Shown here piece by piece: positions 1 to 64,000 of a stretch of DNA of 64,000 nt. Under the pieces are notes generated by a model. It was not told the origin of the DNA and searched no databases. It worked only from the letters and a program-made list of their open reading frames with translations. The stretch comes from a virus. The DNA is taken from IMG/VR virus record IMGVR_UViG_3300022872_000001, positions 64,001 to 128,000 of that record. One strand, written 5' to 3'. The position numbers and the translations under genes were made by a program. How positions within the stretch are numbered: the stretch's first letter is position 1; every line of letters begins with the position of its first letter.

Positions 1-70
1 CTAGGTGATCCTGACCCTAAGCCCTTAGTCTAGTAAATACTACATGTCAATATTGATTTAAAGGAACATT

Positions 71-670
71 ATGTCTCTCATCTTTTCCAAGCTTACTGAA
101 GCAAATAAGAAACATTTTTTGGGATTTATCGGAGTTGATCCTGCTGAATTCTTGGCAGCACAATCCGAGGTACCAGCTAAGGTAGCTACCGCTGTGCAGC
201 GCATTAAAAACATGCCATTCGCTATTGAATCCACTTACGTTGGTCACTCCGGTGGCAAGGATTCAGTTCTGGTTCGGTACCTGGCGGATTTGGCAATTGA
301 TTATTTGCCGACGGTACATTCAACCAAACTAGAGGGGGTTCCGAATGAAGTTCATCCTTTAACGCGTGAATTTTTGTATGAACAACCTCGCGTCATTACA
401 TATTCTCCTTTGGATCTTATGCCTTCACTAGGCTATAAGACTCAGATTGATGGCACGCGCATTGCTGAGCACGATCGTTCCAATGGTCGCGCTGTGGACG
501 TTGTGATTGACGGTAAGCAGGTCAGTCGTAAGGAACTACCGTTGTATTTGGAGAATGGTCTGTTCGGTTTAAACTTTGTTTATCCTATCTACGACTGGTC
601 TGACGCTGAAGTATGGGCAGCCATTGCTCATTACGATATCCCATTTTCGGAGGAATATTTGTATGGCTAA
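71..670 (+). CDS. PAPS-reductase-family / PP-loop adenine nucleotide alpha-hydrolase-like protein
   Basis: PP-loop HSGGKDS; C-terminal YPIYDWSDAEVW matches the PIxDWxxxxVW signature of the PAPS reductase family; aagga RBS upstream. Confidence 0.75.
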   Translation: MSLIFSKLTEANKKHFLGFIGVDPAEFLAAQSEVPAKVATAVQRIKNMPFAIESTYVGHSGGKDSVLVRYLADLAIDYLPTVHSTKLEGVPNEVHPLTREFLYEQPRVITYSPLDLMPSLGYKTQIDGTRIAEHDRSNGRAVDVVIDGKQVSRKELPLYLENGLFGLNFVYPIYDWSDAEVWAAIAHYDIPFSEEYLYG

Positions 671-1352
671 TAAATATGGATCTATCATTTTTGCTCCTCA
701 CGTGGATGATGAGATAATCGGATGCTGGAGGTATCTCAAACCTCCATGCGCACATACGAAGGTTTTTTACTTTTATGAATTGTCAGCCACACGTCGGCGG
801 GAGGCATTCGAAAGTAGCCTGGCTTTAGGTTTCGATATTAGTTTTGAACCTACTGAAAAAGAAATCCTCGCTCATGTAGAATCTGCGTTTATCGTTCTTG
901 TACCTAGTCGCAAGGATAGCCACGCTGACCATAAAAAAATTAATGCCAAATATCGGCATTTGGCCACATCTTTTTATTCGGTGGATATGGTTGATGCTTT
1001 AACTCTTCCAGAGAAGGAAGCTAAGGATAAATTGGATGTACTGAATAAGTATTATCCATCCCAGGCTGAGCTGTGGCAGTCGAATGCCAAATACTATCTG
1101 TTTGAGAGTGTTCACAAAACAGATTATGATTCGTATTCGACCTGGACATTCCTAGATAACAATGAGGTAATTGGTAACCTTAAAATAACGGTAAAAACCG
1201 AATATAAGGAACAGGTGAGTGCTGCCTTGGATAAGCTACACGCCGTAGGTTGTTATTCGTTGAGCCATTTAATGGATATCGCCCTCAGTAATGCCCCGTC
1301 AGGTAAGGTCATTATTACAGACCCCGTAAATAACATTCGATTGGAAGCATAA
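663..1352 (+). CDS. PIG-L/LmbE-family deacetylase-like protein
   Basis: APHVDDE and HADH metal-binding motifs; start moved to ATG 663, which follows a ggagg RBS and overlaps the previous stop. Confidence 0.7.
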   Translation: MANKYGSIIFAPHVDDEIIGCWRYLKPPCAHTKVFYFYELSATRRREAFESSLALGFDISFEPTEKEILAHVESAFIVLVPSRKDSHADHKKINAKYRHLATSFYSVDMVDALTLPEKEAKDKLDVLNKYYPSQAELWQSNAKYYLFESVHKTDYDSYSTWTFLDNNEVIGNLKITVKTEYKEQVSAALDKLHAVGCYSLSHLMDIALSNAPSGKVIITDPVNNIRLEA

Positions 1353-1793
1353 ATGAAAATCGGAATTGAAGTTGAAGGACGTTTACGTGGTATCAAAACG
1401 ATCTTCATTGATCATACAGAGACTACCTCTCTTAAAGATTTATTGGATACGGATGCGCGTCTTGCTCATATAGGTCATATCTATATTTCGGATATTCCTT
1501 CGACTTGGGATGAATCTAACCTTATGCCCTTGGGTTGGGTATTTGATGGTTACACAATAACAATGGAGGTAACCAATAGCTTAATGGATAGATCCGTGTT
1601 GCCATCCAATATTTCCTTGATGTTGAATGTTGAAGGTATAGGTGACGACGGTTCTTCTTTTTATGAGCACATTGAAAACCTTCTACCTGATGACCAGGTA
1701 AAGTTCAATAACGGATTGAATGTTCTGTGCGTAAGCAAGCGGCATTTTATCCAAACCACTCCTGCTGAATTCCTGGATGATACGGAGATTTAA
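1353..1793 (+). CDS. hypothetical protein of the modification cluster
   Basis: 146-aa ORF abutting both neighbours with no gap; no motif recognised. Confidence 0.7.
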   Translation: MKIGIEVEGRLRGIKTIFIDHTETTSLKDLLDTDARLAHIGHIYISDIPSTWDESNLMPLGWVFDGYTITMEVTNSLMDRSVLPSNISLMLNVEGIGDDGSSFYEHIENLLPDDQVKFNNGLNVLCVSKRHFIQTTPAEFLDDTEI

Positions 1794-2942
1794 ATGACTG
1801 ATCTTATAATCGTGCCACTGGAGCCCCTGGTTGAAAGATATACGGGAGCCTGGTACGAACATATACCAACCGAATTCCGGCGTGTAAACTTTAACGTCAA
1901 GGTAATTGATGGCGTTACACTTGCATCCGAAGTAGTAGTTGGTACGTTTTTGGATATTAACTCTACTGCAAATTACAAATTCTCGCAGTTGATGGTAATC
2001 TCCAAGATGTTTCACAATAAGGAAATTAAGGACGGTACCGTATTCTTCTTTTCGGATATCGAATTCTGGGGATTGGAATCCGTTCGCCTTCTTGCGCAGA
2101 TGAATGGTATCAAAGTATTTTTGACAGGTTTCCTACACGCGGCTTCCTACACCAAGGAAGACGCTTTTGCCATTGCGGCACCTTATCAGCAATACACTGA
2201 ACTTGGCTGGTTGGCTGCTTTGGATTTGATCTTCGTTGGTTCGCTATATCACAAGAAGCAGGTACTCAATCTCCGTATTCTACCTCTTGCACAATCGGAA
2301 AGGGAGGTCGTTTCCATGGGAAATAAGATTCGCGTAACAAAGAATCCTATATTCCTGCAAGATTACCCTGCACTTGATACAGGCAATAAAAAGAAGAAGG
2401 TCCTGTTGACCAATCGCTTTGATATTGAAAAACGTCCGAATGAAACGTTGGAATTATTCTTCCGACTGAAAATTGAATTTCCAGAATGGGAATTTGTGGT
2501 GACTACTTCCAGGTCTTCCTTCAAAGGCAATAATCAGTTGATTATTAAGGAAGCCTTGCAGTTAGAGAATGAAGGTGTAATCACCATCAAGGCAGGACTA
2601 ACCAAACTCCAGTATTATCAGGAGCTAGCCGAATCAGCAATTATGGTAACGCATTCAATTGAAGAGAACTACGGCTATTGCATAGCTGAATCTCTGATTT
2701 ACGGTTGTGCCCCTTTGATGCGTAAGGGGTTAAGTCACTCAGAATTTACCGACACTGATGCTTTACTATTTGATTCATCCGGTGCCGCTCCTTACATAGT
2801 AGCAGACCCCGGTTCGGATTACGTTAAGCTTCGGACGCTTATGGCTACCTTCGGTACTCCTGCTTTCCCTAAAATACCATTCTTGGATACTTCAGGTATG
2901 GCTAACATCATCAAAGAGATACAGAACCTCACGGGAACATAA
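1794..2942 (+). CDS. GT-B fold (GT4-like) glycosyltransferase
   Basis: NRFDIEKRP and EENYGYCIAESLIYGCAPL (E-x7-E-like nucleotide-sugar-binding motif); typical size. Confidence 0.75.
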   Translation: MTDLIIVPLEPLVERYTGAWYEHIPTEFRRVNFNVKVIDGVTLASEVVVGTFLDINSTANYKFSQLMVISKMFHNKEIKDGTVFFFSDIEFWGLESVRLLAQMNGIKVFLTGFLHAASYTKEDAFAIAAPYQQYTELGWLAALDLIFVGSLYHKKQVLNLRILPLAQSEREVVSMGNKIRVTKNPIFLQDYPALDTGNKKKKVLLTNRFDIEKRPNETLELFFRLKIEFPEWEFVVTTSRSSFKGNNQLIIKEALQLENEGVITIKAGLTKLQYYQELAESAIMVTHSIEENYGYCIAESLIYGCAPLMRKGLSHSEFTDTDALLFDSSGAAPYIVADPGSDYVKLRTLMATFGTPAFPKIPFLDTSGMANIIKEIQNLTGT

Positions 2943-2943
2943 C

Positions 2944-4254
2944 ATGTCAGTCAATTACGTTGCAGCTGGAATCGAAGCTTACTCTGGCACACCTGGGCAG
3001 CTTCACGTTACGTATGAAGCCAACGAAAAAGAATCCTCTCACTTTGGTAGGAAATATAAACAATGGCTTACCACAGATAAGACGATAACGTACGCCAAAG
3101 GAGGTGGTAAGAAATCCATTATGGCTGCACCCTCTGACGTAATGGTACCTATCGGTTCCGCTGCTTTCGTTAAGGCATGTGGCTTAACTAAGATTCTGGC
3201 AAATCCTATCCATAAGAGTTTTGATAAGACCGCGTTTGAAGCTTTAGGTATTGAATCTATTGTGGATTCAGGAGGCTTCCAGATGTTGAAAGGAACTGTG
3301 CCTTTCGTACATCCGGATGATGTGGTCAAACGCTATAACGACACAGCCAATATTGGTATGCCCTTGGACTTACCTGTGCGTGGTTCTGTTGAGCATCTGT
3401 ATTTTGATCCGGTATCCAAGATGATCAAAGCCAACGATAAATATATTCTGGATAGGCTGAATCCGGGTATTGATCTGGCTTTGATTAGTCATGGTACGTC
3501 CTTGGAAAGGCGCAAACGTCGCTTGGATGTCCTTGATCGGGATGCGAAAGTTATAGCCATTGCAGGTTTGAACATTAAACCTGCGCCGGGTGTTGACCAT
3601 GTCTACAATTCAGTAGAGAATTTGATGTACGTCATCCATAGGTATCATAAGACTGCACGATACTTCCACGTCCTAGGTGTTACGTCCAAGCTATGGATTT
3701 TTATATACGCACTTCTGGACGCTACAGGCTATGTGAAGTCTATTGGTGGAGATTCGGTCAGCCATAGACTGGGTGCCTTAGTAGGTATGTACGACACCTA
3801 TGATTTTGACTCAGTAGAATTGAATCGTAAGACGCCTTACAAAACATCTCTTCCATGCAATTGCCCTATCTGCTCGGTAGTAGATGATTCGCGCATCATT
3901 CAGGAATCTATGATCTTGGAGAGTCACAATCTATGGGTTAGGTCTAAGCAGACAGAATTACTGAGCGATATGGCAAAATCTTATGTCAAGGGAACCTTGC
4001 CTATACGGGAGGTTTATAAGATTCTCCGTCTCACCATGGGTGAACCTCGTTTCGTTGCCATGATTCGTTACATAGAGGAAATCATGGTGACCAATAAATT
4101 CAAACCATTAAGGCATGGTAAAAAGGCTGGCTCCTTATTTGCAGTAGCCCCCAAACATGAAATCTCGGATTCAACCAAAGCCTTAAGCGGTCACTACAAA
4201 GAGGTACTTTCGAAATATGAAAAATTCCACAAAGTTAGTTTCTTCAAAAAATAA
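2944..4254 (+). CDS. tRNA-guanine transglycosylase / DpdA-like 7-deazaguanine insertion enzyme
   Basis: IVDSGGFQ catalytic motif, HVLGV, and Zn site CNCPIC...HN; lies next to folE and queE. Confidence 0.8.
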   Translation: MSVNYVAAGIEAYSGTPGQLHVTYEANEKESSHFGRKYKQWLTTDKTITYAKGGGKKSIMAAPSDVMVPIGSAAFVKACGLTKILANPIHKSFDKTAFEALGIESIVDSGGFQMLKGTVPFVHPDDVVKRYNDTANIGMPLDLPVRGSVEHLYFDPVSKMIKANDKYILDRLNPGIDLALISHGTSLERRKRRLDVLDRDAKVIAIAGLNIKPAPGVDHVYNSVENLMYVIHRYHKTARYFHVLGVTSKLWIFIYALLDATGYVKSIGGDSVSHRLGALVGMYDTYDFDSVELNRKTPYKTSLPCNCPICSVVDDSRIIQESMILESHNLWVRSKQTELLSDMAKSYVKGTLPIREVYKILRLTMGEPRFVAMIRYIEEIMVTNKFKPLRHGKKAGSLFAVAPKHEISDSTKALSGHYKEVLSKYEKFHKVSFFKK

Positions 4255-4654
4255 GAAGGATAAGAGTAAAAATAAGAGTAAAAATAAGAGTAAGGATAAA
4301 ACCAAGAAGAAACCGTTGGTACGCACCTTAGGTGGTTTGGTATTTTATCCGAAACTTAAGAAAACCCGCACTGATATTTTTTATTCAGTTGCAGAATGGA
4401 TAGAAGCTAAGAAGCCAGACAATGTTTATATCCATGATGCCCTGGAAACCTTGAATACAGCGAACATTGAAATAGTTGACGCTGTGTGTCACAGAGGTGT
4501 TTATACGAAAACCATAGTTCGACCTATGGTTACAACCACAGTAAATAAGATAGGATTACGCAATTTGCATCCGCGACAAAGTCCTACAATGGTTAAAACT
4601 ATGGCCGGCATTCACGTTGCTGACGTGCGCGACCATCACAAAATGGTCTACTAA
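4217..4654 (+). CDS. hypothetical protein with Lys-rich N-terminus
   Basis: 145-aa ORF with a KNKS tandem repeat at the N-terminus. Confidence 0.55.
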   Translation: MKNSTKLVSSKNKKDKSKNKSKNKSKDKTKKKPLVRTLGGLVFYPKLKKTRTDIFYSVAEWIEAKKPDNVYIHDALETLNTANIEIVDAVCHRGVYTKTIVRPMVTTTVNKIGLRNLHPRQSPTMVKTMAGIHVADVRDHHKMVY

Positions 4655-4667
4655 CAAGGAATTATTT

Positions 4668-5330
4668 ATGCAATATTCAAAAGATGTGGAAGTAGGAATG
4701 GCTGTTCATGAACACCTAATTGCGCGTGGTGTTGAGACTCCCTTCACTTTCAAAGAGCCTAATAAGGCCTCGATTGAACAGCATTTCATCGGCATCATGC
4801 AGGAGATCGGTTTGGACCTAGCAGATGATTCATTGATCGAAACACCAAAACGATTAGCCAAGCTATACACTACCGAGTTCTGTTCTGGTTTAGACTATCG
4901 TAATTTCCCCAAAGCTACCGTGGTAGAAAACAAGATGTGCTATGACGAAATGGTTCTGGAACGGAATGTACAGGTATACAGTCTCTGTGAACATCATTTT
5001 TTACCTGTGGTAGGCGGAGCCTTCGTGGCTTACATTCCGAATGAAAAGGTAATCGGTCTGTCCAAGCTTAATCGTATCGTTGACTTCTTTAGCCGTCGTC
5101 CTCAGATTCAGGAACGGTTAACTGCGCAGATTCAGGAGACCCTTAAGTTTCTTTTGGAAACGGATAACGTTGCGGTAGTCATTCAAGCTGAACATATGTG
5201 CGTTAAGCTGCGTGGTGTTGAGGATGCTTGCAGTGACACTACAACATCGAAATTGAGCGGCACATTCAAGACCAATCCTACTACGCGGGCTGAATTCTTC
5301 TCCCTGTGCAAAGGCTTGTTGCCTGTATGA
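4668..5330 (+). CDS. folE: GTP cyclohydrolase I
   Basis: ETPKRLAK, SLCEHHFLP, GLSKLNRIV...RRPQIQERLT, HMCVKLRGV motifs; start set to ATG 4668 (aagga RBS). Confidence 0.95.
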   Translation: MQYSKDVEVGMAVHEHLIARGVETPFTFKEPNKASIEQHFIGIMQEIGLDLADDSLIETPKRLAKLYTTEFCSGLDYRNFPKATVVENKMCYDEMVLERNVQVYSLCEHHFLPVVGGAFVAYIPNEKVIGLSKLNRIVDFFSRRPQIQERLTAQIQETLKFLLETDNVAVVIQAEHMCVKLRGVEDACSDTTTSKLSGTFKTNPTTRAEFFSLCKGLLPV

Positions 5331-5356
5331 TATCACCTGATTCCGAAGGACACATA

Positions 5357-5821
5357 ATGGCCATCCTTGAATTAACAAATAAGCCTATCATTGCAGATAT
5401 CGACGGATGCTGTTTAGATCCTGAGGAACGTATTCCTAACGCTGAGGCTAAGGATTGGGAAGGATACCATGCATTATGGCGCACAGACACGCCAATTATG
5501 GCGGGTTGCCTTACCTACGCCTTGTTCATCGAGTCAGGTCACAATCTGATTTTCGTTACAGCCCGGGAAGAAAAAGCCAGGGAATACACTCTGTTCCAAC
5601 TTCGGAAGTTCATATCACCTAACGTAACCTCTGATATGTTGTTGATGCGGCCCAATGACAGCTATTCCATTCCGGATGTGGTATTGAAACCCCAATTGGT
5701 TCAGGACGCAGGTTACAAAATTGAGGATATCTTGATGGTATTCGAAGACCGAACTGTAATGGTTAATGAGTGGCGACGATTGGGTGTCATCTGTTATCAA
5801 ACCGCACAACGCGACGATTAA
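5357..5821 (+). CDS. HAD-superfamily phosphatase (PseT/PNKP 3'-phosphatase-like)
   Basis: DIDG motif I, VTARE motif II, LMRP, FEDR; RBS before ATG 5357. Confidence 0.75.
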   Translation: MAILELTNKPIIADIDGCCLDPEERIPNAEAKDWEGYHALWRTDTPIMAGCLTYALFIESGHNLIFVTAREEKAREYTLFQLRKFISPNVTSDMLLMRPNDSYSIPDVVLKPQLVQDAGYKIEDILMVFEDRTVMVNEWRRLGVICYQTAQRDD

Positions 5822-5828
5822 GGCTCCT

Positions 5829-6089
5829 ATGGCTTTCTCTCTGTTTCCCAAATTGGTATATGGAATACAAAAGGTAACGTTTCATCCTAAATCAGCTATA
5901 GATTATATACTGGGTGATACGGTATACGTAATTATGGATCCCTTGGAACCTAGCATGGGAGCAGAGGGAATAATAACCCTAGTTTATCCGGATGACACAT
6001 ATCAGGTTGTTCTCACAGGTTTGAATGTTGGCGTATCTTTGCGCGTAAATAAGAAACAGTTAATAAATAAAAGGTTTGAAAATGAGTAA
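5829..6089 (+). CDS. hypothetical protein (possible SH3/KOW-like C-terminus)
   Basis: ORF fills the gap between HAD and queE; beta-rich pattern only. Confidence 0.5.
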   Translation: MAFSLFPKLVYGIQKVTFHPKSAIDYILGDTVYVIMDPLEPSMGAEGIITLVYPDDTYQVVLTGLNVGVSLRVNKKQLINKRFENE

Positions 6090-6888
6090 AGTTATCCCTA
6101 TAGTTTCTGTCATTCAAAATGTGGATCGTAACGTAAAAGCTAAGGAATATGATGCATTAGATGGCGATCTTCTCGTCACTTCCATATTCCGCACCATTCA
6201 AGGCGAAGGTCCCTACGCAGGTTACCCTTCTGTCTTCGTTCGGTTAGCTGGTTGCAACTTTGGTTCCAAGGATTCCAATTGCCAGTTTTGTGATTCTTTT
6301 TTCGGATTCGATCAAGGCCGGCGTGTTTCTTCCTTGCAGCTACTTGAAGAACTTACCAGTCTGCCAGGTTATAACTCTCAGGATGTGTTGGTCGTCACAG
6401 GCGGCGAGCCAACGCTGCAACTCGCACTTATCGAATTGTTGGTTAAGGCTAACCTGTATTTCGCGCATGTGCAGATTGAAACGAATGGTACTCAGTCTGG
6501 ATTCTTTAAGCGCGTAGAAGAATTGAATGTCCAGCGTCAGTTCATGACCGTGGTGAGCCCTAAGGCATCCTACCTAGCTAAGCGCTATTCGGAGCTTTCT
6601 CCTATCGTTATGTGGAACGCTACCTGTTTGAAGTTTGTTGTTGATTCCGATCCTGAAAGTCCACATCATATCGTGCCTCAATGGGCTTTTGATTCGCAGA
6701 AGAAGATCTACGTTTCTCCTATGGCAGTGTATCTCAAACCTTATGCTGGTGAAGTATCCAGCATCTGGGAGGACGGTTTGATCGATAAGGCAGCTACTGA
6801 AAAGAACTACAAATATGCGGCTGAGTACGCAATGAAACATAATGTCCTACTGTCGGTACAGACACATTTATTCCTGGGGTTGGCATAA
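6082..6888 (+). CDS. queE: 7-carboxy-7-deazaguanine synthase (radical SAM)
   Basis: IFRTIQGEGPYAGYPSVFVRLAGCN...CQFCDS, VVTGGEPTLQ, IETNG, SVQTH. Confidence 0.93.
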   Translation: MSKVIPIVSVIQNVDRNVKAKEYDALDGDLLVTSIFRTIQGEGPYAGYPSVFVRLAGCNFGSKDSNCQFCDSFFGFDQGRRVSSLQLLEELTSLPGYNSQDVLVVTGGEPTLQLALIELLVKANLYFAHVQIETNGTQSGFFKRVEELNVQRQFMTVVSPKASYLAKRYSELSPIVMWNATCLKFVVDSDPESPHHIVPQWAFDSQKKIYVSPMAVYLKPYAGEVSSIWEDGLIDKAATEKNYKYAAEYAMKHNVLLSVQTHLFLGLA

Positions 6889-7133
6889 TGGATGACGATC
6901 AACTTCTTCCGTACATAGATACGGTAGCACCTACTCATGAGCGCTTGAGCTGTACGGATACCTCGCCGTGCAACTCGCGCTATGCACCTGATGATTTTGG
7001 TGGTTGTTATCGGTGCACCTTGCTTGCAGCACGTAGGCAAGGTATAGAGGAGGCTGCGCAGTTTATTCTTACTCATCCAAAGAAGAATTCGCCCCGCGCC
7101 AAGTTGGTTAAAGACCTATTGGAGATACCATGA
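6888..7133 (+). CDS. hypothetical protein with Cys cluster
   Basis: Stop-start overlap with queE; CTDxxPC...CYRC. Confidence 0.6.
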   Translation: MDDDQLLPYIDTVAPTHERLSCTDTSPCNSRYAPDDFGGCYRCTLLAARRQGIEEAAQFILTHPKKNSPRAKLVKDLLEIP

Positions 7134-7236
7134 CCTCTGCTTCTAATCCGGTAATAATAAGGTGCACAATACCAAGGGTGACCGCAAGGCTAAAGCTAAA
7201 CAAGCAAAACAGTCACGCAAGAGGAATAGAAAATGA
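7130..7236 (+). pseudogene. frameshifted small basic protein (paralog of 7233 and 7478 ORFs)
   Basis: ggag RBS and ATG at 7130; the shifted frame from 7150 reads GNNKVHNTKGDRKAKAKQAKQSRKRNRK* and ends in an ATGA overlap with the next gene. Confidence 0.5.
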
Positions 7237-7481
7237 GTCCATTAGATGACGACGATCCTTTAATTACCCAGCCTACTGTAATTGATGAATCTTCTATTCT
7301 CCCAATATATCGTGCACCTACGGTAGATGATGAAATGGGTGGTATAGACGGGCGTAACCATAACGGTTTCTTTAAGAACTACGTAGAGCGCATTGGTAAT
7401 AATAAAGCACATCGCCCTATAAAGAAACGTAGGACTTTAGCCAAGCTGGTAAAGCAATCGCGCAGGAGGAATAGAAAATGA
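7233..7481 (+). CDS. small protein with basic C-terminal tail
   Basis: Acidic N-terminus, then GNNK...KQSRRRNRK*; ATGA overlaps. Confidence 0.6.
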   Translation: MSPLDDDDPLITQPTVIDESSILPIYRAPTVDDEMGGIDGRNHNGFFKNYVERIGNNKAHRPIKKRRTLAKLVKQSRRRNRK

Positions 7482-7708
7482 ATACCCCAAGATATAACTT
7501 TATGTTGGCAGCCATAGCTGCATTAGGTACTGTAGGTACACCCGTAGAGCGTAAGGAATATCAGCCACCTAGTGAACCTAGTGCGGTTTACAAAGGCCCT
7601 GAAGGTGTTTGTCGCTGCGGTAACAACAAGAAATTCAAAACCTTTGATGAGCGTAAGGCGAAGAAGGCTGCAAAGAAGAGTCGGCAGCGTAATCGGAGAA
7701 TGAAATGA
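7478..7708 (+). CDS. small basic protein with degenerate SEC-C-like motif
   Basis: CRCGNNKKFK resembles the SEC-C CxCGSGKKYK; basic tail KKSRQRNRR. Confidence 0.55.
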   Translation: MNTPRYNFMLAAIAALGTVGTPVERKEYQPPSEPSAVYKGPEGVCRCGNNKKFKTFDERKAKKAAKKSRQRNRRMK

Positions 7709-8232
7709 AACGCTGGAAAAGAACGGATGGATACGTTCGCTATTATAAACCGGACATATCAAGATCAAAACGCCGCAAGCACTATCAATCCAAAGGTCGT
7801 GGTTACAATGTACGTAGATCGGATCGCCCTCGTTATACCTCGAAGGCGTATAAGGAATACGTAGCTTTCTATTCGGCTGAATACCGTGGTTACACATTAG
7901 GTGAACTAATGGCAACCGAGCTTTACGAAGAATCCAATAGGCCTGGTTTTATGAGTCGCATCCTAGGGCTTAAGAATGTTATGACTCCCGAAACTCCTGA
8001 AGAGAAGGAACGTCGTATACGGAGAGAGATTTATAAGGAACACACAAAGCCGTATGATCGCCGTAAGAGTTATAAACTGACCGATGAAATGCGGGAAACC
8101 TACAAACGTAAGAAATCGGAAGCCGATGCGAAGTCTCCAGGAATGTTTCCTATACTCTCTTCTTGGTTAACAAATTCAACAGGTATGCGTCTGGAAGAAA
8201 TTCTACGGGACTCTTTCAAAAATTACCCATAA
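7705..8232 (+). CDS. hypothetical basic protein
   Basis: 175-aa ORF, ATGA overlap, R/K/Y-rich. Confidence 0.6.
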   Translation: MKRWKRTDGYVRYYKPDISRSKRRKHYQSKGRGYNVRRSDRPRYTSKAYKEYVAFYSAEYRGYTLGELMATELYEESNRPGFMSRILGLKNVMTPETPEEKERRIRREIYKEHTKPYDRRKSYKLTDEMRETYKRKKSEADAKSPGMFPILSSWLTNSTGMRLEEILRDSFKNYP

Positions 8233-8245
8233 CTAAGGAATTATT

Positions 8246-8596
8246 ATGACTCAAATTTATAAAGACCACAACGGCGTTACTGTCACAGCTATTCCAGCGT
8301 CTGTTAAGATTGAAAATCTTCCTGTACAAGAGGGGCACGTCTACACTGTGGATTCAGGGATTCGCCAACAAGTTATTCACTTTCAGTCTGGTCCTGTCCC
8401 TACAAGTGGTGTCAACGGTTTGACCAACGAAGCTTTGCTAACCATCCTTATTCACCGTACAAAGATTCTTGATGCCAAATTCGGATGCGATGAGAACAAA
8501 CGTGCTATCCAACATATGGAAGAAGCCCTCGTAAACCTTGAGGTACGCACAGCACGTCGTATGGTTAGAGGTGTCGAAGGTAAGGAAGTTACATGA
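8246..8596 (+). CDS. tad1: Tad1-like cyclic-nucleotide sponge (anti-Thoeris/CBASS family)
   Basis: IHFQSGP...GVNGLTNEALLTILIHR...F.CDENKRAIQHMEEAL..L..R..RR..RGVEG aligns by eye with the conserved Tad1 C-terminal hairpin (FQxG...G...DLLxIxxDRL...F...EN..A..H.EEAL..M..R..DR..R.V.G). Confidence 0.8.
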   Translation: MTQIYKDHNGVTVTAIPASVKIENLPVQEGHVYTVDSGIRQQVIHFQSGPVPTSGVNGLTNEALLTILIHRTKILDAKFGCDENKRAIQHMEEALVNLEVRTARRMVRGVEGKEVT

Positions 8597-8712
8597 TTAA
8601 ATGTGAGGTTATAACTCCCTCTTTATCCTCTGCTGTAGCTGATTGGTATCAAAGGGCTGCCAATTCTCTAGAAGTTTCCCGTTTCCTATCTGGTTCCTCA
8701 TCTGTCTTTTGA
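8593..8712 (+). CDS. possible 39-aa small protein
   Basis: ATGA overlap with the preceding stop; below the ORF-track cutoff; no motif. Confidence 0.3.
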   Translation: MIKCEVITPSLSSAVADWYQRAANSLEVSRFLSGSSSVF

Positions 8713-8749
8713 CCTACCTCCGGACAGCACCTGGACTAAAACATTTATA

Positions 8750-9109
8750 ATGGATACGTATCAGGAGGGACTTGCTATTCTAAGTACAGATAGAGCTTTC
8801 CCAGGTACAGTAAGCATTTGTCTTCATGTATTGCCTAGCACCCGTCAGAAATTGACCGCAGGTTCTCTAATAGCATTCTCTCATGACTATGCGAGATTCA
8901 ATCTTGCTTGTAAATACTTGGAATGGACGGTACATGGTACCAACGATAAGTGTCTATCTCTGTCCTTGATTAAAGCCACTCAGTGGGGACAGCGTGATGA
9001 CGTAATGTGGGATTCTGAATTAGGTGAGAGTGTTGCTGCTCATTCCTTCCGTTATAAATTAAAAGATAAGAGGTTATACCGTGGAAAAAGAAGTAATCAA
9101 GTTTCTTGA
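8750..9109 (+). CDS. hypothetical protein
   Basis: 119-aa ORF in a co-directional gene run. Confidence 0.55.
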   Translation: MDTYQEGLAILSTDRAFPGTVSICLHVLPSTRQKLTAGSLIAFSHDYARFNLACKYLEWTVHGTNDKCLSLSLIKATQWGQRDDVMWDSELGESVAAHSFRYKLKDKRLYRGKRSNQVS

Positions 9110-9524
9110 AACTGCCTGCAAACGTGCAGATTACAATCCTGCATTAACCATTTTGGTGGTGACTGCGCGGGAAGATGTTTTTGATGACATTCGCAAAGCA
9201 GTGCACAACATCTGTTTAACCGCCCTCAAGGCATCCTGGGCCTCGGATAACGGAGACTTTGATGAATTCTCCGTAGAACCTGTATCCACAGTTTGGCTTA
9301 CTCCCAATGATGAGTTCACACCGCGCGGGCACTCGTCAATTGCAGCCATTGTTGATGCTGAAACTAAACCTACTCCAGGTACGGTAAAAGCGATTGCCCT
9401 TTCCTTGGCCGATAAATCTCGTTCCTTGAAACTTGATGTTAAATCGATGATTCTGGAGGCTTCCTTATTTGGAGGCTACAGTAGAAACGATTGGACATCC
9501 GATGATCCTAAGGAATCAGCATGA
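9081..9524 (+). CDS. hypothetical protein
   Basis: 147-aa ORF with GTG start in a co-directional run. Confidence 0.55.
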   Translation: MEKEVIKFLETACKRADYNPALTILVVTAREDVFDDIRKAVHNICLTALKASWASDNGDFDEFSVEPVSTVWLTPNDEFTPRGHSSIAAIVDAETKPTPGTVKAIALSLADKSRSLKLDVKSMILEASLFGGYSRNDWTSDDPKESA

Positions 9525-9736
9525 GTTACGGTGAAGGTCCCGTAATATACAGCCTTCCTAAACTTATCTTAGATAAGGAATATCAGGAACAGATTACTTC
9601 CACCTCTGTGTATTTGAACGGTAGGTGGGTACCTGCTCGCTGCACCCAACGTATCCCCGGTTTCTTCGGAAAACTTAAACTTGCCTATGGTGTATTCACA
9701 GGTAAATACGATGTTCTGGATTGGGACGGTCAGTAA
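9521..9736 (+). CDS. hypothetical protein
   Basis: aagga RBS; overlapping stop/start with neighbours. Confidence 0.6.
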   Translation: MSYGEGPVIYSLPKLILDKEYQEQITSTSVYLNGRWVPARCTQRIPGFFGKLKLAYGVFTGKYDVLDWDGQ

Positions 9737-9975
9737 TGGACAATAAGACACGGAAGAAACTAGCTAAACAGGTCATCAAGAATGTGTTTGGTGAATTACG
9801 GAATGATAATCCAAAAGAAGTAATTGACGCATTGGAAGATGCACATAAGGATAATGTCAAACTTATTAAGGATAACTCAAGACTTGAAAAGGAGAATGCT
9901 ATCTTAGCTGCTGAAAACCGTGAGCTGAAAACTAAACTTGGCTTACCTGTACCTACTTTGTCGGAACACGATTAA
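9736..9975 (+). CDS. hypothetical coiled-coil protein
   Basis: Heptad pattern NVKLIKDNSRLEKENAILAAENRELK; start at the TAATG overlap. Confidence 0.6.
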   Translation: MDNKTRKKLAKQVIKNVFGELRNDNPKEVIDALEDAHKDNVKLIKDNSRLEKENAILAAENRELKTKLGLPVPTLSEHD

Positions 9976-9984
9976 GGAGTTATC

Positions 9985-10305
9985 ATGGCTGATTTCTTCA
10001 TTACTGAATCACAGGTTATTGGTAAGGTTCATGCTCTACGTAGTACTTGTAAACAGCATCATTTGAATCTTAAATACGGCTTTGTTATTGACGCTTTGTC
10101 TCGTGCCGTGGGCTGTAAGAGCCATGCTGATTTTCTAACGACAATCCGAAACCACAAACCAGTTAAGGCTTTCAGTTTATCTGTATTCATAGAACGCCTA
10201 TCTAGTCTAACCTCTCTTGAATTTGCAATTAAGGTAGAGGCAGTTCTTATTGATACGCAGTACGCAGAGAATTTTAATAACCATATCAAAGAAGCCGAGG
10301 AATAA
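9985..10305 (+). CDS. hypothetical protein
   Basis: aaggag RBS; 106-aa helical ORF. Confidence 0.65.
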   Translation: MADFFITESQVIGKVHALRSTCKQHHLNLKYGFVIDALSRAVGCKSHADFLTTIRNHKPVKAFSLSVFIERLSSLTSLEFAIKVEAVLIDTQYAENFNNHIKEAEE

Positions 10306-10456
10306 ACATATACGTGCTACAGATGCGGCCTCTATGAACAAAGCACATGTTCATCCTGTAATTCGAATTAATGCGCTGGATGATTTTCAGATCGAAACAA
10401 TATCGAACATCAATAAGCTTATCAAAAGTCTTAAAGATCAACTCAAGGAAATTAAA

Positions 10457-11134
10457 ATGCCTCAAGAAATTAAAGTTTTAAATCATGGATCCATTCGTTT
10501 GGTAGATCACATGGGTAGTGACCTTTCTGTTGTTAGGTCGGCCCGTGTTAGTTATGATGCTGAATGGCGCGCAGGGGAAGACGCAGGTAAAGATGCAAAA
10601 CTCATTAACTACCTGATGAAAAATCATCATACTTCTCCTTTCGAATCTGTTACCTTTACCTTTGAAGTCAAAGCCCCTATATTTGTGTTTCGCCAGTGGC
10701 ATCGTCATCGCACCTGGTCTTTCAATGAAATCTCTGCGCGTTACTCGGAATTACCGGAAGAGTATTACGTACCTGAGGTGTGCAAGATTACAAGCCAATC
10801 TGTAAATAATAAGCAGCAGCGAACTGAAGAAATTATTGAGTCAGCTATCTATGTAAAAGATCTTATAGATAGACAATGCGCGGGCGCGTTTGCTACCTAT
10901 AAAGAACTACTAGCCAAAGGTTGCCCGCGTGAACTTGCCCGAGGTGTTTTGCCAGTTAATACCTACAGTAAAATGTTTGCCACAATTGATCTGCATAACC
11001 TTCTTGGATTCATTCGTTTGCGTGATCATAGCCATGCCCAATATGAGATTCAGGTATATGCTCAAGCCATGCTGGAACTGATTGAACCTATTGTACCAGA
11101 ATCAATTAAGGCTTTTAAATCAACCTTGGTTTAA
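10457..11134 (+). CDS. thyX: flavin-dependent thymidylate synthase
   Basis: RHRTWSFNEISARY (RHRx7SxR), HHTSPFE, PRELARGVLP, HAQYEI; aagga RBS before ATG 10457 (the frame is open further upstream). Confidence 0.95.
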   Translation: MPQEIKVLNHGSIRLVDHMGSDLSVVRSARVSYDAEWRAGEDAGKDAKLINYLMKNHHTSPFESVTFTFEVKAPIFVFRQWHRHRTWSFNEISARYSELPEEYYVPEVCKITSQSVNNKQQRTEEIIESAIYVKDLIDRQCAGAFATYKELLAKGCPRELARGVLPVNTYSKMFATIDLHNLLGFIRLRDHSHAQYEIQVYAQAMLELIEPIVPESIKAFKSTLV

Positions 11135-11425
11135 GAACGTTATGACCCCCTTAATGGTTCCGATCTACCTCTGGATGAAATGCGCAGTTACCGTCCTGTT
11201 GAATTTTTAATGCCTAAGGACGATGAGGTTTCAGCTCATCTCTATCTAAACCGAATGAACGTGCCACGTTACACGTTAAGCTGTCAACTTTACCAGCGTT
11301 CGATTCACTGAGCGCCTTTTCACAGTAATGTGATTAGCAAACCTTGTTAAACGGGGGATAGCTCACGTAGCCAATCCCGTGCTAACTTTCTAATTAATTG
11401 TAGGTGTACATTTTAGGTATCCAAT

Positions 11426-11454
11426 TTAATATCGTTATTATTTAGCGAGGTTAA
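11426..11454 (+). promoter_or_regulatory. hairpin that would sequester the endonuclease RBS
   Basis: TTAA.TCGTTA-ttatt-TAGCGA.GG.TTAA stem covers the GAGG RBS and ends 2 nt before ATG 11456. Confidence 0.45.
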
Positions 11455-11455
11455 T

Positions 11456-12268
11456 ATGGATATACTATGTGGTGTTTATAAGATAACTAGTAAGGCGACA
11501 AAAAGGTTTTATTACGGAAGTTCTGCTAATATGCGTAAACGTAAGAAAGGTCACTTAAAGGCACTTTCAAACAATAGACATCATAATAGTAGACTACAGG
11601 CAGTGTACAACTCTTACGGGTTACATGACCTATCTTTTACCGTAGTAAAGCTATGTAGTATTACTAGAGCGCGAAAATTAGAGCAACAATACATTACTGA
11701 TAATTGTAAAAATAAGAAAATGCTAAATATAGGCTTAGGCGCCATAGGTGGTGATAACTTAACTAACAATCCAAACCGTAAAACTATAGTTGCGAAAATT
11801 ACTAAAGCTGTGCAGGACCGTATGAATACAATGACCAAGGCAGAACGAGTTGAAGCTTTTGGTAGACAAGGTCCTGCAAATGGTATGTATGGTAAAACTC
11901 ATACAAAAGAAGCTAGAGCAAAAATATCTAAAAACAATACTGGTAAAACTATAGATCATAGTGGTTGGGTTCCAACTTCTGAAAATGTCGCTAACTATCA
12001 AAAGGCAGCAAGACTAAGAGTTGCACAAGAGGATTACGTAAACCCTTTCACAGATAAAGTACACAGTAAGAAGACTTTAAAACATTTGTCTAACCTTGCT
12101 AAAGCTCGGTATGCTTCAGGCATACTTCCAGGTAATACACGCAAAGTTAAGATAGAAGGTAAAGTATATGAAAGTGTTTCTGCTGCAAGCCGAGCAATCG
12201 GCAAAGGTAAACCTACTATCGTATATCGCTTAAAATCTCCTTACTGGGACTACATATATTTAGATTAA
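11456..12268 (+). CDS. intron-encoded GIY-YIG homing endonuclease (I-TevI-like, NUMOD3)
   Basis: GVYKITSKATKRFYYGSS, catalytic R and E positions, NUMOD3-like NGMYGKTHTKEARAKIS, C-terminal HTH-like YESVSAASRAIG. Confidence 0.9.
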   Translation: MDILCGVYKITSKATKRFYYGSSANMRKRKKGHLKALSNNRHHNSRLQAVYNSYGLHDLSFTVVKLCSITRARKLEQQYITDNCKNKKMLNIGLGAIGGDNLTNNPNRKTIVAKITKAVQDRMNTMTKAERVEAFGRQGPANGMYGKTHTKEARAKISKNNTGKTIDHSGWVPTSENVANYQKAARLRVAQEDYVNPFTDKVHSKKTLKHLSNLAKARYASGILPGNTRKVKIEGKVYESVSAASRAIGKGKPTIVYRLKSPYWDYIYLD

Positions 12269-12744
12269 ATGCCTAACGACTATCGAACGCACGTATTAAA
12301 TACGGAAGCTAGTAGAGTAGAGCCAAGTGGCTCGAAGTGCAAGGATTCCTTTAGTTAGGAATGTGATATAGTCTACTCTGCATAGTGATATGCAGCAGCC
12401 TGTAACTGAGGACGACAGGCGGTTATAGTCTAACGAACTATAGCGAATATAATGTCTTGTGATTCCTTCCTCAGCGTTCCGTTCAACATCGCCAGCTATG
12501 CATTGCTAACTGAAATGATGGCACAACAGGTAAACATGGTTGCTGATGAATTTATCTGGACAGGCGGCGACTGCCATATCTACTCCAATCATTACGAACA
12601 GGTGGAAGAACAGTTATCGCGTGAACCATTCCCGTATCCAACATTGAAGCTCAATAAAGCTGCATCAATTTTCGATTATAAATTTGAAGATATTGTTATC
12701 GAGGACTATCAATGTCATCCAGCGATCAAAGCGCCAGTAGCCGT

Positions 12745-13164
12745 ATGACCTCCCTTACTGAATCTAACGCCAACGACTATTTAGTTTGGTCAGACATGGT
12801 TCAGGATTATGATCCTGATTTAACTTGGGAGCGCATAAAGAATGCCTGGAATACGATCCTGTTTAATCCTGACATATACGGATATTTGATAAGGGTGGAC
12901 AATCAGATCGTAGGCTTCGCGCATTTGGTGTACCATACATTCCCATTTGCGGTAGGCACTACGTGTTATTTATCCGATCTCTACGTTAAGCGTGAGTTTC
13001 GACGTAAAGGAATCGCTACCGAAGTTCTTAATCAATTTATTCAAATTGCGAAAGACAGTAAATGGGAAAGGTTATATTGGGTTACTGAACACGGTAACCC
13101 GGCGCGTACTCTATACGACTCAGTTGCAAAGTGTGAGTTTGTGCGCTACCACACAGATTTTTAG
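12745..13164 (+). CDS. GNAT-family acetyltransferase
   Basis: [16 protein letters not shown] acetyl-CoA motif A; N..ARTLYD motif B; start at the ATGA overlap, 12745. Confidence 0.85.
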
Positions 13165-13171
13165 GAACAGT

Positions 13172-13543
13172 ATGGTCACCAAGGAATTCACCATAAGCTT
13201 GGATCTAATCAAAGACATAGGCCGGGGATACAATGACATCCTTACAGAGAGTATAACAATTACCGAAGGTCATCCGGAGGTTATTCGTCACATAGTAAAG
13301 AATGTCGTAAAGGGATATCTTCTAGCTTTGAATGCCAGTAACTTCCTGATTGATCAATTAACGGTTGATACGGCTATTCTTAACGTTGAAGGTGCCCTTG
13401 TCAGTTTCTTGCCTACCTTACTAGATACCATGACCATCCGCATTGTATGTAATAATCCTCCCAATGTTTTGGAGAAGAACCTGCTACGCTTATACGCGTA
13501 TTTTAGCTATGGTGACCAACCTTATGCAATCTATTTCAAATAG
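13172..13543 (+). CDS. hypothetical protein
   Basis: ATG 13172 after an agga RBS, within the longer open frame. Confidence 0.55.
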   Translation: MVTKEFTISLDLIKDIGRGYNDILTESITITEGHPEVIRHIVKNVVKGYLLALNASNFLIDQLTVDTAILNVEGALVSFLPTLLDTMTIRIVCNNPPNVLEKNLLRLYAYFSYGDQPYAIYFK

Positions 13544-13555
13544 GCCTTTTCGAAA

Positions 13556-14437
13556 ATGTTAACCTCTCAGAGAGTAGTTAATCCGAACTCCCTAAAATTT
13601 CATCCGTATGATGATACCGATCTTGTTGAACTGCGCAATCAGGTAATTAGTAGTTCTAAGCTCCTTGTTGATTCTCAATTGTTTAGTGAGGAGCACTCAT
13701 TTGATGATCTTCTGGAAAAGATCTTTAAGTTTAAAGGCTCGACCGATGCGCAGGTACAGGAAAAGGTTGATAAGTTATTTCAGTTTTCAAAATTGCCTTT
13801 CGACCCTTTTGTTATTGAGCATGAGAAGGGATTATTTGTATTAACGAATTCCGATAAGGGCATCAAATTTAAAGCTATCCATTCAGATGGTTCAGTTCAT
13901 CCTTTTGGCGCTTCTTTAGACAGGATTGTTCGGGAGAACAGTAAGCTTTCTCTAAATGCGCACAGTATATGTTCTCCTAGATATGAACTGCATGTTCGTA
14001 ATTCCTATGCAGCTCATATAAATGGTACATTCCAAAAGTGTTCTAAAAACACCGAGGGTGCGCGTTCCTTACACGATTGCGAGGCTCAATGGTCGGTAAT
14101 GTGTCTGGTGCAGGTAATGTACATTCTGATGCTGTTGAATGCTAAGAATGTAGGAACCACCAAGATAAAGCCTTCAAATAAAGAGTCTCAAAATGTTCCT
14201 AAATTCCTGCGCCCAAAATTTGAATATCATATTCTAAATTTGGATAGGCGCGTTAAGGAATTAAAAACATTAATGGATGTACAAAACTATTTTCTACATA
14301 TCCCTTCAGATCGTAGAATGCATATGGTGCGAGGTCATTTCAAATGTTTGAATGGTAATTTACATTGGTGGTCTCCCCACTTGCGCAATAAGACAGCTAA
14401 TGAGTTCCTGGACAAAGATTACAAATTAATTGTATGA
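13556..14437 (+). CDS. hypothetical protein with His/Trp-rich C-terminal motif
   Basis: RMHMVRGHFK...HWWSPHLR near the C-terminus. Confidence 0.7.
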   Translation: MLTSQRVVNPNSLKFHPYDDTDLVELRNQVISSSKLLVDSQLFSEEHSFDDLLEKIFKFKGSTDAQVQEKVDKLFQFSKLPFDPFVIEHEKGLFVLTNSDKGIKFKAIHSDGSVHPFGASLDRIVRENSKLSLNAHSICSPRYELHVRNSYAAHINGTFQKCSKNTEGARSLHDCEAQWSVMCLVQVMYILMLLNAKNVGTTKIKPSNKESQNVPKFLRPKFEYHILNLDRRVKELKTLMDVQNYFLHIPSDRRMHMVRGHFKCLNGNLHWWSPHLRNKTANEFLDKDYKLIV

Positions 14438-14446
14438 AAGATTTTC

Positions 14447-14683
14447 ATGACCTATAAAATCTTTTTCGCCGATACGATAGAAGAACTAGAAGCTATCGTA
14501 AATCAGAAACGCACAGAAGGGTGGAACTACGTAGGTGGTCCTGCTATTGTTCCTTCTCGCGCATTTGCTGTAGGTGCTTTAAAGGATATTAGAGATGACG
14601 TTGTTCTAAACCTTCAAGACTATAGCTATAAATTAACGTTCATGCAAGCCATGGACGATAAACCTATTGAACCTCAAAACTAA
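14447..14683 (+). CDS. DUF1737-like small protein
   Basis: YKI...ELEAIVNQKRTEGWNYVGGP pattern. Confidence 0.55.
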   Translation: MTYKIFFADTIEELEAIVNQKRTEGWNYVGGPAIVPSRAFAVGALKDIRDDVVLNLQDYSYKLTFMQAMDDKPIEPQN

Positions 14684-14693
14684 GGAGTATTAA

Positions 14694-14996
14694 ATGATTA
14701 CAACCGATCAAATTCGAATTATTGAAGTTCTTGATAACAATATCTGGGTGCAGGCTCAGTTGGTTCAAATGGAGGCGGGGGATATTTTCCGTATGACAGA
14801 ACCTGATGGTACACGTCTGACTTGCGCTCTACCTGACGGAAGCACTACCGAATTATTCCAGGCTACTTCTCAGGCACAGATTGGTTGTGAACCGTTCGTT
14901 CTAGGAGGTTTGCCATCTGCACCACCTTCAACAGATCAAGCACCTATTGACGGCCTTTCCTCGGGAGCTGATAATGCCCCTATCTCGGGAAGTTAA
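14694..14996 (+). CDS. hypothetical protein
   Basis: aaggag RBS; weak similarity to 15286..15534. Confidence 0.65.
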   Translation: MITTDQIRIIEVLDNNIWVQAQLVQMEAGDIFRMTEPDGTRLTCALPDGSTTELFQATSQAQIGCEPFVLGGLPSAPPSTDQAPIDGLSSGADNAPISGS

Positions 14997-15258
14997 AATC
15001 TTCTATGCGTTTCTGCTAAAGGAAGATGAAAGTACAAGTTCTTATGTAACCTCTGCAACTGCCACTATTTGCAAGGCAACTCGATTAGCTATAGATGCAA
15101 ATGGTAAGTGCCATGCTTTTAACAAACGTCCAGCCTTTGATGGTAAAGCATGGCAGCCTGCGAATCGTCATAAGGTATTTGTATTTACTCTTCCTAAGCA
15201 GGTTCCTTTCGTAGCTGCCGATACGCAATTCCAGTTTAGGAAGCAGGCTAATAAATGA
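14947..15258 (+). CDS. hypothetical protein
   Basis: ORF in a co-directional run; the true start may be the internal ATG. Confidence 0.5.
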   Translation: MTAFPRELIMPLSREVKIFYAFLLKEDESTSSYVTSATATICKATRLAIDANGKCHAFNKRPAFDGKAWQPANRHKVFVFTLPKQVPFVAADTQFQFRKQANK

Positions 15259-15285
15259 CGCTATCCTGCCTACAGGGATTAAGAT

Positions 15286-15534
15286 ATGAAAATAGAACAG
15301 GTAATCAATGTTGAATGTAAGATTTTCGATACCTGGGTTCCATGCACGTGGAACCAACTGGAGTACGGAGACTTATTCCGTATTAAAGATTCATTTGGCA
15401 TGCCTGTTCTTCACAATGGTAGAGACGAACTAATATTTGTTTCGCAAACAATCATTGTAGACTATCCTAAGTCCGAACGTACACTATGGCACCGTATCAA
15501 ATCCTTCTTTACTCCTAAAACAATTCTCCTTTAA
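15286..15534 (+). CDS. hypothetical protein
   Basis: WVPCTWNQLEYGDLFRI resembles WVQAQLVQMEAGDIFRM of 14694. Confidence 0.6.
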   Translation: MKIEQVINVECKIFDTWVPCTWNQLEYGDLFRIKDSFGMPVLHNGRDELIFVSQTIIVDYPKSERTLWHRIKSFFTPKTILL

Positions 15535-15544
15535 GGATTTTCAA

Positions 15545-16138
15545 ATGGCTGCAAAATTGATTGCCTTCTCCGGTGCGCACTCTACGGGTAAAACGTCTAC
15601 ACTTGATGCTATTAAGGCTGCGAATATATTCGATATCTACGTGGATGACTTCAAGGCTAGTCGGCAAGCTCAGGCAGAACTCGGCATGGAATTATCGGAT
15701 ATCATTGCTGATCCGAAACTGATGCGTGAATTTCAAACACGGATTTTGTATTCCAAATGGGAGCACGAGAAGGAATTGATTAAATCCCGGGAAGGTATCA
15801 TTCTGGTAGATCGTTCTCCAGCTGATATCTACGCGTATACGTATATGTGGAATGAGCAGCATCCAAATTTGACGTGGTTTGAGCCTTATGAGTTACGTCT
15901 CACCGTTATGATTCAGGAATATGCCTTCATTGTTGATTTTCCCATTATCGATGAAGTTCCCTTTGTTGAGGAATCTGGAAGAGCTACCTTGGAAACTCGT
16001 GCCCGGCATTCTCGCCTAACTACAGGATTCCTAAAACTTCGAGCACCCAATTCCCATCACAGGCTGAGCGCTGTATCTATAGACGAAAGAGTCACTGAGA
16101 TTGTTACCTTGGCTAATATCCTTCAAGTTGCAGCTTAA
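15545..16138 (+). CDS. P-loop nucleotide kinase (AAA_28/NadR-like, dNMP-kinase-like)
   Basis: IAFSGAHSTGKTS Walker A; DRSPAD motif. Confidence 0.75.
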   Translation: MAAKLIAFSGAHSTGKTSTLDAIKAANIFDIYVDDFKASRQAQAELGMELSDIIADPKLMREFQTRILYSKWEHEKELIKSREGIILVDRSPADIYAYTYMWNEQHPNLTWFEPYELRLTVMIQEYAFIVDFPIIDEVPFVEESGRATLETRARHSRLTTGFLKLRAPNSHHRLSAVSIDERVTEIVTLANILQVAA

Positions 16139-16141
16139 ATT

Positions 16142-16474
16142 ATGGCTGATCTCCTTCAAGACAAATTCAACGTATTGGATAAACGAGTTAAGGAATTGGA
16201 AGTCCAGCTATCCCTGGCCCGTTCGGAAGTTGTTATGTACCGCAGGCAATTGGGCGATTTATTTCCTATAGACATAACCGTACTAAAGGTGGATTCCCAG
16301 GAGCTCCTGGAGGACATTGAAACCTTGCAGGACGCTTTGAGTAATACTGCGAAGAATATGTACATCGATGCAGGTAATATGGTAGGTCTAATTTCTGGCA
16401 AACATCGTAAGTTTCGTTTCTCCTCGCAACAAGCCAAGATTTTTAACGGCATAGTTATAATGGAAGACCTGTAA
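16142..16474 (+). CDS. hypothetical coiled-coil protein
   Basis: 110-aa ORF with an N-terminal heptad pattern. Confidence 0.6.
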   Translation: MADLLQDKFNVLDKRVKELEVQLSLARSEVVMYRRQLGDLFPIDITVLKVDSQELLEDIETLQDALSNTAKNMYIDAGNMVGLISGKHRKFRFSSQQAKIFNGIVIMEDL

Positions 16475-16511
16475 CAGTCTCAGGTATAAGTTGGCATTCT
16501 AGGAGAATAGA

Positions 16512-16925
16512 TTGGTAAAAGGCACTCTTTTTAATATCAACATGAATCTCTGTTCCAATCTTTTGATGGACATATGCGAGATGATAACGAACACTCGCAG
16601 GAAGATGCTTGTAGAAAAGGCAGTGGAACCGTGGGTCGATGAAATCTTTACCAACATATGTGATGAGTATATCCGAATACTGGCATCCTGCCTACTAAAG
16701 AACATTCCAACGGATATAATCCAAGGTGCCATAGAATCCAAGGTACGCTCTGCTGTTATCCGAACTCTTCTAAAGAATGACATTAAGATTCAGTACGAAA
16801 AGATTGTGGTAGTATGCGATAACTCCTTGATGACAAAACAGGATATAGAGGAGGATTATTATCTGTTCACAGCAGAATTCGCCGCAGGTCCTTCCTACTA
16901 TAGTATCAACTTCCGAAGGAAATAA
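16512..16925 (+). CDS. hypothetical protein
   Basis: TTG start with an aggag RBS at suitable spacing. Confidence 0.55.
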   Translation: MVKGTLFNINMNLCSNLLMDICEMITNTRRKMLVEKAVEPWVDEIFTNICDEYIRILASCLLKNIPTDIIQGAIESKVRSAVIRTLLKNDIKIQYEKIVVVCDNSLMTKQDIEEDYYLFTAEFAAGPSYYSINFRRK

Positions 16926-16943
16926 TGATCCATATAACCTATC

Positions 16944-17378
16944 ATGCCAAAGTCTAAGAACAAACGCAAACAAGGCAGACCGGCCGCACCTCCCCGCATT
17001 CCTATTCTGTTAAGAATTAATCAGGAAACAAATGCAGGTATGAGTGCTCTTATAGGCTACGCAGAATTCACCAAACTAGAGCAGCGTGTACCTGATGAAG
17101 GTACCTGGCATCGTCTAGCCTTGCGCTTGAATATCGGTTCCCGCCTGTCTCTTATTTTCAATGATCCCATAATTAGTGAAGACATGCTGAAAAGTTTGGA
17201 CATGCTAATAAAGGTACATGAACGCTTTACCCGTACAGGCATTATGGTTGCAGGAGATCCTGAACTGCAGGTAATTCACCAAGGCCTCCGGTATGTAGAG
17301 GCTCTGCAGGCTAGGTGTACCGCCCGTGAAATTCAGGAAGCCTACAATTATGTATTAAAGCACGCAGCCACTACGTAG
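16944..17378 (+). CDS. hypothetical protein
   Basis: 144 aa; basic N-terminus MPKSKNKRK. Confidence 0.65.
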   Translation: MPKSKNKRKQGRPAAPPRIPILLRINQETNAGMSALIGYAEFTKLEQRVPDEGTWHRLALRLNIGSRLSLIFNDPIISEDMLKSLDMLIKVHERFTRTGIMVAGDPELQVIHQGLRYVEALQARCTAREIQEAYNYVLKHAATT

Positions 17379-17410
17379 AATTTCATGTGTGATCTACCTA
17401 GGAGTCAATA

Positions 17411-17857
17411 ATGGCAACGAAGAAACCTGCAGTCAAGAATCAAGGGATGACCTTATCCCAATTAGCGGCTCGAACCACCATGGATCGGATTGAAAGATCT
17501 CGATACGTTAAGCTCCTGAAGACCAAAATGGGACATGACGCAAATGGTTATGGTTTCATAGCCGCGCAAACTACGACTACAAAAGTTGTAGACCAATCTG
17601 GGCGTTTGGTACGTCACGTGGGCAGTAAATATATAACGATGGTAACGTTCTTCGATAAACAATTACATTGCCGCGTTTCTTGCTCCTGCGATGATAATCT
17701 GTTTCGATGGGAGGTTGCGAATACCAAACGCAATGCAGCAGAGATTGAATACTCAAATGGCGAACGTCCCAAGGTTACCAATCCCACCATGAATCCCGGA
17801 CTCTGTAAGCACTTATATGCGCTCTATGTCAGTGTGAGATTTAAACTACCTAAATGA
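17411..17857 (+). CDS. SWIM zinc-finger protein
   Basis: CSC...CKHL (CxCxnCxH); ggag RBS. Confidence 0.7.
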   Translation: MATKKPAVKNQGMTLSQLAARTTMDRIERSRYVKLLKTKMGHDANGYGFIAAQTTTTKVVDQSGRLVRHVGSKYITMVTFFDKQLHCRVSCSCDDNLFRWEVANTKRNAAEIEYSNGERPKVTNPTMNPGLCKHLYALYVSVRFKLPK

Positions 17858-17858
17858 G

Positions 17859-18629
17859 TCAAGAAACGTATTCGATGTCAGGAAAGTTCTCTGAGTTTAA
17901 CTGATAGTGCATTGAGCTGCCATTAATTCCCAAATATTTGGCAGCAGAGGTCAGTGTACTAAAAATTTTAGAACCGATCCTGACATTTCTCCCATTCAAT
18001 TCAGTTTGAGCTTTTACCATGCGCTGTTTTGTTTCTTCTGAGAGTTTACGCCCTCTATTGGCTATACTAATCTTTCTACGAGATTCTCTTGACATTACCT
18101 TTAGGCTTGAGCGTTTTCCTATCAAGGCTTTTGTCTCAGCTGAGTGTTTCTTTCCGCGCTTCGCGTTTCCTATGTTTTTTACACCACTCCGGAGTTCTTT
18201 CCATATTCTTCATGAATCTGGACATACGCTTACGCGTCTTTGGTGACATGTTAATTACACCTTCACCACCGTCAGTTAAGTTAGTGAGCGGACCTGTGCC
18301 AAGATCGTAACGACCAATAGTTTTAATTAATTCTTTTTCACGTTTTATAACTTTGGACTTACTCTTTGTAGTAGGTGTGCGTACCACTATCACTTCGTGT
18401 CCTTCTTTCAGTATTTTTCGTATCTTATTGCACTTATGATCCTTGTACACAAAAGAATTTCTATTCGGCGTTGGGCCGCTCGCACATGAATTTCACTCCG
18501 ACTACCTTGACCTAAACCTACGTAGAAAGGTTCGTGGGTAAAATGAGTTTTTGAATCGTATCGAAATTTGGTTTTAGAGGGCTTCCTTGGGTCTAATAGG
18601 GCGTAACAATAATATTGATTTTTAGACAT
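17859..18629 (-). pseudogene. free-standing GIY-YIG-superfamily homing endonuclease with two frameshifts
   Basis: YYCYALLDPR...FYVGLG, then E...I...LTNLTDGGEG, NUMOD3-like GKKHSAETK / GRKLSEETK, and a C-terminal HTH. Frame breaks lie near 18465 (1 nt short) and 18178 (one extra base in an A6 run). Confidence 0.8.
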
Positions 18630-18759
18630 AATGTACTCTCGTAAAGTAATTAACAGTAGATATCAGCTTTGTGATCTAGGTATGGTAGTTACGAGCTACA
18701 TCCAAGGGGATCAGTCCTCATCGTATCACAAGCTGACAAAATTAAATTAAACAAATCTT

Positions 18760-19776
18760 ATGTCTCAAAAACCGTACAGCCATAGTTTTGCTTTTGATAA
18801 AATGAAAAGAACCAAGGAAGAGATAACAGGCAATCTTACGAGCGCCCAGTATCTTCAAACCCTGGATCTTTTCATCTGGAATGCATTATCGCCAATAGCC
18901 GCCGAGTGCCCCTCCTTATTCCTGAATTACCTCGCCAAGGTGATTGCCCGTCAATCGCTTAAGGCTTCTGCAAAATATAGCTCCGACGATAGGACCCAAC
19001 TTCCTATCAGGTTATTTAATACCTTAACTTGCCAAGATCCTACGGTAATGATTAAGAATGCTCGGAAGCTTTATATCAACCGCGGTCTATTGCTAGGGTT
19101 CCTAACCCTATTTCAACGCCGCCTCATTTTCTATTCCAAATTGTGTTCAGGTACCAAACTGCCATATTCAGATCTAAACCGTAAGATACTTATTCTCAAC
19201 ATTGAGCGTTCCATAGGATTACGCGAAGGTGGCATGCTTTATCCTGCCTTAATGGAGGTAGAGTTCTGGGAAAAGAAGGCGCGTAACTTTAAGGCAGCTA
19301 TCGTCCAGAAATACACCAGACTAGCCTTGAATCATGCAAAGGGCGCGTATGAGGATTATTCACACGAAGTTGAGCTGAATGATATCGTGCAGATTTATCT
19401 AATTGTCGTTAACCGTGCCATTGATCGATGTGATTCTCGCCAAGGCGTTCTCACCATCTTCCTTACGAATTGGTTTAAATCTGCAAGGTCCGCAGTAGCT
19501 GAAATGGCTAAGGAGCAGAGACATCAATCCTACGAAGCTCTTACCGAGGAGTTAGGTGATTCAATCCATGAAGCTATTGGTGTCACTCTTCCTGACCTCG
19601 AATGGGAACTACAGCAACATATCGCCTATGTATCCAAGAATATTGATAAAACAGGATTGGTGCGTATTGCTTTAGGCATAAATGAATTTATTACCAAACC
19701 TCAGCAGGCTATACTGCACATGATGGCTTTGGAAACAGACCCTGATATGTACGAAACTCAGGAAACTTCCATATAA
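18760..19776 (+). CDS. divergent sigma-70-like transcription factor
   Basis: YTRLALNHAK...LNDIVQ...RAIDRCDSRQG...LTNWFKSA parallels sigma region 2 (NLRLV..IAK...DLIQ...AVDKF...G...ATWWIR). Confidence 0.5.
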   Translation: MSQKPYSHSFAFDKMKRTKEEITGNLTSAQYLQTLDLFIWNALSPIAAECPSLFLNYLAKVIARQSLKASAKYSSDDRTQLPIRLFNTLTCQDPTVMIKNARKLYINRGLLLGFLTLFQRRLIFYSKLCSGTKLPYSDLNRKILILNIERSIGLREGGMLYPALMEVEFWEKKARNFKAAIVQKYTRLALNHAKGAYEDYSHEVELNDIVQIYLIVVNRAIDRCDSRQGVLTIFLTNWFKSARSAVAEMAKEQRHQSYEALTEELGDSIHEAIGVTLPDLEWELQQHIAYVSKNIDKTGLVRIALGINEFITKPQQAILHMMALETDPDMYETQETSI

Positions 19777-19785
19777 GGACATCTT

Positions 19786-20250
19786 ATGGTAAATCAAAAA
19801 GTTGAGGAACTCCGGGAGAAACAACGCGTTCAATCAATCGCCTCCCTAAACGTCCTTGTTGATGCCTTAAAATCTACGGTAAGTGACTACCTTATTCGTG
19901 CAGGTCAGGCAGAGGAACTTGCTGGTGTTTTGCTTAATGAGAAACTTACACCGGAGCAGTTATTCGAATTGGCTAGTATCACCATAGGCAAGCATGTTAG
20001 AGACAAAGCGAACGAACGCGCTGTTCACCAACAACAGATATTGCAGACCACTTCGCTTGCAGTAAATAATGTACAACAAATGCTAATTATGTCCGATGAA
20101 CACCTGGATATAATTAAGATTCGTAGTGCAGTAAATATCATAGTACAAGGGTTAGCAACAGCCCTAGGCAATATGAAACACTTTGAGAAGGCAGTGAAGC
20201 TTCCAAGGTCCGATCAACAATCAACGCAATCAACAACGGAGAATTCCTGA
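19786..20250 (+). CDS. hypothetical helical protein
   Basis: aagga RBS; 154 aa. Confidence 0.65.
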   Translation: MVNQKVEELREKQRVQSIASLNVLVDALKSTVSDYLIRAGQAEELAGVLLNEKLTPEQLFELASITIGKHVRDKANERAVHQQQILQTTSLAVNNVQQMLIMSDEHLDIIKIRSAVNIIVQGLATALGNMKHFEKAVKLPRSDQQSTQSTTENS

Positions 20251-21797
20251 TGGGACAACAAGGGACGAGCCTAGAAGAGATGCGGGGTCCAGGTGGTAAG
20301 GATAAACCTCGCGTTGAAGATCAGGTTCAACTGTACAAATTCCCCAAGCAGAAATATGTGGAAGTTCGAATCTTCGGACCTGTATTCACATACGGTGGCT
20401 TTTGGGTGAACACCACACGCAAGGATGGCAAATCGAAGACCCAGTTCTTCGTCAACGCTCCTTCTTACGACCCAAAGACTCAGACACTTGATAGCTCGGT
20501 GTATGATCCTTGGCGTGATCTGTATGAACAACAGAAGGATTTGCCAAAGGAAGAACGGCAAGTTTCTTTCACAGTAAATGCGTATGTGAATGCAATTCAT
20601 CGGGCGACTCAAAAACAGGCTCCTAAGCATATGCCTAAGCCTACAAAGGCTGAACGCAAGTCTGGTTTTAAGGACAAAGATTCTGATTCATATACGCCGG
20701 TGGTGGCTCTTCGTTTACCATCTAGCGCAATTACCAAGCTCAAAGAGCAAGGTGCTTTGAATGTGCGTACAAAGAAAGGTGAAACTAAAACATATCCTTT
20801 GACGCACGAAAAATATGGCTGCAATGTTCGCGTTAAGTACGATGAAGAAAAATCCCCTGCGGATCGTTATTCGGTAGTTATCGGGGACAAGGCGGCCTTG
20901 ACTGAAAAAGAGTTGGAACTCTTGAAATGGGATTTATCGAATCTCGTTGAAAAGGAAACCGACGAAGAAGTGAAACGCAATTTTGAATCCTGGGCTAAAC
21001 GTAACGGAGTAGATATGGCAACCAAAGCAAAGAAACGCAAATCAGAAGAAGTTGAATTGGACGAAGATGAGGATGAGGACGAAGAAGAGACCTCCTCCAG
21101 CAAAAAGAAGGGTAAGGGCAAGAAAGCTGCCAAGTCCAAGAAGAAAGGTAAGTCCCGTGATGAGGACGACGAAGAAGATGAGGACGACGATGAGGACCTT
21201 GACGAGGACGAGGACGACGAGGATGAGCCTAAGAAGTCCAAAGGTAAAGCCAAGGCTAAATCTAAGTCCAAGGGCAAGAAATCTTCCAGTTCTGATGAGG
21301 ATGAGGATGAAGATGAAGATGAAGATGAGGACGACCTCGATGACGACGAGGACGATGAGGATGACGACGAGGACGACGAGGACGATGAGCCTAAGAAAAA
21401 AGGCAAGTCCAAGGTAAAGGCTAAGTCCAAGGGCAAGAAATCCAAGTCTGAAGATGAAGATGAAGATGAGGACGACGAGGACGAGGACGACGACGAGGAT
21501 GATCTCGATGAGGATGATGAGGATGATGAAGATGAGGATGATGAAGATGAGGATGATGAGCCTAAGAAAAAAGGCAAGTCCAAGTCCAAGGTAAAGGCTA
21601 AGTCCAAGAAATCTTCCAAGTCGGACGACGAGGACGAAGATGAGGACGAAGATGAGGACGAAGATGAGGATGACCTCGATGAGGATGAGGATGACGAAGA
21701 TGAGGATGAGGATGATGAGCCTAAGAAAAAAGGCAAGTCCAAGGTGAAAGCTAAATCCAAACCTGAAAAGAAAGCCGCAAAGAAGAAAAAGAAGTAA
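20250..21797 (+). CDS. probable ssDNA-binding protein (gp32-like N-domain) with long acidic/basic repeat tail
   Basis: About 250-aa globular N-terminus directly upstream of recA (position typical of SSB), followed by alternating D/E and K/S blocks; the SSB call is inference. Confidence 0.55.
   Translation: MGQQGTSLEEMRGPGGKDKPRVEDQVQLYKFPKQKYVEVRIFGPVFTYGGFWVNTTRKDGKSKTQFFVNAPSYDPKTQTLDSSVYDPWRDLYEQQKDLPKEERQVSFTVNAYVNAIHRATQKQAPKHMPKPTKAERKSGFKDKDSDSYTPVVALRLPSSAITKLKEQGALNVRTKKGETKTYPLTHEKYGCNVRVKYDEEKSPADRYSVVIGDKAALTEKELELLKWDLSNLVEKETDEEVKRNFESWAKRNGVDMATKAKKRKSEEVELDEDEDEDEEETSSSKKKGKGKKAAKSKKKGKSRDEDDEEDEDDDEDLDEDEDDEDEPKKSKGKAKAKSKSKGKKSSSSDEDEDEDEDEDEDDLDDDEDDEDDDEDDEDDEPKKKGKSKVKAKSKGKKSKSEDEDEDEDDEDEDDDEDDLDEDDEDDEDEDDEDEDDEPKKKGKSKSKVKAKSKKSSKSDDEDEDEDEDEDEDEDDLDEDEDDEDEDEDDEPKKKGKSKVKAKSKPEKKAAKKKKK
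21222..21743 (+). repeat. four imperfect 159-171 bp coding repeats (acidic block + PKKKGKSK block)
   Basis: gatgagcctaagaaaaaaggcaagtccaag is exact at 21384, 21555 and 21714, with a variant at 21222. Confidence 0.9.
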
Positions 21798-21825
21798 CCT
21801 GTTCGGCTGAATAGGTGTAGTCACG

Positions 21826-21864
21826 ACCCAGCCCTGATGGAAATCTCGGCTGGGTTTTTCGTTT
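21826..21864 (+). terminator. Rho-independent terminator
   Basis: ACCCAGCC / GGCTGGGT stem followed by TTTTCGTTT. Confidence 0.75.
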
Positions 21865-21879
21865 CCACTGGAGTAATTA

Positions 21880-24489
21880 ATGGCCAAAGACAAGAAAGTA
21901 TCTAAATCGAAAGATGAGGATAAGAAGTCTAAGAAAACCAAAGCGGTAAAGCCGGAGAAGGTAGTAAAGGAAAAGAAATCTGCCAAGAAAGAAAAGGCAG
22001 GTTTTGATATGAATTCATTCATGGACAATACTCTTGATAGTATTGCCAAACGACAAGGATTCGAATCGTCTTCTCTTGAAGTATCTCCTCCCATGTCCAC
22101 AGGCTTGCTAGCCTTGGATCTGATTACAGGAGGAGGCATTCGTCCTTGCATGTTGACAGCCGCAGGCGGAGAACAGTGTGCGAAGACCACAGTCGCCTTG
22201 ACGGCTATGGGTGCAGCTATTCAAGAAAATATTCCATTGATTGCCTTCATCGATTATGAGGGCTGCGTTACTTCGGATACCTTAATAGGATATGGCAAAG
22301 GAAAACACGCACGTTTAGATGATCTCTTTGATCTTTCTATGGTTGGTACTTGGAAATCGGGCACCTGGCCAGGCCAAGTTCGTCGAGATATAGATACAGT
22401 TGAGCCGGGACATCGTTATGGAGGCACAGGTGTTCGTACCGGAGAACTCTTCTATAAGGGATTAAAGTCCACTACTGAGGTATCCTTTAACACAGGACAT
22501 AAACTTCGAGGCCATGGACATAAGATGTATGTACTCCGTAACGGCTATGCTACTGTTGTACCTCTCGAGAATTTGTGTGTAGGCGAACAAGTTCTCGTAC
22601 TCCGTTCTTCCAGTATCGAGGAAATATGGAAGCCTGTATTTGGGTATGGTAAGAAGATTTCTCAACGCTACGAAATATCTAATCTCGGGAATGTGCGTTC
22701 CCTAGACATGTTAACCGAGGATAGCCTAACCTCTTCCACAGGAAAAGCCTTTACCCGTAAGCGTCAAGTTAAAGGACGCATGTTGAAACCGCAGGCTGTA
22801 AAAGATGGACACGTGTGGGTATCACTCTGCGATGGAACAATTCAGAAGAAAGTTTTGGTACATCGTTTAGTTGCGCGGGCCTTTATAGGACCTGTTCCTG
22901 CAAATTCTCCTTTGGTTCTCCATTGGAACGATGATCCAAAAGACAATCGTGTTTCGAATTTGCGTTATGGAGACGAGATCGATAACGCCATGGATCGTAA
23001 GGTACGTGGACGTGCGTCAAAAGGTGCAGAAGTACACACCTCAGTTCTCACAGAAACTAAAGTTAAAAAGATTCAAGCCCTGAATGGCACAACCACCCTT
23101 CAGAAAACTGCTGATAAATTTGGGGTTTCGAATGCCACAATCTATCAGATATGGGCAGGTAATGCCTGGGAACATCTAAATGAGGAGCGTATTAGTCTTG
23201 ACCTGACTCAAGAAATTCTTGATGACTACGAAGTCGCATCCGTAGTATGCGTTAAGAAAACGGGCAAGAAGGAACACGTTTTTGATATTTCCTTGCGCGG
23301 TGTTGCTAACGATATCATGCCTCATTCAATCATAACTAATGGTGTTGTAACACATAACTCTACCAAAAACTCGAAAACCTATGTCCACAGCATCCTTAAG
23401 GGAATGGGCATCAAGCTCTCTATGGATGAGGTATTTGGTAAACAAGGTAAGGATGGCAAATGGGAGATTGCTCCTCGTGTGCGTTATCGTGCGGAGACAA
23501 TTCTTGAGCGATTCTATGAATGGTTAGGTTCCATTCTCCGTGAACTGCCTGATAAGCGCTATGTAGAAGGTGGTTGGTGGTTAGTATTTGAGGATAACAA
23601 AAAGAATAAACTGAAACTAGCCAACGACATGGACACTTCCATGACACGCAAATACGGCAATGGTATTTGGGTTCAGGCACAGGATGGAAAATTGCAAGGT
23701 ATCGTGTTCCTGGATTCCTACACTGCCATGAATCCAGAAGCAAAGGATGAGGAAGACATTAGCAATCAACTGTCTGTAAAAGCTTCGGCGTTCTCCAAGC
23801 AACTAGAGCGCATCAAGGGGCGCATGGCTCAAAAGATGGTTACCGTATATGGATTGAATCATCTACGGGATAATCCCATGGCTATGTTTGGTCCAAAGGA
23901 AACTGAAAAGGGCGGTAAAGCCTTGCAGCAGTTCTCTGACGTGCGTTTTCGTCAGACCTCTCGTGCCTTGTCCGCTCCACCCTTTAGCCCTAAGGCAGGT
24001 AAAAAGGCAGGCAAGGCTATCTACGATGAGGTAGAGAAATCGGCTGAGTTTGAGGGGGTTGATGTGTATCGTTACGTGCATGTCAAGGCTATCAAGAACA
24101 AACTGTGGACTCCTCAGCGGGAGTGCTATCTTCGTATCTGGGTAGAAGATGGGGCTGGTATTGCGCGGGGTATCGATCCGGTATTCGATACTATTTTCTA
24201 CCTCCGGGAAACTGGTCAGCTCTCTGGTAAACGTAAGGCATTCAAACTGGACATTGATGGTTTAGGTAAAGCTAAGAAACCTATTCCTTGGGAATTCCTG
24301 AAAAAATGGATTCTTGGTAACAAGGAAACGATGACCAAAATTTCCGCCGCAATGGGATATAAGCCAGTTAATCTACGCAAATATTGTTTCAAGCAAATTG
24401 TGAACGGTTCTGGAGAACGTCTTTTCATTGAATCTCAAACGGCAAGGCAAGGGGCTGTAGGTGGTGATGAAGAAGGGGATGACGAATAA
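21880..24489 (+). CDS. recA: RecA/UvsX-like recombinase precursor containing an intein
   Basis: STGLLALDLITGGG, variant Walker A GGEQCAKTT, FIDYEG, VFLDSY Walker B, GGKAL..FSDVR. Confidence 0.85.
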   Translation: MAKDKKVSKSKDEDKKSKKTKAVKPEKVVKEKKSAKKEKAGFDMNSFMDNTLDSIAKRQGFESSSLEVSPPMSTGLLALDLITGGGIRPCMLTAAGGEQCAKTTVALTAMGAAIQENIPLIAFIDYEGCVTSDTLIGYGKGKHARLDDLFDLSMVGTWKSGTWPGQVRRDIDTVEPGHRYGGTGVRTGELFYKGLKSTTEVSFNTGHKLRGHGHKMYVLRNGYATVVPLENLCVGEQVLVLRSSSIEEIWKPVFGYGKKISQRYEISNLGNVRSLDMLTEDSLTSSTGKAFTRKRQVKGRMLKPQAVKDGHVWVSLCDGTIQKKVLVHRLVARAFIGPVPANSPLVLHWNDDPKDNRVSNLRYGDEIDNAMDRKVRGRASKGAEVHTSVLTETKVKKIQALNGTTTLQKTADKFGVSNATIYQIWAGNAWEHLNEERISLDLTQEILDDYEVASVVCVKKTGKKEHVFDISLRGVANDIMPHSIITNGVVTHNSTKNSKTYVHSILKGMGIKLSMDEVFGKQGKDGKWEIAPRVRYRAETILERFYEWLGSILRELPDKRYVEGGWWLVFEDNKKNKLKLANDMDTSMTRKYGNGIWVQAQDGKLQGIVFLDSYTAMNPEAKDEEDISNQLSVKASAFSKQLERIKGRMAQKMVTVYGLNHLRDNPMAMFGPKETEKGGKALQQFSDVRFRQTSRALSAPPFSPKAGKKAGKAIYDEVEKSAEFEGVDVYRYVHVKAIKNKLWTPQRECYLRIWVEDGAGIARGIDPVFDTIFYLRETGQLSGKRKAFKLDIDGLGKAKKPIPWEFLKKWILGNKETMTKISAAMGYKPVNLRKYCFKQIVNGSGERLFIESQTARQGAVGGDEEGDDE
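22264..23358 (+). mobile_element. intein (365 aa) with NUMOD4 + HNH homing endonuclease
   Basis: Begins CVTSDT, has block F VFDISL, and ends VTHN followed by Ser. Internal WKPVFGY...YEISNLGNVRS (NUMOD4) and VHRLVA...LHWNDDPKDNRVSNL (HNH). Confidence 0.92.
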
Positions 24490-24499
24490 AGGATAAGTA

Positions 24500-25204
24500 A
24501 TGCTCACAGTGAAATCGAAGAAGGTTAGAACTCAAGCTGAGGAATTGATCCTAACAGATCAAACGGAGATGGATAATGCAGACGCTGCCCTTCTTTCGAT
24601 TTCCGAACTTGCGTATTCTACCAAAGTCACCCCACCTAAATCTAAGGAAGCGCGGTCCGAAAGATCGCGTTTCTTTTTCACACCTAGTGAATCTCTGGAT
24701 GAGGAAATTAAACGTAGGAAGAAGCAATTCAAAAAACCTATAATATCTCATGTAGATACTCCTATACAAAAACGGGTTAAAAAATATAAGAAGCAAGTTC
24801 CCAAGGTACTTAAAGCAAATATTACAGTTGTTCGGGAATTCTTTCTGAAGGAAATTGCTCCTCGTACCCTGGCTATGGACGCAGGTTCCACGCAAGCGCG
24901 CGCTGTTGTACAGGAAATGCTAAAGACGGAAGTAGATGTAACCATGTTTAATCGTTTCGAACGCATGGTGAATTCCGCAGCCAATATTTCCATGGCTACA
25001 TTTATAGCCGCGTACTTTGGTTTGCCTAAACAGGCAGCAAACCAACTATTAGCTGAGCTAAATTTTAAACCACAGTTCATGTCTATGCCTCCCATACCGC
25101 AACTACAGCCTATGCCTGCGCCTAGGAATCGTAGGCATTCAACTACGCCCATGATGTCGAAACCTCGTAGGAGAAAAGAGCGTGAAGAAGAATTCGAGTT
25201 CTAG
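24500..25204 (+). CDS. hypothetical basic protein
   Basis: 234 aa, lies between recA and terminase. Confidence 0.7.
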   Translation: MLTVKSKKVRTQAEELILTDQTEMDNADAALLSISELAYSTKVTPPKSKEARSERSRFFFTPSESLDEEIKRRKKQFKKPIISHVDTPIQKRVKKYKKQVPKVLKANITVVREFFLKEIAPRTLAMDAGSTQARAVVQEMLKTEVDVTMFNRFERMVNSAANISMATFIAAYFGLPKQAANQLLAELNFKPQFMSMPPIPQLQPMPAPRNRRHSTTPMMSKPRRRKEREEEFEF

Positions 25205-27563
25205 TGTATTTACCATATTTGACTCAGCACGTCCCAAGAAAAAGAAAATAGTTGAGGAAGTACCTAAAAAGAAAAAGAAGAAAATCAAAACGTCTGAGTT
25301 AGTTGATAGGATCGTAGATGCCCCTGCTCTACACCTGAAAAAGAAAACTAATAAGGATTACGAAAAATCTTCCAAGAAACAGGATAAGAATGCTGCGGTA
25401 TTTGCCCAACTCTTTCCGTCCTTGGTAAATGAAGAGGACATAGAATCCGCACGGCGTTATAAACGCAGGATGGAGAAATTGAGTAGTTCCAAGGGAGGAT
25501 TGAATTCAATTGATGATATGTATTCGATTGATCCGAACACAGGAATTGCTATTCCAAAGGATAAGGAATTGATCCTCCCTGAGGATTTTGATATTCGTAC
25601 CTTAATGAACGAAGCTACGGATCCGGTAACTGGCGTGGTGCGTGATTTAAAGATTGATGATCGTGATCTTCCTTTAGCAAAAAATTATTATGATTTTGCT
25701 TTTGTTATCATTGGCAAAGATGCCCATCCTCCCTGGGCACGCCAGATGTGGACAGGCTTGATGCTATTTGGAGAAGTATGTCCCTGTTGTTCTAATCCTA
25801 AATATTTAGATATTCAGAATATATCTAAAACCATGCCAGCAAAGAATATTAAGGAACATCTGGTATTACTTGAGCATGGAAAATGTCCTAAATGCAAAAG
25901 GGAAAAATGGGATTTAATCAAGAATCATGGCTTACGTAATTATCAGCAACTGGTAAATCTACTTGGTCAGCGATCAGGTAAGTCATCTAGTGCGGCTTCC
26001 TACGCTGCGTACCTGACTCACCGTTACCTAAAGTTTCCTAATTTGGCAAGTCTTAGCACCTCAATGCAGGCATCAACGGAACTTACCTGTACCTTTGTTT
26101 CATTGAGCTTGACGAAAGCTATTGGTGTTCTTTGGACACCTTATCGGAAAATGATCGAAAAATCTAAATGGTTTTCCGAGTATTTTTCCTTGCTCGATAA
26201 TTACCGTGAAAAATATGGTAAAGAGTTGTACAGGGATTCCACTCTTTATCTTCGTGTATTTCATAAGAATTTGCATTTCTATCCTTCCGGTCCTCGTTCT
26301 TCTACTTTGCGGGGCGACACTCGTATATGCGCTCTGCTTGATGAATTGGGTTTGTTTCCTTTACCTAAAGGTGATGATGACGAAGATGAGACAAGTGAAA
26401 GAGCTAATGCCGACGAGGCTCACAAATCACTGATGAATTCCCTTACCACCGTACAGTCGGTAAGTATTAAACTTTTGAAGGAAGGCTATAATTCCGTACC
26501 TCCTGCTTTGATGATGTCTGTGTCTTCTCCTGCCTCCCAACGTGACAAAATGATGCGATTGCTTCGTGAATCCCGCACAGAGGCAGGAAGGGAATATATC
26601 TTAGGTATTAACCTTCCAACGTGGGAAGCCAATCCAGATATTGATAGAGATAATCCAATCATTGTTATGGCTTACAACTCAAATGCTGAAAAGGCAGAGC
26701 GTGACTTTGGAGCTAATCCTCCTATGGTTCACTCTACCTTCATCAAGCGCCACGTTGTTGAAACAGGTTTATTTATTGGTGGGCAAAATTCTCACATACT
26801 GAAATACTGTCTTGATAAACCTGGAGAATTGTACGGTACTATTGAACGAGTAAGGACAGTAAATTGGCCATCCATTATCTCCATTGATGCCGGACACGTC
26901 AATAATTCATTTACCATAACTGCAGGACATTTTGATTTTGTCACGCATAAAACCGTGGTATCTACCATTCTGGAATGCATGCCAATGGAAGGTCGAAGGA
27001 TCAACTTTAACCTTTTGTACCAATATGTGATTTTGCCATTAGCTAAGGATGTGAACGCTGTAGGACTAATTGCCGACCAATGGCAATCCATTGATCTACT
27101 GTATCGATTAGCAGACGATATGGGGAATAATCCATTGCAGAAACCAAGAGTTAAATCGGTGCAGTATTCGCCGCGCCGTAAGGATTTCACAAACTCTTTA
27201 GCCACTATGGAGAACAGAAATATTATTCTCCCTACGGTTAATAGCGAGGTAGCTCAAAGAATCTTTGATGGTAACATCGAGGATTATAGAATTGAGATGA
27301 AGGATCGTCCTGTGGAACATTTGATGCTTCAAATGCTTACCATTAAGGACGAAGGCGAAACCAAGACGCCTGGCAAGGGCGATGGTTTTACAGATGATAT
27401 TTACCGTGCCTTCGTTTTGATTGCATCTAAAATACACGATCCGAAAGTTATGGCTCGCCTGCAGGAAGCCCGTTCGTGGAAGTACGACGGTACGTCTAAC
27501 CGTAGAGGTATGCCGATGCCCGCCTTTGCCGGTCGTTCTGGTATGGGTTTCCGCGGTCGTTAA
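25182..27563 (+). CDS. terL: terminase large subunit
   Basis: GQRSGKS Walker A, LLDELG Walker B, SIDAG nuclease Asp, terminal DDIYRA; upstream of the probable portal. Confidence 0.85.
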   Translation: MKKNSSSSVFTIFDSARPKKKKIVEEVPKKKKKKIKTSELVDRIVDAPALHLKKKTNKDYEKSSKKQDKNAAVFAQLFPSLVNEEDIESARRYKRRMEKLSSSKGGLNSIDDMYSIDPNTGIAIPKDKELILPEDFDIRTLMNEATDPVTGVVRDLKIDDRDLPLAKNYYDFAFVIIGKDAHPPWARQMWTGLMLFGEVCPCCSNPKYLDIQNISKTMPAKNIKEHLVLLEHGKCPKCKREKWDLIKNHGLRNYQQLVNLLGQRSGKSSSAASYAAYLTHRYLKFPNLASLSTSMQASTELTCTFVSLSLTKAIGVLWTPYRKMIEKSKWFSEYFSLLDNYREKYGKELYRDSTLYLRVFHKNLHFYPSGPRSSTLRGDTRICALLDELGLFPLPKGDDDEDETSERANADEAHKSLMNSLTTVQSVSIKLLKEGYNSVPPALMMSVSSPASQRDKMMRLLRESRTEAGREYILGINLPTWEANPDIDRDNPIIVMAYNSNAEKAERDFGANPPMVHSTFIKRHVVETGLFIGGQNSHILKYCLDKPGELYGTIERVRTVNWPSIISIDAGHVNNSFTITAGHFDFVTHKTVVSTILECMPMEGRRINFNLLYQYVILPLAKDVNAVGLIADQWQSIDLLYRLADDMGNNPLQKPRVKSVQYSPRRKDFTNSLATMENRNIILPTVNSEVAQRIFDGNIEDYRIEMKDRPVEHLMLQMLTIKDEGETKTPGKGDGFTDDIYRAFVLIASKIHDPKVMARLQEARSWKYDGTSNRRGMPMPAFAGRSGMGFRGR

Positions 27564-27580
27564 CTACAAGGAAATTCATC

Positions 27581-28024
27581 ATGACTCAAACACCAAACGT
27601 AAATCACGTAACGATCAGCCGCTTCGAGCATCTGCAATGGCTGATTGATAACCACATGAAGTCGCTGTTCGATATCGTGAAGCAGAATCATGCCATCTGG
27701 ATGCCTGATGTGCAAAAGGCTTATACGGCAATGCTCGAAGATGTCCGATGGCGAGTCATGCGCGACTACTGTACAGTTCGCGTCGGTCTGCCACAACGCT
27801 CCGGCCTGTCAGCATGGGCTAAGCGCAACATGACGGAAGAAGATTTGTTCGTTGGCATGTCGGGTGACGAAGGGAAAGCCTATACCTTGGCAAGCGCTCC
27901 AGAAGGATTCGTGCCGCGTTGGATCGTGATTCAGGATGCGAGTGTCCGCGCAACTCTGGTCGACTCGCTGTACAAGACTTTCGGCAGGGATCCCAAGCTG
28001 CAACTCTTCATCCTATTGAGGTAA
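27581..28024 (+). CDS. hypothetical protein, GC-richer than its neighbours
   Basis: aagga RBS; hand-counted 60-nt lines give 34/60 and 37/60 G+C versus 22/60 in a terL line. Confidence 0.7.
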   Translation: MTQTPNVNHVTISRFEHLQWLIDNHMKSLFDIVKQNHAIWMPDVQKAYTAMLEDVRWRVMRDYCTVRVGLPQRSGLSAWAKRNMTEEDLFVGMSGDEGKAYTLASAPEGFVPRWIVIQDASVRATLVDSLYKTFGRDPKLQLFILLR

Positions 28025-28068
28025 GCAATACAATTTCATCGTATAAGTAATTTGCGAGAGAAATCCAA

Positions 28069-28698
28069 ATGGCTAAAAAGAAACCAAGGAAGCCTAATGC
28101 AGCATACATGCTTCCTGACAAACCTTCAAAAAAATATGTAAAATGCCTTCTTGCTCTTGATCCAGGTAGCCGCAATATGGGAATTAGTTGCGTAGGAGTT
28201 ACCAAGAAGGGCAAGGTTCGTGTCCTTGCCAATTCCATTCTCACCAATCCTTTTACGACCATGGTTGGAGATATCAAGGAACAGAAACAACTTTTCCTTG
28301 GAGAGATTGATTCCTGGGTTAAGTTGTATAAACCTAACGGCATTATCATGGAGCGTTTCCAGTCCCGAGGCGGAATGGGTCCCTTGATCGAGTTGGTTAC
28401 TCTAATGCTAGGTATCCTAGTTGGCACCTATAATCTTCCAATCAAGATGATTACCGCCGCTACATGGAAAAACGCCTGGCATCGGAAGAATGAGGAAGAG
28501 TTGAATGATATGTACAAAGAATGCTTAACAACACCTCACCAGCTGGATTCGATTCTTATAGGTTGTTATGGTTTGCACGTAGCCACTGGTATGCCGACCA
28601 TAGGTAGTGCCAAAGGAATTATGAGACAGGCAGCCGATACATCTCTGTTACCATTGATTAAACGTAAGGGACTAAAATGCTTAAAGCCAAAGAATTGA
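28069..28698 (+). CDS. RuvC-like Holliday junction resolvase
   Basis: LALDPGSRNMG, IMERF, HQLDS acidic catalytic pattern. Confidence 0.8.
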   Translation: MAKKKPRKPNAAYMLPDKPSKKYVKCLLALDPGSRNMGISCVGVTKKGKVRVLANSILTNPFTTMVGDIKEQKQLFLGEIDSWVKLYKPNGIIMERFQSRGGMGPLIELVTLMLGILVGTYNLPIKMITAATWKNAWHRKNEEELNDMYKECLTTPHQLDSILIGCYGLHVATGMPTIGSAKGIMRQAADTSLLPLIKRKGLKCLKPKN

Positions 28699-28958
28699 AA
28701 ATGCCAGAAGTCTGGACGGCATCGAAGAAACCTGTTATTGCCTCAACCAAGGTTACTGCCCGCATTGATATGTCAGCCGAAGTTGCTGGTAAGGGTTTGT
28801 GCCCAGACTGTCGTGAGCCTATGGAAGACTCGCATACTTCGGGTATACCTGTAATTGCCTGCCACCCGTGTCGTATCGTTCTACCTAAACCTGATACTGA
28901 AGAATATAAACTTGAGATCGCCAAGAAAAAGGAAGAATCCAAGGAAGGTACTGAATAA
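28677..28958 (+). CDS. zinc-ribbon protein
   Basis: CPDC...CHPC. Confidence 0.65.
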   Translation: MLKAKELKMPEVWTASKKPVIASTKVTARIDMSAEVAGKGLCPDCREPMEDSHTSGIPVIACHPCRIVLPKPDTEEYKLEIAKKKEESKEGTE

Positions 28959-28981
28959 ATTCATAATGAATTGAGGTGACA

Positions 28982-29155
28982 ATGTTGGATTATAACTACT
29001 ATCATATTGATTCCCCGTTAGACGAAAGTGAGGTACGTTTAATGGAACAGGAACGGTATGAGAAACAGACTGCTGATATTTCCCGAGCCATGGAAAGCGC
29101 TATCAATAAGGAGCGTAAGCAGGCACGATTCCACAAAGCACAAAGGTTAGAATAA
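28982..29155 (+). CDS. 57-aa hypothetical protein (absent from the ORF track)
   Basis: gaggtg RBS; MLDYNYYHIDSPLDESEVRLMEQ...RLE*; fills the gap and ends 2 nt before the next ATG. Confidence 0.6.
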   Translation: MLDYNYYHIDSPLDESEVRLMEQERYEKQTADISRAMESAINKERKQARFHKAQRLE

Positions 29156-29156
29156 G

Positions 29157-29819
29157 ATGTCAATGATAAAAAAATCAGCGCGTAAAGCCTCCCTTCCCGG
29201 AGGTGTGCAGAAGAGTGGTGATGTAAGAGTTAAGGCTGGCTTGGTAGAATACACAGGATCCCTTAGTGGTGAGGTAGCCCCTAGGAAGATTTCCAAGCTC
29301 AAGAACGTTAAGAAGATGCGATCTATTGTTGGTGACTCCTCTGAGCAAATTTCTCAGTTGTTGGAATCCAATGAGACAGATCAGGCAGTTTCCTTAATGT
29401 ACAAAAGAATGCTCCAGACGCTTCTCGATCTGTTGTCGTATTCTGAACAGTACGTTAGAAAAACTAAGGCAGCCAAAGGTGTCTATCAGGTTAACGCGTT
29501 GATATCCAATATCCGTGAGTTAATGACCGACATCCAATCAGCGCAGGACAGGGGCATGCTTGGTGATGCCATGATTGAACGTATCCTTCAACCGTCCTTC
29601 CGCGAGATTGGTAGCCAGTTCGTCCAAGAATTCGCCACATTGGAATCGGATATACGGACTATTACGAATGCATCCATACAGACGGGTAATGCTTTAACCA
29701 AGGAAGATCAGAAAGAGATCAAGAAAGAGATCCTTGAAACGCGTGGTCACCTGGCTAGTGTTATGCAGACACAATATGAAGATATGAAGATGCAGATTGT
29801 TCAATTCCTACAGAGATAA
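29157..29819 (+). CDS. hypothetical helical protein (packaging region)
   Basis: 220 aa between terL and the probable portal. Confidence 0.7.
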   Translation: MSMIKKSARKASLPGGVQKSGDVRVKAGLVEYTGSLSGEVAPRKISKLKNVKKMRSIVGDSSEQISQLLESNETDQAVSLMYKRMLQTLLDLLSYSEQYVRKTKAAKGVYQVNALISNIRELMTDIQSAQDRGMLGDAMIERILQPSFREIGSQFVQEFATLESDIRTITNASIQTGNALTKEDQKEIKKEILETRGHLASVMQTQYEDMKMQIVQFLQR

Positions 29820-29822
29820 AAC

Positions 29823-30473
29823 ATGGCAAGGTATCGTAGGTCCCGTAAGCGCCGTAATCATGAATCCGTAATTCAAGCCAACGCATCCTTGCAAGCAACA
29901 GCTACGAAACAGAAACGGGATGTCAGTGAATCGGAAAGACTGAGACACGCTATAGCAATGAAGTTCATGCCTAAGGGTTATGCCATCCACTACGAAGTGG
30001 GTTTGAATAAGAGTGGTAGATTACGTGCAGACATAATTGCGCTTAGCATGGGCGGCGTAATTACCATAGGTGAGGTAAAATCTTCGGTGGCTGATTTCCG
30101 AAATGACAAGAAGTGGCGTAAGTATCTAAAATACGCACACAGGTTTTCCTTTATTTTTAATGAGAATACCTATGAAAAGGTAAAGGATGAAGTCCCTAAA
30201 GGTATAGGTGTGTACGTAGTTGATGCCAACGGTAATGCCAAGTCAGTACAGAATTGTAAGCAGCGTGAAATGGGAGAGGCTTTTAACCTTCAGGTTGTTA
30301 CGCGCATTGCGTATAGGTCAGCAACCCTAAAGTCCATGCAACATAAAAACGCGCTAACCATTCCGTCCTTGCTTCTTAAGGACGTGCAATTACGGTTAAA
30401 GAATATTGATCCTCAAATACTGGATCAGGTTAAGGAAGCTCTAAGCGCCTCCATTCAAAGAATTACAGAATAA
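29823..30473 (+). CDS. MmcB-like PD-(D/E)xK nuclease
   Basis: RADIIAL...IGEVKSSVADFRNDKKWRKY matches the MmcB pattern RAD...EIKSSxxDFRxDxKW. Confidence 0.7.
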   Translation: MARYRRSRKRRNHESVIQANASLQATATKQKRDVSESERLRHAIAMKFMPKGYAIHYEVGLNKSGRLRADIIALSMGGVITIGEVKSSVADFRNDKKWRKYLKYAHRFSFIFNENTYEKVKDEVPKGIGVYVVDANGNAKSVQNCKQREMGEAFNLQVVTRIAYRSATLKSMQHKNALTIPSLLLKDVQLRLKNIDPQILDQVKEALSASIQRITE

Positions 30474-30482
30474 GGATTCAAT

Positions 30483-32372
30483 ATGTTCCCAAAGAACAAA
30501 GTTACTGGAGTTGTAGGATCACGTATCAAAACTGATCATGGTTATAATGGTGCAAGTTTAGCACCTGTATCCTCTGGCCGTAACTATCAGGAGAACGGGT
30601 CCAAGGTTACCGCAGGTATGGCAGGTACTGGTCCTGTATCCTCCGGAGGAGGAGCTTCCTTATCCACCAATACATATTGGAATTCGCAGTACCAGTATAT
30701 GCTTACTGGTATTCTTCCTGCGGATCCTCAGTTTACCGACTCCTCGAGCTTAGCCCTTTTCTACCGTGACATCTATTTGTTCGATAACGTGGCCGGTTCA
30801 GCCGTAGACATCCAATCTACATTCCCTTTCTCGGATTACGAATTACGTGGTCTTGAAGATAAGGAATTGGATATTTATCGAGAAGCTCTAGACCAGCTGA
30901 ATATATCCCGTCATCTTCCAGAGATATCCAAAGCGTACCTGGTAGATGGCTTCTTTTGTGGCACACTGGTTTTTGATGCCAAAGCCAAGAAGTTTATGGA
31001 TACCTTGGTGCATGATGCTTTGCAGTGCACCGTCATTCCTGCCCCTCTATTCAATGTTCAACCTTCTATTCACGTTAGAGTCGGTTCAGCCACACAGCAG
31101 TACATGCATGCAGATGATCCGTATGCCCGCCGTACTATGGCATCGTTACCTCGTGAATTCCAACAAATGCTACGCGACGGCGATTTTCGTTTGAATCCTG
31201 TATCTACCTTGTACCTTGGTCGACGTTCTTTAACCGACCGTGCCTACGTGTCGTTCCTACATCGTATTCTTCCAATGTACCTTATTGAGAAGACGATGTT
31301 CCGAGGCACTTTGGTAGAAGCTGCTCGTCGCCAACGTGCTACCACTCACCTTACGGCAGGTGATGATTTATGGACTCCTACTTCCGAGGAATTGCAGGCA
31401 TTGGTACAACAATTCCAATTAGCCGAATATGATCCCTTAGGCGGTTGGGTATCTACTCGTAATGCTGTTCAAGCTACAGATATCCGCCCTGGTGGAGATT
31501 TCTGGAAATGGACGGACATGGCCGATATTCTTGTCCCTTACAAACTTCGTGCTTTAGGTATTTCAGAATCATTCCTGTCAGGTGATGCTTCCTACGCCAG
31601 TGCAGAGTCTGCCTATTCGACATTTTTGGAGACCATGAATGCTTATCGGAATGATCTGACCAACTCGATTTTCTACTCTACCTTGTTCCCTTTGATTGCT
31701 GTTGCTAATGGCTTGTATAAGGATGCTAAAGTTAAGGTACAAGGTAATGATGTATCAGGATTCTTACGCAACGCCTCGAATCGCGCGAACCTGAAAATGC
31801 CTCAGATCATTTGGCATAAATCTCTGGAAGCCAAAGGCGAGGACAACAAATTCGATATGTTGGAAAAGGCATCAGAGAAAGGTGTTCCAGTTCCATTGAA
31901 AACCTGGATGGCTGCCGCAGGTGTCGATCCAGAAGTCCTAGAAAAGGATTTGAAAGACGATAAAGAATACCGTGCGCAACTTGCAAAGTACACAGGTAAA
32001 GATACAACGCATGAAGGTGAAGACGAGGCAGGTAATGATCATTATGATCCTGAGGAAGCCTTGGAAGCCGCAGCTGGACAGTTTACCAGCCAGTCTATGA
32101 ATGCAGGATACCGTACACGTAAGCCTTTGTTATCGAGGGACTTCGGGAATTCGGCATCTATGGAATTCGGCAAAACAGGTAAGCCTAAATTTGTCCATAA
32201 CGCTCGAATGAAGCAACGAGATATCAATGGTATGATTGCCAAGGTTTCAGCAAGGGCGGAGCGCGATCCAGAGTATGCTCGTGAATTGGCACACTTTAAT
32301 AAGAAGCACGGCAAACCTGTAACTATGCCGTTCGCTAATGGGGGTGATGTGAAAGTTGGGAGGAAGCGTTAA
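30483..32372 (+). CDS. probable portal protein
   Basis: 629 aa, helical, downstream of terL at the head of the structural block; no diagnostic motif confirmed. Confidence 0.55.
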   Translation: MFPKNKVTGVVGSRIKTDHGYNGASLAPVSSGRNYQENGSKVTAGMAGTGPVSSGGGASLSTNTYWNSQYQYMLTGILPADPQFTDSSSLALFYRDIYLFDNVAGSAVDIQSTFPFSDYELRGLEDKELDIYREALDQLNISRHLPEISKAYLVDGFFCGTLVFDAKAKKFMDTLVHDALQCTVIPAPLFNVQPSIHVRVGSATQQYMHADDPYARRTMASLPREFQQMLRDGDFRLNPVSTLYLGRRSLTDRAYVSFLHRILPMYLIEKTMFRGTLVEAARRQRATTHLTAGDDLWTPTSEELQALVQQFQLAEYDPLGGWVSTRNAVQATDIRPGGDFWKWTDMADILVPYKLRALGISESFLSGDASYASAESAYSTFLETMNAYRNDLTNSIFYSTLFPLIAVANGLYKDAKVKVQGNDVSGFLRNASNRANLKMPQIIWHKSLEAKGEDNKFDMLEKASEKGVPVPLKTWMAAAGVDPEVLEKDLKDDKEYRAQLAKYTGKDTTHEGEDEAGNDHYDPEEALEAAAGQFTSQSMNAGYRTRKPLLSRDFGNSASMEFGKTGKPKFVHNARMKQRDINGMIAKVSARAERDPEYARELAHFNKKHGKPVTMPFANGGDVKVGRKR

Positions 32373-32623
32373 TGTTTTCATATGTCGTTGCTCGCGTCAA
32401 GCCAGAATCAGATTACCAATGGTACGTTTTCACTGGACCGAAACCTGTTAGTTTGGAGTTTAGAGGCAATCCTATTGTCATCCATAAAGGTGAACGCTTT
32501 GGTGTGCGTAAGTCGTCCAACAATAAGGAGATCCGACTAGTTCGAGATAATGATATTACTCGGGTTCTAACGATCTCCTTAGACCAAGCTAAGAAATTAG
32601 CTAAACAGGTAAAAGCGGAGTAA
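32372..32623 (+). CDS. hypothetical virion protein
   Basis: TAATG overlap with the probable portal. Confidence 0.6.
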   Translation: MFSYVVARVKPESDYQWYVFTGPKPVSLEFRGNPIVIHKGERFGVRKSSNNKEIRLVRDNDITRVLTISLDQAKKLAKQVKAE

Positions 32624-32625
32624 TT

Positions 32626-33090
32626 ATGCCAACCAAAGTAAACGCCAAGATTGTAGGCAAGGATTTCTTCTTTGGGGTGAAATGGGATTCTTATACACCT
32701 CAGGTTGAGGCACAGCTTACTAAAGATCTCATCGCCATGTCTACGCAAGCGCGTGGACTAAACTTCGTAATGGTGTGTGACTCGAACGAAGCTGATCGTT
32801 TGTTAATCTCTATGAGAGTCAAGCGTATTACAGCATCCACCTTTGCCACAATGTGGATTATGTATCGTACTCAGGAAGAATCACATATTGAGATTCCTGA
32901 GCATGCTGTAACGATTCTGGAACGGGATATGTCTATGGATGTGGCTGCTCCTGTAATTGATCCAGGAACTCATTCAGGTTACGCCCTGACGCCACAAGGA
33001 CGGGTTGCTCCGGATCGTATTGGAATAAATCGTCCTGCACCCAATTCTTCCGCAAAGCCGGATTATGCATTGATAATGCTCTGGAGCTGA
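32626..33090 (+). CDS. hypothetical virion protein
   Basis: 154-aa ORF in the structural run. Confidence 0.6.
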   Translation: MPTKVNAKIVGKDFFFGVKWDSYTPQVEAQLTKDLIAMSTQARGLNFVMVCDSNEADRLLISMRVKRITASTFATMWIMYRTQEESHIEIPEHAVTILERDMSMDVAAPVIDPGTHSGYALTPQGRVAPDRIGINRPAPNSSAKPDYALIMLWS

Positions 33091-33305
33091 CACTCAATTT
33101 AATAGTGTTATGTATCATCTTCGATACGCTTGTCTAAGGGTTCATGCATGGGAAGGATGCATTGACGAGTGTATTTTCGGAACAGTTAATCAAGACCGCA
33201 GCGAAGGCTTTAGACTGTTCCGTCTTTTTATTCCCAGGAGTATGGCTTGATTCCTGAGGGTCCAATATCAGCCGTACTCCACGATCCTTTTCAAAAGGAA
33301 ACATC

Positions 33306-34334
33306 GTGTCGTCTTTAACAGATATCATCTCGCAAGCAAAACAAGGTGTGCAGCTCCAAGTTAAGGGAGCTCAGAATCAATTAACATCAGGTGTTACCGG
33401 TGCGGTTTCTAATGCCAAGAATAACATTGTTACTGGCATTACCACCATTAGTCACGCAGCTATAAGTGGTGGTATTAACGCCGTAGTAGGTGCCGCAGGT
33501 CAAGCTTTATTGGGTAACTTTAGTGGCGCAGCTACCACATTGGAAAGCGCAGGATCTAACCTAGTCAATACGGTATCTACGGTTACAGGTATAAGTTTTG
33601 GTTCCTCTTTATCAGATAATTCAGGTATCTCCTACTCCTCGCAGCCTTCTAGCAATGGTGGCGTTACACCGGGGGATCCTTTTGGCGGTATCAATGCTCG
33701 TCCTGATCCTGTATTAGCTTTCAATTGGTACACAGAATTACCTATGATCATTCCTGCCGCAGGTACCGCTGCATCCTTGCCGTGGTATTATGTTGAGGAA
33801 GTCAATCTTCCTCAACGTACTGTGGAAGTTCGTTCTATATTCAGGGAAGGTCGTAATAAACATTTCCCCGGATCCTACTCGATAGATCCTTTACGCTTAA
33901 CCATATACGCGGATATAAACAATAACGCCATTAGCTATATAGAAGCTTGGCGAGGATTGGTTCTTAATCCCACTACAAGTGCTAATGCTGCCTCCTATGG
34001 AGGTGGGTACGGTCAGGCATCCAAGTTCCAGAAGTCTATCAAGACCTTTGTTCTGGCAGCGGATAAAAGTACACTTGTGGAATTTGAGTATACCGAATGC
34101 TGGCCTATTTCAGTTGAATCTGTAAATTTAATATCTGGTAATACGGAACGTGTAGTATGGCATGTAGGTTTCTCCGTAGGCGATGTATTTGCTACCATTT
34201 ATAATCTAAGCAATTCTGCAAACTCAGGATTTCTTGGAACGTCTGGTGTAGTACCTACAATTCAACAAACGGTAGGTGCGGTATATTCCAGTCTTACTGG
34301 TGCAGCTACCAGTGCAATTAAGAGTTTGTTTTAA
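33306..34334 (+). CDS. tail tube-fold protein (gp19/gp54-like) with Gly/Ala/Ser-rich N-terminus
   Basis: VEEVNLP...Y.IDPLRLTIY...YIEAW...Y.ECWPISV resembles the tube/Hcp-fold pattern. Confidence 0.6.
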   Translation: MSSLTDIISQAKQGVQLQVKGAQNQLTSGVTGAVSNAKNNIVTGITTISHAAISGGINAVVGAAGQALLGNFSGAATTLESAGSNLVNTVSTVTGISFGSSLSDNSGISYSSQPSSNGGVTPGDPFGGINARPDPVLAFNWYTELPMIIPAAGTAASLPWYYVEEVNLPQRTVEVRSIFREGRNKHFPGSYSIDPLRLTIYADINNNAISYIEAWRGLVLNPTTSANAASYGGGYGQASKFQKSIKTFVLAADKSTLVEFEYTECWPISVESVNLISGNTERVVWHVGFSVGDVFATIYNLSNSANSGFLGTSGVVPTIQQTVGAVYSSLTGAATSAIKSLF

Positions 34335-34407
34335 TGGCTTAATTTCAGGAATCTGATCGAAGCCTAGCAGTAAATAGTGTAGTTACCCCTAAACTCTGGA
34401 GCGTCGT

Positions 34408-35712
34408 ATGCCCAATCAGATTGACCCTAATAACCCACACGGTAAAGGGGAGTTTCATGCCTTCCCTGCAGCACGTGTGGCTAGTATAGAGCAGAAACAG
34501 CAAGAAACTGCTCCCTACATACCTCCCAACAGTCCTTCCAATCCAAAAAATATGAACAAACCTGGATTCATCCCGCAGTCTGCTTCGGAGAATCAGCGTA
34601 GGGCAATGAAGAACATTACCGACAGTGCTACGCCTCCTGCGCCTGTAGTTGTACAACCTCAAGTAGCGCAACAGATATCAAAGGAGTTGCCAGGGTTTTC
34701 AATGAACACCAAACCTTCGCAGGTCTCAAATGTAGGTACGGCAGGCACCTTTGATAATTATGCACAAGCTCCTGTTACCATTAAACCTCCGGTATCTCGT
34801 GCACAGGCACATGCGCATCAAGGCACTACGATTGACATGCCTGAACCTGGCTTACATCCTGAACAGGTTCCAATAGTAACACCGGGTTTCACGCGTCCTG
34901 TATCGAGCGCAGAAGCAATCAGTTTAGATCTTCCTTCGCGCTTCGCATATTATCCTTTCAAGGATTTATATGTTAAACCTTTTAGTAATCGGCATCTTGC
35001 CAAGTTGTCGAGGGCTAATGCGGAGAAGTCTTTCCTCCCTACGGTAGAAGCAGTATCATCCGTGCTTTCTACCTCGGAAGGTCACACCAATATAGCATTC
35101 AACCTGACAATTCCGGATTACTATTTTGTACTGTACTGGTTGCGTCAAAACTCCTATACGAAGTCTACCTTCACCCACACCACACACTGCACGGCTCAAA
35201 AGCATTTTGACATGATTGAGCGTGGTGAGAAGACGCTGGAATCTCTTAAGGTTCTTGAGGTGGTTAATCGTACTACCCTCCAGGTAAATATGCTGGATCA
35301 GATTCCTAATCCTGCGGTGTATACCATTACCGATCCTTACGCGACTCTGCGTCCAGCTTTGGTACGGGATATGCTTGAGATCTCGATGAGTCCTAATATC
35401 ATCGATCCTGAGTTTGAGTGGAATGCTGAGATGGCATCCTATCTTACCATCATAGCTCCTATGCCTGTATTCGACGATAAGGGCGGTATCATAGGAAGTG
35501 TAACACGCGAGTTAAATCTCGAAGAGCGTATTGAACGTATGGGTAATGAAGAGCTTTATAGTGCAGATGATGCATTCACTATCAAGCAATTCTCCAAGAC
35601 GTTGGATAAATACGGTGTGCAGGAATCAATCAAAGTTAGATGTAAGGAGTGCGGCGCTTCCTGGGACAGTAAAATGTCCCTTGAAGCCCATTCGTTTCTT
35701 TCCGCTGCATAA
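34408..35712 (+). CDS. baseplate hub assembly protein (T4 gp26-like) with Pro-rich N-extension
   Basis: LDLPS...LYVKPF, LTIPDYYFVLYWLRQNSY, terminal CKEC. Confidence 0.55.
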   Translation: MPNQIDPNNPHGKGEFHAFPAARVASIEQKQQETAPYIPPNSPSNPKNMNKPGFIPQSASENQRRAMKNITDSATPPAPVVVQPQVAQQISKELPGFSMNTKPSQVSNVGTAGTFDNYAQAPVTIKPPVSRAQAHAHQGTTIDMPEPGLHPEQVPIVTPGFTRPVSSAEAISLDLPSRFAYYPFKDLYVKPFSNRHLAKLSRANAEKSFLPTVEAVSSVLSTSEGHTNIAFNLTIPDYYFVLYWLRQNSYTKSTFTHTTHCTAQKHFDMIERGEKTLESLKVLEVVNRTTLQVNMLDQIPNPAVYTITDPYATLRPALVRDMLEISMSPNIIDPEFEWNAEMASYLTIIAPMPVFDDKGGIIGSVTRELNLEERIERMGNEELYSADDAFTIKQFSKTLDKYGVQESIKVRCKECGASWDSKMSLEAHSFLSAA

Positions 35713-35713
35713 T

Positions 35714-35878
35714 ATGAACGAAGTAATGGATCGGCATGAGATCCTCGCGTCAGAATTTCATATATATCTGAACGAGGATACACCGATCCTTCATTTTATG
35801 CAGCTATCGGATCGTGCAAATGCGATTCGAGAAGAGAAGAGAAAAGCCGCGAAGGACGGCAAAACTTATATTGGGTAA
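35714..35878 (+). CDS. small tail/baseplate assembly protein (gp51-like position)
   Basis: 54 aa from ATG 35714, between the gp26-like and tape-measure-like genes. Confidence 0.45.
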   Translation: MNEVMDRHEILASEFHIYLNEDTPILHFMQLSDRANAIREEKRKAAKDGKTYIG

Positions 35879-35917
35879 TTAGTAATCATCAAACGCGGAT
35901 ACGGCTAAAGGTTAATC

Positions 35918-37816
35918 ATGGCAAAGTTCAAAAGTGATACAGAATCAAAGAAATGGAAATCCCTTGAGGCGACCACTAGCACATCTTTCCACAAGATGTT
36001 GCAAGGTACAGCTACCGAATCGGATTTTAAATCTGTGTCAAAGATATTGGAACAACAGAGTGCTTTGGCCAAATCTGTGTTTGATGAAGGTGTAAAGTCT
36101 ATTGAAGCGACAGCAGATGAACTCCTGGATAAAGTGAACCAAGGTCGTATTGAGTCAGGTAAGCGTCCATTAACACAGCAGGCGCATAACAGACTGCATA
36201 AGAGTACCATGCAAGATGTCATGCGTAACTATGCTCCTGACATCATAGCCAGTCTTAAGGATATCATTGATGATAGGTTCGATGAGATAGCCCAAGGTAA
36301 TGTTGAGGCTATTACAAAGGGTTTTGATAAACTATCTGGTTATAGCCCTACACGTAAACCAGTAGATACTCCCTCCACCGACGATATAATTGCTTTGCAG
36401 GAAGCCGCAAGCGAGGATGCTGATAATAAGGATAACGCCAAATGGCCTGACCGATTAGCGGACATCAAGAAAGCCGTCGGGGATGCGGTAGAGAATTCGT
36501 TATTAGAAATAATAAAACGCGTTAAAGGTAATCAATCTAAACCGGGTATGCAGGAAACTTCGCCTGCGTTGGGTTATAGTCCAACTGCCCGGGCGAATGC
36601 GAATAATTGGGAATTGATGGACGCAGACGGCGGTAGTAGCGCAATGTCTCAGGCTACTGCTACCAGCCCTACTGTCCAGCTTACACCGAAGACGGAAGCT
36701 GCCATCTATGAAGCCACCGATGAGCAGAAAACGTTCATGGGTAGTATTCGAGATATGCTAGCCAACCTTGGTAACAAGGATAAAGAAAAGGATTCTCCTG
36801 AGGAAGAGGAGAAGAAAGCATCTTCGTGGCTTCGCAAAATGGGTTCTTGGATGAAGGATAAAATGCCATCCAAGAAAAGTAGAGGCACGATTATGTCTAT
36901 AATTAAAGGCATAGGCCAAGGTTTGTTCCTAGCTTTAACCGCACCTTCCCTAATTAAAGGTATTGCGGGAGCCGCAAAAGAATTTCTAACCTTAGATAAT
37001 CTTGAAAAAGTTATCAAGACCACGTGGGACACCATATATGGCATAGGTGGGTCCATAGTAAGCGGTATTTTGAAGGAATTCGGACTCAAAGGATCTCCAA
37101 ATCCTGATGTCAAGAAACCTGCCTTAGAAAGAATGGACACGCAAATATCTAATGCACAAACTAAGTTAAAGAGTGCGCAAGATGCCAAAGCCAAGGCAGG
37201 TGGTGACGAATCCAAATTGACTGATAGGCAACGTCAAGATCTAGCAGGTCTTCCTGAGTTTATCAAACGTTTACAGGCAGGTCGTACAGAGGAAGCAGCT
37301 AAGGAAAATAAGGGTAAACCGCCAGGTACAACCGCACCCTCTGCAAGTGCAGGAACCCTACCTGGTGGAGGAAGTGCCACGACTACCGTAGGTTCTTCAC
37401 CTGTAGCTAGTGCCAAGTCTGCAATTGTTCCGGCGGGTGCCTCTCCTACAGTACCGTCTCAATTAACAGCAGTCAATCAAACGGCCGTTACGGATTCTGG
37501 AGGCTATACCTATGACGCTGCCAGTGGTAAGATAGTAAAGTTGGATTCTCAAGCCAACCCTACCAATTCAACGGTAGGTGGAGATAACTACCTCAGAAGT
37601 TCTGGTAATACGACTGTTGCTCCCGCCACGAGTCCTACTACAGGTAAGGGTTTAACCGTTCCCGATCCTGCTTTACAGACGGCGCAGGCAGATACTACTC
37701 CATCTCGACCTGGTGGAGGTATGCAGTCATCTACAGCTATTACTCTTGCATCCTTCGGTATGCATGCAGGTGTGGATGATACGTTACAACTTATGAATGT
37801 AGGAGCAATTGCATGA
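35918..37816 (+). CDS. tape-measure-like / tail hub protein
   Basis: Long helical N-terminal part, low-complexity T/S/P/G C-terminus; positional inference. Confidence 0.45.
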   Translation: MAKFKSDTESKKWKSLEATTSTSFHKMLQGTATESDFKSVSKILEQQSALAKSVFDEGVKSIEATADELLDKVNQGRIESGKRPLTQQAHNRLHKSTMQDVMRNYAPDIIASLKDIIDDRFDEIAQGNVEAITKGFDKLSGYSPTRKPVDTPSTDDIIALQEAASEDADNKDNAKWPDRLADIKKAVGDAVENSLLEIIKRVKGNQSKPGMQETSPALGYSPTARANANNWELMDADGGSSAMSQATATSPTVQLTPKTEAAIYEATDEQKTFMGSIRDMLANLGNKDKEKDSPEEEEKKASSWLRKMGSWMKDKMPSKKSRGTIMSIIKGIGQGLFLALTAPSLIKGIAGAAKEFLTLDNLEKVIKTTWDTIYGIGGSIVSGILKEFGLKGSPNPDVKKPALERMDTQISNAQTKLKSAQDAKAKAGGDESKLTDRQRQDLAGLPEFIKRLQAGRTEEAAKENKGKPPGTTAPSASAGTLPGGGSATTTVGSSPVASAKSAIVPAGASPTVPSQLTAVNQTAVTDSGGYTYDAASGKIVKLDSQANPTNSTVGGDNYLRSSGNTTVAPATSPTTGKGLTVPDPALQTAQADTTPSRPGGGMQSSTAITLASFGMHAGVDDTLQLMNVGAIA

Positions 37817-39237
37817 GTTATTCTCCAACTCGCGCGTTGTTACTTGTGCGGGATAAGGATCTTCCTGAAGAGAAAACTCAGATGGATCTAATCCATCATA
37901 TAACACAATCCGCAAGCCAAGACTCTGTGTTTAGTAGTCTGTCAGCCATAATAAAGGCACAGAGTAAAAGTAAAAAATCAGATGTTATTGCCAAAACTAT
38001 GTTATCCAACCTCATCAAGGTGCTAATCAAAAATAGTGCCTCCGATGAGGAAGATGATATAAAGGAAGGAATAGTACACCTGGTAAAACACGAGTTAGAA
38101 AAACTTGGTAAAAAAATAATTAAAACAGTGGTTAAAGAGGTGATTAAAAAGGCTTGGCGTATTGTTACCTGGGTTATAGAATTTGCGGTTAAGCTGACCA
38201 CGGAAGTAATACTTCCCATCATAGAAGGCATATTAGCTTTTGTGATAGCGAATCCTATCTTAGCATTAGCCGGTTTGGCATTGGGAGGTTTAGCTTGGTG
38301 GGCGTGGGATAAGTATTTGAAACCTACGATAAACGAACCTTTACCTCCAGGTCAGGTTACTGAAACATTCCTTCCAGGTACACAGACACAGCAACGAGCC
38401 ACCCAAAATGTAATTGGTACCCAGCCTATTGTTCCAACTACACAACCTGCGTATAGTCCTATAAAGATTGCGACGGAAAAATTGAAACCACAGAAAACTA
38501 CTTTTACAGGATTTGGTACAGATATCGACTCCTACATACGTGAGGCTGCCCAAATGTATGCCTTGCCTGAGGATGTTCTGAGAGGTTTCGTCAAGATGGA
38601 GGCAGGCTGGACAGGCGCTATGTCTCCCTCAGGCGCTATCGGTACTGGTCAGTTCATTGTATCTACTTGGAATAGTTTAGCCAAAACGCCGGCAGGTAAA
38701 GCGATCGGTATGGTTTCTATTACTATGGGAACGAACGGTACCTTTAGAACTGCACAGGATCCTCGATATAACATGAGGATCAATACATTGGCTACTGCAT
38801 TGCTGGCACGTTTGAATGCGGATATATTGGTGAAAAACAAATTACCTGTAACTGGTGAAAACCTGTATATGCTGCATAATATTGGACCAGGTATTATCAA
38901 CGTAATGCTAGGTCGTCCTGTTGCAGCTTCCACCATACAAGCCATGGAGCAGAATGGTATGAAGGCCGGTATGAGTCCTCAGGATTTTCTGGCTTATCAG
39001 AAGGCACGGTTCAATGCACAATACCAAATTGCCAATGCCACACCCTCTAATAACACGCAGTTGGCAGACACTTCCACTACCAATACTCCACTAACCGTGC
39101 CTGCACCACCGCCAAAGAAAACTGCGGTGGCTACTGCTCCCTCAAGTGCTCCCTCAGGAACCGTTGCTCAGGTATCTGGAGGAGAGAAGACCTTGGTAAA
39201 AGGCCAGGGGAACACTCTAATAGCTGTGAAAGCCTAA
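37813..39237 (+). CDS. virion-associated lytic transglycosylase
   Basis: EAAQMY...VKMEAGW (catalytic Glu), GAIGTGQF, YMLHNIGPG SLT-like motifs; hydrophobic segment upstream. Confidence 0.75.
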   Translation: MSYSPTRALLLVRDKDLPEEKTQMDLIHHITQSASQDSVFSSLSAIIKAQSKSKKSDVIAKTMLSNLIKVLIKNSASDEEDDIKEGIVHLVKHELEKLGKKIIKTVVKEVIKKAWRIVTWVIEFAVKLTTEVILPIIEGILAFVIANPILALAGLALGGLAWWAWDKYLKPTINEPLPPGQVTETFLPGTQTQQRATQNVIGTQPIVPTTQPAYSPIKIATEKLKPQKTTFTGFGTDIDSYIREAAQMYALPEDVLRGFVKMEAGWTGAMSPSGAIGTGQFIVSTWNSLAKTPAGKAIGMVSITMGTNGTFRTAQDPRYNMRINTLATALLARLNADILVKNKLPVTGENLYMLHNIGPGIINVMLGRPVAASTIQAMEQNGMKAGMSPQDFLAYQKARFNAQYQIANATPSNNTQLADTSTTNTPLTVPAPPPKKTAVATAPSSAPSGTVAQVSGGEKTLVKGQGNTLIAVKA

Positions 39238-39238
39238 T

Positions 39239-39970
39239 ATGCCAGTCCTAAATTCTGATTATTTGGTGCGTATCATACAGACAGAGACCTCAACCGTGGT
39301 TACTGCTCCTATGCCAGAATCTTTCATGTTTGATTCTGCTGCAAGCTACGAAGCACCTTACGCTCAAGGTTTATTTGGTAACGGAGCTTTATCGCAATTA
39401 GCAAAACTTGGAGGCTTGCGATTAACCTCCCAAGCATTGACGGCTCAGGTATGGCAAGGATCAAATGATACTCAACTTAGTGTTGAATTAGAATTCCAGT
39501 CGGAAACAGATCCCTTGACAGAGGTACGCGATCCTATATTGGCTTTATTAAAGCTGGCGACGCCTTCGGTATTGAATGATCTTATTTTGTCACCGGGACC
39601 TCAATTAGACCTGGAGACCTTGAAAGCCGCAGCTAATGATGTGAGTACTACCGCTACGTCACTCCTAAATAACTCTTCAACGACTACCAATAATGGTGCT
39701 AATCAATCTAGTAGCACTACGAGTACATCGAGCACCAGCGCCACATCAAATAATACCTGGCGGAAGAAGATCAAAAATCAGGTAACTATTCAGATTGGTA
39801 ACTATGCCTATTTTGAATCCGTAGTGATTACAAATGTGCAGAAGACATACACCTCCCAGATTGATGTTTTAACTGGATGGCCTCAACACGCCCGGGTATC
39901 GGTTCAGTTTAAGCCTTTATTTATGCTGGTTCAATCTGATCTTGATAACATCTTTAAACATGCGAGGTGA
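39239..39970 (+). CDS. baseplate/tail-tube initiator (gp48-like)
   Basis: Position, plus VITNVQKTY...ARVSVQF tube-like beta pattern. Confidence 0.5.
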   Translation: MPVLNSDYLVRIIQTETSTVVTAPMPESFMFDSAASYEAPYAQGLFGNGALSQLAKLGGLRLTSQALTAQVWQGSNDTQLSVELEFQSETDPLTEVRDPILALLKLATPSVLNDLILSPGPQLDLETLKAAANDVSTTATSLLNNSSTTTNNGANQSSSTTSTSSTSATSNNTWRKKIKNQVTIQIGNYAYFESVVITNVQKTYTSQIDVLTGWPQHARVSVQFKPLFMLVQSDLDNIFKHAR

Positions 39971-39973
39971 TTC

Positions 39974-40309
39974 ATGTCTACCGATTACGATTACTCCAAA
40001 TACACACCGTTGGATAGCACAGGTATTGACTATGATGTTTTTAAGTCTGCCTATAAGAATATCCGATTTGCCTTGCCTACCGCACAGAAACATTCCGTTA
40101 CCGATGCCGATATGGCTAATCTCCCAGGTATTAGTTACCTGTATTATGGGGATGTTTCATTGTGGCGTATCATTCTGTACTTCAATGGTTTGACAGATGC
40201 TTTGCAGGATGTTTATCCAGGTATGACGCTTAATATTGCCGCTAAGTCCGATATCATTAACTACGTATCTAAGCAGCAAAATAATAGCCCAATGAATATT
40301 ATTATTTAA
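39974..40309 (+). CDS. LysM-like baseplate wedge protein (gp53/tail X-like)
   Basis: LPGISYLYYGDVSLWRIILYFNGL...PGMTLNI. Confidence 0.7.
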   Translation: MSTDYDYSKYTPLDSTGIDYDVFKSAYKNIRFALPTAQKHSVTDADMANLPGISYLYYGDVSLWRIILYFNGLTDALQDVYPGMTLNIAAKSDIINYVSKQQNNSPMNIII

Positions 40310-40320
40310 TAGGCGCAGTG

Positions 40321-41442
40321 ATGTCATACATTATACAAAACAAGATTGAGATTTCGATCTTCATCGACGGCAATGAGTATCCATTATCCACAATTAACTC
40401 CCTGAACTTTTTACATATGGGAGCTAGTGCTGCGATGGATTTTCCAACCTGCTGTTTCCAGATTGTAGATCAATCCCGTACCATAGACAGTATGGGATTA
40501 CAGGATGGTATACCCTTAAGAATTGTCGTTAGGTCAGGTCAGTCGAACTCACAGACATTTAATTTCCGTAAATTCAATCACCTTAAAGACTCCAGCGGCC
40601 CTTTCGCAGTTTATACCATCGATGGCTACTACGATTCTCCTTTATGGTTCACCGGGACAACCAATCAGAATATTCGGAGTACCTCGGGTGGGATTCTGTC
40701 TACGATTGCTAGCCAATGCGGATTAAATTACGACGGAGTGGACACAAATGATTCCCAATTGTGGACACCTCAAAATAAGAAGTGGAGGCAGTTCGCAAAA
40801 GAAACAACCATGAATGCCTACGTGGACGATACTTCTTGCATGTGTTCTGCTCTTGACTTCAGTGGCACCTTGCGTTTCAAGGATATAAATAATCTCCCTG
40901 ACGCTACACAAAAGATTATTGCTTATCAATATTCCACAGATGCAATAACAGCCGTAGCTTTTCAGAATAAGGCAGGTTCAGGTTTCAATAATTCCGTTAC
41001 TGGGTATTCGAACACCCGTGTTAGTCAGTCCATAACGGCCGATCAAACCTACACCACGATTAATCAATTGCAATTCGAATCTGACTCTCGCGCACCCTTA
41101 TACAATACTGCGGTTCGGGATAAAGCTAAGAATGGCCCTGTTAGATTCTCACCAATCGATGTAGGTAATAATCATCCTAATTATGAAAGAGCCTCTTATC
41201 AGAATAATCGATATAGGAATCTGTTTTCAATGGGATTGGAAATCCTAATCCCTCAACAAACGCAGTTCCAATTATTTGATAAGATTAATTTCTCTGTTCA
41301 GAAAGAGGATACCTCTCAAGATACCTCGGCCTCCGGTGAGTACACTATATCAGGTCGAGCTATCTATGTACAAGGTTCCAATTATGCGGAGAAGCTCCAA
41401 GTGATTCGTCATGGAACAAATGAAACTTATGTGGAGGGCTAG
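40321..41442 (+). CDS. baseplate hub protein (gp27/late-control-D-like)
   Basis: Lies before the spike; SGEYTISG near the C-terminus. Confidence 0.55.
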   Translation: MSYIIQNKIEISIFIDGNEYPLSTINSLNFLHMGASAAMDFPTCCFQIVDQSRTIDSMGLQDGIPLRIVVRSGQSNSQTFNFRKFNHLKDSSGPFAVYTIDGYYDSPLWFTGTTNQNIRSTSGGILSTIASQCGLNYDGVDTNDSQLWTPQNKKWRQFAKETTMNAYVDDTSCMCSALDFSGTLRFKDINNLPDATQKIIAYQYSTDAITAVAFQNKAGSGFNNSVTGYSNTRVSQSITADQTYTTINQLQFESDSRAPLYNTAVRDKAKNGPVRFSPIDVGNNHPNYERASYQNNRYRNLFSMGLEILIPQQTQFQLFDKINFSVQKEDTSQDTSASGEYTISGRAIYVQGSNYAEKLQVIRHGTNETYVEG

Positions 41443-42057
41443 ATGAGCCTACAAAGTGCTAACGATAAGATGAGCGAGGCTATTGATGATAGCCAAGAGA
41501 AGAATTATATCCTAGGTACTGTGACCGAAAATGCAGATCCTTTAGGTATAAATCGCATCCAGGTATCTGCACCCGGCCTCTTTGATCCTTCCCAAGGTGA
41601 GCAGCCCTGGATTGCTCCTCATCCATATTCTCCTTTTGGACAAGGTCCTAACTATGGAGTGTACGGCACCCCTGCAAAGGGATCTATCGTTAAGGTTAGG
41701 TTACAAGATAACGATGTAAACCAGGCTAACTACGAAGCTTCCGCCTATTTAGCTGCGAATGCTAATCCTATATTTGCTTCACCTTCCATATACGGCTATC
41801 AGGATCCTAAAGGTAATAAGTTAGTGGTGAACCTAGAAACCGGTGACTGGACCTGGACGCATAACTCAGGATATATTCTGGCCTATAGTTCGTCAGGTGT
41901 AACTGTTACAGCTCCTTCCAATGTAACGGAAAACATAACTGGAAATCTCCAGTTCAACGTTACGGGAAACGTAGATATAAACTCCACAGGAGGTAATGTA
42001 AATGTTGCTGCCACAGGTGCGGTGGTTATTACAGGTACAACCATTAGTTTGAATTGA
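41443..42057 (+). CDS. baseplate central spike (gp5/VgrG/gpV OB-fold + beta-helix)
   Basis: GTVTENADPLGINRIQV...P..GSIVKV; V/N/T/G-rich beta-helix C-terminus. Confidence 0.8.
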   Translation: MSLQSANDKMSEAIDDSQEKNYILGTVTENADPLGINRIQVSAPGLFDPSQGEQPWIAPHPYSPFGQGPNYGVYGTPAKGSIVKVRLQDNDVNQANYEASAYLAANANPIFASPSIYGYQDPKGNKLVVNLETGDWTWTHNSGYILAYSSSGVTVTAPSNVTENITGNLQFNVTGNVDINSTGGNVNVAATGAVVITGTTISLN

Positions 42058-42064
42058 GGTTACT

Positions 42065-42364
42065 ATGTCTGGTATTGGCGGAATAGGATCTATGGGAATC
42101 GGCACATGCCCGTGCCATAAGACTCCACAGAATTACATAACCACCTTAATTACAGGAGCACCTACTGTCCTTGTTAATGGTACAGGCGCAGGTCAGGTAG
42201 GTTCCATAGGGGTATCGTCCTGCGGGCACCCTACGGTAGCTATCACAGGGTCGTCCACAGTTTTTGCAGATGGAGAACCTGTACATAGGGTGGGCGATAC
42301 GGGAGTCAATTGCGGACAATACGTATTAATCGAAGGTAGTCCTAACGTAACGAATTCATTGTGA
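42065..42364 (+). CDS. PAAR-like spike tip protein
   Basis: CPCH...CGH...GSSTVFADGEPVHRVGD..NCG; follows the spike. Confidence 0.85.
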   Translation: MSGIGGIGSMGIGTCPCHKTPQNYITTLITGAPTVLVNGTGAGQVGSIGVSSCGHPTVAITGSSTVFADGEPVHRVGDTGVNCGQYVLIEGSPNVTNSL

Positions 42365-42371
42365 GTATTAA

Positions 42372-43004
42372 ATGGTAAATGCAAATTCAGTAATTCCTAT
42401 ATGGCTCAATACTTTCAATCCAGCCTTCTACACAGCCATAACGAATCAGGAGGACTGGTCATATACCAATGTAGGTGTAAGCGCGTGGCAACCTTTATTC
42501 CAGCAACTTGCCAATGCTTTAAGTGCCTACAAAACCTTTGATCGCTCGGCTGAGGTACAAAATTTTATGTTTAATGCATACAGCTATGTTGCATTAGACG
42601 TCCAGTTTGGAACAGGTAGTTCCTTACTCCCTTCATTTAACGCGACCAGTGTATATAGCCTTGCAGGATTTATGGCTGCATCTATCTCACGTCCAGTAAA
42701 TTACTACAACGATCTGGTTTTTCCAATTCCACCAGATACTGCCTATACCTCTGCCCTTATGGCCGCAGACGTAGCCACGGTGACGGCGGCACCTGCTTCG
42801 GAGACAGCAAATATAACAGCCTTGGTCGATGACGCACACTCTACCGTTCAATCGTGGACTAATGCAGGATTATGGGACGCACCTGTATCTACAGGGGTTC
42901 CTGTAACCAGACCTTACATGAAAAATGAATTCTTTATTACGCTAAACTGGAAGTTTGCAATCGAAGCTTTAGGCATCGGTTATCCAATTCCTCCAGGAGT
43001 TTAG
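42372..43004 (+). CDS. hypothetical baseplate-region protein
   Basis: 210 aa between PAAR and the gp25-like gene. Confidence 0.65.
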   Translation: MVNANSVIPIWLNTFNPAFYTAITNQEDWSYTNVGVSAWQPLFQQLANALSAYKTFDRSAEVQNFMFNAYSYVALDVQFGTGSSLLPSFNATSVYSLAGFMAASISRPVNYYNDLVFPIPPDTAYTSALMAADVATVTAAPASETANITALVDDAHSTVQSWTNAGLWDAPVSTGVPVTRPYMKNEFFITLNWKFAIEALGIGYPIPPGV

Positions 43005-43013
43005 GAGACATAA

Positions 43014-43436
43014 ATGGCAGCAGCAACCGCGTACCAAATATCTACAGCAGGAGCTACCTGGATTGACGTGAACACTGACGTTACTCAAAATACGTTACCT
43101 GATCGTTTACCTGATACATTGGCGATCACTCGGTGCTCCTTGATTAATCTTTTCAATTGCCCCATAGGTTCGCGTGGCCGAATATTCCAGCCTACGTATG
43201 GTTCAATGTGGTACCAATTCCTACAAGAACCTATTGATGATATAACAGCCGGGAACATGCGTATTGCCATGATTCAAGCAATATCGAAATGGGAGCCACG
43301 CATTACCTTGGATTATTCAAATACCTCCATTACGCCGGATTTAACGATTCCAGGTTACGTGGTTAAAATATCGGGCACCGATTCCACATCAGGTGACGTT
43401 GTATCTATGCAGTTCACACAAGACCTCTCCTCGTAA
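43014..43436 (+). CDS. baseplate wedge protein gp25-like
   Basis: GSRGRIFQPTYGS...FLQEPID...AISKWEPRI. Confidence 0.85.
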   Translation: MAAATAYQISTAGATWIDVNTDVTQNTLPDRLPDTLAITRCSLINLFNCPIGSRGRIFQPTYGSMWYQFLQEPIDDITAGNMRIAMIQAISKWEPRITLDYSNTSITPDLTIPGYVVKISGTDSTSGDVVSMQFTQDLSS

Positions 43437-43444
43437 GGATTATT

Positions 43445-45193
43445 ATGGCAGATGAAATTCTAACTCTTTCGGATGTGACCGCAGACTTCTCGCAGTTCGT
43501 CACGCAGATGGAGAATGCACTTAACACCACAGGTACATGGAAAGGTAATCTTACTACTCAGACTTCGCAAGCTATCATTGAATTGGTCTCTACGGTAGGT
43601 ACTTTTGCACAAGGTAAGATTCTTCGTGTGTACGAAAATGCTTTCGCAGAGACTGCACAATCTGATTCAGCTATCCTTGCCAATACGCAGATGCAAGGTA
43701 TTCGGATGGCGCGTAAATTACCTGCAGGTATTACAGCTTCTATCCTGTCTACCTTGAATGTTACGGTTCCGCCTTTAACTCAGTTCCTTGTAGCTTCAAC
43801 CTACTACTTCACTCGTGAACAAATTACTCTGAGTGCTAATGTAGCTCAGAACATCACCTTGTTCCAGGGACAAATGACGGTAATCAGTACCTCAGGTTTA
43901 GGTACTGATTCACAAACCTTTGAATCCCAAGAAGATACCTTTACTGTAAGCGACCAGGACGTACAGGTATCCCTAAATGGTACAGTTCTGCCTAAGGCGC
44001 TAGGGGACCTTTGGAACTTCCGTGGAAAATCAGGCTATTCTGATCTGACGACAGCGGATGGTCGTTTGCTTTTAGTATTTGGTTCTACCGTATTCGGTAC
44101 CATACCAGGTGTCAATGACACGGTACAAATTAGTTATCCAGTTACCATAGGTGAAGCATCGAATAACCAAACGTTACTGGGTAAACCTATTTCTGTATCA
44201 GGTTACAGCACTATTTCAGGAACGGTCACATCCAATCCCTCGGGAGGAGGTGATGAAAAGCCAGTATTGGCTTATAAGAATTTGTCGTCTGGTGCGTTTG
44301 GCACCTACCTATCCGCAGTTACCCCTTCTCAATACAAGACTCTAGTTGGTGTCTACCCCGGTATTATTGATGCGTGCACTCAGGCACAACGCGAAATTAA
44401 TCCGGCTGCCGTAGAATGGATGAACATTATCCGGGTATCTGGTTTAACTGCGACACCTTGGACACAGCAGCAGAAGTTGGATTTTTGTGTCTACATGCAA
44501 ACAGTAACAATGTACTCTGGACGTTTCATCTGGACAGATGCGATTGCCATACCTCGGGACGTTTCCATTAATGTGTATTGCTTTAATACAGCAACCCTTT
44601 CAGAAGTGGAGTCCTTGGTAGAAGCCGAAATCACCGCAATGTTCGCACCTCAGCAGGGAATCCTGCAAACTAATTTCTACGAGTCTGATCTGATCGAAGC
44701 CGCGCGTATAGCAAGTAACGGTGCCATGTCTTATGCCATTGTTATCGCACCTACTTATCCCATGATCGTCACTGCACCTGAATCTCCCGTACCTACCTAC
44801 ACCTTGATTCCAGGGGGAGGTGTTCTTGGTGAGTATCAGTATGCATACGGCATATCTACAGTAAATACCGCAGGAGAAGAGGGACCTCCCGTTAATTGGG
44901 TAACTCCTCAGGTGGTTAGCACAACCAACTCCTACGCGATTCAAATCACCTGGCCAGAGGTAGATGGAACAGCTACGTATCATATATGGGGGCGCAAACC
45001 AGGCGCTATCGGTTTGCTGGCTTCCGTTGTAGCAGGTAGTCCTTTGACTTTTACAGATGATGGTTCGATTACTCCTACCGGTACTCCTCCCAATCTGTTG
45101 TCTGAGGTACCTATCCGATACAATTCGTTGAATTCTTTAACCGTTACTGCCTACTTCTCAGAACGCCAACAGCGCATTTCTACTTCTTCCTAA
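43445..45193 (+). CDS. baseplate wedge protein (gp6/baseplate J-like)
   Basis: ENAFAETAQSDSAI, FGSTVFGTIP, PSGGGDE...AVTPSQYK. Confidence 0.8.
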   Translation: MADEILTLSDVTADFSQFVTQMENALNTTGTWKGNLTTQTSQAIIELVSTVGTFAQGKILRVYENAFAETAQSDSAILANTQMQGIRMARKLPAGITASILSTLNVTVPPLTQFLVASTYYFTREQITLSANVAQNITLFQGQMTVISTSGLGTDSQTFESQEDTFTVSDQDVQVSLNGTVLPKALGDLWNFRGKSGYSDLTTADGRLLLVFGSTVFGTIPGVNDTVQISYPVTIGEASNNQTLLGKPISVSGYSTISGTVTSNPSGGGDEKPVLAYKNLSSGAFGTYLSAVTPSQYKTLVGVYPGIIDACTQAQREINPAAVEWMNIIRVSGLTATPWTQQQKLDFCVYMQTVTMYSGRFIWTDAIAIPRDVSINVYCFNTATLSEVESLVEAEITAMFAPQQGILQTNFYESDLIEAARIASNGAMSYAIVIAPTYPMIVTAPESPVPTYTLIPGGGVLGEYQYAYGISTVNTAGEEGPPVNWVTPQVVSTTNSYAIQITWPEVDGTATYHIWGRKPGAIGLLASVVAGSPLTFTDDGSITPTGTPPNLLSEVPIRYNSLNSLTVTAYFSERQQRISTSS

Positions 45194-45207
45194 TATGGAG
45201 CACTACA

Positions 45208-46401
45208 ATGGCTGATGCTTACATCGAGCAGGTACGCTTAGGATATAAGGTCCCTCGTTCTGTTCTCTTGCCCCCATATATGTCTCAAAATCCATATTTT
45301 ATGGATTTGATGAACTCTATAGATACGGTATTTTCGACACAAGTGGATGCTAAGATCGATATCTTAGCCAACATACGTAATATGTGGGTTTCAAGTCCTG
45401 CGGTAGAGCAGATTATTGTAAACCAGGAATTGATTCCCTTCTCAGCTTGGCCTCAACCTGAACGCGCCATCTTATCCAAACAGACAAATCTTTTAGGTAT
45501 GAACTTCCAAAATGCGGGAGTTCTTTCTAATGATGCGTATCAACAGGTTAGCCGTAATGTAGGCTGCTATTGGTTTCAAAAGGGCACTCAGGCTTTCATT
45601 GAGTTTATCAATTATTGCCTAGGTACCAACCTTGTTGTCGTTAGTTTATGGACGGAGGATTACGTTACCTTCGTGCCGGAGGCTGACGCAGGAACGCCTA
45701 TATGGGAAGGTGGACCGTGGTACCCTACCACACATGTGCAGATACAAAGCTTCGGAGGTTTCCAGGGATTGGATTTGGTAACGTTGAATTCATTCTTTTA
45801 TGAGATTGCAAATTATAATCTCGTACTCTACTCCATTGATGCTGCATTTGATATGTACGTAGTAGATGTTATCGAACCTAACCACACTACATTGGACGTG
45901 GTTGCCATAGGTTTGTATGGGATCAATTCCTTGGTAATGAGCACAGAGTTTAGATATGGGGCTAATGCGCCTCCCTTCCAAAGCATTTCTCCTGCTATAC
46001 CAACGCAATACAGTGCAATAGGTGCACCTGTAGACTTTAGTGATGCCTATTTATTGGCTGATCCCTCATCCTTCATTTCAGATGAATCAGGAAATAAATA
46101 CGCAGTTTATAGCGTTGCAGACCAGGCGATAACGGTAAGTGATTCATTACCCACCCAACTAATGGGACCTGCATCTGATACCGGAAACTATACGGTTCTT
46201 TATGGTCCTGTCGAATGGGTGGGAATACCAGGGTCATCGAGGTCAGCAGCTCGTATTCCTGTTTATTCAACAGGTACCCCTACCGTGACCTCTGTAGACA
46301 CGATAAGCACACGAATGATAGGACACACAAGGTCAAATATTTTGGTTAATCCCAAAGGTTTTGCAGAAATATCCCCTGGTAAATTTACTCCCTATTGGTA
46401 G
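45208..46401 (+). CDS. baseplate wedge protein (gp7/gpI-like)
   Basis: Follows the gp6-like gene; WFQKGTQAFIEF. Confidence 0.55.
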   Translation: MADAYIEQVRLGYKVPRSVLLPPYMSQNPYFMDLMNSIDTVFSTQVDAKIDILANIRNMWVSSPAVEQIIVNQELIPFSAWPQPERAILSKQTNLLGMNFQNAGVLSNDAYQQVSRNVGCYWFQKGTQAFIEFINYCLGTNLVVVSLWTEDYVTFVPEADAGTPIWEGGPWYPTTHVQIQSFGGFQGLDLVTLNSFFYEIANYNLVLYSIDAAFDMYVVDVIEPNHTTLDVVAIGLYGINSLVMSTEFRYGANAPPFQSISPAIPTQYSAIGAPVDFSDAYLLADPSSFISDESGNKYAVYSVADQAITVSDSLPTQLMGPASDTGNYTVLYGPVEWVGIPGSSRSAARIPVYSTGTPTVTSVDTISTRMIGHTRSNILVNPKGFAEISPGKFTPYW

Positions 46402-46409
46402 GAATAATA

Positions 46410-47510
46410 ATGACAGCAAATATCAATCCTCTTAAGTATGATGCAACCTCGAACACTCACATGCCATTGGCTACGGGAGATACCATTCTTCCTGCGGTAG
46501 TCCCCTTATCTGCACGGGATAGCAACCAGATCAAAATACTAACGGATGGTTTGTACGTAGGTCCTATACCTGCGTTACCTATCTATTACGTAGCCAATGA
46601 AGGCTCGGATATAACTACCAATGGTAGTGAAACATCTCCCATGAAAACATTGGATTACGCACTCCAACAAATTGTCGCTCAGTCCTTGCATGGGGATAGG
46701 ATAGAAGGTGTAGTTACCATTGCATTGAAGGCTGGTGAAACCTTTGCTCTGAATAACAGCTATACCGTGGCTGGCAAATTGCGCATCGCATTCTACGGTG
46801 ACACGAATTATGGGGATTTTAATAGCACTATCGTAGGTACAGGTGCCTACCCCTATAACATGATCGATCTGGCACGTCCGGTAATTTCCAATGTGGTCAC
46901 AACCTCTGTGCCTGAAGGCGCTACGGGATTACGTCTGGTTGATACTGGTACGGTAATCCTGACAGGTATTAAGATTAATTTCCCTGCGGCTCCTATACCG
47001 AATCCTCAGTTGACCGCATACGGCAATTTATGCGATTTTGTCACAGCCACTCCTTATAGCAAAGCCACATTAATCTTGGAAGGCATGATTGCCAACATGA
47101 CGGATGTCGCCGCAGTATACGGTTTAGCAGGTGTGCATGCTCGCGCATCGCTGAATTTAATGCAATACGCATCACAGTTCCAAGTGCTTGGGATCATTGC
47201 CAACGCATCTGCTCCTGTGGCTAACTTACCACCTCGTCCTTACATGCTCAAGATGTATGGTGATTATCCAGGGGCTAATCAGCAAGCAGGCGCCCTGTCA
47301 CCTACGACAGCTAATAGCTCTTCAGGTTCTGGTTTGATGTATCTGAATTGGACAGAGACACAGGCACAGTATGTAACATCAACCGCTACGAATCAGGCAT
47401 CGTACCCTATCAATTTTGATGTGAACTACGGTTTACGGAACTACATCACTAATATTATTCGGGATATGCAAAGCCGCCCTCTCAACGTTATTGCTTCGAT
47501 GCTGTTTTAA
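46410..47510 (+). CDS. baseplate/fibre-associated structural protein
   Basis: Beta-rich; YYVANEGSD...PMKTLDYALQ; start at ATG 46410. Confidence 0.55.
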   Translation: MTANINPLKYDATSNTHMPLATGDTILPAVVPLSARDSNQIKILTDGLYVGPIPALPIYYVANEGSDITTNGSETSPMKTLDYALQQIVAQSLHGDRIEGVVTIALKAGETFALNNSYTVAGKLRIAFYGDTNYGDFNSTIVGTGAYPYNMIDLARPVISNVVTTSVPEGATGLRLVDTGTVILTGIKINFPAAPIPNPQLTAYGNLCDFVTATPYSKATLILEGMIANMTDVAAVYGLAGVHARASLNLMQYASQFQVLGIIANASAPVANLPPRPYMLKMYGDYPGANQQAGALSPTTANSSSGSGLMYLNWTETQAQYVTSTATNQASYPINFDVNYGLRNYITNIIRDMQSRPLNVIASMLF

Positions 47511-47525
47511 TTAAAAGGATTATTC

Positions 47526-49133
47526 ATGGCCGCAACACCCTTATTTTTAGCCACGGACGTAGGCTTAGCTGCTGCAAGTGTTGCAACCCCTACCGGACCG
47601 TTTGTAGAGATTGTAGCCTTCAAAATTGGTTCTGCCTACGGATACAGTCCAAGTCGCAGTGATACAGGCCTTAATGGGGCTACCCTGTACTCAGGGGTTC
47701 CCATCTCCTATCAGAATATTGGAGATAATACGATCAACATTATCCTCCAAATTCCGCCTGAGGCAGGCCCCTTTGATTTTGGTGAGGTAGGTGTTTATCT
47801 GCCTAATGATGTTATGTTTGGTAAGGCAGTATTCGATACCTTGCAGACGAAATTCTCATCATTAGGTACCAATCTTCTATCTACCTATACCTTCAACTGT
47901 TTGATCAAGTTGGAGCAATCGACTGCAATCTTCCAGATTACTACTGCATCTGGAATTCCTCCAGCAATTTGGGATGTGTACGCTTGGTCGGATGTTTATC
48001 CTCCAGGAGTATCCGCTAATCCAGATACCCCTGCAATATTGATACATGAATTGGATGTATTAAATAACTCGACACTGCTGCATAAAGCAAACGATGATAA
48101 ATGGACTTTGGGAACCAACTATGCGCGCTATGGTGAGCGTGCCGTGGTATCAGGTACAACGTCATCCGTGCAATTCGCCCAATCCCAATTCCCTGCGTCC
48201 CCGGTTAATTCGGTAAATAACCAATTCGTTCTGGAGTTTTCGGATGGCTTCTATCGCTCAGTCTCTAGCGTAGTTGTTGCCGGTTCAAATTATCAATTCA
48301 ATCTGAACCCGGCTCCTTTGCTGTCCTTGCCTACAGCAGGCGATATCGTAATGCTGCACAATAACAACGGTTATAGCTTCACTGCATTAACCGATGTGCC
48401 ATTAGCTACTCAAACCATTCAAGGGATTGCTGAGTTCTCGCATGGTTTACAAATAGTTAGTCCTGGGATAATTGCTGTTAATGGTTTGAATCATGACGCA
48501 CCTAACACTGGACGGTTATTAACGAGTTCAGATGACCTTAACACAGCCACACTGGCATCAGGTATATACACGGTAACAGGAGGTCAAGGGTACCCTGGTA
48601 ATTATCCTCCAATCGGTGCCTTACCCGGGGTCATTCACAATTCCAATACTCAGTCGGTATCAGGTAACGGATCGATTGTCCAGACCTGGTACCCCACAGG
48701 TACAGGGGGAGGGGATGGATCAGGTACAGGGGGTCAGCCTGTATATTTCAGAACATTGATTAGCGCAGGTAGTTGGAGTGCGTGGTTTCCTTTCACGATG
48801 CCGGGTAAGGTAGGTACAGGTGGTACTCGAACAGCTATTTTCTCTGGATTGGTTCAAAACTATTCCTATACCAATCCTCATACATCCCCAGGATTTTACT
48901 CATTTGCTATCAGCAGTCTATCCTCATCTGGCGGTAATACCTCAACTAATGCCATTCAGGGAGATTTGTATATAAATGGATTAGGTATTACCTTATTGGA
49001 TGATCATAGTGGCAATGGTTCACACGCTGATACTGTATGCTGCGTGGCGTACCCTGGTGAGAGTATGTACATAAATACGACAACGTACTTTGGATATCCC
49101 TGCTATCTCAACGTTACCGAAACACTTATTTAA
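47526..49133 (+). CDS. tail fibre protein (tail-collar/DUF3751-like N-terminus)
   Basis: TDVGLAAA...FKIGS...GPFDFGEVGVY; DDLNTATLASGIY...YFRT...WSAW fibre motif. Confidence 0.75.
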   Translation: MAATPLFLATDVGLAAASVATPTGPFVEIVAFKIGSAYGYSPSRSDTGLNGATLYSGVPISYQNIGDNTINIILQIPPEAGPFDFGEVGVYLPNDVMFGKAVFDTLQTKFSSLGTNLLSTYTFNCLIKLEQSTAIFQITTASGIPPAIWDVYAWSDVYPPGVSANPDTPAILIHELDVLNNSTLLHKANDDKWTLGTNYARYGERAVVSGTTSSVQFAQSQFPASPVNSVNNQFVLEFSDGFYRSVSSVVVAGSNYQFNLNPAPLLSLPTAGDIVMLHNNNGYSFTALTDVPLATQTIQGIAEFSHGLQIVSPGIIAVNGLNHDAPNTGRLLTSSDDLNTATLASGIYTVTGGQGYPGNYPPIGALPGVIHNSNTQSVSGNGSIVQTWYPTGTGGGDGSGTGGQPVYFRTLISAGSWSAWFPFTMPGKVGTGGTRTAIFSGLVQNYSYTNPHTSPGFYSFAISSLSSSGGNTSTNAIQGDLYINGLGITLLDDHSGNGSHADTVCCVAYPGESMYINTTTYFGYPCYLNVTETLI

Positions 49134-49142
49134 GGAACAGTA

Positions 49143-49730
49143 ATGACAGATCAATCAACTGAGGTAACGTCGGAAGTTACAACACCGAAGTATTTTCGGT
49201 ATAAGTACAATGCATTTTTTGTATTCACGGCAGCTATGGAAGCTACCGATAATACCACGGTAGTTGAGGGTACTTCGTTATGGGCTCCATATCCTGCTGC
49301 TACTGGTATGGATTCCTATTTCACAGGACACGGCTGGATTCAACTCAAGGCTTTTAGTCTCCTAACCGATGAAGTGTTCCTGTCGGCTAATACAGCATTG
49401 GCTGAATTGGATTTACAGAAAGGATTGGCAACCCTACAAGGTGCATATCCTGATGTTGAGGTGTCTACGTGGCCACGTCAAGAAGCAGATGCCATAGCCT
49501 ACCTAGCGGGTAGTCCGGCAACGGCATTCCTTTCTACTCTGGCTGCTTCAACCGGAGAGACAGTAGTTACCCTAGCTCCTAAGATTGTAGCTAAGGCTAA
49601 TGCCTACAACACACAATACGCAAACCTCTTGGGTGTCTACAAGACTGCTATTACCAACGTTACCGTTAGTGATACTTTGAAACAAAAGGTTCTCGGTAAT
49701 ATCCAATACCTACGCCATTTATTCAATTGA
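49143..49730 (+). CDS. tail fibre assembly chaperone-like protein
   Basis: Follows the fibre; YPDVEVSTWPRQEADA..Y...LA...LAPKIVAKA pattern. Confidence 0.65.
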   Translation: MTDQSTEVTSEVTTPKYFRYKYNAFFVFTAAMEATDNTTVVEGTSLWAPYPAATGMDSYFTGHGWIQLKAFSLLTDEVFLSANTALAELDLQKGLATLQGAYPDVEVSTWPRQEADAIAYLAGSPATAFLSTLAASTGETVVTLAPKIVAKANAYNTQYANLLGVYKTAITNVTVSDTLKQKVLGNIQYLRHLFN

Positions 49731-49732
49731 TC

Positions 49733-50251
49733 ATGAAACATAAACTCCAAGCCTCTATCGAGTATCCGGCAATCTGGGACGCCGAGCGTGGTATGTATGT
49801 ATGGGCTATTCCAGATAGTAAATCTATGTTATCCCTAACAGGGCTATTGGCTAACGCGCCTTTCAAAACTAAGGACGGTACGGAGTTACACTGCACTATC
49901 CTGCATTGTAAACCAGGAACTACTCTTCCGGACTATCGATCAATCACACTTCCTGAGGATAAACCTCGGTACGGTTCTGTAGTTGGCGTTCTCCATTGGA
50001 TCGATCACAAGCAACGCGATATCTTTGTATTTGATATTAAGTCAGATGACTTAAGCGAGGTTCATGATCAATTGGTATCCGTAGGTTTTCAACACTCGCA
50101 TCCTGACTTCAATCCTCATATGTCCATAGGCAAAGAACTGGAATTAGATACAGCACAGCGTATTTGGTTTAAAACCATGAATGAGAAATTGAATAACACT
50201 CCTATTGAAATTACTTTCAATTCAGAGTTATACGCAACTTCCTTAGAGTAG
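49733..50251 (+). CDS. acb1: Acb1-like 2H phosphodiesterase (T4 gp57B family)
   Basis: Two HxT/S motifs (LHCTI, PHMSI); GMYVWA and KSDDLSEVH..L...G..H...DFNPH track the T4 57B GLYVAA / DSEYL..RH..A...G..H.FDDYTPH pattern. Confidence 0.7.
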   Translation: MKHKLQASIEYPAIWDAERGMYVWAIPDSKSMLSLTGLLANAPFKTKDGTELHCTILHCKPGTTLPDYRSITLPEDKPRYGSVVGVLHWIDHKQRDIFVFDIKSDDLSEVHDQLVSVGFQHSHPDFNPHMSIGKELELDTAQRIWFKTMNEKLNNTPIEITFNSELYATSLE

Positions 50252-50260
50252 GTAGACGTG

Positions 50261-50301
50261 AAAAAGCCCGGTTATCTTAATTGATAACCGGGCTTTTTTT
50301 T
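50261..50301. terminator. bidirectional Rho-independent terminator
   Basis: AAAAAGCCCGGTTATC-ttaatt-GATAACCGGGCTTTTTTTT between convergent gene blocks. Confidence 0.9.
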
Positions 50302-50330
50302 GGCTATACCTAAACTGGAACTAATTCCAA

Positions 50331-51251
50331 TTAGGCATATGTACCTTCATCCAGGGACAATTCTGGAATGTCTGCTGCAACCAAAGCACGGAAGGTTGGA
50401 TCAGCAGCCGAGCCACTACCTGGACCGGCAAACACAGTGTTAGCTGTTTGTGTAGCCAAGGAAACGGCCAGGGTTCCTGAAGTAGTGATTGGCGAACCAG
50501 TCACAGACAAGAACGATGGCACCGACATCGCCACCGAAGTAACCGAGCCAGTTCCCAGACCTGAAATCAACGCTTCAACTTGACCCAGATTGGTAGCTTC
50601 ACCGCTGGTAGTAGCAGTCGCAACAGTAAGTGGAACGCTGAAGGTAGTTGCACCTGCAACAGTACCACCTGTGGTCAGATCCAAGGCGTTGACATCACTG
50701 GAGGTCAGAACAACGGCACCAACCTGACCATTAACGCTTGACACCGCATTTTGAGCTTGCAAGCGCTCGTATGCTGTACCGTCCGACAGGACCCAGTCAC
50801 CAACTGCCAGTGTCAGACCTTGTTGGGTACCTGCTGCTGAAACAACCCAGTAGTTACCCTTGTTGGTAGTAGCTGCTGGCAAGGCCGGCGTATTGGTTGC
50901 GGCATTGTAAGTACCTTGGTAATCTAGTGCACCCAAAACAGCAGGTGGCAGATTACTTGTGGAGATCAAACCATTGACATCCAACGGAGCAACACCGTAG
51001 GTACCAATATCAGCAGCACCCAGAGTAATCGAGGTACCTGTCTTGCTGTTAATCGATTGAACCGCAGTACCTGCAGCAACTACAGCAGCAGCCGATGCGA
51101 TGGTATCAATAGCACCTGTACTGTCTTGGATAAAAATCTTCTTATCCGCAGTATTGATTGCAATCTGACCAACGCCCAATTGCAGAGCTGTTGGAACTGC
51201 ACCAGGTACAGCAGACCGCATGTGAATGAGTTTATTGCTAGTTAATGCCAT
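50331..51251 (-). CDS. fibre/appendage structural protein
   Basis: LGVGQIAINTADKKIF N-terminal fibre motif; VSSVNGQVGAV and GSVTSVA repeats; ends DEGTYA. Confidence 0.7.
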   Translation of the reverse strand: MALTSNKLIHMRSAVPGAVPTALQLGVGQIAINTADKKIFIQDSTGAIDTIASAAAVVAAGTAVQSINSKTGTSITLGAADIGTYGVAPLDVNGLISTSNLPPAVLGALDYQGTYNAATNTPALPAATTNKGNYWVVSAAGTQQGLTLAVGDWVLSDGTAYERLQAQNAVSSVNGQVGAVVLTSSDVNALDLTTGGTVAGATTFSVPLTVATATTSGEATNLGQVEALISGLGTGSVTSVAMSVPSFLSVTGSPITTSGTLAVSLATQTANTVFAGPGSGSAADPTFRALVAADIPELSLDEGTYA

Positions 51252-51280
51252 AATGATGCTCCTAAATTAAGAAAAAGAAA

Positions 51281-51610
51281 TTAGGCATAAGTGCCTTCAT
51301 CCGTGAACCCACCTACTACTTGCCATGCTCCGTCACTACGCACATAGCCATTACCATCTATCGGAGCTTCCGGAATACCACCACCTGACGTATCTGCAAC
51401 CCAGGTAACAAGATCCGATTGAAGTACATACGTTATTCCCGTATCTACCGCCCGTGCCGCCATACCTGCCTCTAATCGCAAAGGTGATATGGAGGCTAAT
51501 TCAGATTGAGATGCAACAGATATCCAACCACCCTTCCCGTATTCAGCATGGTGCGTCGGGAATGATCCATTATTTATGGGTACAAGATCACTAATAATTT
51601 CAATAGACAT
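51281..51610 (-). CDS. small structural/appendage protein
   Basis: EAPIDGNGYVRSDGAW motif; ends DEGTYA like its neighbour. Confidence 0.6.
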   Translation of the reverse strand: MSIEIISDLVPINNGSFPTHHAEYGKGGWISVASQSELASISPLRLEAGMAARAVDTGITYVLQSDLVTWVADTSGGGIPEAPIDGNGYVRSDGAWQVVGGFTDEGTYA

Positions 51611-51619
51611 GATCGCCTC

Positions 51620-52318
51620 TTATGCGTCCGTTACGGTTACATCTATCGCCCCCAACCCAGCATTATCAGATTCATACACATAGTAATTAAATGTTCCTTG
51701 TGGCGTAATTACGGGAACATCACCCTTGAGTACAAAGCCTCCAGTAAATCCATTAACTGCAAAATTGGATAAACCAAAGCTGTCTGGATAGCAGTAATAA
51801 ACCTTTTGACCATTCCCGGCTGTGGCAGAGAAGGAACGGTTCTTCACTCCCTGAACTGCGGTCAATGAGAGAACGAAGGCACTGTTATAAACTGAGGGAG
51901 GAGTCGCAGATCCATAATAGAAAGATTCAGCATAAAGATCATTCTGAACCTTCACTGTATAAATCTGAATTCGTGCCCTGTTGCTTGTGGTATTGGCCAA
52001 TACAAAACTAGCCAACGTCGAATCATATACAAGCATTTTGCTGATATTGATAACTACAAAATTACCATTTGCATCCGTGCCATTTAGAGTCAATGGCTCA
52101 CTTGTGGTAATAACCAAAGTGTTAATGGTTTCATTTGGATTCGAATGATATATACCATTAGCAATTAAATCTACGCTCTCTTTTACCGTAATCGAATTGT
52201 CTGCTACGTAGAGTGAATTCGCAGTTCCCATCGATTGCTGCAATTGATTAACACCTCTGGACACTTCCAGTTTCACACGCATGGAAGCACTGGGATATAC
52301 TGGAGCCGTGATAGCCAT
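51620..52318 (-). CDS. beta-rich hypothetical structural protein
   Basis: 232 aa in the minus-strand cassette. Confidence 0.6.
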   Translation of the reverse strand: MAITAPVYPSASMRVKLEVSRGVNQLQQSMGTANSLYVADNSITVKESVDLIANGIYHSNPNETINTLVITTSEPLTLNGTDANGNFVVINISKMLVYDSTLASFVLANTTSNRARIQIYTVKVQNDLYAESFYYGSATPPSVYNSAFVLSLTAVQGVKNRSFSATAGNGQKVYYCYPDSFGLSNFAVNGFTGGFVLKGDVPVITPQGTFNYYVYESDNAGLGAIDVTVTDA

Positions 52319-52524
52319 TACCGCTTCCTTTTGATAAAATGTTCATACTCATTTCTGCAGGCTGGATCACAAAAATTACGATCCGTAAGAGGCTCCTCAC
52401 ATTTATGGTTATAACAAAAACCTTTAAACCTGAGCCCGCCTTTAGCTGCTTCGAGTCGTACCAATTCAACATACAATTCTGTTTGTTTTTCGGCCAACTC
52501 TGAGCCTGCATCAATTACGTCCAT
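52318..52524 (-). CDS. TraR/DksA-like C4 zinc-finger protein
   Basis: MDVIDAGSE N-helix; CYNHKC...FCDPAC. Confidence 0.55.
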   Translation of the reverse strand: MDVIDAGSELAEKQTELYVELVRLEAAKGGLRFKGFCYNHKCEEPLTDRNFCDPACRNEYEHFIKRKR

Positions 52525-52559
52525 TGAGTATTTCTCCATTCGAAAATTTAGATTGTTAA

Positions 52560-52862
52560 TTACTTCTCGCCATAAGCCTTATGCAATGCATCCTTGGCGC
52601 CTTCAAGTCTTGATTTATCCGCATCTGAGAGATTCTCACCTCCCCGATTTATGTAAAAATTGAGACGAGACATAGCTTGTTTGAGATCCTTAGATTTAGC
52701 CTTTAAGCCACTAGCAATGGAAGATGCTGACCCATTCCAGAAACCTTCGGGGAAATCTCCTTTTTCTGCTGGAGTCTTTTTGTCTTCCTTCTTCTGAACA
52801 GGTGCAATCCATTTGTCACCCGCAGCTTTAATACGGGTCATTGCTTCGATTTTGAATATCAT
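52560..52862 (-). CDS. DUF3175-like protein
   Basis: AMSRLNFYINRGGENL...LEGAKDAL. Confidence 0.65.
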   Translation of the reverse strand: MIFKIEAMTRIKAAGDKWIAPVQKKEDKKTPAEKGDFPEGFWNGSASSIASGLKAKSKDLKQAMSRLNFYINRGGENLSDADKSRLEGAKDALHKAYGEK

Positions 52863-52913
52863 AAGAACCTCTACTGTGTCATAAAATTGCGGGGATTGGT
52901 TTACACATAATTC

Positions 52914-53483
52914 TCAAATTAAACCAATTGATATGCCTTGTCCTGAATAAGGTGCGAAGAAGGTCGTATTGGCTAGGAAGTATGTTTGTGTTCCATCCCC
53001 ATAGTCATATTGGTATGTTAAAACCGACGAGTCTATAAGGGTAGACCCACTATAAATTCCAATAGAACGTCCGTTAAATACCCCATCTCCGTATGCAGAC
53101 CGAGTAATCCAGCATGTTTCTATGACGGTTACATATCCACTGTCAGGGTCACCTGTAGTTTCGGTGTAACTATACAAAGCGTTGGTTGTATAGCCTCCAA
53201 TTGAAGCTCCTGCTAGAGATCCGAACGTTTGATCTGAATAAGGAGGTCCGTCGAAGCCTCCTCCGTCACTGAATCCGTATGCAGCACCTCCACCATAGTT
53301 TTGAACGGATAGAGTGTTCAAAGTAAGGTACGATTTTCCTAGGAGACTCAGGATCGAGATCGCACCTGACGATATGCCGGCTAGGTTACGAACTGAAGTG
53401 TCATTGAGGGACATAGGGAGCCCTACCTGTGCCTCTGTGGCAATCTGTGACATGCTTAACGGAGGGCTTGCTGGTAGTGTCAT
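52914..53483 (-). CDS. fibre-tip adhesin-like protein
   Basis: MTLPASPPLSMSQIATE...SLND..VRNLAG..SGAISI..LLGKS N-terminus followed by a Gly/Tyr/Ser-rich region. Confidence 0.6.
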   Translation of the reverse strand: MTLPASPPLSMSQIATEAQVGLPMSLNDTSVRNLAGISSGAISILSLLGKSYLTLNTLSVQNYGGGAAYGFSDGGGFDGPPYSDQTFGSLAGASIGGYTTNALYSYTETTGDPDSGYVTVIETCWITRSAYGDGVFNGRSIGIYSGSTLIDSSVLTYQYDYGDGTQTYFLANTTFFAPYSGQGISIGLI

Positions 53484-53485
53484 TA

Positions 53486-53794
53486 CTATTCTCCTACAGG
53501 TGCAGGGCCTTGGGCTTCAGCTAGACAATGGCCTTTACCAAAGAGAAAATCAATAAACTTGGAAGCAGGAACTGCCCAGGCTTTACCTGCAATCAAAGCT
53601 AATCCTGTGCGCCGAGAAATGGTTTGTTGAGGAGGTCCACCAAAGCCTGAATTCCCACACTCATCAATGGCTATTGCCATGGATAGTGCGCGTGTTTCCG
53701 AACCAAATAGCGCCTGTAATAGCATCAATATGGATAGGATAGGCAAAACTAACATACAGAATATCCATAACAAAACCAGTCGATATCTACTCAT
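53486..53794 (-). CDS. membrane protein (possible holin-like)
   Basis: N-terminal hydrophobic helix; D..GN...GG....TISRR.G...ID.LF...HC. Confidence 0.5.
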   Translation of the reverse strand: MSRYRLVLLWIFCMLVLPILSILMLLQALFGSETRALSMAIAIDECGNSGFGGPPQQTISRRTGLALIAGKAWAVPASKFIDFLFGKGHCLAEAQGPAPVGE

Positions 53795-53817
53795 ACGTTT
53801 CTCCTTGAGATAAAAGA

Positions 53818-53851
53818 ATTCGCCATGTTAAAATAAATTAACATGGCGAAT
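53818..53851 (-). terminator. probable terminator hairpin
   Basis: Perfect 14-bp inverted repeat ATTCGCCATGTTAA / TTAACATGGCGAAT, followed by TCTTTT on the minus strand. Confidence 0.7.
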
Positions 53852-53863
53852 ATTTATTAAAGA

Positions 53864-54316
53864 TCAGGTACTCGGTGTAGCAACCACGGTAGGCCAAGTG
53901 AAGGCGGGTATCATTGCCACAGCCTGGGCAGGTGTAGGCATAGGATTGGTACCTGCATTGACCGTAGCCAAATAGGCATAGCATGCAGCCCAGGTCAAGG
54001 ACATCCAAATCTGGAGGGCGTTACCTTCAAGACGAAACTTCTCGCACAAGGCAAAGTTAGGATCGGTGGAAGCAACTACCGCGGCAGGCGCAGCGTAGGC
54101 GCAGGCTGACTTGATATCGTCGTAACCATGGGATTGCGCCATTGTATCAAGAGCAGCTTGAATCTCTGTTTGCACGGAGGCTATTGCTGCGGCAGGATTG
54201 AGAACCCAGGCACCATTAGTCCAAACATAGTCCGTACCTGGGCGAGTTGGAACTTGCAGATCATTACCTACTTGATCGCCTTCGTAGTAGTTGCCATTGC
54301 TGTCGATATAACCCAT
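53864..54316 (-). CDS. tail fibre assembly (Tfa-like) protein
   Basis: YYEGD...VPTRPG..YVW.NGAWV...LD..AQ..GYDDIKSAC.YA. Confidence 0.7.
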   Translation of the reverse strand: MGYIDSNGNYYEGDQVGNDLQVPTRPGTDYVWTNGAWVLNPAAAIASVQTEIQAALDTMAQSHGYDDIKSACAYAAPAAVVASTDPNFALCEKFRLEGNALQIWMSLTWAACYAYLATVNAGTNPMPTPAQAVAMIPAFTWPTVVATPST

Positions 54317-54343
54317 TTGTTACTCCTTAAAAATTGAATGAAA

Positions 54344-55870
54344 TTAGAAATTACGGTTAACGTTTATAGCTAATTGTCCAGATGTTATGGTAGTACCTGA
54401 TACCGTGGTGGTAGATTGATTCGTTATCATGGAACTTATTACCGCTACTGCTGAGGTATTTCTCGATATGCCTGAAGTAGAATTGTAGGGCCATGCTCCG
54501 TTGTACGTCTGGGAGTTTTCATACCAAGGATAGTTAACGGCTGTTCGAACCATGAGTTTGGTATTGTAAAACTCTATAGGTAATCCGAGATTATGGCTAA
54601 ACGTGTATGTCGTACTCGCCGCAAATGTGGTTGGATTAGCTACGCTACTATACTTGCCGTTTAAGGCATAATTAACTACCGAGGAGACCGCGGCGGCTCC
54701 AGTAACCGCTTGCCCTACGTAGGTGCGATTCTTCGCAGTAAACGTTGGATTAGTTCCCGATACGGTAGACGCTGCACTAACCTGGTACATCGTCATTTGA
54801 GGAATACTAAACCAGTCACTCGCATATCCTTGAGTAGCCACATTAGATAAGGTTGTTTGCGGCGTGAATGTTATTCCAGCAGGGTGTTTGCAGTAAGGAA
54901 GGAATTCAAAACCTTGGATTGAGCCAGAGAAAAAGTTGGAAGGTGTAGTTACTGAATTTGCTCCTACACTTATATTGGAAACGGGACAAATGATACTAGT
55001 GCTGGTTATCGTTAAAGCTGAATCAGCTACGCCATTCAGATAGGTGTAATACTTACCTGTTACGGCATCATAGGTGAGCTCTAGGTCATAGGTTGTTCCA
55101 TTAACCAGCGTAGAAGTGCCAACTACCGCATTTGCAATATCCCAAGAAGAACCTGTTGAACTCAGGTAAAGATCTAATTTGCTTGATGATATGTATAACG
55201 TAGCTCCGTATCCTGTAAAATACCCTGCGTTGAATATGGTAGAAGTAGTACCTACCGCGGTTGGTATGAACTTGCAACGCAAAGTCCAACCTGCACTACC
55301 TAAAGTTGTGAATGCAGCAGAGCGTATATAGGAGGTCGTACCGTTAAACACTCCCATGTAAGTACCAGCAATTGCTGGACTGGAGTTACTAAAAGTTACC
55401 GCTGTATTAATCCATGAATTACCAAAGTCATCCAAGTTGGTATTGTTCAATGACAGGCAGGATTGGGCTGCCATATTATACGCATAGCCATACTGCGGTA
55501 ATGCCAACGAGGATCCCCAGGTAACCGAGGTAGCGCTTACCCAATCCTGAGATACAAACGATAGGTTAGTAGCCGGCAAAGTAACTGCGCCTGCAACGTC
55601 CGCACTCAGGGTGGCGATATAGTCCTGAACTCCAGCTGCGAAGGCTGTCTTCATTGGGACCGTGGTCGCCGCCAGATTAAGCGTTAACCCTGTACCTGCA
55701 CTCAACATGTTGGCATAGCCTGAATTATTAACAGCACCATACTGGACTGTCTGTCTAACCTGAGGAGCATTCTGCCCGCTAACCATACCGTTAGCATCAA
55801 ATACTAGTGATGCAGTACCATTAACTAGCAAACTTCCTTGAGTGGAACTCGGTGATAAAGTGACCGTCAT
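54344..55870 (-). CDS. LamG/ConA-like fibre or adhesin paralog 1 (LamG type A, C-terminus X)
   Basis: Shared N-domain PQYGY.Y; LDDFGN; YDLELTYD...YLNG LamG pattern. Confidence 0.75.
   Translation of the reverse strand: MTVTLSPSSTQGSLLVNGTASLVFDANGMVSGQNAPQVRQTVQYGAVNNSGYANMLSAGTGLTLNLAATTVPMKTAFAAGVQDYIATLSADVAGAVTLPATNLSFVSQDWVSATSVTWGSSLALPQYGYAYNMAAQSCLSLNNTNLDDFGNSWINTAVTFSNSSPAIAGTYMGVFNGTTSYIRSAAFTTLGSAGWTLRCKFIPTAVGTTSTIFNAGYFTGYGATLYISSSKLDLYLSSTGSSWDIANAVVGTSTLVNGTTYDLELTYDAVTGKYYTYLNGVADSALTITSTSIICPVSNISVGANSVTTPSNFFSGSIQGFEFLPYCKHPAGITFTPQTTLSNVATQGYASDWFSIPQMTMYQVSAASTVSGTNPTFTAKNRTYVGQAVTGAAAVSSVVNYALNGKYSSVANPTTFAASTTYTFSHNLGLPIEFYNTKLMVRTAVNYPWYENSQTYNGAWPYNSTSGISRNTSAVAVISSMITNQSTTTVSGTTITSGQLAINVNRNF
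54411..54562. repeat. 152-bp exact direct repeat, copy 1 (copy 2 at 55965-56116)
   Basis: Base-by-base identity read from the sequence. Confidence 0.92.
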
Positions 55871-55891
55871 TATCATTACTCCCTGTGATTC

Positions 55892-57484
55892 CTAAAAATT
55901 ACGGTTGACTATGAAAGCAAATTGACCAGACGTACCGTTAGCGGTACTCGGGCTTAGGGATGTTGTAGATTGATTCGTTATCATGGAACTTATTACCGCT
56001 ACTGCTGAGGTATTTCTCGATATGCCTGAAGTAGAATTGTAGGGCCATGCTCCGTTGTACGTCTGGGAGTTTTCATACCAAGGATAGTTAACGGCTGTTC
56101 GAACCATGAGTTTGGTGTTGTAGCACTCTATAGGGACACCAAGATTGTGATTGTTGGAATATGTCGTGGACGCCGCAAATGTAGTTGGATTAGCAACGCT
56201 GCTATACGTACCATTGTAAGCATAACTGGTAAGACCTGTGAGGCTGCCAGTTCCTGTAGTCGCCTCGGCTACATAAACACGGTTCTTTGCTGTAAAGGTA
56301 GGATTCACTCCAGCAGCTACTGATGCTCCACTAATCTGGTACATGGTCATCAATGGAATCGAGAAGAAATCCGAAGCGTAGCCAGGTGTGCCTATGTTAG
56401 GGGCTTGTGTAGGAACCGCATATCCTACCCCATTGGGATTTTGGCAATAGGGCAGATACTCAAACTTATCTATGTAACCTGTAAAGAAGTAATTGGTGCT
56501 TTGAACTGTACCTCCTCCAATTTGCACCTTATTGAATCCCGACGCTACCTTGGACGCAGAGGTTGTAGAGGCTTCCTGAACACCGTTGACATATAAACGA
56601 TAAATTCCTGCCACTATGTCGTAGGTAAGTTCTACAAAATACCAGGTGCTAATTGTAGGTGTGGTTACTCCCTGAACGTTACTTGCTATATCCGCAGATG
56701 TTCCTGTAGAAGACAGATTGTAACTAAACTTGAGTGTTCCACTTATGTTTGAGAGGCACAGGGAAGCGCCGTATCCTGAACTAGTGGTAGCGGTAACAAT
56801 GGGAGTCGCATTACCAGACGTAGGCAACACTGTTGAGTACACCCAGGCTCTTAAAGACCATCCGGCCGGACCTAAGGTGGTGAATGAAGTGCTTGATATA
56901 TAATCACTGGAACCGTTTAAGGCATTAGAAGTACCTGCCCCACCTAAGGCTCCTGTACCAAACTTAAACTGGTTCGTCTGAACCTTAGCTCCACCATTAG
57001 CTATCCATGTATTTCCAAAATCATCTAGGAATGTAGTAGAACCTGAGGAACCTCCAAACTGGAGAACAGATTGGTTATTTTGTTGATAGCTATATCCGTA
57101 TTGAGGTTGAGCAAGGGTTGATGACCAAGTAACTGAGGTATTATTCACCCAGTCTTGGGTTACGTAAGACAAATTGTTTGCAGGAAGGGTTACGACGTTT
57201 TTTGTGTCTGCACTCAAGGTTGATACGTAGTCCCGTAGTCCTGCTGCAAAATTCGTCCGCATAGGAGTGGAGGTAGCTAGTAGACTTAAAGCCAAACCAG
57301 TTCCTACTACAAGAGGATTGGCGTACCCTAAGTTACTTGTTACTCCACTCTGCACCGTCTGCCGTAGCAAGGGTGCATTTAGTCCATTAACCACGCCATT
57401 GGCATCGAATACAACGGAATCAACTCCGTTAACCTGCACGCTGCCTTGCGTGCCATTAGGTTTGGCATATACTGCAAGGGTCAT
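55892..57484 (-). CDS. LamG/ConA-like fibre or adhesin paralog 2 (type B, C-terminus X)
   Basis: QFGGSSGSTTFLDDFGNTW...KFGTGAL; WYFVELTYD...LYVNG. Confidence 0.75.
   Translation of the reverse strand: MTLAVYAKPNGTQGSVQVNGVDSVVFDANGVVNGLNAPLLRQTVQSGVTSNLGYANPLVVGTGLALSLLATSTPMRTNFAAGLRDYVSTLSADTKNVVTLPANNLSYVTQDWVNNTSVTWSSTLAQPQYGYSYQQNNQSVLQFGGSSGSTTFLDDFGNTWIANGGAKVQTNQFKFGTGALGGAGTSNALNGSSDYISSTSFTTLGPAGWSLRAWVYSTVLPTSGNATPIVTATTSSGYGASLCLSNISGTLKFSYNLSSTGTSADIASNVQGVTTPTISTWYFVELTYDIVAGIYRLYVNGVQEASTTSASKVASGFNKVQIGGGTVQSTNYFFTGYIDKFEYLPYCQNPNGVGYAVPTQAPNIGTPGYASDFFSIPLMTMYQISGASVAAGVNPTFTAKNRVYVAEATTGTGSLTGLTSYAYNGTYSSVANPTTFAASTTYSNNHNLGVPIECYNTKLMVRTAVNYPWYENSQTYNGAWPYNSTSGISRNTSAVAVISSMITNQSTTSLSPSTANGTSGQFAFIVNRNF
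55965..56116. repeat. 152-bp exact direct repeat, copy 2
   Basis: Identical to 54411-54562. Confidence 0.92.
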
Positions 57485-58110
57485 GGTAAGTACTCCTTAA
57501 TTGTAATGCGTGATGACATAAGTCCTCCTAACAGCAAGGAACCTCCGCTCCCATTAAGGTACGTTGTTCCTGCGGCTGTAGACCCGGCCCTAACTTTGAA
57601 TGTGGTTGCAGTAATTGTCCCTGCTACCATTAAATGTTTAAACGCAAGTTCGGTAATATTCCCTGAGGTGTAGTAACTCATACCACCTGCTAATCCATTG
57701 GCATTCGCATCTTGAAACAAGGCAGCAACGAAGGAAGCACTACCTAAGGATGAATTAGACAGGAATAACGCAACATCAATCTCTAATGTCGAACTAGCAT
57801 TCGTAGGCGTTATGGCTTGAGATAAAAATTGAATACCTGACGTATTTTGAGGAACCCCTGAACTAGCAAAGGTGGTTGTTCCCGTTTGCAAAGTTCCTAC
57901 CGTAGTGCTTACTACTTGAGCAATTAGGTTGGCACCTACAATTTTCATAGCGCCTGACGCAGGTACGGTAAAAATATCTTGAGTGGTTGAACCGTAATTA
58001 CCTCTCGATAACTTCATCGTCCCGTTTGCGGCAGCACTGGCAAGAACAAAATTCTGTGAGGCAGTTACGCTATCCCCGAGTTGAACCTGTGTTATGGTTG
58101 CACCTGCCAT
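57481..58110 (-). CDS. short fibre-associated paralog A (209 aa)
   Basis: QLGDSVTASQNFVL..A..NGTMKLSRGN; ITPTNASS.LEI. Confidence 0.7.
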   Translation of the reverse strand: MAGATITQVQLGDSVTASQNFVLASAAANGTMKLSRGNYGSTTQDIFTVPASGAMKIVGANLIAQVVSTTVGTLQTGTTTFASSGVPQNTSGIQFLSQAITPTNASSTLEIDVALFLSNSSLGSASFVAALFQDANANGLAGGMSYYTSGNITELAFKHLMVAGTITATTFKVRAGSTAAGTTYLNGSGGSLLLGGLMSSRITIKEYLP

Positions 58111-58124
58111 TAAAATTCCTTAGG

Positions 58125-58754
58125 TTACGGTAAATACTCCCGAATTATCATACTGGACATAGGCGCAGTCCCACCGAATAAAACAGCTCCACTGGCGCCA
58201 TTGAATGAGGTAGTACCTGCGGCATTACCACCCGCATTAACAGTAAAGGTCAGTGCACTGGTTGTACCTGCTACCATCCAATATTTTAAGGCTAATTGAA
58301 CTGCACCACTCGTACTTGCTTGATACTCGGCTGCGGCTGTCAGTGCATTCGAATTACCTGATACAAACAAAGCTGCACTTATGTGATTCGCCGCAGTATT
58401 CGATAAAAGCAGATAGCATTCAATCTCCAAGATTGAGGACGCATTGGTTGGAGTAATTGCCAACGACATATATTGATTACCTGTAGATGTCGTAGGTAAG
58501 GCTGCTATAGGCATTGTTGTTGTACCTGTAGCCTGCGCACTATATGCCTGACGCACAGCCTGTGCCATTAGGTTAGCACCTACAATCTTGGCTGTGCCTG
58601 ATACCGGAACGGTAATTATATCCTGTGTGGTAGCTCCAAAATTACCACGTGATAACTTCATCGTTCCGTCAGCCGAAGCGCTGGTAAGCACAAAATTCTG
58701 TGATGCGGTTACGCTGTCACCAAGTTGTAATTGGGTAATTGTTGTCCCAGCCAT
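58125..58754 (-). CDS. short fibre-associated paralog B (209 aa)
   Basis: Same length and motifs as 57481..58110. Confidence 0.7.
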   Translation of the reverse strand: MAGTTITQLQLGDSVTASQNFVLTSASADGTMKLSRGNFGATTQDIITVPVSGTAKIVGANLMAQAVRQAYSAQATGTTTMPIAALPTTSTGNQYMSLAITPTNASSILEIECYLLLSNTAANHISAALFVSGNSNALTAAAEYQASTSGAVQLALKYWMVAGTTSALTFTVNAGGNAAGTTSFNGASGAVLFGGTAPMSSMIIREYLP

Positions 58755-58798
58755 TAGAAGCTCCTTCGTGTTTTGATTCTAAAAAATCCTGAGGTGAT
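58752..58798. repeat. 47-bp exact repeat spanning the stop of paralog 3 (copy 2 at 60284-60330); a second 57-bp exact repeat lies at 58994-59050 / 60526-60582
   Basis: Direct comparison of the 3' ends of paralogs 3 and 4. Confidence 0.85.
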
Positions 58799-60286
58799 GG
58801 CAGCATTTGCCGTACTGTACCCTACGTTGGTAGCGAAACCTACCGAGCTTGAATTACGTGTTGATACTCCACCGTAGTATCCATAGTTTGCAAAGGCTGA
58901 TTGCGTCGCTATACGCTCATTGGTTCCATTTATATCGTCAGCTAATGTGGAATCCATATTCCACATAGTCGTGCCTAAATTATGCGATTTGGCATATACT
59001 GTACTAGCTGCTACCGCAAATAATCCAGAGTCATACCTGCCATTTAAGGCATAATTCACTACACTTGAAATTGCACTTGACGAAGTTACAGCTTCACCTA
59101 TGTAAACACGGTTCTTTGCAGTAAAGGTTGGAGTAGTACCCGCTCCTGTTGAAGCTCCTGACACCTGGTACATAGTCATTTGAGGAATACTAAAGAAATC
59201 TGCTGCATATCCTTGAGTAGCGACGTTTGGTGCGGCTGTAGGCACTGTATATGTGGTACCTGCAGGATGTTGGCAATAAGGGAGGTATTCAAACTTATCT
59301 ATGTAACCTGAGAAAAAGTTGCCTACAGTAGTAGCACTTCCTATTGACCATACGGGAACTGGACAAATCTTGGAGGAACTGGTAACCGTATAATCAAGCA
59401 CTCCATTTAAATATCCAAAATATTTTCCAGCCACAGGATCATAGGTAATTTCGATGAAGTTCCAAGTACCTGCGGTAAGTGTGGCAGTACCTGTACCTGC
59501 ACTTGCGATATCCCAACTAGTTGCGGTACTAGATAGGTAGTAACTCATCTTACTGGAAGCGATACCTACTGCGGCTCCATAGCCTGACGCTGATTGACCT
59601 GCCATTAAAATAGTTTGAAATGTGGCACTAGATACAGCTACAGGATTAAACCAACACCGCAGGGACCAACCACCCTGTCCTAAGGACGTAAAACTACTGG
59701 AACTTATATAGTCGCTAGAACCATTTAAAACATTGCTGGTACCTGCTCCCCCTAAAGCACCTGTACCGAATTTGAAAGAAGTAGTTTGAACTTTCGCACT
59801 TCCATGGGCAGTCCATGTATTCCCAAAATCATCTAGGAAAGTGGTGCTCCCTGCTGAACCCCCGAACTGAAGAACCGATTGTTGATTCTGAATATAGCTG
59901 TAACCATACTGAGGCTGAGCAAGGGTCGATGACCAAGTAACCGCACTAGGATTTACATAATCCTGACTAATGAAGGAAGTATTGCTCGCAGGAAGGGTTA
60001 CGACGCTCGCTACATCTGAAGTTAAAGTCGCTATGTAATCCTTAACTCCCAATGCAAACGCGGTCCTAACTGGAACAGTAGTAGCTGCCAGATTTATGGC
60101 TAGTCCTGTACCTGCACTTAGCATATTGGCATAGCCTGAACTATTGGTAGCGCCTGTTTGCACAGCCTGGCGTGCTCCCAAAACCATACCTGTTGTTATA
60201 CCGCCTACATTAAAAGACACGGAGTTCACACCGTTGGCTTGCAGACCTCCACCTCCTCCCGGATTCGATCCTACTAAAATGCTCAT
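58754..60286 (-). CDS. LamG/ConA-like paralog 3 (type B, C-terminus Y)
   Basis: Shared N-domain, LamG, NGRYDSGLFAVAA...RIKTRRSF. Confidence 0.75.
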   Translation of the reverse strand: MSILVGSNPGGGGGLQANGVNSVSFNVGGITTGMVLGARQAVQTGATNSSGYANMLSAGTGLAINLAATTVPVRTAFALGVKDYIATLTSDVASVVTLPASNTSFISQDYVNPSAVTWSSTLAQPQYGYSYIQNQQSVLQFGGSAGSTTFLDDFGNTWTAHGSAKVQTTSFKFGTGALGGAGTSNVLNGSSDYISSSSFTSLGQGGWSLRCWFNPVAVSSATFQTILMAGQSASGYGAAVGIASSKMSYYLSSTATSWDIASAGTGTATLTAGTWNFIEITYDPVAGKYFGYLNGVLDYTVTSSSKICPVPVWSIGSATTVGNFFSGYIDKFEYLPYCQHPAGTTYTVPTAAPNVATQGYAADFFSIPQMTMYQVSGASTGAGTTPTFTAKNRVYIGEAVTSSSAISSVVNYALNGRYDSGLFAVAASTVYAKSHNLGTTMWNMDSTLADDINGTNERIATQSAFANYGYYGGVSTRNSSSVGFATNVGYSTANAAITSGFFRIKTRRSF

Positions 60287-61836
60287 TAGAAGCTCCTTCG
60301 TGTTTTGATTCTAAAAAATCCTGAGGTGATAGCTGCGCTTGCAGTACTTACACCTACGTTGGTAGAGAATCCTAAACTAAATTGATTGCGAGATGCTGTA
60401 GCTCCATAATATCCATAGCTGCTACCTGAAATCTGAGTAGGGACCCGTTCATTGGTTCCACTAACATCATCAGCAATTGTAGGATCAATTGTGTACTGCA
60501 CTGTTCCTATATTATGTGTCTTGCTATATACTGTACTAGCTGCTACCGCAAATAATCCAGAGTCATACCTGCCATTTAAGGCGTAATTCACAACCGACGA
60601 TATGCCTGTAACACCTGCCGTTGTTTCTCCCACATAAACACGGTTCTTTGCTGTAAAGGTTGGATTAGTTCCTGATACACCAGACGCGCTTGATACTTGG
60701 TACATAGTCATCAATGGAATGCTAAACCAGTCACTGGCGTATCCCTGAGTAGCTACGTTAGGAGCTTGAGTTGGTACTGCGTAACCTACTCCGTTAGGAT
60801 GTTGGCAATAAGGCAGATACTCAAACTTATCTATGTAACCTGTAAAGAATCCCGCAGGTGTTGTACCGCCCTGTGCACCAACACATAAGGACGTGATAGG
60901 ACATATTACACTTGATGAGGTAGCTGAGGTTAATTGTGTGCCATTGACATAAAGACGATATACTCCTGCTACTGCATCGAATGTAAATTCAACAAAATAC
61001 CAAGTACCAACTACAGGAACCAAAGCCGCGGTAATCCCAGAAGCAATATCCCAGGACGTACCAGTACTGGACGCCCATGCTGAAAATGAATAAGTGCCAG
61101 CATTGTTGTAAACGCCAAATTCTACGCCGTACTTAGCATCATTGCATGCCCCAACTACAGTCGATAAAAATGTAGAAGCAGGAAGAACAGTTGGATTAAC
61201 CCATGCTCTTAAAGACCAACCAGTTTTACCTAGTGAGGTAAAACTGGTGCTCTTCAAATAATCACTGGAACCGTTTAAGGCATTGCTAGTTCCTCCACCA
61301 CCTAAAGCTCCAGTACCAAATTTAACCTGGTTAGTCTGGACTTTAGCTCCGCCTTGTGCTACCCATGTATTTCCAAAGTCATCTAGGAATGTAGTAGAAC
61401 CTGCCGAACCTCCAAATTGAAGGACAGATTGGCTGTTCTGCACATACAAGTATCCATACTGAGGTTGGGCTAGAGTGGAATTCCAGGTAACCGAGGTAGG
61501 GCTAACGTAATCTTGAGATATGAAAGACAAGGCACTAGCAGGCACACTAACCACGCTACTGGTATCGCTACTAAGAGTAGACACGTAATCTTGAACTCCA
61601 GCTGCGAATGCCGTCTTCATTGGGACCGTGGTGGCAGCAAGGTTGAGTGCCAATCCAGAACCTGATGAAAGCATGGAAGCATATCCACCTGTAGTAGAAC
61701 CTGATTGGACGGTTTGTCTAACACCTAACGTAAAACCACTCGTAATTCCTGAGGCATCAAATACTACTGCTGGCGTATCATTCACCTGCAGCGTTCCAGT
61801 TAACCCTGAGGAATCCGCTACTATTGTTGTAATCAT
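60286..61836 (-). CDS. LamG/ConA-like paralog 4 (type B, C-terminus Y)
   Basis: As paralog 3. Confidence 0.75.
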   Translation of the reverse strand: MITTIVADSSGLTGTLQVNDTPAVVFDASGITSGFTLGVRQTVQSGSTTGGYASMLSSGSGLALNLAATTVPMKTAFAAGVQDYVSTLSSDTSSVVSVPASALSFISQDYVSPTSVTWNSTLAQPQYGYLYVQNSQSVLQFGGSAGSTTFLDDFGNTWVAQGGAKVQTNQVKFGTGALGGGGTSNALNGSSDYLKSTSFTSLGKTGWSLRAWVNPTVLPASTFLSTVVGACNDAKYGVEFGVYNNAGTYSFSAWASSTGTSWDIASGITAALVPVVGTWYFVEFTFDAVAGVYRLYVNGTQLTSATSSSVICPITSLCVGAQGGTTPAGFFTGYIDKFEYLPYCQHPNGVGYAVPTQAPNVATQGYASDWFSIPLMTMYQVSSASGVSGTNPTFTAKNRVYVGETTAGVTGISSVVNYALNGRYDSGLFAVAASTVYSKTHNIGTVQYTIDPTIADDVSGTNERVPTQISGSSYGYYGATASRNQFSLGFSTNVGVSTASAAITSGFFRIKTRRSF

Positions 61837-63341
61837 TAAAAACTCCTTCGGGTACGTACTCTATAAAATCCTGTAGTTGCGCTTGCATTAGCAGTTGAAA
61901 TACCTGGAGCGGTACTTCCTGAAATAACAGATACCTGGTTTCGTGTAGCTGTTCCTCCTGAATACCCATAACCTGTAAAACTATTTGAAGTAGCTACTCT
62001 CTCATTAGTTCCATTGATATCATCTGCAAAACTTATATCTACCGCGTATTGAGATGTTCCAATATTATGGGTTTTGCTATAGGTTATATTACCAGCAGCA
62101 ACTGCAAATAAGCCTGAATCGTATCTTCCATTCAAAGCATAATTCACGACCGAGGAAACTGAGGAGGTTCCTGTTACTGCCTCACCTACATACACTCTAT
62201 TCTTGGGAGTGAATACAGGATTTACACCTACACCTACCGAAGGTCCAGACACCTGATACATCTGCATGTTTGGTATCGAGAAGAAATCCGAAGCGTAACC
62301 AGACGTACCTGCCTTCGATAAGGCCGTTTGCGGTGTGAACGTCACTCCGTTCGGATGTTTGCAGTAAGGAAGGAATTCGAATCCCTGAATCGATCCTGCC
62401 CAGAATTGACCAAAGGCAGTGGTAGCCCCTATAGCAAGTGTCGTAATCGGGCAAAGAATACTCGCGCTGGTAATGGTCAAATTACTTTCGGCAACACCGT
62501 TAACATAGACAAAATATTTACCTGCTACGGCATCGTATGTTACCTCAAGATCATAAGCCGTACCATTAACAAATGTGGTATTACCTGCCACCCCATTAGC
62601 TATATCAAATGAAGTTCCTGTACTGGATAAAGCAAAAGAAATTTTACTAGAAACGAAGTTCACTACCAGACCGTAGTTTGCGGCATTGGCAAAATAAAAC
62701 AGACTGGAGGTTGTCGCAATGGAGGTCGGAATAAACTTGCAACGAACTGTCCAACTAGCCTTACCTAAACTGGTTATAGCTGTTGACTTCATATACGAAC
62801 TGGTACCGTTGAAGACACCCATATACGTTCCAGCTATAGCTGGTGAGGTATTGCTAAAGGTTACTGCATTGTTGGTCCAGGTATTACCAAAGTCATCCAA
62901 GTTGGTATTATTTAAATCCAGTTTAGCTTGAGCGGCTTGGTTGAAAGAATAACCATACTGAGGTTGAGCAAGAGTAGAATTCCACGCCACAGACGCCGAA
63001 CTCACCCAGTCCTGAGATACGAAGGATAGATTCGAGGCCGGTAGCGTCACCACACCTGCGGTATCGGCTGTCAGTGTAGCTATGAAGTCTTGGACACCTG
63101 CAGCAAATGTGGTGCGCATATTAACAGAAGTAGCCGCCAAATTCACAGCTAATCCTGTTCCTGCACTTAACATGCCTGAGTAGCCAGCAGAAGTTATGGC
63201 TCCATATTGGACTGTATTTCTGGTATTGGTTAGACTATACCCACTTGTAATTCCATTGGCGTCGAATACTAAGGAATCGACACCTCCGACTTGTAACGAG
63301 CCACTTAAGCCTGTGGCATTAGAAACTAGTGCTACAGTCAT
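61836..63341 (-). CDS. LamG/ConA-like paralog 5 (type A, C-terminus Y)
   Basis: LNNTNLDDFGN...SPAIAGTYMGVFNGT shared with paralog 1; C-terminus shared with paralogs 3 and 4. Confidence 0.75.
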   Translation of the reverse strand: MTVALVSNATGLSGSLQVGGVDSLVFDANGITSGYSLTNTRNTVQYGAITSAGYSGMLSAGTGLAVNLAATSVNMRTTFAAGVQDFIATLTADTAGVVTLPASNLSFVSQDWVSSASVAWNSTLAQPQYGYSFNQAAQAKLDLNNTNLDDFGNTWTNNAVTFSNTSPAIAGTYMGVFNGTSSYMKSTAITSLGKASWTVRCKFIPTSIATTSSLFYFANAANYGLVVNFVSSKISFALSSTGTSFDIANGVAGNTTFVNGTAYDLEVTYDAVAGKYFVYVNGVAESNLTITSASILCPITTLAIGATTAFGQFWAGSIQGFEFLPYCKHPNGVTFTPQTALSKAGTSGYASDFFSIPNMQMYQVSGPSVGVGVNPVFTPKNRVYVGEAVTGTSSVSSVVNYALNGRYDSGLFAVAAGNITYSKTHNIGTSQYAVDISFADDINGTNERVATSNSFTGYGYSGGTATRNQVSVISGSTAPGISTANASATTGFYRVRTRRSF

Positions 63342-63350
63342 AATTTTTCC

Positions 63351-64000
63351 TTAGACGATTACCCAACGCGAACCTGTAGGTATAGTAACGGTTATTCCAT
63401 TTGCTACCGCAATAGGTCCAGCCGATACCGCGTTTTTATTAGTTGTTATGGCGTAGCTTATGCTCACGGTTTCTGCATTCTCGTAGAACACGTCACTGCC
63501 TGTCCCACCACTGGCTCCACCTGTACCTGAAGGAGTTACCCATGCAAGAGATGTACCATTCCAAGTCAACGCTGTACCAGCAGTAGTTGGTGCGGTAACA
63601 AAACCGGTAACACCCGTTCCTGTTTGGTAGTTCACCTGATTAGCTGCACCACCTGCGACCGCAGTAGCTAATGCCGCAGTTCCTCCAATACTCAAACTAG
63701 CGGCTGTGCCGGTCGCATTGGTTAATACAACGGCAGACGGCGTACCTAGATTAGGTGTGGTCAAACTTGGTGATGTATTAAGAACAACAGAACCTGTACC
63801 TGTTGACGTAGTTGTTCCTGTACCACCATTGGCTACAGCTAGAGTGCCCCCAAGGGTTATGGTACCTGATCCAGTAATAGGACCGCCTGTGGTAGTTAAA
63901 CCTGTAGTACCTCCGGACACTGCAACCGAGGTAACGCTACCTGTACCTTCCGCAACCCATGCAAATGCTGAACCACTCCAAGACAACAACGTATTTGCTG
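63351..64000 (-). CDS. C-terminal part of a Gly/Thr-rich fibre protein (5' end beyond the window)
   Basis: GSVTSVAVSGGTTG and LAVANGGTG repeats; terminal VFYEN...SAGPI.V..G.TVTIP.GSRWVIV; frame open to the window edge. Confidence 0.7.
   Translation of the reverse strand, partial: ANTLLSWSGSAFAWVAEGTGSVTSVAVSGGTTGLTTTGGPITGSGTITLGGTLAVANGGTGTTTSTGTGSVVLNTSPSLTTPNLGTPSAVVLTNATGTAASLSIGGTAALATAVAGGAANQVNYQTGTGVTGFVTAPTTAGTALTWNGTSLAWVTPSGTGGASGGTGSDVFYENAETVSISYAITTNKNAVSAGPIAVANGITVTIPTGSRWVIV

Follow-up and report, generated by a model that had tools for sequence, protein, structure and literature searches.

A predicted QueC-less 7-deazaguanine DNA modification locus with a candidate sugar-decoration module in an uncultured jumbo phage

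Introduction

In an uncultured jumbo phage, genes for 7-deazaguanine DNA modification are interspersed with conserved genes for enzymes predicted to add or trim sugars, which raises the question of whether these enzymes decorate the modified base itself. We analyzed a 64,000-nucleotide stretch of the phage DNA (the window), the part of the locus lying upstream of it, and related loci in other phages. A sequence-only reading of the window had cited the preQ0 route through FolE, QueD, QueE and QueC, and had proposed that the phage may attach an amino sugar to a 7-deazaguanine in its DNA. The latter proposal is partly supported, by the identity of the glycosyltransferase, the motifs of the deacetylase and the linkage of the genes across phages, but the QueC route is not, and the proposal had overlooked DpdL and the upstream sugar genes. 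With a probability of about 0.5, we suggest that the locus encodes a QueC-less 7-deazaguanine DNA modification system with a built-in sugar-decoration module, the predicted end product being an amino-sugar-bearing 7-deazaguanine in virion DNA.

Organization of the locus

Ten ORFs, all on the + strand and abutting or overlapping their neighbors, fill positions 71–6888 of the window (Table 1). This confirms the cluster that the sequence-only reading had described, in coordinates and strand as well as in most gene names: the PP-loop, PIG-L-like, GT-B, TGT-superfamily, FolE, HAD phosphatase and QueE assignments are supported by motif, profile or fold matches. The cluster was described there as one operon, but promoter-like YAGTAAATA motifs at 31 and 4539 point to a division into three transcription units. 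The motif occurs seven times in the window (1.8 expected), each time on the + strand, and five times in the upstream locus of this phage (L012; 0.35 expected), where one copy precedes queD. The left edge of the window truncates the locus, and genes encoding QueD, a homolog of DpdL, a glycosyltransferase of family GT2 and a GH154-like (DUF2264) protein are located about 2.9 kb upstream. Among the loci examined, the HAD phosphatase is present only in this phage and in BCSR5, and its place in the deazaguanine pathway is uncertain. The small ORF that follows it has no homolog in any related locus.

Table 1. Predicted features of the locus. Positions refer to the window unless another locus is named.
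Feature	Position	Strand	Basis or remark
GH154-like (DUF2264) uronate dehydratase homolog	L012:10822-12033		PF10022, 221.8 bits (cut-off 25)
Promoter-like motif TAGTAAATA	31..39	+	32 nt 5' of PP-loop gene
PP-loop ATP pyrophosphatase, PAPS-reductase-like family, 199 aa	71..670	+	Motifs; PHROG 2302
PIG-L/LmbE-like metal-dependent deacetylase or amidase, 229 aa	663..1352	+	From ATG at 663
Acidic protein, 146 aa, QueE-like partial barrel, no Fe-S cysteines	1353..1793	+	AF2 model, pLDDT 94.6
GT4-type GT-B retaining glycosyltransferase, 382 aa	1794..2942	+	PF00534, 1.2e-5; fold; motifs
DpdA-like DNA guanine transglycosylase, TGT superfamily, 436 aa, pI 9.3	2944..4254	+	Conserved motifs; ArcTGT match
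Very basic protein, 145 aa, pI 10.2, Lys-rich N-terminus	4217..4654	+	
Promoter-like motif CAGTAAATA	4539..4547	+	Before folE
FolE, GTP cyclohydrolase I	4617..5330	+	Likely start ATG at 4668; PF01227, 5.8e-63; NF006824, 3.3e-87
HAD phosphatase, PNKP type	5306..5821	+	PF25109, 4e-12; PHROG 415, 3.6e-21
Small ORF, 107 aa	5766..6089	+	86 aa from later ATG
QueE, radical-SAM 7-carboxy-7-deazaguanine synthase	6076..6888	+	PHROG 2076, 1e-40; TIGR04508, 2.9e-19; PF04055, 1.2e-7

Predicted synthesis of the base and its insertion into DNA

As judged from sequence and fold, FolE, QueD and QueE are predicted to be able to make 7-carboxy-7-deazaguanine (CDG). No match to the QueC family (PF06508) was found at E ≤ 0.01 in the 192-kb record of this phage, the control matching in 14 of 14 genomes, which means that the phage itself does not encode the route to preQ0 cited in the sequence-only reading. 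The locus carries a 128-aa DpdL homolog (49% identical to ACP17 ASD50405; PHROG 17812, 3.5e-24), with the motif LGSPHFHYF where the ACP17 protein has LGSPHRHLF (R to F). The LGSPHRHLF-type signature, in which LxxxHRHxF replaces the CxxxHGH of the QueD-like T-fold, was given by Cui et al., and DpdL has been proposed to be a CDG decarboxylase (PMC10516641).

The locus also encodes a TGT-superfamily, DpdA-like enzyme, which by sequence and fold would exchange the base into DNA. Its VDSGGFQ and PCNCPIC motifs are conserved, with invariant residues (D108-S-G-G, C305, C307, C310 and H328) corresponding to the catalytic Asp and the CxCxxC...H zinc site, and its profile matches ArcTGT 1iq8 (E = 1.9e-5) over both motifs. 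The window protein shares 54% identity with the one from BCSR5 and 25% with the Motura TGT, and has no match to Pfam PF01702. Its high pI fits DNA binding, and the 145-aa basic protein, which follows this DpdA type in six loci and has no family match in profile searches, may be its DNA-binding partner.

This gene set resembles the DpdL/DpdA3 system of Cellulophaga phage phiST, which combines FolE, QueD and QueE with a QueD paralog of the DpdL type and a DNA transglycosylase of the TGT superfamily, has no QueC, and yields 2'-deoxy-7-deazaguanosine; according to the authors, phiST has DpdL but no GT-B (PMC10516641). Unlike phiST, the present phage adds GT4, PIG-L, PP-loop, QueE-like, GT2 and GH154-like genes. 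In ACP17, a DpdL phage named in the same paper, a homolog of the present GT-B gene adjoins that for DpdL, whereas the present DpdA-like protein belongs to another subfamily, with no tblastn match to those of the ACP17/X1/nt-1 type.

The sugar enzymes

Based on its modeled fold and motifs, the GT-B protein is, as the sequence-only reading had it, a predicted glycosyltransferase of the GT4 type; it would be a retaining enzyme, and its donor-binding motifs are intact. The AF2 model (pLDDT 89.9) shows a GT-B fold of two Rossmann domains, for which structure searches gave Z-scores of 24–28 to SPS, BshA and MshA (in VIA, 27.7 to SPS 6kih with 340 residues aligned at rmsd 3.5, 26.3 to BshA 3mbo, and 25.4 to MshA 3c4q). 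The closest GT4 folds all act on small-molecule acceptors. The C-terminal EX7E motif (E291..E299, EENYGYCIAE) and the Arg/Lys pair R208/K213 (NRFDxEKxP), which by analogy with the family would bind the donor diphosphate, show no variation in comparisons of 11 and of 29 sequences. The Pfam score (PF00534, 25.4 bits) lies below the cut-off of 26.4, and most homologs have a precomputed match to this family.

The PIG-L-like protein retains the metal-binding and catalytic motifs: APHVDDEIIGC and SRKDSHADHK are conserved in six homologs, with D89, H91 and H94 (alignment) invariant. The protein scores 18.3 bits against PF02585, below the cut-off of 28.2, and a PDB profile search gave no match; in the Atlas it reached a feature score of 0.93 and a structural TM of 0.56–0.59 to PIG-L clusters.

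A retaining GT4 GlcNAc transferase followed by a PIG-L/LmbE deacetylase, with an ATP-using enzyme alongside, is the logic of MshA/MshB(/MshC) and BshA/BshB(/BshC), in which MshC and BshC ligate onto the freed amine. However, the present GT-B has no sequence-level orthology to MshA or BshA (11–12% identity), its acceptor is probably a deazapurine rather than inositol phosphate or malate, and the use of ATP would fall to a PP-loop protein rather than to a CysRS-like or BshC-type ligase. The present enzyme also shares a GT-B fold, a predicted use of NDP-sugars and a possible role in DNA hypermodification and anti-restriction with the T4 alpha- and beta-glucosyltransferases and later glycan-adding phage enzymes. 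Unlike these, whose acceptors are the hydroxymethyl groups of pyrimidines in DNA, it is linked to a purine pathway, and no full hydroxymethylase of the ThyA family was found in the record.

The sugar genes in the slot between the DpdL and PP-loop genes vary from phage to phage: GT2 and GH154-like genes in this phage only, among the loci examined, an SDR NDP-sugar epimerase/dehydratase (1.3e-25) in L006, and a second GT-like gene in L009. The GH154-like protein, of a kind rare in phages, matches beta-D-glucuronate dehydratase 9o4u (E = 7.8e-50) and beta-galactosidase 8oi4 (1.9e-47).

Linkage across phages

At least 563 relatives of the GT-B protein are present in IMG/VR. Among 92 loci gathered by GT-B similarity, many of them closely related to one another, DpdL is encoded in 86, FolE in 76 and QueE in 59, together with at least four DpdA types; nearly all of the six loci without DpdL are truncated where their contig stops. 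The association extends to cultured phages of Burkholderia, Xanthomonas, Acidovorax, Sinorhizobium, Synechococcus and Pseudomonas, and among cultured phages BCSR5, X1 and BUDD carry the module. DpdL occurs without GT-B in five loci examined, whereas GT-B almost never occurs without DpdL, suggesting that GT-B acts downstream of DpdL.

The neighborhood search that the sequence-only reading had called for is thus positive, relatives of GT-B lying in FolE/QueE/DpdL/DpdA loci. The PIG-L-linked GT-B proteins form one clade of 12 loci, which lends comparative support to the reading that a HexNAc is added and then deacetylated. The clade takes in the distant L010, where a bona fide PIG-L (36.8 bits, above the Pfam cut-off) comes from another lineage. 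The co-occurrence of PIG-L with this clade may stem from just one or two ancestral events.

Could the PP-loop protein and its partners replace QueC?

Within the PIG-L-linked clade, the genes for the PP-loop and 146-aa proteins form a nested subset, accompanying PIG-L in 10 of the 12 loci. SGGKDS and DWSDAEVWAAI (DWSDxEVWA) are invariant in six sequences of the PP-loop protein, whose best solved relatives are the adenylyltransferase domain of FAD synthase (8rom, 7.6e-6) and CysD (1zun, 1.2e-5). It is not PAPS reductase (CysH) proper, ending in ...SEEYLYG and lacking the C-terminal redox Cys (ECGLH-type). The 146-aa protein (258 representatives in its family), left as unknown by the sequence-only reading, has a fold whose best structural matches are QueE (6nhl, Z = 7.1; 5tgs, 6.7; 4njg, 5.9), and its motif IEVEGRLxG aligns with QueE IQGEGPxxG, at an hhalign probability of only 7.5%. 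The 60 members compared have no conserved Cys to match the CxxxCxxC-type Fe-S cluster cysteines of radical-SAM QueE, the likeness being one of fold and N-terminal ExEG. QueE binds the pterin precursor of CDG, and the 146-aa protein is a candidate pterin- or deazapurine-binding subunit.

These properties could also be explained by joint replacement of QueC: the PP-loop protein would adenylate the carboxylate of CDG held by the 146-aa protein, the PIG-L-like protein would be an amidase whose target is the side chain of the base and not a sugar, and the product would be an amide or non-sugar base, for example ADG-like, with GT4 serving a separate step or another target. To our knowledge, however, characterized LmbE-family enzymes act on GlcNAc or GlcN amides. 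QueC is itself a PP-loop enzyme that adenylates CDG (PMC13329287), the record lacks QueC, the 146-aa partner resembles the enzyme whose product is CDG, and the genes of the trio invariably occur together. On the other hand, the PP-loop protein is not QueC, falling in the PAPS-reductase/FAD-synthase/CysD branch and not in PF06508; the trio is confined to the GT-B clade and always lies beside GT-B; and a DpdL homolog is also present, an enzyme that according to the published proposal takes the carboxylate off. We therefore regard QueC replacement as unlikely.

Does the sugar go to the DNA base?

The GT-B, PIG-L, PP-loop and 146-aa proteins are acidic (pI 4.5–6.2), as opposed to the basic DpdA-like enzyme, and may never touch DNA, which weakly favors a free base as the substrate. 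The sugar enzymes might instead serve to build or alter a small soluble compound, such as a huimycin-like glycosylated deazapurine or a pterin glycoside like the cyanobacterial biopterin glucoside, while the DNA receives plain dDG, as it does in phiST and Vibrio phage VP1. The precedent is the hui cluster of Kutzneria albida, in which FolE, QueD and QueE homologs lie beside a glycosyltransferase attaching GlcNAc to a base derived from 7-deazaguanine; in huimycin and dapiramicin, N2 of a 7-deazapurine bears GlcNAc or a disaccharide (PMC7439116). In favor of the amino-sugar reading, huimycin also shows that GlcNAc can be placed enzymatically on a 7-deazapurine base. It is a soluble actinomycete secondary metabolite made via QueC (preQ0) and O-methylation without DpdA or DpdL. 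The nearest folds of the GT-B protein are indeed small-molecule GT4s, including tetrahydrobiopterin glucosyltransferase (9v0l, Z = 23.2), but that match is no better than those to dozens of other GT4s. Further, GT-B is tied to DpdL and DpdA beyond FolE and QueD, and the benefit of a soluble product for a lytic phage is not evident, making this explanation rather improbable. Bacterial TGT accepts bulky C7 substituents, as used in RNA labeling, and a glycosylated free base could thus still be inserted.

That GT-B, PIG-L, GT2 and the GH154-like protein are chance or co-timed neighbors acting on envelope glycans, phage proteins or DNA hydroxymethyl-pyrimidines is very hard to credit, even though these families serve mostly cell-surface glycan metabolism and the last two genes are peculiar to this phage, given that GT-B and DpdL are linked in loci with several DpdA types and hosts from cyanobacteria to Burkholderia, that the record has only a thyA stump and no full ThyA-family hydroxymethylase, and that these genes directly adjoin the deazaguanine pathway genes or overlap them.

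Proposed pathway and implications

In the amino-sugar pathway that we propose, GT4 would transfer a HexNAc, probably from UDP-GlcNAc, to the deazaguanine, either as a free base subsequently inserted by DpdA or as a base already within DNA. If DpdL decarboxylates CDG to 7-deazaguanine, C7 is left without an O or N acceptor, so that C-glycosylation or N2-glycosylation would be needed. The PIG-L enzyme would then strip the acetyl group to give a free amine, and the PP-loop enzyme with the QueE-like protein might spend ATP on activating a carboxylate or a phosphate in preparation for further coupling, for example through an amide formed at the carboxylate of CDG or at the amine set free, following MshC/BshC logic. 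In this phage only, the upstream GT2 might add a second sugar, possibly a uronic acid, which the GH154-like enzyme would dehydrate.

We found no paper describing glycosylated 7-deazaguanine in DNA, in answer to the question of novelty that had been raised for this locus. The GT-B and DpdL pair is also present in PA5oct, whose DNA resists G-site restriction enzymes (PMC12191111). If the amino-sugar pathway is correct, the modified base would block restriction enzymes, and perhaps also glycosylases that attack plain deazaguanine.

Organization of the locus

The IMG/VR record is 192,170 bp long, with an estimated completeness of 82%, and the window covers its bases 64001-128000. Among cultured phages, it is most closely related to the jumbo Burkholderia phage BCSR5. 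All ten abutting or overlapping plus-strand ORFs described in the sequence-only reading were found, and their family assignments hold on motifs, Pfam, and profile and structure searches; for the PIG-L/LmbE-like ORF, Atlas structure and feature searches pointed to the same family. Pfam detected nothing in the 145-aa basic protein or the 107-aa ORF. The window edge cuts the locus, and four further genes lie upstream.

Features of the locus (coordinates are those of the window unless prefixed L012, the locus of the same record including DNA upstream of the window; L012 coordinate − 12000 = window coordinate)
Feature	Position	Strand	Evidence
QueD	L012:9203-9694		PF01242, 1e-14
128-aa QueD paralog (DpdL homolog)	L012:9704-10090
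GT2 GT-A enzyme	L012 about 10092-10901		DDD motif; PF00535, 6.5e-5
DUF2264 (GH154-like) protein	L012:10822-12033		1.8e-65
PP-loop protein	71-670	+	SGGKDS and PAPS-reductase-type DWSDxEVWA
PIG-L/LmbE-like protein	663-1352	+	Pfam 18.3 bits only; APHVDDE and DSHxDH conserved
146-aa protein	1353-1793	+
GT-B glycosyltransferase	1794-2942	+
TGT-superfamily protein (DpdA-like)	2944-4254	+	DSGGFQ, CxCxxC; profile vs archaeosine TGT 1.9e-5
145-aa basic protein	4217-4654	+
107-aa ORF	5766-6089	+
FolE		+
PNKP-type HAD phosphatase		+
QueE		+
ThyA, C-terminal part only	12452-12745		Model positions 168-266
YAGTAAATA sites, window	31-39, 4539-4547, 17623, 20060, 20129, 34368, 44859	+
YAGTAAATA sites, upstream locus	L012 3905, 6858, 9166	+

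The 128-aa QueD paralog is 49% identical to ASD50405 of phage ACP17, which carries the LxxxHRHxF signature of DpdL, the proposed 7-carboxy-7-deazaguanine (CDG) decarboxylase (Cui et al., PMC10516641), and it reads LGSPHFHYF at that position. The DUF2264 protein matches solved GH154 members (E about 1e-50), one of which is a beta-D-glucuronate dehydratase that gives a 4,5-unsaturated uronate on terminal GlcA, and another a beta-1,2-galactosidase. Just four matches to it, weak or unannotated, occur among 50,697 phage records, and the gene looks like a recent acquisition from bacteria; the pair of GT2 and GH154-like genes is absent from all other loci examined. No QueC model match was obtained anywhere in the record, and therefore the phage-encoded route ends at CDG and DpdL, not at preQ0, the product of the route cited in the sequence-only reading.

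The motif YAGTAAATA is enriched on the plus strand only (7 occurrences vs 1.8 expected in the window, and 5 vs 0.35 in the locus with its upstream DNA), and is located immediately ahead of gene starts. It precedes queD, the PP-loop gene (window 31) and folE (window 4539), a placement that suggests three transcription units. Its similarity to the T4 late-promoter core TATAAATA is consistent with a putative role as this phage's promoter.

Linkage of the glycosyltransferase to DpdL

Relatives of the GT-B glycosyltransferase are numerous, with 276 matches in a set of 5.8 billion proteins, many of them encoded on 200- to 270-kb contigs. IMG/VR contains at least 563 relatives, and the family is present in several cultured phages. 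We scored 97 fetched loci with profiles for every gene of the locus. A GT-B relative is present in 92 of them, and of these, 86 have DpdL, 76 FolE and 59 QueE; the sample was drawn by GT-B similarity and contains many closely related loci, such that these counts are not independent events. Six GT-B loci lack DpdL: L021, and five in which the GT-B gene is close to one end of the fetched DNA. The linkage extends to cultured phages of Burkholderia, Xanthomonas, Acidovorax, Sinorhizobium, Synechococcus, and Pseudomonas, and at least four types of DNA transglycosylase (those of this window, ACP17/X1, PA5oct, and L010) occur beside GT-B. Two of the GT-B homologs adjoining DpdL, EST35_0317 of Pseudomonas phage PA5oct (L013:5846-6907) and ASD50404 of ACP17 (L003:6971-7999), are annotated as hypothetical.

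DpdL without GT-B was found in RHph_I1_18, Ahp1, Bakedbeans, D479, and MA9V-3, and was described by its authors for phiST, the DNA of which carries plain 2'-deoxy-7-deazaguanosine (dDG; [M+H]+ 267.1) (PMC10516641). Vibrio phage VP1 also falls in this DpdL-only group and has plain dDG. Since DpdL occurs without GT-B and the reverse is nearly never seen, we place the GT-B step after the DpdL step.

Other arrangements of DpdL were also observed. In Vibrio phage Bakedbeans (gp176, L016:8191-9342) and Chryseobacterium phage MA9V-3 (L018:8398-9279), DpdL carries an N-terminal extension, a fused domain of about 200-270 residues in which Pfam detected nothing; these loci lack GT-B, and the added domain may represent a different enzyme coupled to DpdL. 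Genes for a purine phosphoribosyltransferase and a dNMP kinase are located in or next to DpdL clusters of Synechococcus phage BUCT-ZZ01 (L005:2093-2554) and Vibrio phage D479 (L017:10522-11067), hinting that in some DpdL phages, the base may be processed as a nucleotide as well.

The glycosyltransferase and the deacetylase

The AlphaFold model of GT-B, built on 29 homologs (pLDDT 89.9), falls among the GT4 retaining enzymes in Foldseek and VIA-align searches, with full-length matches to SPS (VIA Z 27.7), BshA (26.3), MshA (25.4), GlgM (25.3), and SenB (24.8), every one a small-acceptor enzyme. Neither T4 glucosyltransferase (alpha or beta) appeared in the best 50 Foldseek or VIA matches, a set that does not exclude them. 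The EX7E motif and the donor-site Arg/Lys pair are invariant in the alignments, and with the GT4 fold, they make GT-B look like an active NDP-sugar transferase.

In the GT-B tree, every PIG-L locus belongs to one clade (n = 12). Ten of these loci, forming a sub-clade, also have the PP-loop and 146-aa genes, and their gene order is invariably PP-loop, PIG-L, 146-aa, GT-B. Among cultured phages, the full module is carried by Burkholderia phage BCSR5 and Xanthomonas phages X1 and BUDD; ACP17 and PA5oct have only GT-B with DpdL. In L010, the most distant clade member (GT-B identity 34%), the PP-loop and 146-aa genes are absent, and PIG-L is of a different lineage that scores above the Pfam cut-off at 36.8 bits. 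The DpdA type changes within this clade; therefore, PIG-L tracks the GT-B subfamily rather than the transglycosylase. A switch of the donor to HexNAc in the clade, with deacetylation as the next step, would fit this pattern by analogy with MshA/MshB and BshA/BshB; the pattern may reflect only one or two evolutionary events. A PDB profile search with the PIG-L alignment returned noise only.

Gene content between DpdL and the PP-loop gene varies and is sugar-related. This interval has the GT2 and GH154-like genes in this phage, an SDR NDP-sugar epimerase/dehydratase (1.3e-25) and an AAA_28 protein in L006, and in L009, from a related uncultured phage, a 453-aa GT-like protein (L009:4955-6316) in place of the GT2 and GH154-like pair. 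In Xanthomonas phage X1, the deposited CDS of a PIG-L-like gene (L002:5702-6484) starts at 5837, which removes an AHxDDE motif present in the longer ORF.

The PP-loop protein and the 146-aa protein

The PP-loop protein is not QueC, given that the record has no QueC model match and that its best solved relatives are adenylyltransferases (FAD synthase, 7.6e-6; CysD, 1.2e-5), nor is it a PAPS reductase, for it has no redox cysteine. L009 contains an additional PP-loop paralog (profile E 1.3e-17), encoded downstream of folE (L009:12381-12959).

The 146-aa protein comes from a family with 258 representatives, and its model (pLDDT 94.6) gave no Foldseek match at E<=0.001. In an exhaustive VIA search, three QueE structures were among the top six (Z 7.1, 6.7, and 5.9; about 110-120 residues aligned), and the invariant N-terminal IEVEGRLxG is in register with QueE IQGEGPxxG, at an hhalign probability of only 7.5% over 15 columns. 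Neither this score nor that against ACP17 ASD50402 (23.7%) was accepted as proof of homology. The family has no conserved cysteine, and no longer or fused forms were found. As a lead and not proof, the model suggests a cluster-less QueE-like protein, a candidate pterin/deazapurine binder.

A proposed pathway and its rivals

The proposal that an amino-sugar is placed on a 7-deazaguanine gains from the GT-B linkage, the PIG-L clade, and the GT4 fold, and loses its preQ0 route, for which QueC is missing. The most far-reaching version of this proposal, to which we give roughly one chance in five, is that the locus makes the first sugar-bearing purine in DNA, built at the free-base stage. The QueE-like protein would hold CDG or 7-deazaguanine while the GT4 enzyme attaches HexNAc; PIG-L would free the amine, and the PP-loop enzyme, standing in for QueC, would form an ATP-driven bond such as an amide. 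The bulky glycosylated base would then enter DNA post-replicatively through a DpdA whose pocket has widened, and in this phage, GT2 and the uronate dehydratase would lengthen the sugar to an unsaturated disaccharide.

GT-B (pI 5.7), PIG-L (6.2), the PP-loop protein (5.2), and the 146-aa protein (4.5) are acidic, and the DpdA-like protein (9.3) and the 145-aa protein that follows it (10.2) are strongly basic. The acidic sugar enzymes, the small-molecule relatives of GT4, and the QueE-like partner weakly favor decoration of the free base prior to insertion. Bacterial TGT tolerates bulky C7 substituents. In huimycin biosynthesis, GlcNAc is transferred onto a free 7-deazapurine (PMC7439116). Should DpdL act as a CDG decarboxylase, the sugar could be attached at C7 or C8, giving a C-glycoside, or at N2, the position used in huimycin; should CDG persist, the link could be an ester or, once the sugar is deacetylated, an amide, and the PP-loop enzyme would take the activating role that QueC has for CDG.

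Alternatively, the PP-loop/PIG-L/146-aa trio could be a QueC replacement that involves no sugar, or the product could be a soluble metabolite. That the sugar genes are unrelated neighbors of the deazaguanine genes is a weak explanation in view of the GT-B linkage and of the record having a thyA stump but no full hydroxymethylase, a lack that also makes a hydroxymethyl-pyrimidine acceptor improbable.

Implications

The locus appears to be a variant form of phage deazaguanine systems, the chemistry of which is predicted from sequences and models. A literature search, with most subscription journals outside its reach, yielded no description of DNA containing a 7-deazaguanine that bears a sugar. 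To our knowledge, phage 7-deazaguanine derivatives are so far all small (preQ0, preQ1, ADG, G+, dDG, CDG, and methyl and formyl forms), and DNA glycosylation has been described on pyrimidines only. A glycosylated deazapurine, if true, would represent a chemically novel class of DNA base and would require new acceptor chemistry of the GT4 enzyme; if the sugar precedes insertion, the transglycosylase must handle a very bulky base.

Expression of ACP17 dpdL and dpdA alone gave no dDG (Cui et al., PMC10516641); in ACP17, the GT-B gene sits between these two genes, and a sugar step, if real, may account for the missing dDG. PA5oct carries the GT-B and DpdL pair, and its DNA resists G-site restriction enzymes (PMC12191111). 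If true, the modification would be relevant to the arms race between phages and enzymes directed at deazaguanine DNA, namely restriction enzymes, END nucleases, and Dag glycosylases.

Follow-up and report, generated by a model that had tools for sequence, protein, structure and literature searches.

It is known that thyA and thyX can displace each other, and the literature describes patchy, mostly exclusive distributions of the two genes, shaped by lateral transfer among bacteria, archaea and viruses (Myllykallio 2002 and Stern 2010, reviewed in PMC5954106). The change from thyA to thyX is thus a textbook non-orthologous displacement, and such cases are usually deduced from presence and absence. 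A second described system is the td gene of phage T4, a ThyA-family gene split by a group I intron that carries the endonuclease I-TevI; its splicing in vivo needs translation of the upstream exon (Semrad and Schroeder 1998 and Sandegren and Sjoberg 2007, cited in PMC3984707). In addition, an intron endonuclease can act as a competition weapon between jumbo phages, as documented for gp210 of PhiPA3 against PhiKZ (PMC11620839), where co-conversion and marker exclusion are cited from Goodrich-Blair and Shub (1996).

In the uncultured phiRSL1/BcepSauron-like jumbo phage described here, a full thyX occupies the position of the missing first ~57% of thyA (Table 1). The window, that is, the whole stretch of 64,000 nucleotides that was analysed, belongs to a metagenome-derived, linear record of 192,170 bp, which is ~82% complete. 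The first-pass annotation had stated that thyX displaced the 5' half of thyA and that the N-terminus and catalytic Cys of ThyA are missing. The displacement stands, but its extent was underestimated, about 189 codons having been lost from the N-terminus with the catalytic Cys among them; and neither another ThyA segment nor a 5' part or catalytic Cys was found in the 192-kb record by hmm search or by tblastn, which gave no ThyA N-terminal match anywhere in it at E<=10. Since the record is only ~82% complete, a second thymidylate synthase could still be encoded elsewhere in the phage.

Table 1. Features of the thyX/thyA locus (positions in the window)
Feature	Position	Strand	Description
thyX	10457..11134	+	complete flavin-dependent thymidylate synthase, 225 aa; AAGGA ribosome-binding site upstream
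thyA exon 1 stump	11135..11299	+	55 codons without a stop, in frame with thyX and directly 3' of its TAA
td-like (IA2-type) group I intron	11300..12454	+	1155 nt; between the YQR and S codons
I-TevI-like GIY-YIG homing endonuclease ORF	11456..12268	+	270 aa; GAGG ribosome-binding site upstream
thyA exon 2	12455..12748	+	complete C-terminal 97 codons and stop, without frameshift
GNAT acetyltransferase gene	12745..13164	+	directly after the thyA stump; PF00583, 57.2 bits

The locus resembles T4 td in the host gene family (ThyA), in the td-type intron, from which the endonuclease ORF loops out at the corresponding position, in the GIY-YIG, NUMOD3 and I-TevI DNA-binding architecture of the endonuclease, and in that the exon 1 frame meets a stop a few codons into the intron. 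It differs from T4 in the insertion site, which lies 21 nt (7 codons) upstream (between YQR and S here, between FLG and LPFN in T4), in the endonuclease, which is only distantly related to I-TevI (E ~1e-3), and in the host gene, which is truncated and non-functional. The intron in thyA of Bacillus phage beta22 presumably occupies the same site as the present one, 21 nt upstream of the T4 td site. Intact split thyA genes with the same intron site and a homologous core are present in two uncultured relatives (L169 and L170), in Erwinia phage RisingSun (gp186-188) and in Klebsiella phage RCIP0023, with 33–47% identity in the endonuclease and 49–76% in exon 2; the L169 intron is ~72% identical in nucleotides on both sides, and the two uncultured relatives share synteny with the window as well. 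In all these phages exon 1 is complete and includes the catalytic Cys, and thyX is absent; here, exon 1 is reduced to 55 codons with thyX abutting. Like PhiPA3, the phage is a jumbo phage whose intron-encoded endonuclease possibly acts on co-infecting intronless relatives; unlike gp210, an HNH enzyme in a functional RNA polymerase gene, the enzyme here is a predicted GIY-YIG nuclease in a dead gene. And unlike in the usual displacement cases, the remainder of the displaced gene is physically attached to the incoming analogue.

The thyX product covers the full Thy1 domain (PF02511, 1-191/191, 190.9 bits), carries the RHR-x7-S motif (RHRTWSFNEIS) that identifies it as ThyX, and aligns end to end with the ThyX structures PDB 6J61 and 1O26 (E ~1e-51 to 1e-54, residues 2-223). 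Its C-terminus coincides with the C-termini of its homologues. It is presumed to be the working dTMP synthase of the phage. The best relatives of the gene (81–82% amino acid identity) lie on viral contigs of 52–88 kb with unrelated flanks, and its nucleotide similarity to other phages does not reach beyond the gene borders (10454-11119). No meaningful direct or inverted repeats, as a signature of a mobile cassette, flank thyX. Because its GC content (41%) is close to that of the genome (43.6%), composition neither dates the event nor shows a transfer.

The thyX stop codon TAA (11132-11134) is followed in the same frame by a ThyA remnant, as the first-pass annotation had read it, which ends in a lineage-specific jumbo-phage ThyA insert and then LSCQLYQR. 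The stump was aligned with the exon 1 tails of L169, L170, the further uncultured relative L086, RisingSun and pEa_SNUABM_11. Its last ~30 residues match the C-terminal part of exon 1 in the relatives, with an identity of 48% over 29 aa in L169, 53% over 30 aa in L170 and 46% over 35 aa in L086. Significant matches are limited to stump residues ~23-55. The first ~22 lie in a hypervariable stretch and have no detectable ThyA similarity, so the exact breakpoint is itself a matter of deduction. The ER encoded at 11135-11140 corresponds in the alignment to the conserved ER in the ...LSxEER of the relatives, and the GAACGTT after the thyX TAA also occurs in L169, which points to a breakpoint not more than a few codons away from the TAA. 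The stump is the source of the 5' splice site and of the upstream exon flank of the intron.

By its P1 helix and terminal G and by its covarying core helices, the element between the exons is a group I intron, and it looks as complete as first described. The 5' core extends to ~11390 and the 3' core starts at 12266, with the endonuclease ORF looped out between them. Seven other thyA introns that occupy this site are homologous to it. In an RNAalifold analysis of all eight introns, P2, P3, P4, P8, P9, P9.1 and P9.2 are all canonically paired here, with compensatory changes (2–5 pair types per column) among the homologues. P7 (GACUAU/AUAGUC) was picked out by eye, the equivalent in RisingSun being GACCA/UGGUC. 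P1 is formed by 11296-11299 and 11312-11315 and places the U11299-G11312 pair at the 5' splice site, and the intron ends with G12454. With Rfam RF00028 the 3' core scored 22.3 bits (E 0.018), below the gathering score of 50, because the 813-nt ORF splits the core and only its 3' part is seen by the model. Three core blocks are 80–100% identical to the T4 td intron, and over the 25 nt that span the 5' splice site the sequence does not differ from that of L169. The intron thus appears to retain everything needed for folding and splicing. Since its 5' and 3' halves are contiguous, a trans-spliced 5' exon, which had been considered as an objection to the replacement, is not needed as an explanation. 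In view of the translation requirement of T4 td, the fact that ribosomes here halt 165 nt upstream of the 5' splice site counts against active splicing.

The endonuclease ORF is without interruption. Its product matches the GIY-YIG catalytic domain PF01541 (27.5 bits, cut-off 22.6), and its C-terminal DNA-binding module matches NUMOD3 (PF07460, 28.6 bits) and the I-TevI DNA-binding domain (PF20987, 30.9 bits). In the alignment to I-TevI 1MK0 the equivalents of the GIY Tyr, the YIG Tyr, R27, H31 and H40 are kept, while those of E75 and N90 (LEQQ and LNIG) were read off the sequence beyond the aligned stretch. Residues 203-269 align to I-TevI 1I3J, and no match to the I-TevI zinc finger was found in the protein. 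The identity is 47.5% to the enzyme of L169 and 40% to that of L170. The endonuclease therefore probably remains at the locus in working form, its ORF being intact and its catalytic residues kept.

Exon 2 covers positions 169-266 of the 266 in PF00303 with 136.9 bits (138.0 bits for RisingSun) and has no internal stop, in accordance with the earlier reading of a whole ThyA C-terminus after the intron; the N-terminal two thirds of a functional ThyA, with the PCH Cys and the dUMP-binding arginines, are missing. It is 76% identical to exon 2 of L169, the highest value of all exon 2 homologues found. At 3/54 highly conserved columns, among them the Gly to Ser column described below, it departs from the consensus, and it is not an outlier in this respect. 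The other C-terminal motifs (S-x-D and GGDxHxY) are present, and the one exception is FLSVPFN in place of the family's FLGVPFN, a change already noticed in the first reading, with Ser in a column that has Gly in 118/118 homologues. The substitution at an invariant position is consistent with a constraint that has just been relaxed.

The first-pass annotation had proposed a non-orthologous replacement caught in progress. This is supported by four syntenic uncultured relatives (L089, L086, L169 and L170), which all have an intact thyA at the same locus, with folE, queE and a 436-aa ORF upstream and a 148-aa ORF, a sigma-like ORF and the following ORFs downstream in common. No thyX was found in L089, L086 and RisingSun, the three relatives whose whole record was searched. 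The same-site intron and a homologous endonuclease are present in L169 and L170, while L089 and L086 are intronless; L170 and L089 were considered as a recent pair of intron gain and loss and rejected, as they share only ~75% nucleotide identity. Among cultured relatives, Motura and phiRSL1 have ThyA-family genes in this neighbourhood, and a different ThyX-like protein, with 23% identity to the present ThyX, is encoded by BcepSauron (gp238) and BCSR5 (gp48). This suggests that turnover between the analogues recurs in this phage group, so that the either/or pattern of thyA and thyX known in general is also seen here. The tree of the sigma-like protein is a star and gives no polarity for thyA versus thyX ancestry.

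The arrangement was found 99.95–100% identical (0–2 mismatches) in Logan contigs of SRR31153004 and SRR29884476 and in JGI 3300036378, all three of which span the thyX/thyA junction; JGI 3300036425 begins at 11280 and supports the intron and the downstream part only. The agreeing copies thus come from four other assemblies and two pipelines (Logan and JGI). Just two SNPs occur between the copies (14701 and 14712), both outside the locus. The combination of thyX with an intron-bearing thyA stump is rare: thyA pieces occur in 0/80 of the best 80 thyX loci, and thyX occurs in none of 80 loci with endonuclease homologues, 50 of which have the normal order of thyA N-terminal part, endonuclease and thyA C-terminal part. 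A megablast of the locus against phages gave no match, so there is no close cultured relative, and the nearest available relatives have ~50–58% protein identity. A metagenome scan with the endonuclease gave no match above 42% identity.

Considering these results together, we assume, with a probability of about 0.78, that thyA was recently displaced by one illegitimate in-frame crossover and that the dead thyA stump hosts a selfish intron that is probably still active. The ancestor would have been a phiRSL1/BcepSauron-like jumbo phage with a classical thyA at this locus, into which, behind the YQR codon, a group I intron of the td type encoding an I-TevI-like GIY-YIG endonuclease was inserted. 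A single illegitimate recombination would then have fused a complete thyX, by its 3' end, with the middle part of exon 1 of thyA. The junction, at the thyX TAA or no more than a few codons from it, would be in frame by chance, and the N-terminal codons would have been lost together with the catalytic Cys. The partner may have been thyX DNA of foreign origin, or else a relative that infected the same cell and had thyX at this position; because some cultured relatives have ThyA-family genes here and others ThyX-like genes, a crossover between two relatives carrying alternative genes and an insertion are equally likely. After the event dTMP would be made by ThyX, and the remaining 55 and 97 codons of thyA would be an untranslated stump, presumably transcribed even now together with the neighbouring + strand genes, whose two exon stubs would be the sole flanking homology left to the selfish element. 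The near absence of decay suggests that the event is young, and the element is probably still active, since the intron keeps its folding and splicing parts and the endonuclease ORF is intact.

The open 152-codon frame and the intact endonuclease could also reflect selection instead of youth. The endonuclease would then cut intronless thyA of co-infecting relatives, acting by interference or by homing with co-conversion, and the exon stubs would serve as homology arms through which repair copies the intron and thyX into the rival genome. Neither the endonuclease ORF with its catalytic residues nor the intron core shows decay, both exon stubs are open although long neutral persistence is unlikely, the intron is polymorphic among the relatives (present in L169 and L170, missing in L089 and L086), so that targets exist in the group, and the weapon of PhiPA3 (PMC11620839) offers a precedent. 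However, the corresponding sites of the known intronless relatives match the spliced junction here at only 26–28/45 nt, the upstream homology is just 165 nt and hypervariable, and homology arms do not require an open frame. The copies found are all ~100% identical and therefore speak neither for nor against selection. We consider retention by selection unlikely. Slightly less credence still is given to the stranded intron and endonuclease acting as a gene drive or weapon that converts the intronless thyA of rivals to the thyX-plus-stump allele, in which case repair of the cut thyA may proceed via the exon stubs or the conserved flanking genes. If this were true, a homing endonuclease would spread a non-orthologous enzyme replacement through a phage population.

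It is very improbable that the thyA remainder is expressed and functional, either as a ThyX-ThyA' fusion made by read-through of the TAA and splicing, which the first-pass annotation had itself ranked lower and which finds no support here, or as an internally started fragment of 137–152 aa (for example from ATG 11180). The remainder is indeed open over 55 and 97 codons in the frame of thyX, and the ATG of the GNAT gene overlaps the thyA TGA in a coupling-like ATGA. But a TAA with G as the next base is a normal, efficient stop, the only tRNAs in the record are tRNA-Leu(UAA) and tRNA-Met, with no suppressor tRNA, and PF00303 occurs in 0/120 long ThyX proteins, the extra length of which is due to inteins. 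Furthermore, ATG 11180 and ATG 12452 have no convincing ribosome-binding site, and the fragment would have neither the N-terminal half of the fold nor the catalytic Cys, and would carry the Gly to Ser change. An assembly chimera at ~11134, or a 5' exon of thyA or even the complete gene in the unassembled ~18% of the genome, might be suspected in a metagenome-derived, linear and incomplete record, but is hardly to be believed when the junction is reproduced in three other assemblies, both flanks are syntenic with the same relatives and the contiguous intron halves imply no trans-splicing partner.

Under the displacement by a single crossover, the intermediate of a non-orthologous displacement is itself preserved, with the incoming analogue joined in frame to what is left of the outgoing gene, at a locus that demonstrably alternates between two enzyme types in this phage group. 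It is also a natural test case, as an intact-looking homing endonuclease and group I intron reside in a gene that no longer needs splicing; if the element is active or conserved, this would suggest that it persists for its own sake or for phage competition and not through constraint on the host gene. In annotations, the present 98-aa ORF called "thymidylate synthase" and the thyA genes called as two ORFs in the relatives should be labelled as exons or as parts of a pseudogene.

The upstream ORF (9985-10305) is an ORFan among 5.8 billion proteins. Scans for sigma-70 promoters and terminators at the locus gave results at chance level. The AGTAAATA box of the genome is missing from 4547 to 15182, which makes the locus appear to belong to a long co-directional unit. 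Downstream, the GNAT gene occupies the position of DHFR, which adjoins thyA in L169, L170 and L089, and no DHFR was found in the record of this phage. The loss of DHFR was considered as an argument for the displacement and downgraded, because the ThyA-type relatives Motura, phiRSL1 and L086 are without DHFR too. The GNAT gene also has an alternative ATG at 12712, for which a GAGGA site lies inside exon 2.

The thyX gene of the window is complete, and its TAA is followed immediately, in unchanged frame, by 55 open codons ending in ...NVPRYTLSCQLYQR, then by a group I intron and the second exon of thyA. The predicted ThyX has the RHR-x7-S motif, can be aligned over its whole length with solved ThyX structures and ends at the same point as its homologues. 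In jumbo-phage ThyA proteins (RisingSun gp186, pEa_SNUABM_11 and those of the uncultured viral loci L169, L170, L086 and L089), a variable insert lies between FQFY and LSCQLYQR, and, of the 55 residues after the TAA, the final ~30 match it significantly, with 46–53% identity (E 1e-4 to 5e-6). Moreover, the ER immediately 3' of the TAA corresponds to the one conserved within ...LS-x-EER in ThyA, and GAACGTT is common there to the window and L169. The breakpoint would therefore lie at the thyX stop or a few codons away at most. The loss amounts to about 189 ThyA codons out of roughly 332 and includes the catalytic Cys of PCH; no further ThyA segment occurs anywhere in the 192-kb record. This confirms the anatomy described in the first-pass annotation, which had also named a trans-encoded thyA 5' exon and a misassembly at about 11134 as points to check. 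A search of the 192 kb gave no hidden 5' exon, and the intron is in one piece. A contig chimera is likewise excluded, since the exact ThyX and endonuclease proteins are also present on other contigs (Logan and JGI) and the junction recurs there: Logan SRR31153004 (window 10397–11702) and SRR29884476 (at least 5456–18268) have no mismatch, and JGI 3300036378 (10584–14726) has two, while JGI 3300036425 matches from 11280 onward without mismatch but does not span the junction. Thus the join also emerged from a different assembler, and from more than one data set, which is counted here as independent assembly and not as proven independent sampling, as the SRA runs might share sites with the JGI samples.

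Features of the thyX/thyA locus and its surroundings (window positions; the + strand encodes every ORF between about 2900 and 15300)
Feature	Position	Remark
folE	4617–5330	7-deazaguanine gene set, upstream of the locus
Radical-SAM QueE-like gene	6076–6888	7-deazaguanine gene set, upstream of the locus
116-aa ORF	8246–8596	faint precomputed match to PF24729 (Acb2/Tad1 hairpin)
106-aa ORF	9985–10305	directly upstream of thyX
thyX	10457–11134	complete; PF02511 over 1–191 of 191, 190.9 bits
thyX TAA	11132–11134	165 nt before the 5' splice site
thyA exon 1 remainder	11135–11299	55 codons
Group I intron	11300–12454	
Endonuclease ORF	11456–12268	GIY-YIG, I-TevI-like
thyA exon 2	12455–12748	PF00303 positions 169–266, uninterrupted
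GAGGA site plus alternative GNAT start	12698–12714	GAGGA site made of thyA codons
Alternative GNAT start	12712	
GNAT start/thyA stop	12745–12748	overlap, ATGA
148-aa ORF	17411–17857	no intein
Sigma-like gene	18760–19776	

The stranded part of thyA seems well preserved. Exon 2 departs from consensus at 3 of 54 columns of at least 90% conservation, and 15 of the 118 homologues compared fare no better; Pfam scores it as highly as the intact RisingSun exon 2, so that decay appears to have barely begun. The LSVPFN noticed earlier is indeed one of the three departures, a Gly to Ser change in FLGVPFN where all 118 have Gly. The translation of the GNAT gene may depend on sequence within this dead exon. 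Seven other introns (L169, L170, RisingSun, RCIP0023, L132, L139 and L162) occupy the same site, following the codon for Arg in YQR (RCIP0023 has TQR); the introns at this site are 1028–1159 nt long and all contain a GIY-YIG ORF. When the cores were aligned after ORF removal and folded with RNAalifold, P1 (with the U11299-G11312 wobble), P2, P3, P4, P8, P9, P9.1 and P9.2 were all canonical in the window, and most helix columns had 2–5 pair types across homologues. P7 (GACUAU/AUAGUC) is present, the same positions being GACCA/UGGUC in RisingSun. One poorly scoring helix proved to be an alignment slip, and the GAGCC/GGCUC of the window pairs perfectly. Rfam by itself yields a score of just 22.3 bits, the model being split by the ORF. 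Three core blocks are 80–100% identical to the T4 td intron, which is inserted 21 nt further downstream. Around the 5' splice site, a stretch of 25 nt matches exactly the sequence of L169, which has an intact thyA. The ribozyme looks sound. According to papers cited in PMC3984707, td splicing in vivo requires translation of the upstream exon; by analogy, with ribosomes stopping at the thyX TAA, splicing here may be less efficient than where the gene is whole. The endonuclease matches the GIY-YIG, NUMOD3 and I-TevI DNA-binding domains in Pfam, keeps the GIY Tyr, the YIG Tyr, R27, H31 and H40 in alignment to I-TevI structures, and shares 47.5% identity with its L169 counterpart; nothing in its sequence suggests inactivation. 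Among its best 80 metagenomic homologues, 50 are flanked by the N- and C-parts of ThyA, and none lies beside thyX.

The source is a linear IMG/VR virus record of 192,170 bp, estimated to be 82% complete, and the window covers its bases 64001–128000. Its sigma-like protein is 42–56% identical to those of BcepSauron, BcepSaruman, BCSR5 (Burkholderia), phiRSL1 (Ralstonia) and Motura (Achromobacter), which places the phage, by sequence, in this group of jumbo myophages infecting Betaproteobacteria. The 7-deazaguanine set upstream of the locus also includes a HAD phosphatase. The 106-aa ORF before thyX has no homologue but itself among 5.8 billion proteins and a low GC content (38.6%; GC3 33%), and may have come in with thyX. 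The 116-aa ORF could be a candidate anti-CBASS or anti-Thoeris sponge. In L169, the homologue of the 148-aa ORF (11255–13054) has 599 aa, the excess being an intein with a LAGLIDADG endonuclease.

The four uncultured relatives L089, L086, L169 and L170, whose flanking genes have 35–59% protein identity to those of the window, all contain an intact thyA, with the folE/queE block on one side and the 148-aa and sigma-like genes on the other; L169 and L170 carry the same intron plus endonuclease, and L089 and L086 are intronless. This supports and sharpens the first-pass inference that thyX displaced the 5' part of thyA. No thyX is present in the whole records of L089, L086 and RisingSun. As for cultured relatives, ThyA occurs in Motura and a ThyA-family dUMP hydroxymethylase-like gene in phiRSL1, while BcepSauron gp238 (L254:14362–15282, two genes upstream of the sigma-like gene) and BCSR5 gp48 (L257:7150–8100, close upstream of it) form a divergent ThyX-like family of 306–316 aa, 49% identical to each other and each 23% to the window's ThyX, with a partial PF02511 match in two pieces; they are annotated as 'thymidylate synthase' and 'hypothetical', and neither genome has ThyA or DHFR. 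Therefore, the occupant of the thymidylate synthase slot has been exchanged more than once in this phage group, and the window shows a physical intermediate of such a change. ThyX does not need DHFR recycling. ThyA makes dihydrofolate, whose recycling depends on DHFR (PMC5954106). DHFR directly follows thyA in L169, L170 and L089; the window's record has no DHFR, but a GNAT gene in that place. This is only mildly supportive of displacement, because DHFR is also missing from Motura, phiRSL1 and L086.

We favour a single illegitimate crossover, during mixed infection or with captured DNA, which would have fused an intron-bearing thyA, in the middle of its exon 1, to the end of thyX; one parent would have given the left side (106-aa ORF and thyX) and the other parent the right. 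As relatives have homologous sequence in the wider flanks, one non-homologous junction would suffice. The frame could have been kept by chance (one in three) or, speculatively, through a short T-L match, as ThyX homologues end in ...TTL and ThyA has ...LTL(K/H)ER. Thereafter thyX would supply dTMP, and the stump would be transcribed along with its neighbours, since no signal stands out in a promoter/terminator scan of the locus, with ribosomes halting at the TAA. Retention of the stump, intron and endonuclease by selection, as a weapon or drive, is compatible with the intact-looking endonuclease and, by analogy, with the PhiPA3 precedent (PMC11620839), although the known intronless relatives differ at 17–19 of 45 positions around the site. 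A read-through ThyX-ThyA fusion, already thought less likely in the first-pass annotation, or a functional ThyA fragment is very unlikely, as no suppressor tRNA was found in the record, there is no good ribosome-binding site, and none of 120 long ThyX proteins is a natural fusion, their extra length being inteins. Each component of the locus is of a known kind. What appears new is the combination, an analogue joined in frame to the stump of the outgoing gene with a seemingly live mobile intron stranded therein, which was not found described in the literature and is not repeated in about 160 related loci examined.

The nearest ThyX relatives (81–82% identity) are on unrelated 52–88 kb viral contigs, and the similarity of thyX stops at the gene borders. 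Nearly all long (>395 aa) ThyX homologues (P0122–P0241) contain inteins with HNH or LAGLIDADG endonucleases, thus thyX itself is a frequent target of mobile elements; the window copy is intein-free. In the viral contigs L033, L037 and L045 (42–166 kb), thyX (6001–6663, 69–70% identical to the window's) is directly followed by folE (58% identical to that at 4617–5330 in the window) and a QueD-like gene, thus linking thyX to deazaguanine modules in other phages. Directly upstream of thyX in a further locus, L057, the ORF at 5066–6001 is GIY-YIG endonuclease-like (26% identical to the window enzyme) and looks like a free-standing endonuclease.
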